Assembly: GCA_035694865.1 (NCBI GenBank) | Contig: DASSFC010000042.1 | Location: 1-46,014 of the forward strand | Direction of reading: 5' to 3' | Length of the DNA stretch: 46,014 bases | Source: Candidatus Saccharimonadales bacterium | Lineage (GTDB): Bacteria > Patescibacteriota > Saccharimonadia > Saccharimonadales > UBA10212 | Shown: positions 1-46,014 of the stretch, piece after piece | How the letters are laid out: the number at the start of each line of letters is the position of its first letter | Numbering within the stretch: position 1 is the first letter of the stretch | The notes under the pieces: model-generated | Seen by the model: the letters and a program-made list of their open reading frames with translations, nothing else | Database searches by the model: none | What the model was told of the DNA's origin: nothing | Position numbers and translations under genes: made by a program

Positions 1-88
1 CCCCCCCCGCGACCAGACCCAAACCGGCCAAAACCAGCCGCACAGGGATCCGGCGGCCAAAGATTTCAAATAGTTTGCGGCTTGGCAT
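1..88 (-). CDS. partial CDS (first 29 codons, runs off left edge); hydrophobic N-terminus, product unknown
   Basis: Reverse complement of 1-88 reads MPSRKLFEIFGRRIPVRLVLAGLGLVAGG with no stop before the window edge. No clear SD. Absent from the ORF track because it is truncated. Confidence 0.25.
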   Translation of the reverse strand, partial: MPSRKLFEIFGRRIPVRLVLAGLGLVAGG

Positions 89-169
89 TTTTTATCATTA
101 GTACTTTAAGGCCAATTATAGCAAATTTTCTCTTATAAAACTCCTTTGGGCGTGGTGCGGGCCAGCCGC

Positions 170-199
170 TTGACGCGCCCTAGCCTTCCCTCTTATGCT
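170..199 (+). promoter_or_regulatory. sigma70-like promoter TTGACG-18-TATGCT for the mini-prepilin ORF (near-leaderless)
   Basis: TTGACG at 170-175 and TATGCT at 194-199. The ATG at 208 lies only 8 nt after the -10 and has no SD. Confidence 0.35.
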
Positions 200-207
200 A
201 AAAGCAA

Positions 208-333
208 ATGAAGTGGCGTCCAACTGAGGTTTTCAGACCAAAAAACCAGGCCGGCTATACCTTGTTGGAGCTGATAGTTGTCTTGATAATCGTAGCTATT
301 TTAGTGGCCGTTCTCATCTGGAAAAACACTTAA
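208..333 (+). CDS. 41-aa mini-prepilin-like peptide (leader plus hydrophobic helix only, no globular domain)
   Basis: My own translation is MKWRPTEVFRPKNQAG/YTLLELIVVLIIVAILVAVLIWKNT. It has the class III signal pattern: G, then aromatic +1, Glu at +5, and a hydrophobic helix. It is below the ORF-track size cutoff. Confidence 0.45.
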   Translation: MKWRPTEVFRPKNQAGYTLLELIVVLIIVAILVAVLIWKNT

Positions 334-440
334 CAGACCGTTATTACTCGGGAAAGGTAGTAGCCGCAGTTCGCTATAAGCGAATTTGGATTTATTCCAA
401 AAGCGGCGTTGAAGGAAAACCGCAGGTTGTCCTTCAAGTT

Positions 441-1568
441 TTAGAAGTGGACGTAGCTGTGGCTGGGGTGCTGGGCTTCCAGCGGTTTGAGCCAGGTTGA
501 GAGATTCTGGAGATTGAAAACGATATGCTCCGCGGTGACACTGTCACCTTTTTGACTGGTAAGCTTGACTATCTGCAGGCTAGGCCCCTGGTCGGATAAT
601 ATCGGGCTGGCCAGGATGATATCGGAAAACTGGCCGACCTTCATGTTAAACAGGGCGTTTATGACCTCTGGTGGTACATTCGGGTTAGTTTTATTGAAAG
701 AGCCGCCGTAATCACCGCCGTTTGTCTTGGCGCTCGGGTCTTCTGAGACGGCTTTAGCCAGCGTGGCGAAATCACTGCCGGACTTAAGCTGGCGCAGGGC
801 TTCTTGGGCCCGGGCGTTGGCATCGGTATCAAGCGCAGCATTGACTTTCTCAGTTAAAATTTGCTGCTTAAGACTACGCTTAAAGTCATTGACCGACCAG
901 CCCCAATAACTGCTCAGCACATCGGCGAAAACTTTGTTGTTACCGCCCAAGCGGTTCTGGTCGCGGACTTCGTTTAACCGTTCATTTATTTCTCTACTGC
1001 TGACGCTTACGTGATTTTGGCCGGCCAGCTGTTTGGTGTAGGCCTGGTTAATCACGTCGGCCAGAGCCTGGCGGCGGAACTGGACCAACTGGCCCCTGTC
1101 AGCGCCGGCAAAATCACGCTGCTGCTGTGATTCGTAATAATGTACGTAGCGTCTCAGTTCGAACAAATAATTTTCATAATTTACATAGTGCGAACCGGCC
1201 TTGGCAATCGGGAAAGGCACTACCTGGGTTACCCGGTAAACAAACGTGTTGTACTGGTAGAACTTATAAAGCGCCAGCGAGCAATAGACTAACAGCGCGA
1301 TTATGGCCGTGACCATAACCGTGACAGTCACGGCGATGATACGGCGCTTGGAGTGGGCCAGCGGATAGATATACTTGCGGGCACCTTTTAGGACCTCTTC
1401 CCTGTGCTCACCGATGTTCTCGGTGGTAATTTTTGGTACATCTTCCAAAGATTGCGGCGAATTATCCGCCCGGCTGAGCGGATTCAAACTGGCGGCCTTC
1501 TCGGACACCACTTCGGGCACTATGCCCTTAGTCTTCTTGCTACGTCTCAGTTTAGGTTTCTTCACCAT
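441..1568 (-). CDS. membrane-anchored PpiC/parvulin-type peptidyl-prolyl isomerase (PrsA/SurA-like foldase)
   Basis: Basic N-tail plus one TM helix (IIAVTVTVMVTAIIALLVYCSLAL). C-terminal parvulin-like block GGDYGGSFNKTNPNVPPEVINALFNMKVGQFSDII. Confidence 0.75.
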   Translation of the reverse strand: MVKKPKLRRSKKTKGIVPEVVSEKAASLNPLSRADNSPQSLEDVPKITTENIGEHREEVLKGARKYIYPLAHSKRRIIAVTVTVMVTAIIALLVYCSLALYKFYQYNTFVYRVTQVVPFPIAKAGSHYVNYENYLFELRRYVHYYESQQQRDFAGADRGQLVQFRRQALADVINQAYTKQLAGQNHVSVSSREINERLNEVRDQNRLGGNNKVFADVLSSYWGWSVNDFKRSLKQQILTEKVNAALDTDANARAQEALRQLKSGSDFATLAKAVSEDPSAKTNGGDYGGSFNKTNPNVPPEVINALFNMKVGQFSDIILASPILSDQGPSLQIVKLTSQKGDSVTAEHIVFNLQNLSTWLKPLEAQHPSHSYVHF

Positions 1569-2154
1569 CGTGTTTGGCCGCTGTCTCCTCGTGCTGCGGG
1601 GTGCGGGCGCTGTGGTGGATTCCTAAATCTCGTAAAATATGCACCATCTTGCTTTGGACTTTCTCCGGATGGTGCACTTGCCTTATCACCAAATCGCCCA
1701 CGTAAGTTTGCACTATTATTGTACCAAAATGCAGGATGGTTTCCTCGAGGCCGGCGACCTGGTAATTAATCATCTGGATCTGGTCCAAACCAATATCTAC
1801 TACGTCGACCTGCAGCAGTGAACGGTTCTGCTGGATAAAGCGTTTATTGGTCATGATGTAAACGCTAAAGTACCACTTTACCCACCAGGGGAAAATCAGA
1901 ATCCAGGCGATGATGAAGCTGGCCAGCAGGCTGGCAAAAAAGAAGGTCAGGCTGGGCGGATTATTTTTATGGACATAGGTCAGGATGAGTGTGTAAACCG
2001 GGCCGACCAGCATGCCAAAAGAGGCCAATATCAGGCCCTTACGCATGACGATCGGGTGTTTGCGAAACACCATCATCGTCTCTTCGTCGTCGAATTGTTC
2101 TTTGAAATGTTTGCTTTTCGGGGCTGGGTTATCACTGCCCTGCTTTTCGCTCAT
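1552..2154 (-). CDS. membrane protein, possibly bacterial PH-domain (YdbS/YdbT-like)
   Basis: Two TM helices (LILASFGMLVGPVYTLILTY and FFFASLLASFIIAWILIFPWW) followed by a soluble domain of about 90 aa. The stop overlaps the next gene by 17 nt. Family call is tentative. Confidence 0.55.
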   Translation of the reverse strand: MSEKQGSDNPAPKSKHFKEQFDDEETMMVFRKHPIVMRKGLILASFGMLVGPVYTLILTYVHKNNPPSLTFFFASLLASFIIAWILIFPWWVKWYFSVYIMTNKRFIQQNRSLLQVDVVDIGLDQIQMINYQVAGLEETILHFGTIIVQTYVGDLVIRQVHHPEKVQSKMVHILRDLGIHHSARTPQHEETAAKHDGEET

Positions 2155-2195
2155 GGCTATATTGTATCTGAATCTCTAAAAAACAGGGACAAAGG

Positions 2196-3365
2196 CTAAA
2201 AAGCGCTTACGGTCACAGAATAGGAGGTCATCGAGTTTGTTCTTGATCGACAAGTTCCCCACCACACATAACCTGGGCTGCTAGGGGTACCGCTTGAGCC
2301 GGCCGGCGGTGAACCTGTGAATGATGGCTGCCACAGGGCGCAGTGTTTTAATATGATGTACTTAATCGCAACGTCAGATGATACGGAAGGTAGATTAAAT
2401 ACTAGCGATGGATTAAGCGTGGTTTTGAGCGCTGGTATATCTTGAGACAGAGGTGATCTAAAAAATGGCGCTGAGGAGATACTATCGTAGTTCACACCTT
2501 CGCTACACGTCGTTAAATCCGTACAAAACTCCATGAACATCTGCTCATTAGGGCTATCGCTTAAAGGATGGCCAGTATTGGTTGTAGAAACAGTTATCGT
2601 GTAGGTGCAGCTCGGTTTTAAAGTGAAGTTATAGCCGAACTTCGCCAAATCAAAAGGCTCAACCCGCCGGCCACCAGTACCGTCAGCTCTATATGGCACG
2701 CCAACCACTGTGTTTACAGGATTACTGTTCAGCAAATATAATCCCAAATTGTCATTTTCCCCAAAAGTAGGCGACGGAATAATAGGGGTGCAGATGGGAC
2801 TAGGACTAGGAGGAGGACCCGCTGCTAGGGGTGTTCCCAGGCTGGCTGTGCCACCATTGATTCTAAAGTAAGTACTAGACTGGTTGGTTGCCCCGCCGCC
2901 GCTTCGGTCCCAGCGGACAATAACCTGGTATAGGGTCGGGTGCGTGGTTACACCGGATAGCTGGGTTGTTTTAATATCTGTGTAGTAAGTAACGCCATCG
3001 CCGGCCTTATTAGCCGTACATTTACTGTCATAACCTGTTAGCGGACTTTTATCGGTGGGTGATGGGTTGGTTATCGGCAGCCAGCCGCTGCTGCCAGGAG
3101 TGGTAGCTGAGTTATCCAGGCAAAAATGATTATTGCCGGCATATCCGAAATTAGTCTCAAAATTATTCGGGTCGTTTTGGTAGCGCAGCCTTAAGTCAGT
3201 TATCTGGTTCTCAATGTAATTCAGTGCTTGGTTGTGTTCCCTGGCAGTTATAGTCTGGTTCAATCCGCGCTGGGCGGTAGCATAGGTTATGCCGATGCCA
3301 AAAGCGGCAATGCCTATAGCTAGCAACACTTCGACGATGGTGTCCCCTCGCCCTTTTCTGCTCAT
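2196..3365 (-). CDS. long type IV pilin-like protein: minor-pilin module plus Pro-rich linker plus a C-terminal domain of about 190 aa
   Basis: ORF-track start trimmed to the ATG at 3365 (MSRKGRG/DTIVEVLLAIGIAAFGIGI, Glu at +5). The first ~200 aa are paralogous to ORF 6882-7535. Then comes PLAAGPPPSPSPICTPIIPSP and a Cys-containing extension. Confidence 0.8.
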   Translation of the reverse strand: MSRKGRGDTIVEVLLAIGIAAFGIGITYATAQRGLNQTITAREHNQALNYIENQITDLRLRYQNDPNNFETNFGYAGNNHFCLDNSATTPGSSGWLPITNPSPTDKSPLTGYDSKCTANKAGDGVTYYTDIKTTQLSGVTTHPTLYQVIVRWDRSGGGATNQSSTYFRINGGTASLGTPLAAGPPPSPSPICTPIIPSPTFGENDNLGLYLLNSNPVNTVVGVPYRADGTGGRRVEPFDLAKFGYNFTLKPSCTYTITVSTTNTGHPLSDSPNEQMFMEFCTDLTTCSEGVNYDSISSAPFFRSPLSQDIPALKTTLNPSLVFNLPSVSSDVAIKYIILKHCALWQPSFTGSPPAGSSGTPSSPGYVWWGTCRSRTNSMTSYSVTVSAF

Positions 3366-3506
3366 GATTATCATTATATCTTCAGTGGGCTTTAACCCCA
3401 AGCCGTGGAGCTCCGGCTTGGGGAGAAGCCAGAACAATGCAGGCCAAACTAAAAACGCGCCACTTGATTGCGTATCTTTCTAGCTCGGCTGTAATCTGTT
3501 TTGACG

Positions 3507-3581
3507 TGGTGCCCCCGAGAGGATTCGAACCTCTAGCTTCTCCTTAGGACGGAGCTATTTTATCCATTGAACTACAGGGGC
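3507..3581 (-). tRNA. tRNA-Arg (anticodon CCU), CCA encoded
   Basis: Reverse complement is GCCCCTGTAGTTCAATGGATAAAATAGCTCCGTCCTAAGGAGAAGCTAGAGGTTCGAATCCTCTCGGGGGCACCA. It has a 7-bp acceptor stem, a GTTCGAATC T-loop and an anticodon loop GTCCTAA. Confidence 0.9.
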
Positions 3582-3615
3582 TTACTTAAATATTACCTAA
3601 TTTCGGGTCTGTGCC

Positions 3616-4110
3616 CTATTGGGTAAGGTCTTGGTGGGCGGTTTTATAATCGAGAAGTTCTTCGGCTTTGAACCAGTGCATTATCTCGGCCTCGGCTTCA
3701 GCTTCGTCAGCCGAAGCGTGGATTAAGTTGGCTAGTCCCCCACCCTTTTGGTTGGCGTGTTTGATTGTCATGTGGGCGTAGTCGCCGCGGATAGTGCCCG
3801 GCGCGGCTGCGTGCGGTTCGGTTTCGCCGACCATTTTACGGACTGTAGCCACTGCTTCAACACCTTCTAGTACGGCGGCAATGACGGGTCCCATCATCAT
3901 AAAGTCGGCGTTGCGCCGGTAGACTTCTTCGCCGCGCCGGCTGATCAGCTGGCCGATGTTCTCATAATGATGGTGGTAATGAGATTCATCGGGCGCGACC
4001 ATCTTCAGGCCCACTATTTTCAGGCCTGCCCGTTCAAAACGGGTCAGTAATTCGCCGGTTATGCCGCGGGCCACGGCATCGGGCTTAAGAACAATCAAAG
4101 TTTTTTGCAT
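3616..4110 (-). CDS. ndk: nucleoside diphosphate kinase
   Basis: Start trimmed to MQKTLIVLKPDAVARG (ATG at 4110). NDK blocks are present, including GTIRGDYA and HASD. Confidence 0.9.
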   Translation of the reverse strand: MQKTLIVLKPDAVARGITGELLTRFERAGLKIVGLKMVAPDESHYHHHYENIGQLISRRGEEVYRRNADFMMMGPVIAAVLEGVEAVATVRKMVGETEPHAAAPGTIRGDYAHMTIKHANQKGGGLANLIHASADEAEAEAEIMHWFKAEELLDYKTAHQDLTQ

Positions 4111-4167
4111 TAAACCTATTTTAACAGATACGGTTAAGATAACAACTCGGCCAGCCTCTGTTAGAAT

Positions 4168-5091
4168 ATGGTTATGGATTACGAAAAAGCCGTCGCCGAT
4201 TTTTTGGAATATCTTGAACTCGAACAGAACCGTTCGCTCAAAACTATCCAAAACTACAGCCACTATCTAACCCGCCTGAGCGACTTTGCCGGCGACATCA
4301 AGCTGGCCGATATCGATACCGAGCTGGTCCGCAAATGGCGCCTATGGCTTAACCGCCTGCCGACCAACAATTCTGATGAGCTGTCTAAAATGACCCAGAA
4401 TTATCACCTGATTGCCCTGCGATCGTTTCTGCGTTTTTGCGCCAAACGCAATTGGGAGACTCTCCAGCCGGATAAAATCGAGCTGGCCCGCACCAAGCGG
4501 CCGCAGGTGACTTTTTTGACAGCCGACGAGCTGGAGAGGCTGACTAGCCAGCCGGATACTACCAAGCTTAATGGTTTACGCGACCGGGCGATTTTAGAAC
4601 TGCTTTTCTCTAGCGGACTGCGGGTTTCGGAGCTGGTCGGCCTTGACCGGGACCATGTTAATTTAAAGCGGCGCGAATTCATGGTCCGGGGCAAAGGCCA
4701 AAAAGACCGGCCGATTTTTATAAGCCCCGAGGCGGCCGACTGGATACAAAAATATCTGGATATGAGGACCGATAATACCAAACCGATGTTTATCCGATAC
4801 AGCGGCAACAAACAAATTGATAACAGCGGGAACTTTACGCGGCTGACCGCCCGCAGTATCCAGCGTATGGTCGGCCGCTACGCTAAACTGGCCGGCATCA
4901 CCAAACACGTCAGCCCTCACACCCTGCGCCACAGCTTCGCCACCGATTTATTGATGAACGGCGCCGATTTGCGCAGTGTGCAGGCCATGCTGGGCCATTC
5001 CAATATCGCCACGACCCAGATTTATACCCACGTCACTGACCCGCACCTAAAAGCGGTCCACGAAAAATTCCACGCCAAAAAACAGGCCTAA
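4168..5091 (+). CDS. xerC: tyrosine site-specific recombinase, XerC/XerD type
   Basis: N-terminal SAM-like core-binding region (FLEYLELEQNRSLKTIQNYSHYL). Catalytic C-terminus has RVSEL, HTLRHSFATDLL and LGHSNIATTQIYTHV. Confidence 0.88.
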   Translation: MVMDYEKAVADFLEYLELEQNRSLKTIQNYSHYLTRLSDFAGDIKLADIDTELVRKWRLWLNRLPTNNSDELSKMTQNYHLIALRSFLRFCAKRNWETLQPDKIELARTKRPQVTFLTADELERLTSQPDTTKLNGLRDRAILELLFSSGLRVSELVGLDRDHVNLKRREFMVRGKGQKDRPIFISPEAADWIQKYLDMRTDNTKPMFIRYSGNKQIDNSGNFTRLTARSIQRMVGRYAKLAGITKHVSPHTLRHSFATDLLMNGADLRSVQAMLGHSNIATTQIYTHVTDPHLKAVHEKFHAKKQA

Positions 5092-5099
5092 TGGCCCAG

Positions 5100-6263
5100 T
5101 TAGTGTCCGTTATTGGGACCGCCAACCACACCACCACCGCCGGCGGGCAAGGCGCAGGCCGGATCCGTTGTCTCATTTAGATGAGGTGCCCCATATTGAC
5201 CCTGGCCGGAAATATCGACAGTAAAGTTCTTACAGAGAGTTTCCATGGATTGGACAGCATAATTAGGCAGGCTGAACTGACTATTCAAATCAACCGTCGT
5301 CCGTAAACGCTGGATAATATCTGAGCCCTGCCCAGTAACGTCTACAATGGCTTGGGATTTAACAAAGTCGACAGTTTTATTACTGTTATCGGTGCCCTCG
5401 ACGCTTACTTTCAGTGGAGCGTATTGTGCTGTTAGGTAAAGATAGTAAGTATATGAGCTGTTTAGGTTCTTAACTTCGCTATTGCAGTAATGCGGGTCCT
5501 GATCCGGCGACGGCACCGGAATAGGCCGCGGATTCTTACAATTACCCGGTACAAAGTTGCCATTTGTCCCGCCTGGGCCACTGGCTACACTGTAACTGCC
5601 AGTAGTGTAGTCAGTTGTACCGGGAATGCCTGTGATACTACCGTTAGGATACAAGTAATACACCCGCAGGTTGCCAGATAATTGGCTGTCGCTAAAGGTA
5701 CCGCTTGGCGGTACGCCATAAATTCCTACCCTCAAGACTCCAGTTGCCCCCTTGCCGGCGGCGCTATCTTCAGGCGGTAAGCTGTTGCCGGCAGGTAACC
5801 ATTTGGTAGACGGTGATTGATTTTCCCAGGCAATGAAAAGGTTTTGTAGGTTAGCGGCGGACACTTTAAGTAACTGCGGCTCGCCGGGATAGACAGTTGC
5901 CTTTAGTACTTGCGGACTGGTATCGACGCTGATGCAGGAATATTTAGCTGCGCCAGCCCCCCCGGAAAGGTCTTGTGAAAAATATTGATTTCCATCGACA
6001 GGAGATGTAGGCCAGTTGGCACAGCCGCTAAAACCGGTGCCGCCAGCCACCAAATAAGCGATTGCGTCGTTGATACCCGACTGGGCAGCGTAATAAGCTT
6101 GGGTGGCTAATTCGCGGTCGGAAGCCTGGCGCAGCTCCCTGTCGGCCAACTTTGAGAAACCGATAGCTATCAAAGATAATGTGATAGTCAATATCGTCAC
6201 TACCAGGATCGAAACTATCCCCCGCTCGTTCTTATGCCACTTATTTGATATCAAACTGTCCAT
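5100..6263 (-). CDS. PilX-like minor pilin / pilus assembly protein
   Basis: N-terminus NERGIVSILVVTILTITLSLIAIGF followed by RELRQASDRELATQAYYAAQSGINDA, a PilX_N-like pattern. Located inside the pilin cluster. Confidence 0.6.
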   Translation of the reverse strand: MDSLISNKWHKNERGIVSILVVTILTITLSLIAIGFSKLADRELRQASDRELATQAYYAAQSGINDAIAYLVAGGTGFSGCANWPTSPVDGNQYFSQDLSGGAGAAKYSCISVDTSPQVLKATVYPGEPQLLKVSAANLQNLFIAWENQSPSTKWLPAGNSLPPEDSAAGKGATGVLRVGIYGVPPSGTFSDSQLSGNLRVYYLYPNGSITGIPGTTDYTTGSYSVASGPGGTNGNFVPGNCKNPRPIPVPSPDQDPHYCNSEVKNLNSSYTYYLYLTAQYAPLKVSVEGTDNSNKTVDFVKSQAIVDVTGQGSDIIQRLRTTVDLNSQFSLPNYAVQSMETLCKNFTVDISGQGQYGAPHLNETTDPACALPAGGGGVVGGPNNGH

Positions 6264-6268
6264 CTTTT

Positions 6269-6892
6269 TTAAGTGTTCTCCAATACAGTACTATCATAGT
6301 CCACTGTGGCGCAAAGGCTGGTATCGCTCAGACTGCCGGTGCACTGGGCATCCTTTGCCTGGTACGTTGGTGTAGTCGAGCCGGTAAATAAACCGTTCGA
6401 ACTGCCGCCGTAAAATACAACGTGTATATGCACATTACAGCGGCCGGATTGACAAGCAGTGGGCGAGCTATAATCGGTTATATCGTTAAGCTGCATACCG
6501 GAGTCAAGCATATGTACGCAGCCGGAACCACAAGGAAGGATATTAGCAGGTACGCAGTTTCCGCCATTATTATCGCGCTCGATACCAGGGTTACTACCAT
6601 TGACTTGAGTGCCAAGCTGATACAGATAACGATGAATGCCAATGCAAAAACCTCCTGAAGTAGGTTGGGGGCCCCCTCTAGTGAACTGGATATCATCGGA
6701 GATACTTTGTACTACGTTACGAGCATCTTCCTGGGTCTTACTCATACTGACACCCTTATAAAACAAGTCGCCAGTCCGGATAAAAGCAGCCAGCATGACA
6801 ATCAACAGCAATGAAAATATCAAGGTCGCTATTAGCAGCTCGATGATGGTAAAACCTGTTTGTGTGTTGTGGTCAGCAGCTCTACGACGCAT
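6269..6892 (-). CDS. type IV minor pilin (prepilin-type N-terminal cleavage/methylation domain)
   Basis: MRRRAADHNTQTG/FTIIELLIATLIFSLLLIVML with Glu at +5. Overlaps the upstream pilin gene by 11 nt. Confidence 0.8.
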   Translation of the reverse strand: MRRRAADHNTQTGFTIIELLIATLIFSLLLIVMLAAFIRTGDLFYKGVSMSKTQEDARNVVQSISDDIQFTRGGPQPTSGGFCIGIHRYLYQLGTQVNGSNPGIERDNNGGNCVPANILPCGSGCVHMLDSGMQLNDITDYSSPTACQSGRCNVHIHVVFYGGSSNGLFTGSTTPTYQAKDAQCTGSLSDTSLCATVDYDSTVLENT

Positions 6893-7535
6893 ACGTCGTC
6901 CCCCTGTATGAATACAGTTTAACTAAGCTATTCGGTAATGCATAGCCTAAAGTTTGGCTGGCAAATCCATCCGGCCGGAAAAAGACGCTCGCCTGGTTGA
7001 CTTGGCCGCCGCCCGCCCGCTGCCACCGGACCAGCACCTGGTACACATTAGGGTTATTCGTTATGGGTGAAGCCAGCGCTTTGGCCTTGATATCAATATA
7101 ATAAATAACCCCGTCGCCGGCTTTTTGATAGACGCATGGAGTGTAGTAAGGGCTGGTAGCGGTAGGCGCAGAACTGTTGGCTAAATTGGTTGCTTCATAA
7201 TCAGTTACGGGGTCGTTGTAATTTGTGTAAGGACCCCAATTGGCATCGGTTGGCACGACAGCAGTGTTATCCAGGCAAAAATGGGTTGTGCCGTTGCCGA
7301 AATTAGCATTGAAGTCGGCCGGGGAAGAGCTTTTGGCAAAACGTAGGCGCAGGTCGGTCACCTGGTTTTCGATAAGATTAAGAGCCTCGTTGTGTTCCCT
7401 CGCCGTAATTGACTGGTTAAGGCTGCGCTGGGCCGTGGCAAAAGTGATGGCGATTGCAAAAGCGGCGATGGCGATGGCCAGCAATACCTCTACTATAGTA
7501 TCGCCGCGGAATCTTTTACTTGGCAATTTTAGCAT
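6882..7535 (-). CDS. type IV minor pilin, paralog of the N-terminal half of 2196-3365
   Basis: KRFRG/DTIVEVLLAIAIAAFAIAITFATAQRSLNQSITAREHNEALN. Shared blocks HFCLDN, KAGDGV.YY.DIK and YQV.VRW.R.GGG. Confidence 0.8.
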   Translation of the reverse strand: MLKLPSKRFRGDTIVEVLLAIAIAAFAIAITFATAQRSLNQSITAREHNEALNLIENQVTDLRLRFAKSSSPADFNANFGNGTTHFCLDNTAVVPTDANWGPYTNYNDPVTDYEATNLANSSAPTATSPYYTPCVYQKAGDGVIYYIDIKAKALASPITNNPNVYQVLVRWQRAGGGQVNQASVFFRPDGFASQTLGYALPNSLVKLYSYRGTTYAS

Positions 7536-8386
7536 GAGACATAGTTTAGGTTTGTCTGTGCACCAACACCACCGCTACTAACAATAGATATTTCGGCGGT
7601 TCGTTTTCCGTCTGATAAACAGACGACGTATTTATTTAAAGCAGGCGGATTTAGGATTGGGGGTGTAACATTGCACAAGCCCAACAACTTGAGACAATCG
7701 TCGACCTGGCTACTGTTTTTACCAAAGTCTCCAGGGATTGTAAATTGATATACGTTCAAATCTTCAGCACCGTTACTGGTACCAGAGTTTTGGGTATTAA
7801 GACTATTAAAAAAACCGATTACGTGGCTCTGTGTACTTTGTGATGGTTGTGACGTACAAGCCCCTACCGAACATACCCACTTGACATAGGCCGGAGCTAA
7901 ACTGAAAGTCTCGGTTAAATCCAGGCTGGAAATGCCGTCGGCCGCCTTTGGTTTGCTGTGGTACATATCGGTTGGAGAAGAATCGGTCGGACCGGGCGTG
8001 TTAGGGCAATCAGCTAGACGGCAGCCGAAAACCGAATAGGTATATAAGTTCTCAGCTTGGGTTGGATTAGTCGGAAAATCTGTGAACTGAATGGCTTTGC
8101 CTAAGAAAACGCACTGAGGTGTAGTAGATGGTCCGCCAGTTTGGATTGATGGCCTACCACCTACAATCGAACAGTTCTGCTGGCTGGGATCGGCACCAGT
8201 AAAGCCGGTCGAGACATCGTTCATCCAATCCTGGAGTTTGGACTGAGTGTCGCGCATCTTTTGATTGAAATCAGTTTCGGCCTGCTTACCGCTTATGAGG
8301 CTCCAGGAAGCCATAGCTATAAATAAGGAGATGGCAAGAAAAATCATTACCTCAACAATGGTGTATCCATCTGACACACGCCGCAT
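7529..8386 (-). CDS. type IV minor pilin
   Basis: MRRVSDG/YTIVEVMIFLAISLFIAMASW prepilin motif with Glu at +5. Confidence 0.8.
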   Translation of the reverse strand: MRRVSDGYTIVEVMIFLAISLFIAMASWSLISGKQAETDFNQKMRDTQSKLQDWMNDVSTGFTGADPSQQNCSIVGGRPSIQTGGPSTTPQCVFLGKAIQFTDFPTNPTQAENLYTYSVFGCRLADCPNTPGPTDSSPTDMYHSKPKAADGISSLDLTETFSLAPAYVKWVCSVGACTSQPSQSTQSHVIGFFNSLNTQNSGTSNGAEDLNVYQFTIPGDFGKNSSQVDDCLKLLGLCNVTPPILNPPALNKYVVCLSDGKRTAEISIVSSGGVGAQTNLNYVSC

Positions 8387-8452
8387 ACGCCTCAGTATAG
8401 CATAAGCGGTATGTAAAATAACTCTTTAAACGTTAAGCTCTAACTGGGGTGG

Positions 8453-9307
8453 TTAGTTAATCCCCATCCAGGTCTTGTAATGATTGAGTAAAGACTCACC
8501 CCACAACATCACTATTAGAGTAGCCGCAATCAGAAAAGGGCCGTACGGTAAGCGGCTGGCCAGGGTTTTTTTGCGGCGGATTAAGTCAGGCATCGCTACC
8601 AATGAACCTAAAACAGACGCAATGAATATCATCAACAGGCTGTACTGCGGCTTGGCCAGCAAAGTTCCCGTTATTAATCCCAGCCGAACGTCGCCAAAGC
8701 CTATCCACTTGCCTTGCGAAGCCATATATAACAGGTAAAAAACGCCGCTGGCAACCAAGATAGAGGCCATCCATAAACCAACCGCCCTTAAGGGTCGGTT
8801 ATCAAAAAAGACTATATAACCTGCCCTGCCTGTGGCTGCTACAAACAATGTGGGATAAATAATGCGGTTAGGCAGCAGCATCCAGCGCAAGTCATAAACC
8901 GCCAGCGCCAATAGGCCGACGGCAGCTGCCAACCACATGGACAGCAGCAGCCATTGGCCGTCTATATGGACGCTTAGCGGCCAAAGCAGATAGCTGCCGG
9001 CAAAAACCAGCCCCGCTATAAGCTCTACCAATGGATATTGGACTGAAATCGTCTTTTTACAGTAACGGCACTTTCGCCCTAGAGCCAGCCAGCTGAAGAG
9101 TGGTATCAGGTCGTACCAGGCTAAGGTATGTTTACAGTCCGGGCACATGCTGCGGCCCTTTAAGATTGACAGGTTACTGGTCGCCTTTTTCTGTTTGCCG
9201 TTTGCAGTTTTCCCTGCTTGCTGCTCGTGCAGGCGCCAAACCAGCGCGTTGACGAAACTGCCCGCACATAAGCCTAGCCAGGCCAGCACAAGTGCTATAA
9301 CTATCAT
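8453..9307 (-). CDS. pilD: prepilin peptidase / N-methyltransferase (A24 family)
   Basis: Polytopic membrane protein with a CPDC...CRYC zinc-finger-like pair and the motif LIPLFSWLALGRKCRYC. Sits adjacent to pilA. Confidence 0.88.
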   Translation of the reverse strand: MIVIALVLAWLGLCAGSFVNALVWRLHEQQAGKTANGKQKKATSNLSILKGRSMCPDCKHTLAWYDLIPLFSWLALGRKCRYCKKTISVQYPLVELIAGLVFAGSYLLWPLSVHIDGQWLLLSMWLAAAVGLLALAVYDLRWMLLPNRIIYPTLFVAATGRAGYIVFFDNRPLRAVGLWMASILVASGVFYLLYMASQGKWIGFGDVRLGLITGTLLAKPQYSLLMIFIASVLGSLVAMPDLIRRKKTLASRLPYGPFLIAATLIVMLWGESLLNHYKTWMGIN

Positions 9308-9330
9308 TAATTTATCCTAGCATAATCATA

Positions 9331-9354
9331 AAGACGGCCCATATGGACCGTCTT
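9331..9354 (-). terminator. hairpin after pilA (AAGACGG-N10-CCGTCTT), probable partial terminator before pilD
   Basis: 7-bp stem at 9331-9337 / 9348-9354, 25 nt downstream of the pilA stop. A T-rich tail follows on the minus strand. Confidence 0.45.
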
Positions 9355-9378
9355 TTGAATGCTTTTAAGCCTTTAGGT

Positions 9379-9828
9379 TTAGGAAGCTACACAGCGGGTC
9401 TGAGCGGCACCAGTGGTCTCAAACTGGTACAAAATTCCAAACTCCCGGGCAGTACCGCCTTGAAGAGCGGTTCCAGCAGCATTGCATGTTTGACCGAACG
9501 TCCAACAAGCACTTGTTGTACTAGCTGTACAGCCAGCGACCCCTGATGCGTTCGTTATCTGACCGAGTTTGGCGTAGTCTATATCCACATTACCAGAGCC
9601 AACACTACTGCATGTAGCTGTTACGTTATTGTGGTTTGCCAGGCAAGTATTAATTGCCGCGGCGATGGTAGCAACATCATTACTGCGCTGAGTATTACGG
9701 CTGTTGCGCTGCAGGGCCGGAACGGCCAAAAGAACAATTAGAAGTATGACGGCGGCGATGGCCAGCACAATCATAACTTCGATGATAGTGAAGCCTTGTT
9801 CGCGCTTTTGTTTATATAGGTCTTTCAT
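9379..9828 (-). CDS. pilA: major type IV pilin
   Basis: MKDLYKQKREQG/FTIIEVMIVLAIAAVILLIVLLAVPAL. Small (149 aa) Cys-containing globular part. Has its own promoter and terminator. Confidence 0.85.
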   Translation of the reverse strand: MKDLYKQKREQGFTIIEVMIVLAIAAVILLIVLLAVPALQRNSRNTQRSNDVATIAAAINTCLANHNNVTATCSSVGSGNVDIDYAKLGQITNASGVAGCTASTTSACWTFGQTCNAAGTALQGGTAREFGILYQFETTGAAQTRCVAS

Positions 9829-9886
9829 AGTGTTTAAGCAAATGCCCCCTTTGCTGTGGTTTTATTATGGTTATGCTTATGAGGAA

Positions 9887-9915
9887 ATAATATTCGCATG
9901 TCTATAAAAAAGCAA
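9887..9915 (-). promoter_or_regulatory. sigma70-like promoter TTGCTT-17-TATTAT upstream of pilA
   Basis: Read on the minus strand: TTGCTT at 9915-9910 and TATTAT at 9892-9887. Confidence 0.4.
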
Positions 9916-9920
9916 TAGCT

Positions 9921-11135
9921 TTAGCGTACATTCAATTTACCCGACAATCCGTAAATCGGCAGCAGCACGGCAGCCACTATTATAAGGGCCATAATACCGA
10001 GCATTATCATTAGGACAGGCTCAATTATAGTTGAGATAGCCCGAATTTCGTTGTCGACTTCCCTTTCGTAATAATCGGCCGTTTTGCCCAGCATGCTTTC
10101 CAGCGAACCTGATTGCTCGCCGATTTTTATCATATTAGGCACTAAATCCAAAAAGTTTGGATCGCCCTCTAGTGCCTCTGACAGTGATTTACCGCCTTTA
10201 ACCTTTTCGGCAGCCTTGTCAATCGAGCGGCTTATATGGACATTATTTACAGCTTCGGAAACGATGCTCATTACCTGCAGCAACGGCACGCCGCTGGCTA
10301 CCAATGTTTCGGCTGTCCGGGCAAAACGGGCCATGTAAAGCTTCATAAACAAGCGGCCTATCGGCCACATCCGCATCTTAGCCTTATCTACGAACTCCTT
10401 ACCAGGTCCGGCCCGCGCCCAGCGCGTCGTGAAGAAGATTGCAGCTCCAAGCAAAAGCAGTATTAGCCACCAAAAATGGCTTATGATGCGCGAAAAGAAC
10501 AATAACACTCTGGTAACAAACGGCAGTGTCGCTCCTGGAATACCTTTATAAATCTCTTCTACATGCGGAAGGACAACAACCAACATAAAACTGACCACGG
10601 CAATCATGACGACGATAACTAATATCGGGTAAACCAGCGCGCCGCGGACTTTAGATATGATTTCAGCGTCTTTTTCCTGCTGGTTTGCCAGGCGTTCCAA
10701 TGACTTATCTAAGGTGCCGGATGCCTCACCGGCCTCCACCATGCTGGTGTAAACGCGGTTGAAGGTGCGCGGATAGCGGGATAATGCTTCCGAAAAGGGT
10801 GACCCAGCCTCAACATCCGAAATTACCTTTTGGATTATCATCTTTAATGGCTTACTAGATGTCTGTCCTTCTACATTGCGCAAGCTTTGGACTAAGGGCA
10901 GTCCGGCATTAATTAGCGTCGACATCTGTCGTGAAAAGATAACTTTGTCTTTGGTCCTGACCCGGTTAGTAAAATTACCGAACAAGCCGGCTTTATCGGC
11001 TTCGGTGATTTCCAGCGGTGCATAGCCCTGTGCCTTGATGGCTTTGGCGGCCGCTTTTTCGTTCTCGGCCTGGACTTGCGAAGTTATCTTTTGGCCGGTT
11101 GCGGGGTCTCGGGCAGTAAATTTATAAGCCAGCAT
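9921..11135 (-). CDS. pilC: type IV pilus platform protein (GspF/PilC family)
   Basis: 404 aa with a duplicated T2SS-F domain architecture, three TM segments and a typical N-terminus MLAYKFTARDPATGQK. Confidence 0.9.
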   Translation of the reverse strand: MLAYKFTARDPATGQKITSQVQAENEKAAAKAIKAQGYAPLEITEADKAGLFGNFTNRVRTKDKVIFSRQMSTLINAGLPLVQSLRNVEGQTSSKPLKMIIQKVISDVEAGSPFSEALSRYPRTFNRVYTSMVEAGEASGTLDKSLERLANQQEKDAEIISKVRGALVYPILVIVVMIAVVSFMLVVVLPHVEEIYKGIPGATLPFVTRVLLFFSRIISHFWWLILLLLGAAIFFTTRWARAGPGKEFVDKAKMRMWPIGRLFMKLYMARFARTAETLVASGVPLLQVMSIVSEAVNNVHISRSIDKAAEKVKGGKSLSEALEGDPNFLDLVPNMIKIGEQSGSLESMLGKTADYYEREVDNEIRAISTIIEPVLMIMLGIMALIIVAAVLLPIYGLSGKLNVR

Positions 11136-11139
11136 CTGT

Positions 11140-12237
11140 CTAGCCCCTCATCAGCCGGTCCAGTTCATCGAGGTCGACGGCATAGTTGCGGGCTTCATCA
11201 TAGCTGATAATGCCGGTATGAATCAGGTTTACCAGCGTCCGGTCCATGCTTTGCATGCCATACTCTGCGCCGGTCTGGATTACGGCTTCGAGCTGGTAGC
11301 TTTTGCCTTCACGAATGATGTTACGGACAGCCGGTGTGGCCGCTAAAATTTCAGCCGCGGCAATCCGTCCGCCAGCCAAGGCCGGCACCAATCTTTGCGA
11401 AACTATGGCTTGCAGCATGTTGCCCAGCTGTGAGCGTACCTGAGGCTGCTGGTGCGGCGGAAAGACGTCAATCATACGGTCTACTGACTGGCTGGCGCTG
11501 TTGGTGTGCAATGTCGCCAGCACCAGGTGGCCGGTTTCAGCGATGGTAATAGCCGCGGCGATAGTTTCCAAATCACGCATTTCGCCGATTAGCACGACAT
11601 CCGGGTCTTCGCGCAAAGCCGAGCGTAGTGCGGCTGAAAAGCTGAAGGTATCGTAGTGCACTTCCCTTTGCACGATTAATGAGCGCTTGGATTTGTGGGT
11701 GTATTCGATCGGGTCTTCGACGGTAATTATATGGGTCGCCCGCTCGCTGTTGATTTTATCGACCATGGCGGCCAGTGTCGTCGATTTACCCGAGCCGGTC
11801 GGGCCTGTCACCAGTACTAAGCCGCGCGGGAATTCGGTGAATTTATTAACAACGGGGGGTAGTCCGAGGTCTTCGATAGTCCGGATTTTGTTGGGAATCA
11901 ACCGCAGGGCTGCCGCCAGGTTGCCGCGTTCATGGAACGCATTGACCCGGAAACGGCCCAAATCGCCAAAGGCGAAACTGAAGTCGAATTCTTTATCGCG
12001 CAGTAAAATCTGCTTTTGGTCATCGTCGAGCAGGCTAAAAACCAACTCTTCGACGCCCTTTTCATCCATTAGCTCTTGATGGAAAGGTGTCAGTGCGCCA
12101 TCGAGCCGCAGCATCGGCGGCATGCCGACTTGCAGATGCAGGTCAGATGCGTCCTTTTTGACTACTTCTTCTAATAAAACTTCTATTTTAGGTAGCGGTT
12201 TGGCGGCTGGCGCCGGATTTTGGTTTGGCGGCTGCAT
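11140..12237 (-). CDS. pilT: twitching-motility retraction ATPase
   Basis: 365 aa. Walker A GPTGSGKSTT, Asp box, LATLHTNSA and the PilT-type AIRNLIREGK-like block VRNIIREGK. Confidence 0.9.
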   Translation of the reverse strand: MQPPNQNPAPAAKPLPKIEVLLEEVVKKDASDLHLQVGMPPMLRLDGALTPFHQELMDEKGVEELVFSLLDDDQKQILLRDKEFDFSFAFGDLGRFRVNAFHERGNLAAALRLIPNKIRTIEDLGLPPVVNKFTEFPRGLVLVTGPTGSGKSTTLAAMVDKINSERATHIITVEDPIEYTHKSKRSLIVQREVHYDTFSFSAALRSALREDPDVVLIGEMRDLETIAAAITIAETGHLVLATLHTNSASQSVDRMIDVFPPHQQPQVRSQLGNMLQAIVSQRLVPALAGGRIAAAEILAATPAVRNIIREGKSYQLEAVIQTGAEYGMQSMDRTLVNLIHTGIISYDEARNYAVDLDELDRLMRG

Positions 12238-12269
12238 TTTTTATACCCCTCTTGCGGTGCCCTTACTGT

Positions 12270-14087
12270 TTAAGCGTCGGATGACGCTACCCTGTCCACT
12301 TCTAGTAACGTTGTCTGGCCGGCCAGAGCTTTAAGATATCCATCTTGGCGCATAATTACCATGCCTTGCTCCTGGGCGGCTTTTTGAATGACTGAGCTTG
12401 TCGCGTGTTTTATGATGAGGTCCTGAATTTTTTCAGTTACCTCAAACACTTCGTATAAGCCCATGCGCCCGGAGTACCCTGTCGGATTATCGGGGGTAAT
12501 CTTACCCTTAACCAAAGTATAATCGGTTTGCGTGGCCAAGGGCAAGCTCTTATAGCCGAGGTCAGCCGCTGTCTTGGCGGCTTCGGCTTGGGTTTTTGGC
12601 AGGATATTTCCTAAGATATTATGGATCCCTTCAGTCTCAACTTTGCTCGATTTATAAGACTCGCCCTCAGGCACTACCCGCCTGACTAACCTTTGGCCAA
12701 TAACTGTGTGGACGGTTGAGGCGATTAAAAAGGGCTCTAGTTCCATATCTAATAGCCGGGGTAAGATGCCGGCCGCGCTGTTGGTGTGCAGCGTGCTAAA
12801 TACCAAGTGGCCCGTTAAAGCAGCCTGGACAGCCAGCCCGGCTGTTTCCTTGTCGCGAATCTCACCTACCATGATGACGTCCGGGTCCTGGCGCAGGATA
12901 GAACGCAAACCATTGGCAAACGTCAGGCCTACAGCCGGGTTGACTTGGATTTGGTTCACACCATCAATTTTGTATTCAACCGGATCTTCCAGGGTAACTA
13001 TATTAATAGCGTCATCCTTGATTTCCTGGATCATGGCATACATGCTGGTGCTCTTGCCGGAGCCGGTGGGTCCCGATGTCAAAATCATTCCGTATGGGTT
13101 CTTTAAACCTTTTCTAATCAAGCGCAAGGCCCTTCCGGTATAGCCCATGGCCTCCAGCTTAAGGCTGGTGCCGGTTTTGTCGAGCAGACGGATGACGACC
13201 TGCTCGCCCCAGACCGTCGGGCTGATAGCGATACGTAAGTCGATTTCCAAATCCTCGACCTTGATAGTAAACTGGCCGTCTTGCGGGATGCGGTGCTCGT
13301 CGATTTTCAAATTGGCTAAAATTTTTATTCGGCTGACCAGGGCCGGTTCGGTACTTTTGGGCAGGCGCATAATCTCCCGCAAAACCCCGTCAATGCGCAC
13401 GCGGATGTTCAATTCCTTCTCCAGCGGCTCAATATGGATATCACTGGCCCGGTTCTTGGCAGCATATTCCATGATTGCCGATAATGCCTTAGCGATCGGC
13501 GAATCCTCGACGATAACCTGGACTTTATTTTCATTAAGTTTGACCTCGCCCCTCGGCTTATTACCTTCTTCGGCTTCAGCGGCGGCCTTATTATCTTCGT
13601 CAAGCCCCGACAACATTGTGCTTATGCCTTTACCGATATTTTGGTCATATTGCTTAAGCATCCGCCGGATGCCTGATTCACTGGCAGCGTAAACTTGAAG
13701 TGGTTTACCGATTTTTTCGCTTAAAAAGTCGACGGCCTGCAGGTTGCTGGCATCAAGCATAGCCACCACAAGCTTCTCCTTCATTGTGCCCAAGGGTACA
13801 GCCATGTAAAACTGGGCTGTTTCCTTAGGCAAAAGTTCCAAGACTTTTTGCGAGATTGGCGGCGTTTCGCTCAAGTTTACATAGGGTGTCTTGTTGACCA
13901 AAGCGGTTGCCCGGGTGAGCTGTTCGTCAGTTAAAGCTTTGTCATGAATCAGCAAACTGAACATCGGCTGTTTTTCCCTTTGTGACTTGGCCCGGTAGAG
14001 TTCCAGTTTATCGCGGTTTAATACACCGTCATTAATCAGCTGCTCCTCAATCTGCTGCTGGGTATTCTCAGAAAGTAAAACGCTCAT
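12270..14087 (-). CDS. pilB: type IV pilus assembly ATPase (GspE/PilB family)
   Basis: 605 aa with an N-terminal GspE_N-like region, Walker A GPTGSGKSTS and STLHTNSAAG. Confidence 0.9.
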   Translation of the reverse strand: MSVLLSENTQQQIEEQLINDGVLNRDKLELYRAKSQREKQPMFSLLIHDKALTDEQLTRATALVNKTPYVNLSETPPISQKVLELLPKETAQFYMAVPLGTMKEKLVVAMLDASNLQAVDFLSEKIGKPLQVYAASESGIRRMLKQYDQNIGKGISTMLSGLDEDNKAAAEAEEGNKPRGEVKLNENKVQVIVEDSPIAKALSAIMEYAAKNRASDIHIEPLEKELNIRVRIDGVLREIMRLPKSTEPALVSRIKILANLKIDEHRIPQDGQFTIKVEDLEIDLRIAISPTVWGEQVVIRLLDKTGTSLKLEAMGYTGRALRLIRKGLKNPYGMILTSGPTGSGKSTSMYAMIQEIKDDAINIVTLEDPVEYKIDGVNQIQVNPAVGLTFANGLRSILRQDPDVIMVGEIRDKETAGLAVQAALTGHLVFSTLHTNSAAGILPRLLDMELEPFLIASTVHTVIGQRLVRRVVPEGESYKSSKVETEGIHNILGNILPKTQAEAAKTAADLGYKSLPLATQTDYTLVKGKITPDNPTGYSGRMGLYEVFEVTEKIQDLIIKHATSSVIQKAAQEQGMVIMRQDGYLKALAGQTTLLEVDRVASSDA

Positions 14088-14099
14088 TTGTTTTTATTT

Positions 14100-14366
14100 T
14101 TATTGGTTTGTCTGATTGAACGGTACCTGGTTATTGGTGTTTCCAATCTGTATTAGCTGGGTCGGGTCAAGCGCATTGCTATTAAAGAATGGTTTGTAGT
14201 TATCGTCTGTCTGAGGCAATGGGAACTTGGAACTTATAGGCGTTACTACCGGCACTTTGATAGCGTTTTTCTTTTGGTTGCCAAATATAGAATTCGAAAT
14301 GATGAAGGAAAATATTATCGCAATAAAAGCGACCAGCCCAATTAGTATCAGGTCATTTTTTTTCAT
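14100..14366 (-). CDS. 88-aa single-pass membrane protein in the pilus operon, unassigned
   Basis: N-terminal TM helix LILIGLVAFIAIIFSFII. The start abuts the pilO stop. Confidence 0.55.
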   Translation of the reverse strand: MKKNDLILIGLVAFIAIIFSFIISNSIFGNQKKNAIKVPVVTPISSKFPLPQTDDNYKPFFNSNALDPTQLIQIGNTNNQVPFNQTNQ

Positions 14367-15062
14367 TTAATTGACCTCCTTGGTGGCCTGAAGGTTAAGG
14401 CTCTTAGCCGGCTGATAGTAGGTTGTCATACCGGCCGTCAGTTTCAGGCTTTGGTCGGTGCCGGCAATTTCCAGGGTATTTAAATCAAACGGCCTAATCG
14501 AACGTTCAAAATCTTGCAGCAGCTGCTGTGCCTGCTGATAGTTACCGCTGGCCTCGAACTGGAAAGTAACAGCCTTGGGTTGCGGCATAGCCTGCGGCTG
14601 ATCGGGGTAGGTTGTCGGGCTGTCAGTAACGGTTATAGAATTTATGGTCATGCTCCGACCTGTAATGATTTTTTCCAAGCTGGTCGCCAGAGCTGGTGCG
14701 TCATAAGTGCTTGGCAGAGCATCAAGCGTTAACCGGGGGTTGTCGCCATCTAAGTTACCCGAGCCGTTCAGACTGCCGCCCAGCATATTGGGATCCTGCT
14801 TAGCAAAGGCGCTGCTGTACTGGGTGAATAGCGTATTGGCAGCGGTCAAATTAGCCTTTAGCTGGTTGACGACCTTATGCTGTGCCGTCAATACCCGGCG
14901 CTGATAAAGGCCTTTGGAAATTAAAGCTTTAGCGGCAAACAGGCAGAAAATGGTAAGCACCACCGAGACAGCGACCACCACCAGGATAGTTGACTGGTCT
15001 TTATCAATTTGCAAATGCTTGGTTGAGGTCTTTTTTGTACTTTTTACCGTTTTTTCCGCCAT
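14367..15062 (-). CDS. pilO: PilO-like pilus assembly protein
   Basis: Single TM helix (ILVVVAVSVVLTIFCLFAA), then a coiled segment and a C-terminal domain. Position after pilN and start/stop coupling support the call. Confidence 0.55.
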   Translation of the reverse strand: MAEKTVKSTKKTSTKHLQIDKDQSTILVVVAVSVVLTIFCLFAAKALISKGLYQRRVLTAQHKVVNQLKANLTAANTLFTQYSSAFAKQDPNMLGGSLNGSGNLDGDNPRLTLDALPSTYDAPALATSLEKIITGRSMTINSITVTDSPTTYPDQPQAMPQPKAVTFQFEASGNYQQAQQLLQDFERSIRPFDLNTLEIAGTDQSLKLTAGMTTYYQPAKSLNLQATKEVN

Positions 15063-15772
15063 TATTGACTCCCCTGCTGGCCGGTTTTCGGTGTAGCCGT
15101 CTGGCCATTGAATAAACTGCTTGGGTTAGGACTATCCTGTACAGAACGTGTTGTTGTCTCTTGCGGTACTACCAGCTGTACGGCCTGGCTGGCGCCGAAT
15201 AAAGCCGGGTCAAAGCTCAAATCAATTGTATAAGTAGCCTGCTTATCATCCCGGTCGACTTGGGTTAAGACTACATTTGAAAATGCCTGCTTTTTAGTAG
15301 TGCTGTCGTTATTAATAGTGTAGTAGGTGAACTTAAGAGTATCGACGAATTTATTGACTGATTGGATGGTGTCAGCCGTGCCCTGGATGTCCATAGTGTT
15401 GGCTGAATTATCAATGCTAAGTTTGCCAATATTTACTTTAACCGGGGTTATCTGCGGTAAATAAGTAAGCAACCGCGAAGTAATGTGCTTCTGCTGATGC
15501 AGGCTGGGCAAGGCATTGAGCTGATTTTGGATAGTCAGGACTTTATCTAAGTTCGGGATGGCTTTAAGTTTATTTGAGTAAGTCTTTATATCATTATTGG
15601 CACTGCTTATAAGTTCTTTTTGCAGCACGTTCACGATAAAAAAGCTTAAGATAAACAGCGCCAATGCGAAAGCTACCGCTAACATAGATATGGCATAGAC
15701 CATACGCTTAAGCCGCTGCTGCTGCTGGAATTCCAGCTTTACATCCGGTAAGAGGTTGAACTGGACAGCCAC
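15062..15772 (-). CDS. pilN: PilN-like pilus assembly protein
   Basis: N-terminal FNLLPD motif followed by a TM helix (ISMLAVAFALALFILSFFIV). Directly follows pilM. Confidence 0.65.
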   Translation of the reverse strand: MAVQFNLLPDVKLEFQQQQRLKRMVYAISMLAVAFALALFILSFFIVNVLQKELISSANNDIKTYSNKLKAIPNLDKVLTIQNQLNALPSLHQQKHITSRLLTYLPQITPVKVNIGKLSIDNSANTMDIQGTADTIQSVNKFVDTLKFTYYTINNDSTTKKQAFSNVVLTQVDRDDKQATYTIDLSFDPALFGASQAVQLVVPQETTTRSVQDSPNPSSLFNGQTATPKTGQQGSQ

Positions 15773-15773
15773 G

Positions 15774-16814
15774 CTAGCCCTTCCTCTCGGCTAAGCCGCA
15801 GGCTACACCAAAATGGTTGGAAATACTCAGAAGTTCATTTTGGCGGCTTGATGGGAATGATACGTTGCGCCACGCATTTCCTATCTCCACATTGATACCG
15901 AACTTGTTGGCGATATATAACGGAAATTCCGGCAAAGTCGAAGCCCCGCCGGTCACGATAATACGGTCCATCTTAGTGTTAGGATAGCGCTGCTGGAAGA
16001 ATGTTATTGATTTCTCTACTTCAGTCACTAAATTGTCGACTACCGAAATAATGGCATTGTATACCCTGCCCTCCAGCTTGTCGCGGCTGACACCAAATTT
16101 ATAAACGAACTGGGTCGCCTGGGCGGCATCGACACCTAGGCCGGCAATGGCCGAGCGAATAATTGCCTCGGAGCCAATCGGAATCGATCGTGTCAGCCGC
16201 GGCGCACCATTAACGACAATAATCAGGTCTGTCGCCCGTGAACCAATATCAAGTACCATTTGCGGCAACGTGGCATCCGGCGCGACAATCGCCCGCATGA
16301 CCGCAAAAGTGTCCGGCTCAAAAGCAATCACATTAAAACCAACGCCTTCCAGCATGTCTAAACGCTGCTCGACGTAACTGTTAGGCACGCTTGATAATAA
16401 AACTTCGGATTTTGTAGGGTCGTGTGGCGAATCGCCCAGTAAGGCCCAGTCGATTTTGGATTCGGCCAGCGGAGTCGGGATAAATGAATCTGCCTGGTAG
16501 CGTATTGTTTTGGCCAGTTCGGCCGGTGATAACTTTTCCATGTCCACTACCGTTGTGAATACCCGGTTTGACGGAACGCCGACAGCCACGTTCTTGGTGG
16601 TTATGCCGGCTTGTTTACACAAAGCTACTACCGCAGCGGCCAGCTTTTGCTCGTCGGCCTTGGCATCACTGACCGCGATATTGCCTTCTACCGGCATCGA
16701 ACCGTAACGGTCAAGCGTCTTAACCGGCGGTGCACCGCGCAACTGTACTACGCGTATGGACGATGTACCGATGTCTAGCCCGAAGAATTCCGATACCCCA
16801 CTCAGTATGTCCAT
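15774..16814 (-). CDS. pilM: PilM, actin-like ATPase-fold pilus assembly protein
   Basis: GLDIGTSSIRVVQL phosphate-1 motif, DIGSRATDLI and IIVTGGAS. Confidence 0.85.
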   Translation of the reverse strand: MDILSGVSEFFGLDIGTSSIRVVQLRGAPPVKTLDRYGSMPVEGNIAVSDAKADEQKLAAAVVALCKQAGITTKNVAVGVPSNRVFTTVVDMEKLSPAELAKTIRYQADSFIPTPLAESKIDWALLGDSPHDPTKSEVLLSSVPNSYVEQRLDMLEGVGFNVIAFEPDTFAVMRAIVAPDATLPQMVLDIGSRATDLIIVVNGAPRLTRSIPIGSEAIIRSAIAGLGVDAAQATQFVYKFGVSRDKLEGRVYNAIISVVDNLVTEVEKSITFFQQRYPNTKMDRIIVTGGASTLPEFPLYIANKFGINVEIGNAWRNVSFPSSRQNELLSISNHFGVACGLAERKG

Positions 16815-16850
16815 AATTGTTTATTCTTATATATTATCCGATTTACCCGA

Positions 16851-16859
16851 ATTATAGCA
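16851..16859 (-). promoter_or_regulatory. extended -10 element TGCTATAAT upstream of pilM
   Basis: The minus strand reads TGCTATAAT about 37 nt upstream of the pilM ATG. The -35 is weak. Confidence 0.4.
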
Positions 16860-16894
16860 TAAGCTTTTTAGATAAAACACCTTATTTTATTGTC

Positions 16895-19579
16895 TTAAAA
16901 TACTGGTGGTAAGCTGAACAGGCCTTCGGGTGTAGGTGATTGCGGGCTAAAGGCCGGTGCGCCCAAGACCATTGATGGCACAAAGTTGAATATTTCGGCT
17001 GGTGCGTTGCCAATCCCATTTATATCTGTTCCGAGGGACTGGCTGCTGCCGTGGGCCCTCAATAACTCGACATGTTGGGCGATAACCGCACCATTCACTA
17101 TCAGCTGGTGCGGGCATTGGCTGTCACAAGTATTAAAGATACCACCGCTGGCTGTACTGCCAACGACAGTCGGCTGGGCAATATAAAGGCCATCCAGCTC
17201 TGTAACGCCATCTGTCAGCGTAATATTGCCTTTTACAATCAGGCTAAAGTACGGAATATCGGCTCTGATGTTTGGATCGTATGGCTGTTGGTAGACGATA
17301 TTAGTAGATATATTGATGTCGCTAGGTACGTACACCGTAATTTGGACTCCGTGTGGTATAGATACCTGAGAGCCAGAAATATCAGTGCCGTTCCAAATAT
17401 ACTGGCAGCGCCGTTCATTATTACCGTTTGGCAGACAGTTTTGGACTGCCGAATTCAGATCATTTGTCTTAGCTGTATTGGCCGGGGTATTAATCATCGT
17501 TTTGCTGTAAAAATCAGTCGCGCAATGGTTTGCGCTGGGACCCGTCGAATTAAAGTAGCCGCTTATGCCTCCTCCTATAGTCACGCCGCTATTGGCAAAG
17601 AGCGTGTTGTGGGGCGAAATAAAGCTTTCGCCGCTTGGGTTGGGTATCAGGCCTAATGCCACGGCGCCGAAATCTGTCTTAGAGTGGTATGCATTGTTGT
17701 TCGCTCGAATCCCGCCGTAATATTTGGCATTCGCTTGACCGGCGGCGTTGGCCGTATAAGGGTTTTGGTAGGCCGAGTACGCGCCCGGGCAGCTATCACC
17801 AATCTTAAAGGCGCCGCCGCCTGCCGCGTCATTCTGCCAAACCTGGAAATACGGTGCAACCACTGGAGATGAGGTTCCTGAACATGTTGTAGCAGGACTG
17901 CCGCCTGGGTCAGTTATGGTTACGTTGTAAGTACCGGTATAGTCTAAGTGCCCGCTAAAGTAGATTATTTTCGAGAAACTGCCAGGATTATTAGGTATGG
18001 TCACTGTTTGGGGGTTGGGGTTAGGTCCAGTTACATACGCACCCGGGCTGGCCGACATTTGGGCGCTGAAGTTGCCTCCGATTCCGGTGCCGTTAGCTTT
18101 GACATTGACGGTGTACAAATTATTTACGGTTTGACCTGGCGCTACGCCAGCCTGCGCTCCAACTGTACATGTGACAGTAACTATTGGCGCCACATTATAG
18201 GTAACTTTGCAAGTAATACCCGTACCGAAAGGCGATTTCAGTGGCGGATCACGACTGTAAATTTCATATGTATAGATAGCTTGAGTTGTTCCCGGTGGTG
18301 GATGTACGGTATCGGTATAAGGGTTACTGCCGGTCAGTGAGACATAATTAGGCTCACTTACTCCACCGGTAGCGTTAATATCATTTGAGCCAATTCTTTT
18401 TATATAGTATCCGCCGACCGTATCGTCAGGTACCCAGTTAACTGGTTCTTTGATCCCTATCCCTCTTATTGTGACATTAAAATTCTGATTCACCGGTATA
18501 GTTGCTTGATCTTGAGGTACAAAATTATCGCACTTTACATCACAGTAATTTTGCTCAGTTGCTTTAGCGTCAAATTGATCAAATGGCAACCTTATTTGAA
18601 TCGTATTAGGATAATTGGAGCCTATAATTTTTAACTTGTACACATAATTATCTTTATAATTGCCGTAGTTTAGTGTACCTGTCGTACCGGAAGCACCCCA
18701 TGTTCCGCCTTGTACAGTTTGGGCGTTCCATGATGCAACTTGCGACCAATTTAATGGATAGCCTGGTGATGCGTCCATGGTCGCGTGCATATTCTGCTGA
18801 TAGATTCCATTATCTGCGTCATAAATCTTGATGGGTGGCAAGTTTGAAGTATCTTGAAAGCATGCCGGGGCGAACTCTACCTCAGCGCTCCAGTTATTCC
18901 CGCTTGGCTTATATATCGTACTGTACTGGTAGACTTGGTTTTTTAGTCCGACTGCCCATTCAGGACTAGCCAGTCCAACGTATGCGTTGCTATCTGTGGC
19001 TGCGACCCTAAAATACCGCTCATTGCTGCCCGGGATTGGAGTTATTTCTGCAGAAAATGCAAAGACGCGATAGGCCTGATGTCCAAGGACTGTAGAAGGT
19101 ATGCCCGCCCAGCTAGGAATGTTAAATTGCACAGGATTAGTACCGCAGCTTGGACCGCTTGACTTCGGGCCCAAAAATACAGCGTTACCAGGGTTTCCGC
19201 TTCCGGTTGCCGAATCATATTCCTGATCAGTTAAGCTTTCTACGAAGTAAGTTACCGTTGGAGAGCCAACGTCGGCTGAACAGACCTGGTTGACATTAAT
19301 GGTTGTTGCATCGCCTACAGGTAAATAGATTTTATACCACATGTATTGCCCATTAAATTTTCCGTCTCCTACACCGGTCAATGGCGTAAAATTATTTCCG
19401 CTGCCATCAGTCCCGGAATTAGCGAGAGGCGCCGAAGAGTCTATTGGTATATTTGTATCTGCCCGAGCTGTACCGGAGTGTACTAATAAAAATACGAGGG
19501 ATAAAAAACAAGCCAATATTATAGTTAGCGTTGTTTTTCGCGCTAACTTCAGTGGGTAAAATAAAGAGCTCGTTGCCAT
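16895..19579 (-). CDS. 894-aa secreted protein of unknown family, directly upstream of pilM (candidate pilus-associated adhesin)
   Basis: Start trimmed to the ATG at 19579 (MATSSLFYPLKLARKTTLTIILACFLSLVFLLVHSGTARA/DT, signal-peptide-like). The track start at 19693 would overlap the upstream gene. Composition is Gly/Asn/Thr/Pro-rich and looks beta-rich. I recognise no catalytic motif. Confidence 0.75.
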   Translation of the reverse strand: MATSSLFYPLKLARKTTLTIILACFLSLVFLLVHSGTARADTNIPIDSSAPLANSGTDGSGNNFTPLTGVGDGKFNGQYMWYKIYLPVGDATTINVNQVCSADVGSPTVTYFVESLTDQEYDSATGSGNPGNAVFLGPKSSGPSCGTNPVQFNIPSWAGIPSTVLGHQAYRVFAFSAEITPIPGSNERYFRVAATDSNAYVGLASPEWAVGLKNQVYQYSTIYKPSGNNWSAEVEFAPACFQDTSNLPPIKIYDADNGIYQQNMHATMDASPGYPLNWSQVASWNAQTVQGGTWGASGTTGTLNYGNYKDNYVYKLKIIGSNYPNTIQIRLPFDQFDAKATEQNYCDVKCDNFVPQDQATIPVNQNFNVTIRGIGIKEPVNWVPDDTVGGYYIKRIGSNDINATGGVSEPNYVSLTGSNPYTDTVHPPPGTTQAIYTYEIYSRDPPLKSPFGTGITCKVTYNVAPIVTVTCTVGAQAGVAPGQTVNNLYTVNVKANGTGIGGNFSAQMSASPGAYVTGPNPNPQTVTIPNNPGSFSKIIYFSGHLDYTGTYNVTITDPGGSPATTCSGTSSPVVAPYFQVWQNDAAGGGAFKIGDSCPGAYSAYQNPYTANAAGQANAKYYGGIRANNNAYHSKTDFGAVALGLIPNPSGESFISPHNTLFANSGVTIGGGISGYFNSTGPSANHCATDFYSKTMINTPANTAKTNDLNSAVQNCLPNGNNERRCQYIWNGTDISGSQVSIPHGVQITVYVPSDINISTNIVYQQPYDPNIRADIPYFSLIVKGNITLTDGVTELDGLYIAQPTVVGSTASGGIFNTCDSQCPHQLIVNGAVIAQHVELLRAHGSSQSLGTDINGIGNAPAEIFNFVPSMVLGAPAFSPQSPTPEGLFSLPPVF

Positions 19580-19583
19580 ATGG

Positions 19584-20054
19584 TTAGTTAGTGTTGGCAT
19601 CTTTTTCAAAAAGTGCAGCTGTCTTTGCGTCGCCTTCTTGCTGGAACTTTTTAGCAGCCAAAAGTGCATATTTTTTACGATTCTGTGTATCACCTTTTTG
19701 CTTATATAAGTACCAGTAGCTTTGATATGTGGCTGAGGTAATCTTATCTGATGGGACCTTAGCGACTATTTCGTTAAGTACCCTTTCCGCGTTGGCATAT
19801 TCTTTAACCACAATGTATTCATTGGCTACGGTAGTTTGAGTAGTCTGATACGATTCGTAATCTTTAGTATTTAAAAAATTTTGGGCTGTTTGAGAAGTAC
19901 GTTGTTCTAATGGTGTCTCACGATTGCTGGTCTTATGGTGCTGCTGATATAGGACAACTCCAATTACGATCAATACAATCAAAGCACCGCTAACTAAGAG
20001 CTTTCGCCTTGTCAGCCTCAAGGCTCCACCGCTTGGATTGTTTATATTTGGCAT
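19584..20054 (-). CDS. 156-aa membrane-anchored protein with a TPR-like helical C-terminus
   Basis: Start trimmed to the ATG at 20054 (MPNINNPSGG...). TM helix LLVSGALIVLIVIGVVLY. The C-terminus has helical-repeat character (YQSYWYLYKQKGD, KKYALLAAKKFQQEGDAKTAA). The track extension would cross a terminator. Confidence 0.6.
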   Translation of the reverse strand: MPNINNPSGGALRLTRRKLLVSGALIVLIVIGVVLYQQHHKTSNRETPLEQRTSQTAQNFLNTKDYESYQTTQTTVANEYIVVKEYANAERVLNEIVAKVPSDKITSATYQSYWYLYKQKGDTQNRKKYALLAAKKFQQEGDAKTAALFEKDANTN

Positions 20055-20096
20055 TCCAATATCTTCACCGGTTAAGGTATCGCGAGTTACATAAGC

Positions 20097-20125
20097 ATAA
20101 TAGAATAGCCTGTTTACAATTGCAA
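20097..20125 (-). promoter_or_regulatory. sigma70-like promoter TTGCAA-17-TATTAT for 19584-20054
   Basis: Minus strand: TTGCAA at 20125-20120 and TATTAT at 20102-20097, just downstream of the island terminator. Confidence 0.4.
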
Positions 20126-20144
20126 AAAGATAATAAAGGGTTGT

Positions 20145-20171
20145 GGTCTGCCCGCCAAAGGCGGGCAGACC
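20145..20171 (-). terminator. intrinsic terminator of the GC-rich 177-aa gene
   Basis: Perfect 12-bp stem GGTCTGCCCGCC-AAA-GGCGGGCAGACC, 9 nt after the stop at 20180. Followed on the minus strand by CCCTTTATTATCTTTTT. Confidence 0.65.
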
Positions 20172-20179
20172 AAGTACTT

Positions 20180-20713
20180 TCAACCATGGCACTGGAAGTC
20201 CGGCTGACTGGCCGCGATGATGCACATCGTGGACCGCATGGTTTCCCAGTACGGGACTCCCTTTTTCTCCCCCTTCAGCCGCTTGTAGAAGCTTGTGAGG
20301 TTATCGATCCTGTAGTTTCCAGATTCCTGCACCATTGGCGCCTGGACCTGAAAGGTTCGCTTGATAGTTCGTCCCCGCTTTAGTACCCGGAAATTGTGCT
20401 TGTAGATGCAGTTGACGCCGTCGTAGCTGACCCCACTAAAGCAGACCTGGGTGTAGCGCAGTGTCTTCTTTGCCTTGAACACATACGTCAGGGAAGTTGC
20501 TTCACCGGCGTTTACCTGCCAAGGGTCCACGGTCACGGTTGTGCATGCCCAGGACCTCGGGTCGTATTTGCTGACGCGGGCATGGCACATGAAACTTGTG
20601 TACACCTTCTGGGTAGAGGAGGTGCGCGTAGCACTCCCCGCCCCGGCTGGAATGGCCAGCGAGCCGGCCACTGCCAGCACCCCCACGGTCGCGAGGATGC
20701 TTTTGCGATTCAT
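20180..20713 (-). CDS. 177-aa secreted Cys-containing protein, unknown family, in a GC-rich island
   Basis: Signal peptide MNRKSILATVGVLAVAGSLAIPAGAGSA. SD GGGGGTG lies upstream of the ATG. Codons are GC3-rich (AAG, CTG, GTG, ACC), unlike the neighbouring genes. Confidence 0.7.
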   Translation of the reverse strand: MNRKSILATVGVLAVAGSLAIPAGAGSATRTSSTQKVYTSFMCHARVSKYDPRSWACTTVTVDPWQVNAGEATSLTYVFKAKKTLRYTQVCFSGVSYDGVNCIYKHNFRVLKRGRTIKRTFQVQAPMVQESGNYRIDNLTSFYKRLKGEKKGVPYWETMRSTMCIIAASQPDFQCHG

Positions 20714-20777
20714 GGTTCACCCCCTGGTGAAAGTAATAAATGTGCGCCCCTGGACAGGACGCCCAAAGGTACTCTTA

Positions 20778-20806
20778 GTCATACCATTAACAGGGGTGAA
20801 GGTCAA
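20778..20806 (-). promoter_or_regulatory. promoter TTGACC-17-TATGAC (with TGG extended -10) for 20180-20713
   Basis: Minus strand: TTGACC at 20806-20801 and TATGAC at 20783-20778. Confidence 0.4.
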
Positions 20807-20841
20807 TTGATTATGCTTACAAATGTGTTGCAGCTAGTCTC

Positions 20842-20870
20842 TTGGCTTAGATAGATATTCCTTATATAAT
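20842..20870 (+). promoter_or_regulatory. promoter TTGGCT-17-TATAAT for the SGNH hydrolase gene, followed by the palindrome TTTGAC-GAGAA-GTCAAA
   Basis: TTGGCT at 20842-20847 and TATAAT at 20865-20870. An inverted repeat at 20870-20886 overlaps the expected TSS. Confidence 0.4.
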
Positions 20871-20895
20871 TTGACGAGAAGTCAAATTAAAGTTA

Positions 20896-23526
20896 ATGCT
20901 TAACCAAAAGAGGCTCTTTACTCTGCTGGGTGGTGCGCTGATAGCGTTGTTGCTGGCTGTCTTCTGGACGATAAAAATCAGCAATGCCGATTGGGGTTCA
21001 ACTTGGCCCTCCGGCACAAACCTGAATCTCCAAAAGCAAGCTGATTTATCATCCGTTCCCCGCTCAATTAATGGCAACGTAGACTGTTTCCCAGAGCCGC
21101 AAGATGTCTGCGCCGTCTCTACCGGCTATGGCACTGCCAACACGACTGGCGCCGTCAGCCTGGGCGGCCCAGACGAATACCATCCAGTTATCAGTAATGT
21201 CGATAGCCGGCAGCATTTTATTCCAGTCCCAAACTCCAGTGAATTTATAACCTACACCACTGACCCCGCTATCGGCTCATACCTTTACTTTAACTACAGC
21301 TTTTTAGGTTCGGTGAAGCCGGTCGACCAGGGCTTAGGGCCGTTTTTTAAAGTCGTTAGTTCTCCGGATGGAGTCTTGGCCGACAAAAATGGCCAAAAGC
21401 TGGCGGCCGATTATAGCTCCATGAGCTTTTCAGAAAATGGTGAGTGGCTGGTAGTTTCTGAACCGAACGTGGCAATGCTTAGAGTTAACTTACAAACTTT
21501 TGATGTGCTGCCCTTTGCCCCAAGCGCGAATTATTTAATAGGCCTGAGCCCTGCTTTTAAAACGGCGGTAACCAACGACGGCCGCTTCGCGGCCGTCGCA
21601 TCCAAAAACAACAGTTACTTCAGGCTCTACGACTTAGCTACCTGCACCCAGGTTCCAGAATCAATCGCCGGGCCGGTTAATTGCCAATACCGTGATTTAC
21701 AAAACTTCACACAACAGACCATAAACGGTTTTGATGGAGTAACTAACCTCCGGTTTATTGATGATAGTGCACTTAGTTTTTATGCGGCCTACACCCAATC
21801 TACAGAACATAAAATCGCCAAGTACGTCCTAAGCAGTGGTAACGGCACAATAAACCAGCAGGACTATTTAGCACTGGGCGATTCATATATTTCGGGCGAG
21901 GGCGCCTTTCATTACCTGCCTGGCACAGACACGACCGATAATCAGTGCCATGTTTCAGGTATATCTTATCCTCTGCTGAGCGGGCAGCAGCTTAACTACA
22001 ATTCATTTCATTCGGTTGCCTGCTCCGGCGCCCAGACCAAAGACTTAGTCGATGCCTCTAAAACTTATACCGGGCAGGCCAGGCCGTTCGCCAGGAGGGA
22101 TACTTTAGATAACCAAAATCAAACGGCTGGTATATTGTCCAACTTCCAGCCCGGATACATCGACCAGCTAGATTTTATTAAACGCTACCAGCCAAAAGTC
22201 GTCACAGTTTCGATAGGCGGCAATGATATCGGCTTCAGCGACCGGCTGCGCCAGTGCCTTGGCCTGCAAACTTGCTATAAAACATATGAGGACCGCCTCG
22301 AATTCGTCCGCGAAGTAAACAGAGCCTTCCCCAAACTGGTAAATGCTTACTCCAAGATTAAAAGCCAGGGCGCGGGCAATGCCAGAGTTTATATAATCGG
22401 ATACCCGCAGATTGCTTACATCGATGGCGACTGTGCAGTAAATGTTCATATGAATCACGACGAGCTGGTCTTCGCTCAACAAGCTATCGACTATCTAGAT
22501 TCTGTAGTCAAAGCCGCCTCCAACCGGGCTGGCGTGTTCTATGTCGATACCCAGGACGCCTTTTACGGACACCGTTTGTGTGAAGCAAGTGAAGGCTCAG
22601 TCGCCGTTAACGGCTTAACCGCCGGTAATGATTTTCCGGATAAATTCGGCGGCCCAGTTGGACGTGAAAGCTATCATCCAAATGATTTCGGTCATCTGCT
22701 ACTCGAAAATAAGATTTTACAAATAACACACAACCTGACCGACCCAATGGCAGAGCCCGACCTTCTTTCAGGCCCGCCATCCGAAACGGGCTTATCAATC
22801 CTATCCGCGCCGCAATCTGGACGAGATGTTAAACAAACCCAATATGACTCCGGCCTGGTGCCGGACTTAGTCTATAAAAATGTCCCCGTGGATTTAAATT
22901 TACATACTTCAGACCATGGCATAGAACCACTCGCCAACATAAGCGGAGAAGTTCATTCCAAGCCAACCGTGCTGGGCTACTTTATTGCTGGCGATGGAAG
23001 CCTCAAGACGACGATAACAATTCCTTCGGAAGTTCCCAGTGGGTTTCATACTTTGCATCTGTTAGGCATAAACCTTATGGGTCAATCAGTAGACATCTTT
23101 AAAGTCATCTATGTGGCAGAAAGCCGTGATGATTTAGAGGGTAATGGCACTGTAGACAGCAGTCAGCAATGTGTACTGGTTGAGCCAGTCGGCCAAGATT
23201 TTGACCAAGATGGCATAGACGATGCCTGTGACGGGCAGATTTCTTTGCCGCCGACTGGCCCAGGCCAGTCGGCGGCCCTAGCCGGTCAGGTCTCATCCTT
23301 AACGCCTGGCCTGGCCGTCCTCACCACAACCCAATCTCCGCCCGAACCACAAAGCCAAATTACTTTTACAGCCCGCTCACAGGCCGTTCCGCTAAAGGTC
23401 TTAGCAGCAAGTACTACCAAACCCTTAAGACGCCCTCTAGATCAAAACCTCAGGCTTTCGCCAAAACCGTTTATCTACGGCTTTGGAATTTTACTGGTAA
23501 TAAGTTTCGCGCTCAGCATGGTTTAG
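20896..23526 (+). CDS. 876-aa surface protein with a central SGNH/GDSL hydrolase domain
   Basis: Signal peptide or anchor LFTLLGGALIALLLAVFW. SGNH blocks are LALGDSYISGEG (I), VACSGAQT (II), VSIGGNDIGF (III) and YHPNDFGH (V). There is a calcium-binding TSP3-like DFDQDGIDDACD and a C-terminal TM helix FIYGFGILLVISFALSMV. Confidence 0.85.
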   Translation: MLNQKRLFTLLGGALIALLLAVFWTIKISNADWGSTWPSGTNLNLQKQADLSSVPRSINGNVDCFPEPQDVCAVSTGYGTANTTGAVSLGGPDEYHPVISNVDSRQHFIPVPNSSEFITYTTDPAIGSYLYFNYSFLGSVKPVDQGLGPFFKVVSSPDGVLADKNGQKLAADYSSMSFSENGEWLVVSEPNVAMLRVNLQTFDVLPFAPSANYLIGLSPAFKTAVTNDGRFAAVASKNNSYFRLYDLATCTQVPESIAGPVNCQYRDLQNFTQQTINGFDGVTNLRFIDDSALSFYAAYTQSTEHKIAKYVLSSGNGTINQQDYLALGDSYISGEGAFHYLPGTDTTDNQCHVSGISYPLLSGQQLNYNSFHSVACSGAQTKDLVDASKTYTGQARPFARRDTLDNQNQTAGILSNFQPGYIDQLDFIKRYQPKVVTVSIGGNDIGFSDRLRQCLGLQTCYKTYEDRLEFVREVNRAFPKLVNAYSKIKSQGAGNARVYIIGYPQIAYIDGDCAVNVHMNHDELVFAQQAIDYLDSVVKAASNRAGVFYVDTQDAFYGHRLCEASEGSVAVNGLTAGNDFPDKFGGPVGRESYHPNDFGHLLLENKILQITHNLTDPMAEPDLLSGPPSETGLSILSAPQSGRDVKQTQYDSGLVPDLVYKNVPVDLNLHTSDHGIEPLANISGEVHSKPTVLGYFIAGDGSLKTTITIPSEVPSGFHTLHLLGINLMGQSVDIFKVIYVAESRDDLEGNGTVDSSQQCVLVEPVGQDFDQDGIDDACDGQISLPPTGPGQSAALAGQVSSLTPGLAVLTTTQSPPEPQSQITFTARSQAVPLKVLAASTTKPLRRPLDQNLRLSPKPFIYGFGILLVISFALSMV

Positions 23527-24245
23527 CTATGCTTAATCGCCATTCGCTCTATGTAGACTATTCCTACTAAAGCCTCGGCCGGCGAGCCATTAGGATAATT
23601 TACGCTAACTACTCCTTCGGAAATCGGTATTTCGTTTGGCATAGTAGCTAGCTGATGGCCTAAATCAACTTCATCGAAATCATCCGGCTCTTCCACAAAT
23701 TCGGGCATAGCCGTTTCATGGAAACGGATATCCTCAGCAGCAGGCACCCAGTCGTCTAAAGATTCGACGTCACCTCCCTCTGTCGACTCCCAGCGGTGGG
23801 CTAATCTTCCGGACACGGAAATCTGTCCTAGTTCTATCGCAGCGTCAGGTTCTTTCAAATTAGGACTGTGCTCCTGGCCGCGATGACTATAGGCTTCGAT
23901 AAGCTGATTCTTATCAAACAAGCCGATTGCTGGCACGCCCTTGTGTAAATAACGCTCGGCATAGACGCCGGGGTTGTTGCGGTGAACAATATCAGTAAAA
24001 GTATTCTCCCAACCGGCTAAGTTCATACCGTATATCCCTTTGACGGGCGCCATTTTCCTGTTCTTTTTGAACGGCGTGCCGTCCATGCCGCTAAAAACTA
24101 GGGCTTTAGGGTCTAAATTATTTTCAATTAGCAGGCCCAGGAACTGATTTAAAAACTCTTCGTCTTCAACAGCTATATCTTCTTCGACTTTGAAGTGGAG
24201 GCGTTCGATTTTTTTTGGTTTTTGTTTTTCGTGCCTTGCTGGCAT
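23523..24245 (-). CDS. 240-aa acidic hypothetical protein
   Basis: Long ORF with a consensus-like promoter: TTGACT at 24284-24279 and TGCTAATAT with its -10 at 24261-24256. Only 10 nt separate the -10 from the ATG, so it is probably leaderless. No family recognised. Confidence 0.65.
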   Translation of the reverse strand: MPARHEKQKPKKIERLHFKVEEDIAVEDEEFLNQFLGLLIENNLDPKALVFSGMDGTPFKKNRKMAPVKGIYGMNLAGWENTFTDIVHRNNPGVYAERYLHKGVPAIGLFDKNQLIEAYSHRGQEHSPNLKEPDAAIELGQISVSGRLAHRWESTEGGDVESLDDWVPAAEDIRFHETAMPEFVEEPDDFDEVDLGHQLATMPNEIPISEGVVSVNYPNGSPAEALVGIVYIERMAIKHS

Positions 24246-24306
24246 AACAGATACAATATTAGCATAAAAAGTCTAAAAAGTCAACACCTGGGTGGGAATA
24301 CATATT

Positions 24307-24333
24307 AAAAAGCGCCCTGCTCTTACAAGGCGC
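24307..24333 (-). terminator. intrinsic terminator of the four-gene GC-rich operon
   Basis: The minus strand reads GCGCCT-TGTAAGAGCA-GGGCGC followed by TTTTTAATATG. Confidence 0.6.
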
Positions 24334-24365
24334 GGTGCCTGGGCCTGCCATTGCCAGCCCAGGTC

Positions 24366-24602
24366 TTAATCTAGAGGAGGTTTCCAGGCCATCAGGATGT
24401 GCGCGAGAACTCGTCGCCAGCGGGGTGTCTTGCCCATGCCCAGCCCCTTCTTCATTCGCTCGTGTCCGCGGTGGAACATGTAGCGGGCCCAAAGGCTCCT
24501 GAACCGCCTGTAATACTTCACAGTGCTCGGCAGCACCCACGCAAGCAGTACCAGGGCGCTGAACTGAACTATCTCTAGCCATCTAGGCCCTAGGTGATGC
24601 AT
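24366..24602 (-). CDS. 78-aa small membrane protein (one TM helix plus an Arg/Lys-rich tail), gene 4 of the GC-rich operon
   Basis: Its ATG overlaps the stop of the upstream ORF (TGATG). TM helix LEIVQFSALVLLAWVLPSTV. Confidence 0.5.
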   Translation of the reverse strand: MHHLGPRWLEIVQFSALVLLAWVLPSTVKYYRRFRSLWARYMFHRGHERMKKGLGMGKTPRWRRVLAHILMAWKPPLD

Positions 24603-24853
24603 CAGCCGACCAGGGCGCGCCGAACTTCGTAGCCATGGCTGCGAAAGATGTCAAGCACACCGTCGGGCTCGGCGCCGGGGTCCAGGTCGATGATGTAGCT
24701 GACTTCGCCGAAATTGACCAGGACGATACCTTCGGGAAAATGGTCAAGTTCCCGGTTCAGCTTCTCGTTTTCCTCCGGCGGCTTGCCTTTACGCCAACTC
24801 ACGATATGGGTCGTGGAGTCGTCGTCTTGCAGGATGTCGATCTGTGTTTCCAT
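24602..24853 (-). CDS. 83-aa acidic small protein, gene 3 of the GC-rich operon
   Basis: SD GAAGGAG lies 5 nt upstream of the ATG at 24853. No family recognised. Confidence 0.6.
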   Translation of the reverse strand: METQIDILQDDDSTTHIVSWRKGKPPEENEKLNRELDHFPEGIVLVNFGEVSYIIDLDPGAEPDGVLDIFRSHGYEVRRALVG

Positions 24854-24868
24854 TCCCGCTCCTTCCGG

Positions 24869-25027
24869 TCAGCGCTTTTTGCGGCGCTTGGTTCGCTTGG
24901 GCTTCTTGGGAGCCAGGTGATCCTGAGGACCAGTCCCAGCTTGGCCGGGCTTTTTGGAAAACCCAGCCAGCTTGGCCTTCTCGTCCCGCACCATTTTCCG
25001 GGTGTCATTTTGCCAGTTTCTCGGCAT
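24869..25027 (-). CDS. 52-aa highly basic small protein, gene 2 of the GC-rich operon (not in the ORF track)
   Basis: My own translation is MPRNWQNDTRKMVRDEKAKLAGFSKKPGQAGTGPQDHLAPKKPKRTKRRKKR. SD AAGGAG lies 7 nt upstream of the ATG at 25027. It fills the gap between genes 1 and 3. Confidence 0.5.
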   Translation of the reverse strand: MPRNWQNDTRKMVRDEKAKLAGFSKKPGQAGTGPQDHLAPKKPKRTKRRKKR

Positions 25028-25042
25028 CCCGTTACTCCTTGG

Positions 25043-25252
25043 CTAGATGTGACGCGGCGATTCCACGGGGATGGCCTGGTGGTCCACTTTTCTGGCATCA
25101 AGCCAGCGAGGCTCGCCGAATTCGATGAAACTGCCATTGGCGCGCTTTACTGGCCTTACCTGTATGAGGCTGCCGTTCCGGGTGTAGGCCTTTACGACGA
25201 CCTCCCGTCTTTGGAAGTGGATGATGCTACCGGGGCTGAACTTGCGTTCCAT
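25043..25252 (-). CDS. 69-aa small protein, gene 1 of the GC-rich operon
   Basis: SD GAGGAG lies about 7 nt upstream of the ATG at 25252. The sequence looks beta-rich (SIIHFQRREVVVKAYTRNGSLIQVRPV). Confidence 0.55.
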   Translation of the reverse strand: MERKFSPGSIIHFQRREVVVKAYTRNGSLIQVRPVKRANGSFIEFGEPRWLDARKVDHQAIPVESPRHI

Positions 25253-25322
25253 TTTTTACTCCTCAAATTGGAAAGGGCGAGCCTTGGCCCGCCCAGATGG
25301 CAAACCAAAACTAGTTAGCAAT

Positions 25323-25351
25323 ATTTTACAATATAATGACCAATATAGCAA
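25323..25351 (-). promoter_or_regulatory. near-consensus promoter TTGCTA-17-TAAAAT driving the GC-rich operon
   Basis: Minus strand: TTGCTA at 25351-25346 and TAAAAT at 25328-25323. A leader hairpin GGGCGGGCCAAGGCTCGCCC (25294-25275) lies between the promoter and the first SD. Confidence 0.45.
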
Positions 25352-25362
25352 CAGAGGTGGCG

Positions 25363-26409
25363 CTATTTTAGGACAGTGTTGTCGGGATGGTGGGCGCTGG
25401 TTGCCGCCGGCGCCGGCTGGGTTCGGCGTCGGGATACTTCCGCCGCCATTATGGCGCCGGCGCCGGCAACCATATAAAGCCCGCCAAAGAACCAGTAGTT
25501 TTTATCAATCTGCCGGGTTACGTCATTAACAACCTTGCTCAAGTCCACACTCACCCCGCTGCCGGTCACGTTAAGCTTGGTGGCTACATCTCTACTTATA
25601 ACCCTGGGTAAAAAGAAAGATAAAGCCAGCATCAGCACACCGATTACCACTAAATTAATGCCTATGTGGCGCAGGCCGGCCTGCCAGGTCCGGCTCAGAA
25701 AAACTACACCCAGACCGCATAGAATAGTCAGGACGGCAAAAATCCAAGGAGTTTTTTTGGCCAGCTGATACTTGCCTGGCAGTTTTTGGACACTTGGGTT
25801 ATTAAAAACCGATTGGCCATTTTGGCCTTTTAGGTTGGCCGCGCTGATATTAGCCCCTCTTAAAAAATTACTGTTGCTTAAATCGCGCTGGACCTGCGAA
25901 GCGACGGCTTGGGCGGATACGCCCAGCGGCAGACAAACAGCGTTAAGAACGGTGAAGCTCTGTATCTGAGCCAAGCTCCTACAGGCTGGCAAACCGGCCA
26001 GCTGCTGCTGAAGCGAGTTGGCGGCGTTTTTAGCGAACTGGTCATTCTGGGCACTGAGGTCGATATTAAAGTCCGGCCGGGCGATTTGGCCGTTCAACCA
26101 CTGGTAGATGTTTTCTATAGCCGCATTGCCCTGCTGCTGGACATATTGAGGCGTAATCGCCTGGTTAGCCGCCTGTTGGACTAGGGGATTGTTGGCATCA
26201 ATCGTTCCTACACTTGTATTAATTGTCTTAAGCTGCCCCAGGGCATTAGTCACGACGGTGTTATAAACTCCGCTATCGGCGGCTATCTTCTTGACCGTAG
26301 CCGGATTGGTAGCCGTGCGCACGAAGCCAACATCAAATGCTGTCGCAAACAGTAAAAATACGAACAGCGAACTTACTAGAGCCAAACAGAGCCTCCGCAG
26401 GACATTCAT
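25363..26409 (-). CDS. 348-aa membrane protein, unknown family
   Basis: N-terminal TM helix (LCLALVSSLFVFLLFATAF), a large external domain and three C-terminal TM helices. An extended -10 TGCTAGAAT (26425-26417) ends 7 nt from the ATG, so it is probably leaderless. Confidence 0.7.
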   Translation of the reverse strand: MNVLRRLCLALVSSLFVFLLFATAFDVGFVRTATNPATVKKIAADSGVYNTVVTNALGQLKTINTSVGTIDANNPLVQQAANQAITPQYVQQQGNAAIENIYQWLNGQIARPDFNIDLSAQNDQFAKNAANSLQQQLAGLPACRSLAQIQSFTVLNAVCLPLGVSAQAVASQVQRDLSNSNFLRGANISAANLKGQNGQSVFNNPSVQKLPGKYQLAKKTPWIFAVLTILCGLGVVFLSRTWQAGLRHIGINLVVIGVLMLALSFFLPRVISRDVATKLNVTGSGVSVDLSKVVNDVTRQIDKNYWFFGGLYMVAGAGAIMAAEVSRRRTQPAPAATSAHHPDNTVLK

Positions 26410-26575
26410 AATCAGTATTCTAGCAGAACTGGGGTATAATTACCCCTGTACTTGTACAGTTTCGCGGAATTCCGCAGTGCAGTATTTCGCGAAACTGAGA
26501 GGAGGAGGCGAGCCGAGGCTGAAAGTAAGTTTAAGAACCTTTAACTTACGGAAGCCGGTGCCTCGACTCCGACGA

Positions 26576-26663
26576 GGAGGGGTGCAGGAGTGGTTGAACT
26601 GGCTTGTCTCGAAAACAAGTATGCCGCAAGGTATCGAGGGTTCGAATCCCTCCCCCTCCGCCA
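26576..26663 (+). tRNA. tRNA-Ser (anticodon CGA), long variable arm, CCA encoded
   Basis: GGAGGGGTGCAGGAGTGGTTGAACTGGCTTGTCTCGAAAACAAGTATGCCGCAAGGTATCGAGGGTTCGAATCCCTCCCCCTCCGCCA. The anticodon loop is CTCGAAA. Confidence 0.9.
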
Positions 26664-26681
26664 TTTTGTTATGATGAACCT

Positions 26682-26855
26682 ATGAGTCCGTTCTTAGTCA
26701 GTATTTTGTTCACCGCTGGGGCGGCTACCTGGATTTATACCAAGCTGCAGCGCTATAGCGGCAACAACACCCAGCAATCGCTTATCGGCGCCGGTGTCTC
26801 GGCCGTCTTTATTTTCATCGTTTTTTACTTTATAACCCATTCGATTATCAAGTGA
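26682..26855 (+). CDS. 57-aa two-TM small membrane protein
   Basis: Start trimmed to the ATG at 26682 (MSPFLVSILFTAGAATWIY...), because the track start lies inside the tRNA. The stop overlaps the next gene start (TGATG). Confidence 0.5.
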   Translation: MSPFLVSILFTAGAATWIYTKLQRYSGNNTQQSLIGAGVSAVFIFIVFYFITHSIIK

Positions 26856-27238
26856 TGCAAGACAGTATTTTTACTAAAATCATCAAGGGTGAGGTCCCGG
26901 CCGAAAAGGTTTATGAGGACGAGGCTAACATCGCTTTTTTAACCATCCAGCCGATCCAGCCGGGCCACACCTTGGTTGTGCCAAAACAACAGATTGACGA
27001 GCTTTGGGACTTACCTGATGATGCTTATAACTCGCTTATGATGGCATCAAAGAAAGTTGCTAAACGCTTAAAAGAAGTTACCGGTAAAAAACGGGTAGGG
27101 GTAAAGGTTGAGGGCTTTGAAGTCGCCCATGCCCACATCCACCTGATCCCGATGGATTCGGTAGCCGAGTACAACGCCCCGCCCCAAGATGCAAAGTCTG
27201 AAGAATTGGCCGGAATGGCCAAGAAACTAGCCTTTTAG
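26855..27238 (+). CDS. HIT-family (histidine triad) nucleotide hydrolase
   Basis: Histidine triad HAHIHLIP and N-terminus IFTKIIKGEVPAEKVYEDE. The start could instead be the GTG at 26852. Confidence 0.85.
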   Translation: MQDSIFTKIIKGEVPAEKVYEDEANIAFLTIQPIQPGHTLVVPKQQIDELWDLPDDAYNSLMMASKKVAKRLKEVTGKKRVGVKVEGFEVAHAHIHLIPMDSVAEYNAPPQDAKSEELAGMAKKLAF

Positions 27239-27337
27239 TATCAGGCTATCTCCTTAAAACTAATTACTAACTACCAATTACCATCTACTATTTGGTATTA
27301 TATGGCTATATGAGGTGGAGTTTCGGGCGGTGTTACT

Positions 27338-28195
27338 ATGGATGAAAAAGCGCTGGGCCATAAACTCCAGCTAGCCCGCAAGCGGGCCGGCCTGACCCAG
27401 CAAGAGCTGTGCCAAAAAGCCGGTCTAAGTTATTCAACCCTGGCCAAAATCGAACGCGGCGCCATCCGGACGCCATCTGTTTTTACAGTGGCTAACATTG
27501 CCGCTGTGACCGGAGCCTCACTGGAAGAGTTATTAGATATGGCGGGCCGCGGCGCCGCAGGCGTGGCGGCGCCGGCCGACACCAAAAAACGCTCCAAAAC
27601 CGGAGTGCGGTTTGTATATCTTGATGTAAATGGCGTACTGGTACGCTTTTTCCACCGGGCTTTCACGCAAATAACAATCGATACTGGTGCCCGGGCCGAC
27701 TTGGCAGAGAATTTATTTTGGCGCCACAACGACGCGCTTTGCCGCGGCCAGCTCAGCCTGGAGGAGCTAAACCACATTTTCGAAAAAGAGCTTGATACGC
27801 CTAATTTTGAATGGAAAAGTTATTACATGAAAAGCGTCGAGCCGATGCCCGACGTAGCCGGGTTTGTAGAATGGTGCGCCCAAAACTACCGCATCGGCCT
27901 GCTTAGCAATACCGCCCCAGGCTTTTTGGACGAGATGCGTTCGCGCGGTCTGATACCAGACGTACACTACGATGCCATCGCTGATTCTTCTAAGATCGGC
28001 GAGGTCAAGCCTGAGCCTAAGATTTATGAAGCCGCCCAGGCGTTGGCCGGAGTCGAACCGAACGAAATCTTACTGATAGACAACGAGCGGCCCAACCTGA
28101 CAGCCGCCGACCATGCCGGCTGGCAGGTGCTTAGCTTTGACGATTTTGAGCCGGATGTTTCTATCACCCAGGCCCGCGAAGTCTTAGCTTTTTAG
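27338..28195 (+). CDS. fusion protein: XRE-type HTH DNA-binding domain plus HAD-superfamily hydrolase-like domain
   Basis: HTH: LGHKLQLARKRAGLTQQELCQKAGLSYSTLAKIERG. Then an Ala/Gly linker. HAD-like motifs are VYLDVNGVL (I, with Asn replacing the second Asp), LLSNT (II), and K-PEPKIYE with LLIDNERPN (III/IV). Confidence 0.75.
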   Translation: MDEKALGHKLQLARKRAGLTQQELCQKAGLSYSTLAKIERGAIRTPSVFTVANIAAVTGASLEELLDMAGRGAAGVAAPADTKKRSKTGVRFVYLDVNGVLVRFFHRAFTQITIDTGARADLAENLFWRHNDALCRGQLSLEELNHIFEKELDTPNFEWKSYYMKSVEPMPDVAGFVEWCAQNYRIGLLSNTAPGFLDEMRSRGLIPDVHYDAIADSSKIGEVKPEPKIYEAAQALAGVEPNEILLIDNERPNLTAADHAGWQVLSFDDFEPDVSITQAREVLAF

Positions 28196-30798
28196 TCCAG
28201 AGATTTTTGGAACGATTCCAGCTCTGACTCTATTGTCTTGAGTGAGGTTTTTTCTGCTTCGAGGTCTTGCTTAGTTTCTTCGACCAGTTCTTTGGGTGCT
28301 TTTTCTATATAGCTTTTATTGCTAAGCCGGGCCGCCAGCTTCTTTATGGCCACTTGGTGTTCAGCATATTGTTGCTTAAGCTTTTTGACGTACTGTTGGG
28401 CGGTTTTTTGGTCAATATCGAGCCACAGCTCATGTTTGACACTAATGAGGCGCAGGCCGCCTGTGCGCGGCCCAGCTGATTCGGTTACGCCGCCCAGGCG
28501 ACCCAGCCGTTCGATAAGCTTAGCCTGCTCTTCTATTTCTTCAGCTTCGCGATAATAAAGCCGGGGCTTTGATATGCCGGTGGCGGCCGACAGATGCCGG
28601 GCCTCGCTGATAATCCGCCTGGTTTCTTCGAACCTGCCGGCTTTGGCTTTATCAGCCTTAATCGGCTGTGGCAACGGCTGGGCAGCTAACATCTCGGCGT
28701 GGCCAAGCTGATTCCAAAGAGCCTCAGTAATAAATGGTGCGAATGGGTGGAGCAGTATCAAAACCGAATCCAGGACATGCCTTAAAACGCCTTCATTAGG
28801 CTCGGACTTACTAGCCTCAACGTACCAGTCGGCCAAATCGTCCCATACAAAGTGGTAAAGCTGCTGATAGGCTTCAGAGAACTGAAAGTTCTCGATATTT
28901 TTCGTATTTTTCTCTGTTAGAATACTTAACTTGTTAAGTATCCAGTGGTCGGCCGGCGTGGCAGGCTCGGGCGCCTTAGCGCCCTCGCCGGTACTTTCGA
29001 TATAACGCGCTACGTTCCAAAGCTTGTTACAGAAGTTGCGGTTATCCTTGATTTTGGAACGGCCCAGCCTGGAATCCTGCCCGGCGTTCACGCCCGAAAC
29101 CAGGGCCAGCCGGAGCGCATCGGTGCCGTATTCGGGGATAACCTCCAGCGGGTCGATGATAGTATCTGGATCACTCTTGCTCATTTTCTTGCCGGTTTCG
29201 GACCGCACCAAACCATGCAGGTAAACTTGCCTGAAGGGCACCTGGCTGGTGGCGTAAGTGGTCGCTAAAATCATCCGGGCGACCCAAAAGAACAAGATAT
29301 CCCAGCCGGTCTCCATGACAGAGGTGGGATGGTAGGCTTTGAAGTCCGGGCTGCGCGCCAGCAAATCCTCCAAACTTAGGTGGTAATCACCGGCTAAATC
29401 CGGGTTGAGCAGGGTGCTCCAGGTCCAGAGCGCACTGGAAAACCAGGTATCGAGCGTATCGGGGTCGCGCTGCCAGCCCTGCCCTGCCGGTGCCTGTACG
29501 CCGCAGTAAATATCGTCGCCTTTGTACCAAATCGGTATCTGATGGCCCCACCAGATTTGGCGGCTGATGTTCCAGTCGCGCAGATTGTCTATCCAGTGGA
29601 AATAAACCTTCTCGAACCGCTTGGGCACAATCTGGATATCGCCGTCATCGATGACCATCCGCATGACTTCCTTGAAGGATCGCTTAAGGCCTTTCCATTC
29701 TACCGCCGGCCGGTTGACGTCGACGAACCACTGCAGTTTTATCTGCGGTTCGATTAAGCCCTTACCCCTGTCATTGACAGCCACATTGTGGGTGTATTTG
29801 TCGTCCTGACTAACCAGCAGGCCTTTGGCTTTGAGTTTCTCGACGATTTTGGGCCGGGCTTTTTCTATGTCCTGGCCGGCGAACTCACCAGCGATGGGCA
29901 GCAGCTTGCCGTCAAAGCTGATAATCTGTTCCTTTTCCAGGCCATGGCGCTCGGCGATATCGAAGTCGGTGTGGTCGTGCCAAGGTGTTATGGTCATCAC
30001 GCCTGTGCCGAATTTGGGGTCGACGGCATCATCTTTGATGACAGTTGCTTTGACCGGACCGTTGATCCACTCGGCTTCGAACGTATCGCCGTGCCTGTAC
30101 TGCTTATAACGTTTATCGTCGGGGTGCATGACCACGTATTTGTCGCCGAACTTAGTCTCCGGTCTGGCCGTGCCAATCTGGAAAGGCCCGTACTGCAAGG
30201 TAATAAAAGTCCCCTGCTCTTCTTTGCGGACGACTTCATCATCAGATACGGTGGTTTCCAGCTTAGGATCCCAGTTGACAATACGGTGACCCCTATAAAT
30301 CAGACCGTCGTTATACATCTTAACGAACACCTCATTGACGCAGCGGCTGAGCATCGGGTCGAGCGTGTAGCGGCTCCGGCTCCAGTCGCAGCTGGCCCCT
30401 ATGGCCCGCAGCTGGGAATTTATAGTGTTGCGGCTATCGCCGACGAACCCCTTGGTCCGCTTTAAAAACTCATCGCGGCCTATCTGATGTTTATCTGTCC
30501 CCTGCTCCGCCAGCTGCTTTTCGATAATGGCGTTGGTGGCCAGCGCGGCGTGGTCAGTGCCCGGCAGCCAAAGCGCGTCTTTACCAGCTTGGCGGGCGTG
30601 CCGGGTAAGGATATCCTGAAGAGTTATAAATAAGGCGTGGCCAACATGCAGGGTGCCGGTCTCGTTGGGCGGCGGCATGCTGATTGAGAAATGCGGCTTA
30701 TTACTCCGTGGATTGGCAGTGAATACGCCGCTCTTTTCCCATGTTTTATAGATGTCAGCCTCGTATTTACCAGGCTCATAAACCTTGGGTAAACTCAT
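28192..30798 (-). CDS. valS: valine--tRNA ligase
   Basis: 868 aa. HIGH motif region PPPNETGTLHVGHAL, KMSKS motif, and a C-terminal coiled coil. Confidence 0.93.
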   Translation of the reverse strand: MSLPKVYEPGKYEADIYKTWEKSGVFTANPRSNKPHFSISMPPPNETGTLHVGHALFITLQDILTRHARQAGKDALWLPGTDHAALATNAIIEKQLAEQGTDKHQIGRDEFLKRTKGFVGDSRNTINSQLRAIGASCDWSRSRYTLDPMLSRCVNEVFVKMYNDGLIYRGHRIVNWDPKLETTVSDDEVVRKEEQGTFITLQYGPFQIGTARPETKFGDKYVVMHPDDKRYKQYRHGDTFEAEWINGPVKATVIKDDAVDPKFGTGVMTITPWHDHTDFDIAERHGLEKEQIISFDGKLLPIAGEFAGQDIEKARPKIVEKLKAKGLLVSQDDKYTHNVAVNDRGKGLIEPQIKLQWFVDVNRPAVEWKGLKRSFKEVMRMVIDDGDIQIVPKRFEKVYFHWIDNLRDWNISRQIWWGHQIPIWYKGDDIYCGVQAPAGQGWQRDPDTLDTWFSSALWTWSTLLNPDLAGDYHLSLEDLLARSPDFKAYHPTSVMETGWDILFFWVARMILATTYATSQVPFRQVYLHGLVRSETGKKMSKSDPDTIIDPLEVIPEYGTDALRLALVSGVNAGQDSRLGRSKIKDNRNFCNKLWNVARYIESTGEGAKAPEPATPADHWILNKLSILTEKNTKNIENFQFSEAYQQLYHFVWDDLADWYVEASKSEPNEGVLRHVLDSVLILLHPFAPFITEALWNQLGHAEMLAAQPLPQPIKADKAKAGRFEETRRIISEARHLSAATGISKPRLYYREAEEIEEQAKLIERLGRLGGVTESAGPRTGGLRLISVKHELWLDIDQKTAQQYVKKLKQQYAEHQVAIKKLAARLSNKSYIEKAPKELVEETKQDLEAEKTSLKTIESELESFQKSLD

Positions 30799-31041
30799 AA
30801 AATTAAGTATAACAGGCGTTTACAGGGGTGCCTAATGGCCATACCCCGTCTTTTTTTAACAACAGGACTTTGGAGCCTAAGGTGTTTTCATATGAAATCA
30901 GGCACTACACACCAGAACTTTTTACGAACAACGGCGACGTAAAAAGCCTAAATGGTAATGCCTGATTGGTTGAGTTTCGCACCTGTTTGTTTTCGCCCTT
31001 AGCATAACAAGTATGAATTGGGCAGGCAAGGCCGCTGGGCT

Positions 31042-32088
31042 TTAAAGGCTGGGGATAACTGCTAAATTGAAGGGGTCAGCAGCCTCATCCGGCTGGTAGA
31101 ATGCGGCCGCTGCAATCATGGCGGCATTGTCAGTGCAAAGCTTAAAATCCGGGCAGAGCAGGGGGGTTTTGAGGTTTGTACTAAGGCTATCGCGCAGGGC
31201 CTGGCTGGCGGCGACGCCGCCAGCCAATACAATAGCTTTTGGCTTGTATTCAGTCTCAGCAGTTTTTACAGCTTTAACCAGTGTTTCAATCGCCGTTTTT
31301 TGGAAACTGGCGGCTAAATCACCCTTTTGTTCCTCTGTTAGGGCCTTGGGCAACTCATGTGACGGGAAAGTGTAATCGTGGCCGGAAAGTTCCTGGGCGG
31401 ACCGCAAAACAGCTGTTTTGAGACCTGAAAAGCTAAAGTCATAGGGGTTATCCAGCTTAGCGATAGGTAATTTTACGGCTTTAGGATTACCTTTTTGGGC
31501 AGCTTGATCGATTGAGGGACCGCCAGGGTAGGGGAGTCCGAGGATTTTGGCGACTTTGTCGTAAGCCTCACCGACAGCATCATCTTTGGTCTGCCCAAGA
31601 ATGTTGTAATCATTATAACCTTTGTAGAAGGCAATCCAGCTGTGGCCGCCAGATACAGTCAGGCCGATAAAAGGGAATTCTGGCGGCTGCTTTGGCAACT
31701 CATAGCCCTTTAGGATCGTTTCGGAAATGTAGATGGCGGCGGTGTGGGCTAAGACATGGTTGATAGGTATCAGCGGTTTTTGCTTGACGATAGCTAGTGT
31801 CCGGGCTGTCAAAACACCTATGAGCAGGCTACCAATTAACCCTGGCCCTTGTGTTACGGCGATGGCATCAATGTCGTCCCAGCTGCACCCACTCTCGGCT
31901 AAAGCCTGTTGGATAACAGGGATGATAACTTCGATGTGGCTGCGGGCGGCTATTTCCGGGACCACGCCGCCGTAGGCGGCGTGCAGGTTGACACTACTGG
32001 AGACAACATTGCTTAGCAGGCGGCGACCGTCGTGCAAGACGGCCGCCGCCGTCTCGTCGCAGCTGGTCTCGATTCCCAAGATTTTCAT
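31042..32088 (-). CDS. tsaD: tRNA N6-adenosine threonylcarbamoyltransferase
   Basis: MKILGIETSCDETAAAV, an HxxxH region (NHVLAHTAA) and a Kae1/Gcp-family layout. Confidence 0.9.
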   Translation of the reverse strand: MKILGIETSCDETAAAVLHDGRRLLSNVVSSSVNLHAAYGGVVPEIAARSHIEVIIPVIQQALAESGCSWDDIDAIAVTQGPGLIGSLLIGVLTARTLAIVKQKPLIPINHVLAHTAAIYISETILKGYELPKQPPEFPFIGLTVSGGHSWIAFYKGYNDYNILGQTKDDAVGEAYDKVAKILGLPYPGGPSIDQAAQKGNPKAVKLPIAKLDNPYDFSFSGLKTAVLRSAQELSGHDYTFPSHELPKALTEEQKGDLAASFQKTAIETLVKAVKTAETEYKPKAIVLAGGVAASQALRDSLSTNLKTPLLCPDFKLCTDNAAMIAAAAFYQPDEAADPFNLAVIPSL

Positions 32089-32112
32089 CTGTTCTTAAAG
32101 TATACTGAGAGC

Positions 32113-33399
32113 ATGAATTTTCGGAAAATTGTTAAGGCTTTCATCCCCAAAAGCCTGTTCCGGAAAATAGAGCCGTTTGGCCACACCTGCGAGGCTGTTT
32201 TATTCAACTTTATCTTTGGTTTTCCGGCCCGTAAGCTGAAAGTCATCGGTATAACCGGTACCAACGGTAAGACAACGACCGCATATTTGGTCCATAAGAT
32301 GCTGTATGACGCCGGCTACGATGTCGGGCTGATGAGCACCGCCGCATACGGTGTCGGTGATAACCTCAAACCGCAAGATATCCATATGACTAACGTGCCG
32401 GTGCCAGCTATGCTCAAGCGCATCAAAGCCATGAAAGAGGAGGGGATTGACTGGCTGGTTATGGAAGTCACCAGCCACGCCCTGGCCCAAAACCGGGTGT
32501 GGGGTATGCCATTTTATTTAGCGGCTATGACCAATATCAGCCAGGACCACTTGGATTATCATGGCACCATGGACAATTACATCGCCGCTAAGGTCAAGCT
32601 TTTTCGCCTCACCAATGACAACAAAAACGGCATGAGAACGGGGGTCATAAACGCTGATGACGCCACCGAAACCCAGTTTGCGGCAGCCATTAAAAATTCG
32701 CTTAGCTATGGGATAGACAAAGGCCAGCTGAAGGCTAAGGATATTAAGCTGTCAGCATCGGGGTCGGCCTACAAAGCCATCATCGCCGAAGCCGAATACG
32801 ATATACGTACCAGCCTGCCAGGCCGGTTCAACGTTTATAACTCGCTGGCGGCTGTTGGCATCGGCCGCACCTTAGGTCTTCACAAAGAACAGATAGAAAA
32901 GGGGATAGCCGCACTGGATGGGGTACTGGGCCGTATGACGGCCATAGAGGCCGGCCAAAGCTTTGCTGTGTTTGTTGACTTTGCCCATACGCCTGATGCC
33001 CTTCAAAACGTCCTGGCGGCCACTAAGGACATGACAAAGGGCAGGGTTATCCTGGTCTTTGGCGCGACCGGTGACCGCGATAAATCCAAGCGGCCGGCCA
33101 TGGGCGAAGTGGCCGTTAAAAACGCTGATTTGATTTTCTTAACAGACGACGAAACCTATCGCGAAGACCCGGCTCAGATTATCAGCCAAGTTTATAAAGG
33201 TATTGAGCGGGCCGGCGGCCAGGACAGAACCAAAATAGTACATGACCGGCTAGAGGCTATCAAGCTGGCGTTTGGTGATGCCAAGGCTGGTGACACTGTG
33301 CTGCTGGCCGGCATGGGGCACGAGACTACTCGTAACATGGGTGGCAAAGAAATAGCCTGGAACGAGATAGAAATCGCTAAAAAACTGCTCAAAAAATAG
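32113..33399 (+). CDS. murE: Mur ligase, MurE-type (UDP-MurNAc-L-Ala-D-Glu:diamino acid ligase)
   Basis: Start trimmed to the ATG at 32113, since the track start overlaps tsaD. Motifs: GITGTNGKTTT, TSHAL, NISQDHLDYHG, DFAHTPDAL, GATGDRDKSKRP. DDETYREDP sits in place of the DNPR box. Confidence 0.8.
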   Translation: MNFRKIVKAFIPKSLFRKIEPFGHTCEAVLFNFIFGFPARKLKVIGITGTNGKTTTAYLVHKMLYDAGYDVGLMSTAAYGVGDNLKPQDIHMTNVPVPAMLKRIKAMKEEGIDWLVMEVTSHALAQNRVWGMPFYLAAMTNISQDHLDYHGTMDNYIAAKVKLFRLTNDNKNGMRTGVINADDATETQFAAAIKNSLSYGIDKGQLKAKDIKLSASGSAYKAIIAEAEYDIRTSLPGRFNVYNSLAAVGIGRTLGLHKEQIEKGIAALDGVLGRMTAIEAGQSFAVFVDFAHTPDALQNVLAATKDMTKGRVILVFGATGDRDKSKRPAMGEVAVKNADLIFLTDDETYREDPAQIISQVYKGIERAGGQDRTKIVHDRLEAIKLAFGDAKAGDTVLLAGMGHETTRNMGGKEIAWNEIEIAKKLLKK

Positions 33400-33405
33400 C
33401 AAAAA

Positions 33406-33433
33406 GCCGCGCGCCCGTATAGGGCGACGCGGC
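33406..33433 (-). terminator. GC hairpin GCCGCG(T)CGCCC-TATAC-GGGCGCGCGGC with a T5 tail on the minus strand; ends the GC-rich minus-strand unit
   Basis: 11-bp stem with one bulge. TTTTT follows on the minus strand (complement of 33401-33405). Confidence 0.55.
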
Positions 33434-33458
33434 GATGGGCTTGAAAAATAAGCCCACT

Positions 33459-33498
33459 GGGGCTCGGGGTGATGTGGTGCAAGCACACCCCGAGCCCC
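33459..33498 (+). terminator. perfect 13-bp GC hairpin GGGGCTCGGGGTG-N14-CACCCCGAGCCCC; likely terminator shared by convergent murE and the minus-strand unit
   Basis: Stem arms at 33459-33471 and 33486-33498. TTGTTCATCCTT follows on the plus strand. Confidence 0.4.
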
Positions 33499-33671
33499 TT
33501 GTTCATCCTTCGTATTCGGGTTTCCCTAATCGGCAGTCTCTTAACGCACGTTCTTTACATGCCGAAGCATGTTGACTTGCCGTTCGGGCCGCGGTGCAGG
33601 CCTGCGGGCCTGCCTTCGTGCCCGCCGCTCGCGCAGCGGATCAACGAAGTTCCACGGAGATGGAGAGCGGA

Positions 33672-33827
33672 TCACCTCCTCGGCCGACAGGTCGCCGAGC
33701 TGACATGCTTCAGCCGGCATTGCACGTGGGGAAGCTTCCTCACCCCCTCACTGCATCCCACAACGAACCGAGCGCCCGGAATATCACGAGCGATCAGTCG
33801 GACCTGACCAGCGGTGATCGTGACCAT
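33672..33827 (-). CDS. 51-aa Arg-rich small ORF in a very GC-rich island, unknown function
   Basis: Start trimmed to the ATG at 33827, which is preceded by the SD AAGGAGG (33843-33837). Translation: MVTITAGQVRLIARDIPGARFVVGCSEGVRKLPHVQCRLKHVSSATCRPRR. The palindrome GTGACC-GAAT-GGTCAC (33835-33820) covers the start codon. Confidence 0.4.
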   Translation of the reverse strand: MVTITAGQVRLIARDIPGARFVVGCSEGVRKLPHVQCRLKHVSSATCRPRR

Positions 33828-33864
33828 TCGGTCACACCTCCTTGTAGAAGGACAATACAAGCGG

Positions 33865-33894
33865 AGTATAACTCTTAGATTGAATAGTGGTCAA
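33865..33894 (-). promoter_or_regulatory. promoter TTGACC-18-TATACT for the GC-rich small-ORF unit, divergent from groES
   Basis: Minus strand: TTGACC at 33894-33889 and TATACT at 33870-33865. Confidence 0.4.
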
Positions 33895-33927
33895 TCTTTT
33901 AATGCTTTTGCAAGCCAGTTTTATCCC

Positions 33928-33966
33928 TTGACAGGCTAATTGGCACTCTTATATTATGAGTGCTAG
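33928..33966 (+). promoter_or_regulatory. groESL promoter (TTGACA, -10 ATATTA/TATTAT) overlapped by a CIRCE operator TTGGCACTC-N9-GAGTGCTAG
   Basis: TTGACA at 33928-33933. The inverted repeat at 33940-33966 matches the CIRCE consensus TTAGCACTC-N9-GAGTGCTAA at 16 of 18 positions. Confidence 0.8.
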
Positions 33967-33999
33967 AAAAAGAAACTTTTTAAGGGAGGTTTTATTTTT

Positions 34000-34263
34000 A
34001 TGGCTGGATTGAATCCATTGGCCGACTGGGTAGTTGCCGAACAAGAAGAAGCTGTTACCAAAACAGCTAGCGGTTTGTACTTGCCCGACAAAGCGGCCGA
34101 AAAACCCAAGATAGCAAAGGTCAGTAAAGTTGGTAAGAACGTCAAAAACGTAAAGGCCGGCGACCGGATTGTTTACAAAAGTTACAGCACCACCGAAGTA
34201 AAAGTGGGCGATAAAGAGTATATCCTCGTCAAAGAAGAGGATATCTTAGCGACCGTAAATTAG
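34000..34263 (+). CDS. groES: co-chaperonin GroES
   Basis: 87 aa, LNPLADWVVAEQEE...SGLYLPD mobile loop, SD AAGGGAGG. Confidence 0.93.
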   Translation: MAGLNPLADWVVAEQEEAVTKTASGLYLPDKAAEKPKIAKVSKVGKNVKNVKAGDRIVYKSYSTTEVKVGDKEYILVKEEDILATVN

Positions 34264-34274
34264 GAGGAGAATAG

Positions 34275-35921
34275 ATGGCAAAGAAAGTTTTTTACGATGA
34301 TGATGCCCGCCGCCGGGTTTTGGGCGGGGCACAAATTTTATATGACGCTGTAAAGACTACGATGGGCCCGAAAGGCCGCAATGTAGTAATTAGCAAGAGT
34401 TACGGTAACCCGACGGTTACCCACGACGGCGTAACTGTTGCTAAGGGCGTAGAAATCGACGATGTCGATGATGAAACATTGGGCTATAAGGTTGGCGCCG
34501 AGCTGATAAAACAGGCTGCCAGCAAGATGAACGATGTGGCCGGCGACGGTACCACGACTGTTACTGTCTTGACCTATCACATTTTGAATGAAGCTAACAA
34601 GCTGATTGCTGCCGGCCACAACCCGATGCTGCTGCGTAAGGGGCTCGAGAAGGCTGCATCTGAAGTGATTAAAAATATAAGCGCCCAGAGCGAGAACATC
34701 GCCGGCAAGAAAAACCGGGTGGCTGAAGTGGCCACTATCAGCGCCGGCGATGCCGAAATCGGTAATTTAATCGCTGAAGTCATGGAAAAAGTCGGTAAAG
34801 ACGGTGTGGTAACGGTAGAAGAAGGCCAGGGCTTGACGATGGAAAGCGAAGTTGTCGAAGGCTTTACCATGGATAAGGGCTACGTCAGCCCCTACATGGT
34901 GACGGACACGGCGCGCATGGAAGCCGTTTACGATAAACCAGCTATTTTAGTAACCGACCAGAAAATCAGCTCGATCCAGGACTTTTTGCCGATGCTCGAA
35001 AAGCTGGCCCAAGCCGGTAAAAAAGACTTGGTGCTGATTGCTGATGATGTAGAGGGCGAAGCCCTGGGCACGCTGATTTTGAACCGCCTGAAGGGAGTGT
35101 TCAACACCGTTGCTGTTAAAGCACCGGCCTTTGGCGACCGCCGCAAGGAAATCTTGGAAGATATCGCTATTTTGACCGGCGGGGAAGTTATCTCTGAAGA
35201 TACGGGCACTACTTTTGAAAATGCTGACATGTCGGTTATTGGTACAGCCCGCAAGGTAATTGTCACTAAAGACGAAACAACCATTATCGAAGGTGCCGGC
35301 GCATCAGCCAGTGTTAAGGCACGCATCGACCAAATCAACCGACAGATAGAGGCTGCCAGTAGCGAGTATGACAAAGAAAATTACGAAAAGCGGCGGGCGG
35401 CTTTGAGCGGCAAAGTGGCCGTCATCAAAGTTGGGGGTGCAACCGAAACCGAGATTGAAGAAAAGAAATTCCGGGTCGATGACGCTGTTAACGCCGTTAA
35501 AGCCGCATTGGAGGAGGGTACAGTGCCAGGCGGAGCAGTGACATTGGTCAATGTTGCCCAGACTATCAAAACCGATGGCTCGGATTCCGAAACAGCGGGA
35601 GCCAATCTGCTAAAAAATGCCTTAGAGCAGCCTTTTAGAATCCTTCTGACCAACTCGGGTTTAAACCCCGATGAATGGCTACCCCAGGTAAAAAAGGGTA
35701 AGGGCGGAATGGGCGTGGACGTCAATCATCCAGCCAAGCTGACTGACCTTAAATCCGCCGGTATCGTGGACCCTACCCGCGTAACTAAAGAAGCTGTCCA
35801 AAATGCTGTCAGTATCGCCGGCACCAGCATGACTATGGGTGCAGTAGTAGTAGAAGTGCCCGAAAAAACCCCAGCCATGCCAGCCGGCGGCGGCATGGAC
35901 ATGGGCGGCATGGGCATGTAG
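34275..35921 (+). CDS. groEL: chaperonin GroEL
   Basis: 548 aa with MAKKVFYDDDARR, AGDGTTTVTVL and a C-terminal GGMDMGGMGM tail. Confidence 0.96.
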   Translation: MAKKVFYDDDARRRVLGGAQILYDAVKTTMGPKGRNVVISKSYGNPTVTHDGVTVAKGVEIDDVDDETLGYKVGAELIKQAASKMNDVAGDGTTTVTVLTYHILNEANKLIAAGHNPMLLRKGLEKAASEVIKNISAQSENIAGKKNRVAEVATISAGDAEIGNLIAEVMEKVGKDGVVTVEEGQGLTMESEVVEGFTMDKGYVSPYMVTDTARMEAVYDKPAILVTDQKISSIQDFLPMLEKLAQAGKKDLVLIADDVEGEALGTLILNRLKGVFNTVAVKAPAFGDRRKEILEDIAILTGGEVISEDTGTTFENADMSVIGTARKVIVTKDETTIIEGAGASASVKARIDQINRQIEAASSEYDKENYEKRRAALSGKVAVIKVGGATETEIEEKKFRVDDAVNAVKAALEEGTVPGGAVTLVNVAQTIKTDGSDSETAGANLLKNALEQPFRILLTNSGLNPDEWLPQVKKGKGGMGVDVNHPAKLTDLKSAGIVDPTRVTKEAVQNAVSIAGTSMTMGAVVVEVPEKTPAMPAGGGMDMGGMGM

Positions 35922-35944
35922 GAAAACTAACAGCCCAGGCTTTG

Positions 35945-35985
35945 AAATCCCGCTATCATTAGCGGGATTTTATTTAGTTTTTTGG
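35945..35985 (+). terminator. groESL intrinsic terminator
   Basis: 10-bp stem AAATCCCGCT-ATCATT-AGCGGGATTT followed by TATTTAGTTTTTT. Confidence 0.75.
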
Positions 35986-36032
35986 CGGAGTTGTAAAGTT
36001 TGTGATAGAATTAACAGATTACAGGAGGTACT

Positions 36033-36506
36033 GTGGAGTTAATTGAGGAGACTGAGGCCGAAAAGCAGCAGGGCAGGCTGCCGCAACCAGAACCCAGATA
36101 CAATACGGCAATTTTACCGGTCAAACGGACCGAGCACGGCCAAGCCTGGGTCCGGCTGGCAGCTGCGATCGTAGGAGCTGTAATCCTGGTTATATTAATC
36201 GTGCTGCTGGCCCGGTTTATTTACCATAAGGCCCACAACCACGCCACACCAAATACACCAACCGCCCAAAACACTCCGGCTGTTTCTAATAACAAGCAGC
36301 CGGCCAGCACCGCGCCTAAATCCACATCTAACAGTTCATCAAATAGCTCGAGCACTACTACCACACAACCAACAAGTACAAAATCGACCACCCAACTTAC
36401 TAATACCGGTCCGGGCAATGTAGTGGCAATATTTGTCGGCTCAAGTCTGATCGCCGGCGGCTTGCATTACCTTATTTCGGTGCGCCGGTTTGCCAAAGAC
36501 TCCTAA
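36033..36506 (+). CDS. 157-aa Ser/Thr-rich membrane/surface protein with an LPXTG-like C-terminal sorting signal
   Basis: GTG start after the SD AGGAGG. TM helix LAAAIVGAVILVILIVLLARFIY and a low-complexity STSNSSSNSSSTTTTQPTSTKSTT region. The C-terminus has LTNTG, then the hydrophobic VVAIFVGSSLIAGGLHYLI, then a basic RRFAK tail. Confidence 0.65.
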   Translation: MELIEETEAEKQQGRLPQPEPRYNTAILPVKRTEHGQAWVRLAAAIVGAVILVILIVLLARFIYHKAHNHATPNTPTAQNTPAVSNNKQPASTAPKSTSNSSSNSSSTTTTQPTSTKSTTQLTNTGPGNVVAIFVGSSLIAGGLHYLISVRRFAKDS

Positions 36507-36536
36507 ATAAAGCCTATAAATTGTAATATAGGTTGA

Positions 36537-37565
36537 GTGTTAGACGACTTAAAATATATCCACCAGCGTGACGGCCAGGACGCCTTAGGTATTGCCGAGA
36601 AACAGCCAGAGCAGTTGGTGCACGATTTTAAATTTACGGTCAGTTATGGCGACATTGATAATGTCGTTTTTGCCGGTATGGGCGGCTCAGCCATTGCCGG
36701 CCTGATGAGCCGGAGCTGGCCGGCCCACAATAAAGTGCCTTTTGAAGTCTGCCGGCAATACACCATACCAGGCTATGTAGGCAAAAATACCCTTTTTATC
36801 GCCAGCAGCTATTCCGGTAACACCGAAGAAACCGTTGATGGGCTAGCCCAGGCAGAAGCCAAGGGCGCCAAAATAGTTGTAATTGCCGGCGGCGGCAAGC
36901 TGATAGAAACGGCTCAGGCAAAATCTTACCCTCATATCGTCCTGCCAAAAGTCGGCCAGCCCCGCTACGCCGTGTTTTACAGTTTTAATGCGTTGGTTAA
37001 AGTCCTGGAGACAGTTGGCCTGGTAGATGCCGGCAGCAGTGAGCAACTTAAAAAAGCCGCGCCATTTTTAGATAATGCTAAGGCTAGCTGGTTACCCACT
37101 GTCCGCAGCGATGATAATGCCGCCAAAAAACTGGCTCTTGAACTTGCAGGTAAGTCGATTGTTATTTACGCCGGACCTTTGATGTCACCGGCCGCTTATA
37201 AATGGAAAATCAGCTTTAATGAGAACGCCAAGAATATCGCCTGGTGGAACGAGGCCCCTGAGTGGAACCATAACGAGACCAGTGGCTGGCTGGAACAGCC
37301 GGTCCAAAAACCATATGCAGTGGTAGATTTGCGTTCTAATTTAGAAAACCAGCAGGTGCAAAAGCGGTTCGAATTGCTGGCCCGTCTACTTTCGGGAAAG
37401 CGGCCGGCGCCTGAGATTGTCCAGGCTGAGGGGTCAAATGTCTTAGAGCAAATGCTGTGTACGATAATGTTCGGCGACTTTACATCTTTGTATCTGGCTC
37501 TGGCTAACAACGTCAACCCTTCTCCTGTCGACGTACAGGAAAGAATCAAAAAAGAACTGGTTTAA
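36537..37565 (+). CDS. SIS-domain bifunctional phosphoglucose/phosphomannose isomerase family protein
   Basis: GMGGSAIAG and SSYSGNTEET SIS motifs. About 340 aa, which is the PGI/PMI-type length. GTG start. Confidence 0.65.
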   Translation: MLDDLKYIHQRDGQDALGIAEKQPEQLVHDFKFTVSYGDIDNVVFAGMGGSAIAGLMSRSWPAHNKVPFEVCRQYTIPGYVGKNTLFIASSYSGNTEETVDGLAQAEAKGAKIVVIAGGGKLIETAQAKSYPHIVLPKVGQPRYAVFYSFNALVKVLETVGLVDAGSSEQLKKAAPFLDNAKASWLPTVRSDDNAAKKLALELAGKSIVIYAGPLMSPAAYKWKISFNENAKNIAWWNEAPEWNHNETSGWLEQPVQKPYAVVDLRSNLENQQVQKRFELLARLLSGKRPAPEIVQAEGSNVLEQMLCTIMFGDFTSLYLALANNVNPSPVDVQERIKKELV

Positions 37566-37573
37566 AACTCGTC

Positions 37574-38797
37574 TTATTCGCCGCGAAGGGCGGCAATGGG
37601 GTCTTTGCGGGCGGCTTTGATGGCCGGGATAAGGCTAAAGATAAGGCCGGCCGCAACCGATACACCGACAGCCAGGACCATGACCCAAACCGATACGACA
37701 GGCTTCCAGTCGCTGTAAACCTTTAGAAGAAAGTTGATTAACAAGGATACGATAACGCCGATGGCGCCGCCGGCGATGCTTAAGACCAAGCCTTCGGTCA
37801 GAAACTGCAGCCTTATCTGGCGGTTGGTGGCACCGATGGCTTTGCGGATACCGATTTCGCGGGTGCGCTCAGTGACACTTACCAGCATAATATTCATAAT
37901 GCCGATACCGCCGACCACCAACGATATCGCGGCAATTGAAGTAATAAACCCAGTGATTGTGTTTAGCACCTGGCTCGAAACGCCCAGCAGTTGGTTCTGC
38001 TTAAGTACAGTAAAGTCCCCACTGCCGCCATGGTTTTTAGCTACCACTTTATTGATATCGCTTGTGGCTTTATTGATGTTCGTACCGGTTTTTACCCGAG
38101 CCAAAATTTGCAAGATGTTAGTGTGGCCGGCAGTAAGCTCCTCGGCCTTATCAGATGGGATGAAAATCGATGAGTTGTAATCGGCCAGGGCTAGCGATAG
38201 CAAACCGCCCTGAGTTGGCGCTAGCACGCCGCGAACTATAAAATCCTGGCCCATGATAGTGACAGTTTCGCCGACAGGATTAAGCTGGCCGAACATCTCG
38301 GCGGCTATGTTGCTGCCGATGACAGCGAAGTTGCCTGAGCTGTCATCGTCGGTGAAATAGCCGCCATAGGAAAGCTTTTGGTGCGTGGTGTCGGCGAAGT
38401 TTGGACCCGTGCCGGCCACAAACACATTATCGAACTCGCCTTGACTGCTGCTGGCTGAACTCGTTACGAACTCTACTGGCGTGACGTCGCGGACTTCGCG
38501 TAATCCTCTGACTGCCTCGACATCTTTAGTGCTTATAGTGCTGGGTGCCAGCAAAGAGTATAGGTTGAAATTACTGCCGCCGCCGTTCTTGGACAAAAGT
38601 TTACCGGGCCGGACGGTAATTATGTCGCTGCCAAGCTGGTTGATTTGGCCGGTAATTTGGTGTTTTAGGCCTTCGCCTAAGCTGACGACTGTCACTACTG
38701 AAGTGATGCCGATGATAATGCCCAGCATTGTAAAGATTGTCCGCCACCGGTTTATGCGCAAATTCTGAATAGCAGTGTGGTAGTTGCCTTTGAACAT
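37574..38797 (-). CDS. ABC transporter permease, MacB/FtsX family
   Basis: N-terminal TM helix, a large periplasmic-type domain, and a C-terminal FtsX-like three-TM bundle with TERTREIGIRKAIGA. Confidence 0.85.
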   Translation of the reverse strand: MFKGNYHTAIQNLRINRWRTIFTMLGIIIGITSVVTVVSLGEGLKHQITGQINQLGSDIITVRPGKLLSKNGGGSNFNLYSLLAPSTISTKDVEAVRGLREVRDVTPVEFVTSSASSSQGEFDNVFVAGTGPNFADTTHQKLSYGGYFTDDDSSGNFAVIGSNIAAEMFGQLNPVGETVTIMGQDFIVRGVLAPTQGGLLSLALADYNSSIFIPSDKAEELTAGHTNILQILARVKTGTNINKATSDINKVVAKNHGGSGDFTVLKQNQLLGVSSQVLNTITGFITSIAAISLVVGGIGIMNIMLVSVTERTREIGIRKAIGATNRQIRLQFLTEGLVLSIAGGAIGVIVSLLINFLLKVYSDWKPVVSVWVMVLAVGVSVAAGLIFSLIPAIKAARKDPIAALRGE

Positions 38798-39675
38798 CAG
38801 CCTTTGCTCCTGGTGGTAAGGCGGCGTTTCCGCCCCCTGGCCTTTTTAGGTTTTGATTTGGTAGTCACTTCTTTGCCAGGTATGTCTTTGAGAAGGGCGG
38901 AAACGCCGGCCGCGATGTCGCTATCGGTCGTGCGCGGTTTTTTAAAGTAAATCCGGCGAGCGTGCCTGGCCATCTGACCGATGGCGGTCTTTTCATCACC
39001 AACAATCATGCCGTCATACATATAAATTACCCGGCTGGCATAACGGGTAAGTTCGGGGTTATGGGTCACCAGCAATATCGTGTTGCCCTGACGGTGGACT
39101 TCAGCCAGCAGTTCCATGACTACCTTGCTGTCATGGCTATCAAGGTTTCCGGTCGGTTCATCGGCGATTATAATATTTGGTTTATTAATCAGCGCGCGGG
39201 CGATAGCCGCGCGTTGAGCCTGGCCACCTGACAGCTGATGCGGCAGGAAATACTCACGGTCGCGCATACCTACCATCTCAAGCATGTCGCTGGCCCGCTT
39301 GGCCCGGCGGACTGGGGTAATGCCGCGATAGGCCAAAGGCAAAGATACATTATCAAGCACATTAAGGTTAGGCAGCAGGTTATAAAACTGAAACACGAAG
39401 CCGATGCGGTCGCGCCGTATTCTTGCCATCTGGTTGGGCTTAAGCCGTGATACCTGGTCCCCGCTAAGCGCGTAATTACCGTGAGTCGGCCGGTCCAGCA
39501 GACCGATTATATTCATTAAAGTCGTCTTACCGCTGCCAGACGGTCCCATCACTGCCAAAAATTCGCCTTTTTCGACTGACAGGGCGACCTCGTCCAATGC
39601 TAAGGTTGTAGCCTCACCGAAGCCGAAGACTTTCGATACTTCATCAAGTTCAATTAGCGCCAATGCTAGCTCCAA
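38797..39675 (-). CDS. ABC transporter ATP-binding protein (MacB/LolD-like) with a basic C-terminal tail of about 65 aa
   Basis: Walker A GPSGSGKTT, signature LSGGQAQR and Walker B IIIADEPT. The tail ends KSKPKKARGRKRRLTTRSKG. The TTG start is uncertain; a second TTG lies 12 nt downstream. Confidence 0.85.
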   Translation of the reverse strand: MELALALIELDEVSKVFGFGEATTLALDEVALSVEKGEFLAVMGPSGSGKTTLMNIIGLLDRPTHGNYALSGDQVSRLKPNQMARIRRDRIGFVFQFYNLLPNLNVLDNVSLPLAYRGITPVRRAKRASDMLEMVGMRDREYFLPHQLSGGQAQRAAIARALINKPNIIIADEPTGNLDSHDSKVVMELLAEVHRQGNTILLVTHNPELTRYASRVIYMYDGMIVGDEKTAIGQMARHARRIYFKKPRTTDSDIAAGVSALLKDIPGKEVTTKSKPKKARGRKRRLTTRSKG

Positions 39676-39904
39676 TCCCTTCGTTTAATAATTTTTGATA
39701 CTAAAAAAGAGGCTGCTGCCACCCCCTCTTTTACCAAAACCCCTCGGCAAAGTCTGTAACTAGTTTACGCCTCAGTTGTTCGCCCAGCCAAACATAAAAA
39801 GTTGTAAAAAAAGTCGGTGCTGTCATGTCGTTTCATGGTCAGCTAAAAAGTAGAATCGACAATATGCTTATCTTGGAAATAAGCTTGAGCGTTTTGCTGG
39901 ACTT

Positions 39905-39931
39905 GCGCCGGTTTTCGAGCCGGCGTATTTT
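39905..39931 (+). terminator. orphan intrinsic-terminator-like hairpin GCGCCGG-TTTTCGAG-CCGGCGT plus ATTTT
   Basis: Plus-strand hairpin with a T-tail and no upstream plus-strand CDS. Part of a structured 400-bp intergenic region. Confidence 0.4.
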
Positions 39932-39992
39932 GAAAATGTAATTAATTCGCGGCAAGCCTGCCACCTCGTGTCAGCCGCGTCAAGGAGGACGC

Positions 39993-40013
39993 ATGAATTT
40001 AGACATATTTTAG
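39993..40013 (+). promoter_or_regulatory. 6-codon leader mini-ORF (MNLDIF) with strong SD, ending in the 5' arm of a terminator
   Basis: AAGGAGG-ACGC-ATG AAT TTA GAC ATA TTT TAG. The stop codon abuts the stem CCAACCG at 40014-40020. Confidence 0.35.
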
Positions 40014-40043
40014 CCAACCGGAGTCGGTTGGTTTTTTGTTTTT
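40014..40043 (+). terminator. intrinsic terminator/attenuator CCAACCG-GAGT-CGGTTGG plus TTTTTTGTTTTT, 30 nt upstream of the 40074 gene
   Basis: 7-bp GC-rich stem, a 4-nt loop and a long T-tract. Confidence 0.6.
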
Positions 40044-40073
40044 AGAAATTAATTTAAGGAGGAAATTTAAAAA

Positions 40074-40424
40074 ATGAGTCACGCAACACATATTCAGGCA
40101 GTTAAGGTTTTACCGTGGGGCGAAGAAGTTTATCTGGAGATTCCGCTTCATAAAAAATCCGCCAATAAATTTTATGCCCGGCACGGTAAGACCGGCGAAG
40201 GCAGGGAGTACATTGAATTTTCTAAATTCGGCCCAAAGCCAAACACCGAAAACGAAACCTACAGCCAAAAGCTGAGGCTGTTCAGTCCGCTACAGTGGGC
40301 ACAGCTTAAACACTATGTAGAGGGCGAGCTGAGCCAGTCAGTCGGCTGGGACATAAAGTCAGCCGAAAAAGAATTCGTGGCTGAGCTGACGGGCGAGAAA
40401 GAACCTAAAGAAGCCAAGAAGTAA
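40074..40424 (+). CDS. 116-aa hypothetical protein
   Basis: SD AAGGAGG upstream, a clean ORF, and no family recognised. Confidence 0.65.
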   Translation: MSHATHIQAVKVLPWGEEVYLEIPLHKKSANKFYARHGKTGEGREYIEFSKFGPKPNTENETYSQKLRLFSPLQWAQLKHYVEGELSQSVGWDIKSAEKEFVAELTGEKEPKEAKK

Positions 40425-40487
40425 CTAAGTGGGTGGCGGTACGATGGTGCCGCCACCCTCGTACCTCTGATAAAATAGTTCCTACGC

Positions 40488-40576
40488 GGAGGGGTCGCCT
40501 AGTTGGTCTATGGCGCCGCCTTGGAAAGGCGGTTTACCGCAAGGTATCCAGGGTTCGAATCCCTGTCCCTCCGCCA
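40488..40576 (+). tRNA. tRNA-Ser (anticodon GGA), long variable arm, CCA encoded
   Basis: GGAGGGGTCGCCTAGTTGGTCTATGGCGCCGCCTTGGAAAGGCGGTTTACCGCAAGGTATCCAGGGTTCGAATCCCTGTCCCTCCGCCA. The anticodon loop is TTGGAAA. Confidence 0.9.
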
Positions 40577-40736
40577 GGGAAAAATCAGCTGGAGTATAAT
40601 ACTTAGAGCGGCAGGAAAACATAAACAGTAAAAATTCTTACCGCTTGGAAGCCCGTTCTTAGCTATTTTTCAGAAAGCGGCCATATAGTATTGCTTGAAC
40701 GGCAAACAAACACCGTTAACACCAAAGGAGATCCGC

Positions 40737-41192
40737 ATGAACGAGCAAAATTTAAGTGATAAAGAACAGATTAAAGAAGTCGTTACCAGCGTCGCCCAGT
40801 TACAGGACTTAAAGCAGTGGGAACGGCTGGAAGATTATTTTGTTAAGAAACCTTTTGTTGATAACAAGTCCATCAGCGGCGAAATGCCGGCAGTCATCCC
40901 TAAAAAACGGCTGATTGACGGCTGGCGCAAAGAAATCGGCAGCTATTTTTACGCCACTCGCCATTTCATTAAACGACTTGGCATCAGGATGGTCAGTAGC
41001 CGGCGGGCTAAAGTAACTACCAACGTCGAGCACGTCCATTACGTCGCCGACCGCGGCGACCGCTACGTTTGGACTGTGCGCGGCACTATCGACTACATCT
41101 TAGTTAAGACAAGCAGCGGCAGCTGGAAAATCAGCCAGATGATATTCAAGATGACCGACCAGGCCGTCCGACCCATCGGCGCTGCGGCTTAA
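40737..41192 (+). CDS. SnoaL/NTF2-like fold protein (tentative)
   Basis: Start trimmed to the ATG at 40737 after the SD AAAGGAG. About 150 aa with the pattern IKEVVTSVAQLQDLKQWERLEDYF...WKISQM, typical of NTF2-like domains. Confidence 0.55.
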   Translation: MNEQNLSDKEQIKEVVTSVAQLQDLKQWERLEDYFVKKPFVDNKSISGEMPAVIPKKRLIDGWRKEIGSYFYATRHFIKRLGIRMVSSRRAKVTTNVEHVHYVADRGDRYVWTVRGTIDYILVKTSSGSWKISQMIFKMTDQAVRPIGAAA

Positions 41193-41250
41193 AACTTCGC
41201 AAAACTTCTTAAGCTTAAGGTACAATATCCTCTAGAAACAGGGGGCTGGG

Positions 41251-41922
41251 CTGAATATACTTATCGTCTATGCGCATCACGAACCGTCATCTTTTACGGC
41301 GACGATGAAGAACGTGGCTATCCACGGCTTGGAAAGCCAGGGCCATAAGGTTACGGTCAGCGATTTATATGGCCAGGGTTTTAGCGCCGTAGCCCAAAAA
41401 TGGGACTTTGTCACTACCAGCGGTCAGCATTTTAATTACATGCTCGAACAGAAGCACTCGGCCCAGCTCCAAAATTCTTTTTCGCCGGATATCGTCGGTG
41501 AAATAGAAAAACTCCAGGCAGCTGACGCTGTTTTGATTATTTCGCCTTTGTGGTGGTCCAGCGTACCGGCAATTTTAAAAGGTTGGTTCGACCGGGTTTT
41601 GGCTATGGGAGTGGCTTGGGACAGCGGCAAAATATATGAAAACGGACTGCTGCGCGGCAAACAAGCAATGCTGGCAATTGCCGCCGGCCATCCGGCGGAT
41701 TATTACAAAGATAAGGGACGGCATATGATTTCGGCCCAGCAAGTATTGCATCCGATAAACCACGACACGCTGGCGTTTTGCGGCTTTAATGTCCAGGAGC
41801 CATACATAGCCCTGAATATTTTGGGTTTAAAGCAGGATGAGCTAGATAAAGCCCTACGCGAATGGAGCTTTAGGGTCCAGAACTTTATTAACAGCCCGTT
41901 ATGGCTGTCTTTTTACGGCTAG
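41251..41922 (+). CDS. flavodoxin-like-fold NAD(P)H dehydrogenase (quinone)/FMN reductase family protein, probable non-ATG (CTG) start
   Basis: The track ORF starts at the ATG at 41305. The in-frame upstream codons encode LNILIVYAHHEPSSFTAT, the conserved beta1/loop of this family. The frame opens at 41236 and contains no ATG, GTG or TTG. GGGGG lies 5 nt before the CTG at 41251. Confidence 0.6.
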   Translation: MNILIVYAHHEPSSFTATMKNVAIHGLESQGHKVTVSDLYGQGFSAVAQKWDFVTTSGQHFNYMLEQKHSAQLQNSFSPDIVGEIEKLQAADAVLIISPLWWSSVPAILKGWFDRVLAMGVAWDSGKIYENGLLRGKQAMLAIAAGHPADYYKDKGRHMISAQQVLHPINHDTLAFCGFNVQEPYIALNILGLKQDELDKALREWSFRVQNFINSPLWLSFYG

Positions 41923-41944
41923 TTCAAACGACTATACTTTAACT

Positions 41945-42613
41945 ATGGCAAGCATCACCATTTCGTGGCGTCGCTTTATTTTGTCGCTAGGAATTCTTAC
42001 AGCTGCCGACCTGATTTTACTGGGTTTGAGAATCTTAGTAACCGATAGCAGCCGTTACCGTTTTATCCCGGGCAACCTGGCACTAGCCTGGCTGAGCCTA
42101 CTGACTGCCTGGCTATTGGTGCGCTACGTAAAACACCAGGCTTGGCTAAGCTGGCAGGGTATAGGCCTGACAATTTTATGGCTGCTTTTTTTGCCAAACA
42201 CCTGGTACGTATTGACTGATTTTATTCATGTTGTCCCAACCGGCGAAATCAGCCAGCTGTTCGATATTGTCCTGATCTGGCTGCTGGTATTCACGGGTTT
42301 CGTATTGGGCATCGCCAGTTTATTCATAGTGCACCGGCAGCTGCTGGCCAGGCTACGCCTGGCCAGCAGCTGGGCCTTTATAGAAGGAGCTATTATCATC
42401 AGCAGCTTCGCTATCTATCTGGGGCGCGACTTGCGCTGGAACAGCTGGGATATCATCGCCAATCCAGCTGGGTTATTGGTTAACGTTTCTAATCAAGTAG
42501 CCGACCCATTTGGCAGTCCGCGGGCGCTTAATGTCACCGTCCTGTTTTTCATACTTATCAACCTGACCTACGGGGCCTTTTGGCTGTCAGCCCATCAAAC
42601 CAGCCGGGGCTAA
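41945..42613 (+). CDS. DUF1361-like polytopic membrane protein
   Basis: Six predicted TM helices with the motifs LPNTWYVLTDFIHV and YLGRDLRWNSWDI. Confidence 0.6.
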   Translation: MASITISWRRFILSLGILTAADLILLGLRILVTDSSRYRFIPGNLALAWLSLLTAWLLVRYVKHQAWLSWQGIGLTILWLLFLPNTWYVLTDFIHVVPTGEISQLFDIVLIWLLVFTGFVLGIASLFIVHRQLLARLRLASSWAFIEGAIIISSFAIYLGRDLRWNSWDIIANPAGLLVNVSNQVADPFGSPRALNVTVLFFILINLTYGAFWLSAHQTSRG

Positions 42614-42630
42614 ACTGTTATTATTAAAAG

Positions 42631-44268
42631 GTGCAGGAGTTAAAACACGCCGTCCAGGCTGCGGCCAAAAATTTATACGGCGCCGAGATCGAGCCGGAGC
42701 TTAGCCGGCCGGCCGAGCAATTTGGCGATTACGCCACCAACGCTGCCTTGCAGCTGGCCAAAAAAGCCGCCAAATCTCCACCTGAAATAGCCAGGGCGTT
42801 AGCCGAAGACCTCCAAAATCAGCCGGGTATAAAATCAGTTAAAATAGCCGGCCCGGGTTTTATAAACTTCAGGTTAACGGATGAAGCTCTGCAAAATGCC
42901 GCCCTAAACGCAGTCCAGCTGCCCAAACCGCTGAACGGCCAGGAGATATTAGTTGAATTCGGCGACCCCAACCCCTTTAAGGAAATGCATATCGGCCATC
43001 TGTATAGCTATATCGTGGGCGATGCAATTTCCAGCCTGCTAGAATCTAACGGCGCGGCAGTAAAAAGGCTGAGCTACCATGGCGACGTAGGCTTGCATGT
43101 AGCCAAAGCTATCTATGGCCTGCGTTCAATTCAGAACCAGGCAGGTGCGGAAACTATCGAACTGGAAAATTATCTGGGCAAAGCCTATTCTTTGGGCAAC
43201 CAAAAATACGAGGATGAGCCTGCCGCCAAGCGAGAAATCGACCAAATCAATGCCGAAATTTACCAAAAGAACAATCCCGAGATAAATAAACTGCACGAAA
43301 AAGGTAGCCGGATAAGTTTTGAATACTTCGATAAAATACTTGACCTGTTAAGTATTTCTACAGATAGGCGATACCTCGAAAGTGAAGCAATAGAGCCCGG
43401 GCTAAAAGCTGTCAAAGCCAATATTGGCAAAGTTTTCCAGGAAAGCCAGGGTGCGGTAATCTACGACGGCGAAAAAGCCAGCCTGCACACCCGGGTTTTC
43501 ATAACGTCCAAAGGTCTGCCTACCTACGAAACTAAAGATTTAGGCCTGACTCAGCTCAAAGATAAAGATTTTCCAAAAGCTGACCGGTCAATTATCATCA
43601 CGGCGAACGAACAAAGCGATTATTTTAAGGTTATGCTGGCGGCCTTAGCTGATATCAAGCCCGAGACCGCCCGCAGGACAAATCACTTATCCCATGGCTT
43701 TGTCTCATTGAGTACCGGCAAGATGAGCAGCCGCACCGGCCAGGTTTATCCGTCAATGAAGCTACTATTAGATGTTAAAGAAGCAGTCCATAAACTTTAT
43801 CCGGATTCAAAAGTCCGCAAAGAAGTCACTTTTGGCGCGGTCAAATTCGGTTTTCTTAAGCACCGGCTGGGTTCGGACATCGTACTGGACGTCAAAGAAT
43901 CCATCAGCCTTGAGGGACAAAGCGGCCCATATTTGCAGTACGCCTATGCCCGGGCTTGCAGCCTCTTAGAAAAGGCCCAGGATAAAGACCAGGCTGAAAT
44001 AGGTGATTTAGATGAATCTGAGCGAAGTTTAGCCCGCAAACTAAGCGAATATCCGGAAGTAATTGATAAAGCGGTTACCGAGCTGATGCCGCATCACATC
44101 TGTACTTACCTTTATGAACTAGCCCAGAATTTTAATAGTTTTTATGAAAAAAGCCGGATTATAGGTGACCAGCGCGAGGCGGCACGCCTCGCGCTGGTCC
44201 GCGCCTACAAAAACGTTTTGGCCAGCGGCTTGGATATCCTAAATATTGCCGCACCTGAAAAAATGTAG
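42631..44268 (+). CDS. argS: arginine--tRNA ligase
   Basis: 545 aa, GTG start, PNPFKEMHIGHL HIGH region and a C-terminal DALR anticodon-binding-like region. Confidence 0.92.
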   Translation: MQELKHAVQAAAKNLYGAEIEPELSRPAEQFGDYATNAALQLAKKAAKSPPEIARALAEDLQNQPGIKSVKIAGPGFINFRLTDEALQNAALNAVQLPKPLNGQEILVEFGDPNPFKEMHIGHLYSYIVGDAISSLLESNGAAVKRLSYHGDVGLHVAKAIYGLRSIQNQAGAETIELENYLGKAYSLGNQKYEDEPAAKREIDQINAEIYQKNNPEINKLHEKGSRISFEYFDKILDLLSISTDRRYLESEAIEPGLKAVKANIGKVFQESQGAVIYDGEKASLHTRVFITSKGLPTYETKDLGLTQLKDKDFPKADRSIIITANEQSDYFKVMLAALADIKPETARRTNHLSHGFVSLSTGKMSSRTGQVYPSMKLLLDVKEAVHKLYPDSKVRKEVTFGAVKFGFLKHRLGSDIVLDVKESISLEGQSGPYLQYAYARACSLLEKAQDKDQAEIGDLDESERSLARKLSEYPEVIDKAVTELMPHHICTYLYELAQNFNSFYEKSRIIGDQREAARLALVRAYKNVLASGLDILNIAAPEKM

Positions 44269-44326
44269 CTTTTAGACCATAAGCGGAATATAATTCGGTT
44301 TAGGTAAAACTAAAGGAGAACCAAAA

Positions 44327-44602
44327 ATGGTTTTGGTAAAAATGTTAAAAAGACGCGACGCGTCCTCTGTTGTAGTGGCAGTGGCAGTTGCCCTTATAAT
44401 AGTCAACTTCTTAGGTTCGGTTACGACCTACCTGTCCGGCCGATTGGCTGGACTGCATAACGGGCAGTATGGTTCAGCTTATCCCGGTAGCGGCTGGAAA
44501 GGTGAGTACTTATATCCATTCATCCAGGCAGTCTTTGAGTTGATCCTGCTGGAAATCCTCGCTTGGATCTATATTTGGTCTCAGCCTCGCGGTAATAGAT
44601 AA
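44327..44602 (+). CDS. 91-aa two-TM small membrane protein
   Basis: SD AAAGGAG. TM helices VVVAVAVALIIVNFLGSV and FELILLEILAWIYIW. Confidence 0.6.
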   Translation: MVLVKMLKRRDASSVVVAVAVALIIVNFLGSVTTYLSGRLAGLHNGQYGSAYPGSGWKGEYLYPFIQAVFELILLEILAWIYIWSQPRGNR

Positions 44603-44611
44603 TATTACTTA

Positions 44612-45025
44612 GTGGCCAAGCAATACACTGAGGAAGAGTTAAAGAAAAAATTAACGCCCGAGCAATACCGTATTTTGCGCGAAAAGGGCACCGAACTGCC
44701 GTTTACCGGCAAGTATCTGGACCATCACGAAAACGGCATGTATACCTGTGCTGTCTGCGGCCAGCCGCTGTTTTCAAGCGATACAAAGTTCGAATCAGGC
44801 AGCGGCTGGCCAAGCTTTTATGACGTCGCTAAATCCGACGCCGTAAAACTTAGCGAAGACCGTGCCCATGGCATGCACCGCATCGAGGTATCCTGTGCCA
44901 ATTGCGGAAGTCATCTGGGGCATGTTTTTAACGACGCGCCGGACCAGCCAACCGGTATGCGCTTTTGCATCAACTCAGCCTGCTTAATGTTCGAACCAAA
45001 GGAGGCAAAGAAGTCCAAGAAATGA
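44612..45025 (+). CDS. msrB: peptide-methionine (R)-S-oxide reductase
   Basis: [24 protein letters not shown] and [19 protein letters not shown] start. Confidence 0.92.
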
Positions 45026-45342
45026 CCCATAAACAGGTCGAGGAGTACTTGCTAAGCATGCCAAACACCAAGCTGGATTATCCGTTTGGCGAGAACACCG
45101 CCGTTTATAAAGTAAAAGATAAGATGTTCGCGATTATCCAGCAAAATAAACAGCCGCTGCAAATCAGTCTAAAATGCGACCCGTTATTAGCGGTTCACTT
45201 GCGGGAAAAATACGAATCGGTCATGCCCGGTTATCATCTTAATAAAAAACACTGGAACACGATTGTACTGACAGGTCAGCTGGGCTGGGACGAAATCAAG
45301 GATTTGATTCGCCACAGTTACGATTTGGTCGCTAAGACTTAA
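45022..45342 (+). CDS. MmcQ/YjbR-family protein
   Basis: Start trimmed to the ATG at 45022 (ATGA overlap with the msrB stop). Motifs: [22 protein letters not shown] and [15 protein letters not shown]. Confidence 0.75.
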
Positions 45343-45931
45343 GCGGCGAGCTAGATAGGAGCGTGTTTACTCCATCTAATGAGTCTTTGAGGATGGCCTT
45401 ACCATTGGGGCCGGCAGCATTATAGGCCGTTTGGATATCAGAGCGATATTTTGCTAAAGATTGCTGGAGATAAGTTATATACGTCTGATCTAAATTATTA
45501 TTCTGCGAAGCCGACTGCATTTGGGTGTCGGTCGATTTGTCGGTATCGGCGGCCAGCTGGGCTGGGCTGATTTTGGCGTGGTTATTAGACAAATATTGTT
45601 CAAGCTGGGCCTGGTCGCTTGCCAAAACAGTGTTGACTGTGACGGCCAGCGCTTGGGTGGCTGAATCCTGCAGGTTAAGCTGCTGGACTTCCGCGGTTAC
45701 ACGCTGGATTTCGGCGCCGCGGGCCAGCACGCCGGAGATATTGGTGGTACTGCCGCTCGGTTTCCCTAAAACTGAACCCACGATAATTACTAAAATGAGA
45801 CTACAAACTACTGCCAAGCCGATTTTGAGGGGTTTGGTCAGGGCTGGCAGGCCAAGCGTCCGCTTGGCCTGCGGCTGGTTTTTAAGCATAAAATCAAACT
45901 GTGGATCCGGGCTCTGCGGCTGCATATGCAC
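45332..45931 (-). CDS. 199-aa membrane-anchored hypothetical protein
   Basis: One TM helix (IGLAVVCSLILVIIVGSVLG) and a Gln/Ala-rich helical ectodomain. Confidence 0.6.
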   Translation of the reverse strand: MHMQPQSPDPQFDFMLKNQPQAKRTLGLPALTKPLKIGLAVVCSLILVIIVGSVLGKPSGSTTNISGVLARGAEIQRVTAEVQQLNLQDSATQALAVTVNTVLASDQAQLEQYLSNNHAKISPAQLAADTDKSTDTQMQSASQNNNLDQTYITYLQQSLAKYRSDIQTAYNAAGPNGKAILKDSLDGVNTLLSSSPLKS

Positions 45932-45943
45932 AATTGTAACAGG

Positions 45944-46014
45944 CTAGTGCTTACCGTCCCACTCATGATGAAACTCTTCCAAAAAGGACTCCATATAAGC
46001 GTGGCGCCGCTTAG
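45944..46014 (-). CDS. partial CDS (C-terminal 23 codons; upstream part is outside the window)
   Basis: The reverse complement reads ...KRRHAYMESFLEEFHHEWDGKH followed by TAG at 45946-45944. Confidence 0.3.
   Translation of the reverse strand, partial: KRRHAYMESFLEEFHHEWDGKH

Follow-up and report, generated by a model that had tools for sequence, protein, structure and literature searches.

Phage morons, as defined for lambdoid phages, are autonomous units of promoter, gene and terminator that lie, with an atypical composition, between conserved genes. A cassette of comparable architecture occupies the minus strand of the window analysed here, that is, the whole stretch of 46,014 nucleotides of DNA from a member of the Saccharimonadales, which are ultra-small episymbiotic bacteria. 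Like a moron, the cassette has its own promoter and terminator (24333-24312 for the latter), differs in composition from its neighbours (GC z 2.6, tetranucleotide z 3.4), and is a dispensable element, variable between close relatives, whose small genes have no obvious core function. On the other hand, it is chromosomal, with neither a surrounding prophage nor phage homologs, it holds four genes where a moron has one, and its ends are conserved around different cargo, a property that is not defining for morons. In this regard, the term 'moron-like', used in a preliminary description of this DNA, is apt for the architecture, whereas no link to a phage or a plasmid was found.

A second likeness is with flexible genomic islets such as capsule loci, O-antigen loci and metagenomic islands, in which conserved flanks enclose alleles that cannot be aligned but are functionally analogous. 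The cassette shares with them a mosaic profile of identity, and its organism group is naturally competent (PMC10633639), but its scale is tiny (about 0.5-1.7 kb), it is anchored not by housekeeping genes but by the promoter/leader, internal genes and terminator hairpin of the unit itself, and units with the same ends are found at more than one chromosomal site. The likeness to integron cassettes lies in short exchangeable units with a terminal imperfect hairpin recurring behind different cargo; the units described here, however, have their own promoter and occur singly, not in arrays, and neither attC cores (RYYYAAC/GTTRRRY) in the hairpin at 24363-24338 nor an integrase in the window could be read. 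Toxin-antitoxin modules offer a further comparison, as in GhoS-GhoT a soluble small protein is encoded upstream of a small membrane toxin. The last two genes of the cassette (g3 and g4) recall type II and type V modules in their order, one-base overlap, opposite charges, downstream membrane helix and replacement as a block. They differ from type II modules in lying outside the recognised toxin and antitoxin families and folds (Pfam, NCBIfam, PADLOC, PDB; Foldseek), and from toxin-antitoxin systems in that the g3 partner is not conserved in a sister allele and the toxicity of g4 is putative.

The unit apparently belongs to an undescribed class of small-gene cassettes of soil Saccharimonadales, found here only in this group and without a match to any described family. 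The genomes of Patescibacteria are tiny and contain a large share of genes without known function, and both strain variation and dealings with hosts and phages are poorly understood in these bacteria. For this field the locus provides a signature by which hypervariable small-protein loci can be searched for (a specific promoter/leader plus a specific terminal hairpin), a new family of small proteins (g3) with a confident fold model, and direct evidence for cassette-style allelic replacement in an uncultured soil lineage of Saccharimonadales.

Anatomy, coding status and composition of the unit

The four-gene unit is real and self-contained, extending from promoter to terminator at 24305-25358 of the window on the minus strand, with four small coupled genes, g1 to g4 (Table 1). 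All the elements of the tight operon described previously were found: the four ORFs lie at exactly the positions assigned to them, the sequence shows the Shine-Dalgarno sites GAGGAG, AAGGAG and GGAAGGAG, and the promoter TTGCTA-17-TAAAAT was recovered by a promoter scan at 25351-25323, its 17-nt spacer ending in TTG. Moreover, the GC hairpin of the leader folds with an 8-bp stem (GGGCGGGC-CAAG-GCTCGCCC), the whole leader reaching -25.3 kcal/mol (z -1.8), and the terminator scan placed the terminator where expected, followed by its T-run. An Rfam search of the unit gave no match. We propose that these elements would act as a single transcription unit, with a sigma-70-type promoter, a conserved leader hairpin, four coupled genes and two tandem hairpins.

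Table 1. Coordinates of the features of the cassette in the window.
Feature	Position	Strand	Description
Promoter	25323..25358	-	upstream CACCTCTG conserved; -35 TTGCTA 25351-25346; -10 TAAAAT 25328-25323
5' leader	25253..25322	-	TTTTGG box 25310-25305; hairpin 25294-25275; U-rich run; SD GAGGAG 25264-25259
g1	25043..25252	-	69 aa, basic, pI 10.9
g2	24869..25027	-	52 aa, pI 11.7
g3	24602..24853	-	83 aa, acidic, pI 4.5
g4	24366..24602	-	78 aa, pI 11.7; start overlaps g3 stop
Strain-variable block	24379..24858	-	g3 and almost the whole of g4; other DNA in sister strains
3' hairpin 1	24338..24363	-	CCTGGGCTGGC-AATG-GCAGGCCCAGG, read from sequence
3' hairpin 2 and T-run (intrinsic terminator)	24305..24333	-	terminator scan: 9 pairs, 6 G-C, TTTTT

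All four genes seem to be real. GC-rich DNA yields long ORFs in several frames, and in L001 one pipeline placed an ORF antisense to g1, which would suit a reading in which the small ORFs are spurious and the true gene is a 227-aa ORF on the plus strand (24635-25318), or there is no gene at all. That ORF, however, is broken by stops in L001, L004 and L005, shows a dN/dS of 1.6 in its frame, is absent from a collection of 15 billion proteins and has no family match in Pfam or PHROGs, whereas the minus-strand frames combine a GC3 well above GC2 with purifying selection and homologs. On account of its stops in relatives, its dN/dS and its lack of a family match, the plus-strand ORF was rejected, and that reading is hardly conceivable; the minus-strand reading held, and no product matched a housekeeping family either.

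In composition, the cassette is the strongest outlier of the window, though a moderate one. Its GC content is 56.3% (24300-25355) versus 49.8% for the window (z 2.6), a value reached by 0.8% of equal-sized windows, and the richest 1-kb window of the whole sequence is found at 24411-25466 (57.8% GC). The GC3 of g1-g4 is about 0.71, with a range of 0.68-0.73, versus 0.561 +/- 0.063 in 41 other genes (z 1.9-2.7), with just one further gene of the window matching them, and the tetranucleotide distance of the cassette is the window maximum (z 3.4, top 0.4%). The deviation claimed at the outset was thus upheld by window statistics, GC3 and tetranucleotides. The hand-counted GC values behind it were exact (0.60, 0.633 and 0.35) and the jump is real and beyond chance, but its size had been overstated, because the 35% stretch is merely the intergenic DNA, rich in AT, that carries the promoter of the next gene. 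The flanks had been described as two ordinary genes, which they are not: neither has a Pfam family, and the 240-aa gene is hypervariable between strains.

Mosaic replacement between strains and the question of origin

In blastn comparisons of L001 and L004 with the window, identity ends at 24859 and returns at 24378, and these junctions are identical in the two independent assemblies. The replacement DNA holds a 37-aa ORF and a diverged homolog of g4, which shares 41% identity at the protein level (BLASTP E 2e-12, shuffle z 17) and is unalignable at the DNA level. L001 keeps a g4 homolog without g3; the 37-aa ORF in the g3 slot, whose coding status is uncertain, is non-homologous to g3, so a strict g3-g4 partnership is not conserved. 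Identity between the window and L001/L004 is mosaic along the rest of the region: 88% in nucleotides for the flanking 348-aa gene (dS 0.47), 95-100% per 60-nt window for promoter, g1 and g2 (97-99% DNA identity within g1 and g2, dS 0.07 and 0), 87% for the terminator spacer and 81% in nucleotides for the GDSL gene, with 36% amino acid identity for the 240-aa gene. With half of the unit replaced in sister strains and its ends recurring around other cargo, the earlier suggestion of exchangeable accessory DNA found support. A recent insertion peculiar to the source genome did not, as the same site is occupied in lineages with a flanking-gene dS of about 0.5. The cassette is carried by all three close lineages, and distant lineages have a different neighbour at the site; in at least 11 other Saccharimonadales loci the 348-aa gene is followed, about 40 bp downstream, by a convergent 120-aa gene.

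Exchange of cargo between strains would proceed by homologous recombination, with the conserved ends and the conserved internal genes as anchors. Natural competence has been demonstrated for Saccharibacteria (PMC10633639) and probably aids such an exchange, which would account for the mosaicism and, in part, for the atypical composition. The anatomy of an autonomous unit together with the behaviour of an accessory cassette shuffled by recombination is the part of this reading that we regard as probably correct.

The origin of the cassette was also considered. Its own promoter and terminator, its atypical composition and the presence of a tRNA-Ser(CGA) at 1.2 kb would fit the integration near tRNA-Ser of a phage moron, or of a prophage or other mobile element now reduced to a remnant. 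Nothing was found, however, in 50,697 phage records (blastn, and tblastn with g1, g3 and g4), in 72,556 plasmid records (blastn) or in IMG/VR scans with g1, g2, g3, a g3 homolog and the hairpin. Neither the operon nor the two genes beside it matched a PHROG of known function (the 348-aa protein gave weak matches only, E >= 0.037). The flanks are chromosomal genes of Saccharimonadales, and the ORF map of the window includes further chromosomal genes, among them a pilus operon, groES/EL and ValRS. Moreover, no integrase-type ORF is evident in the ORF map of the window, and neither direct nor inverted repeats flank the cassette convincingly as ends of a transposon or island. For Saccharimonadales, synteny of tRNA-Ser and the 348-aa gene is the ancestral state, and the cassette lies 5' of the tRNA, and for these reasons, with the missing flanking repeats, a tRNA-associated genomic island was also rejected. 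Phage or plasmid cargo, as first envisaged, thus drew no support from the phage, plasmid, IMG/VR or PHROG searches, and a phage or mobile-element remnant is very unlikely.

A GC and GC3 above those of the surrounding genome could also point to acquisition of the segment from the actinobacterium, itself GC-rich, that hosts the episymbiont, a source that we consider most improbable. Searches of 5.8 billion protein clusters with g1, g3 and g4, and of 1.84 billion representatives with g3, returned relatives in Saccharimonadales contexts only; for g2 the search consisted solely of scans with degenerate patterns in JGI metagenomes and IMG/VR, and scans of JGI metagenomes and genomes with g1 or g2 revealed no relatives. 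The promoter/leader is common to other Saccharimonadales units, and 58% GC is too low for typical actinobacteria, whose GC content is well above this value. All the relatives found lie in Saccharimonadales-like contigs, which gives no support to a donor among actinobacteria or phages.

Conserved ends around different cargo in other Saccharimonadales

The promoter/leader and hairpin 1 of the unit also flank operons of different tiny genes in other Saccharimonadales, the loci compared being mostly short metagenome contigs. With respect to L005, the promoter/leader differs at about 3/85 aligned positions (3/121 nt for the L005 leader) despite a dS of 0.5-0.8 in the genes neighbouring the cassette, so that conservation is higher in the leader than at synonymous sites. 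In sister units, the leaders carry the same blocks (TTYYGG, a hairpin ending GCTC..TTT, and GAGGAG), although RNAalifold over nine leaders recovered no common fold. The motif TTG[CT]TA-N14-T[TGA][GA]-TAAA[AG]T was then searched over 293 kb of sequence, where it was confined to units of this kind with the exception of L040, a locus retrieved using a form of the promoter motif itself; the remaining ~280 kb were free of it, and shuffled controls gave 0 matches in 20 sets. The motif is present in the window, L001/4, L007/9/10, L011, L012, L014, L039, L042 and L045, with a variant at -10 in L047; having been built partly from sequences that it marks, it has few independent confirmations, namely L042, L045 and partly L047.

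At the other end, hairpin 1 is identical in 32/33 nt to the end of the L047 unit, which comes from another Saccharibacteria MAG (E 7e-11). Related CCTGGGC..GCCCAGGCA hairpins terminate the units of L001, L014 and L039/L013, with one unrelated match elsewhere in the 293 kb. The conservation of hairpin 1 lies in the sequence, beyond structure alone. L001 and L047 also have a hairpin at the position of hairpin 2, with a different stem sequence. The class that we propose can be recognised by these traits, and the window unit shows them all: at 25351-25253 the promoter/leader motif, the TTYYGG box, the hairpin with its U-run and GAGGAG; at 24363-24305 the CCTGGGC..GCCCAGGCA hairpin, a second GC hairpin and a T-run; and, between them, several ORFs of <100 aa from a shared pool, such as the g3 family.

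Members of the class would thus keep the promoter/leader and the first 3' hairpin, with a cargo of shuffled tiny orphan proteins drawn from a pool that may comprise Cys-rich and polybasic peptides, peptides with a single membrane pass and a basic tail, and the g3 family. The sets of cargo are mostly non-homologous from unit to unit. The g3 family covers 7 lineages, with members in L007, L011, L012, L013/L039 and L014, and often precedes non-membrane proteins (L007, L013); a Cys-rich peptide is common to L007 and L014 (E 9e-10), and small membrane peptides are encoded in L011, L012, L014, L042, L045 and L047. Peptides of sister units resembling g2 or g4 were not retained as homologs, as shuffle tests were unsupportive and the likeness is architectural only. 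Excess GC was likewise dropped as a universal mark of such units, because about half of them show none: it amounts to +0.04 to +0.09 in the window, L001, L014, L039 and L042, and is about 0 in L007, L011, L012, L045 and L047.

Conserved ends could mean a shared regulator instead of mobility. In a reading of this kind, the units would be a non-mobile, lineage-specific regulon of small proteins responsive to stress or to the nucleotide pool, whose ends would owe their conservation to binding by a dedicated regulator or an RNA-processing factor, and whose differences in cargo reflect the ordinary fast evolution of small genes. Six sister units are indeed divergent to a thioredoxin-like gene, and nrdJ adjoins this slot wherever the contig extends far enough, with nrdR also there in L012; both the conservation of the leader above that of synonymous sites and that of hairpin 1 in sequence point in the same direction. 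The window unit, however, is found at a different locus, after the 348-aa gene and in a window devoid of nrd and thioredoxin-like genes, and the L014 unit lies between murJ and an ABC-transporter gene. Moreover, g1 and g2 are 97-99% identical where the flanking gene is 88% identical, g3 and g4 were replaced outright with no gradual divergence, and cargo is mostly non-homologous between units, which altogether makes the regulon rather unlikely. That the units are instead miniature exchangeable cassettes of an undescribed type, with ends serving as portable recombination anchors, regulatory handles or both, and with tiny orphan proteins such as membrane peptides, polybasic peptides and the g3 family swapped by naturally competent cells within and between sites, is possible, if doubtful. 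If so, they may constitute a shufflable arsenal against phages, competitors or the host bacterium; ends acting as handles would offer an entry point to strain-specific effector or immunity genes, and the existing genetic tools of Saccharibacteria might gain a native site for insertion and expression. Otherwise, the locus is still a well-documented, real operon of orphan small genes, partly missed by standard annotation.

Products and candidate functions

As in the preliminary description, none of the four products could be placed in a known family, now after Pfam, PHROGs, NCBIfam, PADLOC, PDB sequence searches and Foldseek. No significant match was obtained for g1-g4 in NCBIfam and PADLOC, or for these and both flanking genes in Pfam and PHROGs, and the best result of the PDB sequence searches was a non-significant, repeat-summed match of g1 to a WD40 design. 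The predicted fold of g1 is an SH3-like five-strand barrel with a C-terminal helix (AF2 pLDDT 86), and its homologs are confined to sister strains (94% and 72% identity). The g2 product, which has no family or PDB match, combines an N-terminal stretch of 24 residues, invariant between the window and L005 despite 5 synonymous changes and with two changes in L001 (alignment A2), with a variable P/G/Q linker and the polybasic tail KKPKRTKRRKKR. Values of dN/dS of 0.23 for g1 (vs L005) and 0.36 for g2 indicate purifying selection on both.

For g3, a beta-beta-alpha-beta-beta-alpha-beta fold is predicted (AF2 pLDDT 84, pTM 0.75). A search of 1.84 billion representatives gave five homologs (33-45% identity, E 1.6e-10 to 5.6e-5); aligned with the invariant residues W20, G23, P26, N29, G49, G74 and Y75 (alignment A3), they indicate by sequence a small, new protein family specific to Saccharimonadales. 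The top Foldseek matches of g1 were KOW/Tudor-type barrels (non-significant, E >= 0.036), and g3 gave ferredoxin/HMA-like likeness alone (E >= 0.06 in PDB, >= 5e-3 in BFVD); as these similarities are merely generic, no inference was drawn from them. The junction of g3 and g4 reads TGATG, with the A common to stop and start, and g4 comprises a single N-terminal hydrophobic helix (about residues 10-28) followed by an Arg/Lys-rich tail, without a family match in Pfam, PHROGs, NCBIfam, PADLOC or PDB.

These traits suggest a tentative division of labour. The g4 product may act on membranes as an effector, with the acidic g3, its translation coupled to and directly preceding that of g4, as cognate partner or neutraliser; the two would form a pair of toxin/immunity-like or exclusion-like nature, diversifying from strain to strain. 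The g1 product with its SH3-like barrel and g2 with its polybasic tail could form a conserved module of accessory or regulatory proteins, likely binding nucleic acids or the ribosome. This assignment of an effector and its partner to g3/g4 and of accessory or regulatory roles to g1/g2 is speculative and rather improbable, and the blend of anatomy, evolutionary behaviour and function taken as a whole stands evenly between right and wrong.

A stricter reading takes g3-g4 as a true toxin-antitoxin or abortive-infection module of type II or V (GhoS/GhoT-like), antitoxin gene first and membrane-depolarising toxin second, with g1 and g2 as passengers. The adjacency and one-base overlap of the two genes, the opposite charges of their products (pI 4.5 vs 11.7), the membrane helix and basic tail of the downstream one, their replacement en bloc between strains, and a sister unit in which a weak MazE/AbrB-like ORF precedes two membrane peptides are all consistent with such a module. 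Yet neither protein has a match in PADLOC, Pfam, NCBIfam or PDB, and the MazE match is below threshold (E 0.15). GhoS is absent by name at E <= 10 in profile and single-sequence PDB searches, and no GhoS-like structure is found among the 50 best Foldseek matches listed, none of them significant. Moreover, the g3 family often precedes proteins that are not membrane peptides, and L001 has a g4 homolog without g3. This module is thus unlikely, and the toxin/antitoxin or abortive-infection label applied initially was pure inference, with no defining feature of such a family present; no product matched a defence, toxin, antitoxin or immunity family in Pfam, PHROGs, NCBIfam or PADLOC.

Two other known loci were also discarded. 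For a holin/lysis cassette, the helix and basic tail of g4 fit, but no endolysin or holin family occurs in or beside the unit. For a class II bacteriocin-immunity locus, no double-glycine leader is readable in g1-g4 and no transporter gene is adjacent, and g3 differs in being an acidic globular protein of cytosolic type.

Among the minor ORFs of related units, the weak MazE/AbrB-like ORF of L042 (76 aa), which is followed by the two membrane peptides, was not accepted as MazE/AbrB at the E value given above. The 37-aa 'GWHDY' ORF of L001 and L005, which we presumed to resemble DUF1660, received no support as DUF1660-like from Pfam or PHROGs, and shows a weak similarity to an ORF of L012.

Coding status and products of the cassette

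The reading frames and signals of the minus strand at 24305-25358 show what would be an autonomous operon of four genes, g1 to g4, whose products appear to be real orphan proteins (see table). The coordinates and signals assigned to it in the preliminary description all proved correct when the sequence was re-read and scanned.

Features of the cassette in the window, in order of transcription
Feature	Position	Strand	Basis or remarks
CACCTCTG	directly upstream of -35	-	
-35, TTGCTA	25351-25346	-	promoter scan
Promoter spacer, 17 nt	between TTGCTA and TAAAAT	-	
-10, TAAAAT	25328-25323	-	promoter scan
Leader, 70 nt	5' of g1	-	
TTTTGG box	25310-25305	-	in leader
Leader GC hairpin, 8 bp	25294-25275	-	folding
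U-rich run	between leader hairpin and GAGGAG	-	in leader
GAGGAG	25264-25259	-	ahead of g1
g1, 69 aa	25252-25043	-	pI 10.9; predicted five-strand SH3-like barrel + helix (pLDDT 86)
AAGGAG	between g1 and g2	-	ahead of g2
g2, 52 aa	25027-24869	-	pI 11.7; conserved N-terminal segment, polybasic tail; no structural match
GGAAGGAG	between g2 and g3	-	ahead of g3
g3, 83 aa	24853-24602	-	pI 4.5; predicted beta-beta-alpha-beta-beta-alpha-beta
g4, 78 aa	24602-24366	-	ATG shares one A with TGA of g3; pI 11.7; single hydrophobic helix, Arg/Lys-rich tail; no structural match
Hairpin 1	24363-24338	-	
Terminator hairpin + T-run	24333-24305	-	terminator scan

All four minus-strand ORFs are genes. The cassette occupies the same place in three related lineages, represented by contigs L001/L004 (two independent assemblies), L005 and L002/L003 (identical to each other). 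Against L005, dN/dS is 0.23 for g1 and 0.36 for g2, the flanking 348-aa gene giving 0.12-0.17, and residues 1-24 of g2 are the same in both despite five synonymous changes. A search of 1.84 billion representatives returned five distant homologs of g3 with the same length (33-45% identity, E 1.6e-10 to 5.6e-5), and seven residues are invariant in their alignment with g3. Moreover, L001/L004 encode a g4 homolog (41% identity, E 2e-12, shuffle z 17) within otherwise unalignable DNA, a conservation that would fit constraint at the protein level. The preliminary description had weighed these ORFs against a 227-aa ORF on the plus strand, and the comparison upheld the former: the 227-aa frame has a dN/dS of 1.6, is interrupted by stops in L001, L004 and L005, is absent from a collection of 15 billion proteins and has no family match in Pfam or PHROGs. 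As for existing annotation, g4 (24366-24602, minus strand) is recorded for this contig only in the Logan gene calls and is absent from NCBI; in L001 (1219-1470, 1851-2108) an antisense 83-aa ORF is called over g1 and the g4 homolog is uncalled.

The preliminary description could place none of the four products in a known family, and indeed none matches Pfam, PHROGs, NCBIfam, PADLOC or PDB sequences. Neither phage records (tblastn with g1, g3 and g4) nor phage and plasmid collections (blastn with the cassette DNA) gave a match, and a word-index search of 5.8 billion clusters added one g1 homolog and none of g3 or g4. By these searches, g1-g4 would be genuine orphans restricted to their lineage. 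The best structural matches of the g1 model are KOW, Tudor and ribosomal barrels, all non-significant (E at least 0.036). The AlphaFold model of g3, built on the homolog alignment, is confident (pLDDT 84, pTM 0.75); its best structural similarities are generic ones to HMA/ferredoxin-like folds (E at least 0.06) and to uncharacterised viral proteins (E at least 5e-3). We propose g4 as a putative membrane-acting effector, g3 as its putative co-translated partner, and g1 and g2 as putative nucleic-acid- or ribosome-binding accessories, an assignment that could be wrong. A true toxin-antitoxin identity, though conceivable, is not supported.

Composition, chromosomal site and strain mosaic

The compositional deviation of the cassette is real and moderate in size. 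Its GC content (24300-25355) is 56.3% against 49.8% in the window (z 2.6; reached by 0.8% of equal-sized windows), with 57.5-57.9% in the four ORFs, and the 1-kb window richest in GC (24411-25466, 57.8%) overlaps it. Two statistics proposed in the preliminary description also deviate: GC3 is 0.68-0.73 (0.561 +/- 0.063 in 41 genes; z 1.9-2.7), and the tetranucleotide distance is the maximum of the window (z 3.4, top 0.4%). The 60-nt hand counts of GC in that description were exact; the 35% stretch it took as reference, however, is just the next gene's AT-rich promoter, which overstated the size of the jump. Other outliers exist in the window. The highest GC3 of all, 0.74, is that of a 177-aa gene (20180-20713, minus strand; GC 57%) whose N-terminus resembles a signal peptide; positions 33469-33807, between a 455-aa gene and groES, reach 61% GC and hold a single dubious ORF, and permissive thresholds too gave no match to them in Rfam; and 17700-18200, within a 932-aa gene (16895-19693) adjoining a type IV pilus operon, almost equals the cassette in tetranucleotide distance.

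At least 11 Saccharimonadales loci that are further removed (L006, L015-L019, L025, L026, L031, L032, L036) have a convergent 120-aa membrane gene about 40 bp beyond the ortholog of the flanking 348-aa membrane-protein gene, and the same tRNA-Ser precedes that ortholog in both loci inspected for synteny (L006, L015). This 120-aa neighbour is absent in the window lineage (25363-26663). The junction after the 348-aa gene is a recurrent variable spot, since L022, L023/24 and L028 hold there single inserted ORFs of other kinds. None of the more distant loci carries g1-g4 at this junction. At this site the cassette is therefore confined to the lineage of the window, and it is older than the divergence among its three sister lineages. 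Neither an integrase nor flanking repeats are present at the cassette.

Between the window and L001/L004, identity changes from segment to segment along the locus. The 348-aa gene is 88% identical in nucleotides (dS 0.47), and promoter, leader, g1 and g2 reach 95-100% per 60-nt window (g1 and g2 97-99%; dS 0.07 and 0). The stretch 24858-24379, with g3 and nearly all of g4, is unalignable, replaced by DNA holding the diverged g4 homolog and a 37-aa ORF that may or may not be coding. Identity returns to 87% in 24378-24213 (the final four codons of g4, the two hairpins and the next promoter), and is 36% in amino acids for the 240-aa gene and 81% in nucleotides for the GDSL-lipase gene. Thus, g3 and g4 are block-replaced between strains that keep g1 and g2 near-identical. 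In L005, g1 and the g2 tail have diverged more than the flank, whereas the leader differs at only about 3 of 85 positions. Such a patchwork would be the expected product of repeated homologous segment exchange, and resembles neither vertical divergence nor one insertion event.

The 240-aa gene (23523-24245, minus strand), with no Pfam or PHROG family, is hypervariable in its own right, between the 87% spacer and the 81% lipase gene. Short ORFs in L001 (1663-1776), L005 (1597-1685) and L012 (1947-2105) share a Cys-x-(F/L)-G-W-H-(D/K)-Y motif; those of L001 and L005 are 75% identical in amino acids, the L012 match is weak (E 3.5e-4, small database), and with about 3 synonymous and 7 non-synonymous changes their coding status is uncertain.

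Sister units with conserved ends

The g3 homologs all lie on Saccharimonadales-type contigs, heading or within other operons of tiny orphan genes. Upstream alignment of these units with the leader of the window revealed a common promoter, TTG[CT]TA-N14-T[TGA][GA]-TAAA[AG]T, with (A)CC(T/C)CTG ahead, and, 7-13 nt past it, a common leader made up of the box TTYYGG, then a hairpin that ends in GCTC..TTT, then GAGGAG. The strict motif, derived from some of the very sequences it marks, occurs in 293 kb of comparison sequence only at these units and at L040 (retrieved with a form of the motif), and in none of 20 shuffled sets. Two later retrievals, with the motif already fixed, bear it out. Among the matches listed from a scan of a genome collection, one, L042, was from Saccharimonadales and adjoined a thioredoxin-like gene as predicted; three others came from unrelated taxa, roughly as many as chance would be estimated to give. 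Retrieval by the thioredoxin-like protein added L045, which has the motif, and L047, whose -10 is a variant. At the other end, hairpin 1 of the window and the 3' end of the L047 unit agree at 32 of 33 nt (E 7e-11), and related CCTGGGC..GCCCAGGCA hairpins followed by a second GC hairpin close the units of L001, L014 and L039/L013. Altogether, at least 10-12 units were seen, mainly on short metagenome contigs, about half with excess GC; conserved ends enclose differing cargo across several lineages and multiple chromosomal sites.

Cargo of the cassette and sister units (ORF lengths in aa; TM, predicted membrane helix)
Unit	Cargo
Window	69 / 52 polybasic / g3 / 78 TM
L039	93 / 38 basic / g3-family / 76
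L007	g3-family / 55 / 82 Cys-rich
L014	g3-family / 48 Cys-rich / three TM proteins
L011	g3-family / 61 / 72 TM with Arg-rich tail
L042	35 / 76 (weak MazE-like, E 0.15) / 36 TM / 64 TM
L045	52 / 70 TM / 32 polybasic / 67 TM
L047	40 TM / 65 TM with Arg-rich tail

The Cys-rich peptides of L014 and L007 are homologous (E 9e-10); the g2-like and g4-like peptides elsewhere resemble g2 and g4 in architecture alone. Six units (L007, L011, L039, L042, L045, L047) are divergent to a thioredoxin-like gene, with nrdJ beside the slot where the contig extends that far (L007/L008, L012, L042). The L014 unit is flanked by murJ on one side and an ABC-transporter gene on the other, and the site of the window unit is of neither kind. 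Between those two L014 genes, a 2.7-kb island (3476-6352; 58-65% GC in a 48-50% GC genome) consists of the g3-family unit followed by a 343-aa orphan that matches no family.

Units and their parts may be swapped through homologous recombination, anchored by the conserved ends and genes, an exchange made plausible by the natural competence of Saccharibacteria (PMC10633639). The main rival reading takes the conserved ends as the mark of a shared regulator governing a small regulon, possibly linked to nrd/thioredoxin loci, without mobility; it accounts for the leader conservation but leaves the mosaic identities and the second site unexplained. As a variant of moron-like or flexible-islet cassettes, the unit is more than an ordinary cluster of hypothetical genes, because its ends are conserved and specific and exchange is cassette-style. 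The earlier proposal of moron-like mobile cargo is supported in part, though not in its details on phages, actinobacteria and toxin-antitoxin systems. Phage moron, tRNA island, actinobacterial transfer, integron, holin and bacteriocin each failed in at least one testable defining feature.

A near-palindrome, CA(T/A)TATATTG, lies inside the promoter spacers of the window (25329-25345, minus strand) and L005, and may resemble the core of an NrdR box; sister units adjoin nrdJ where the contig extends that far, and L012 carries nrdR.
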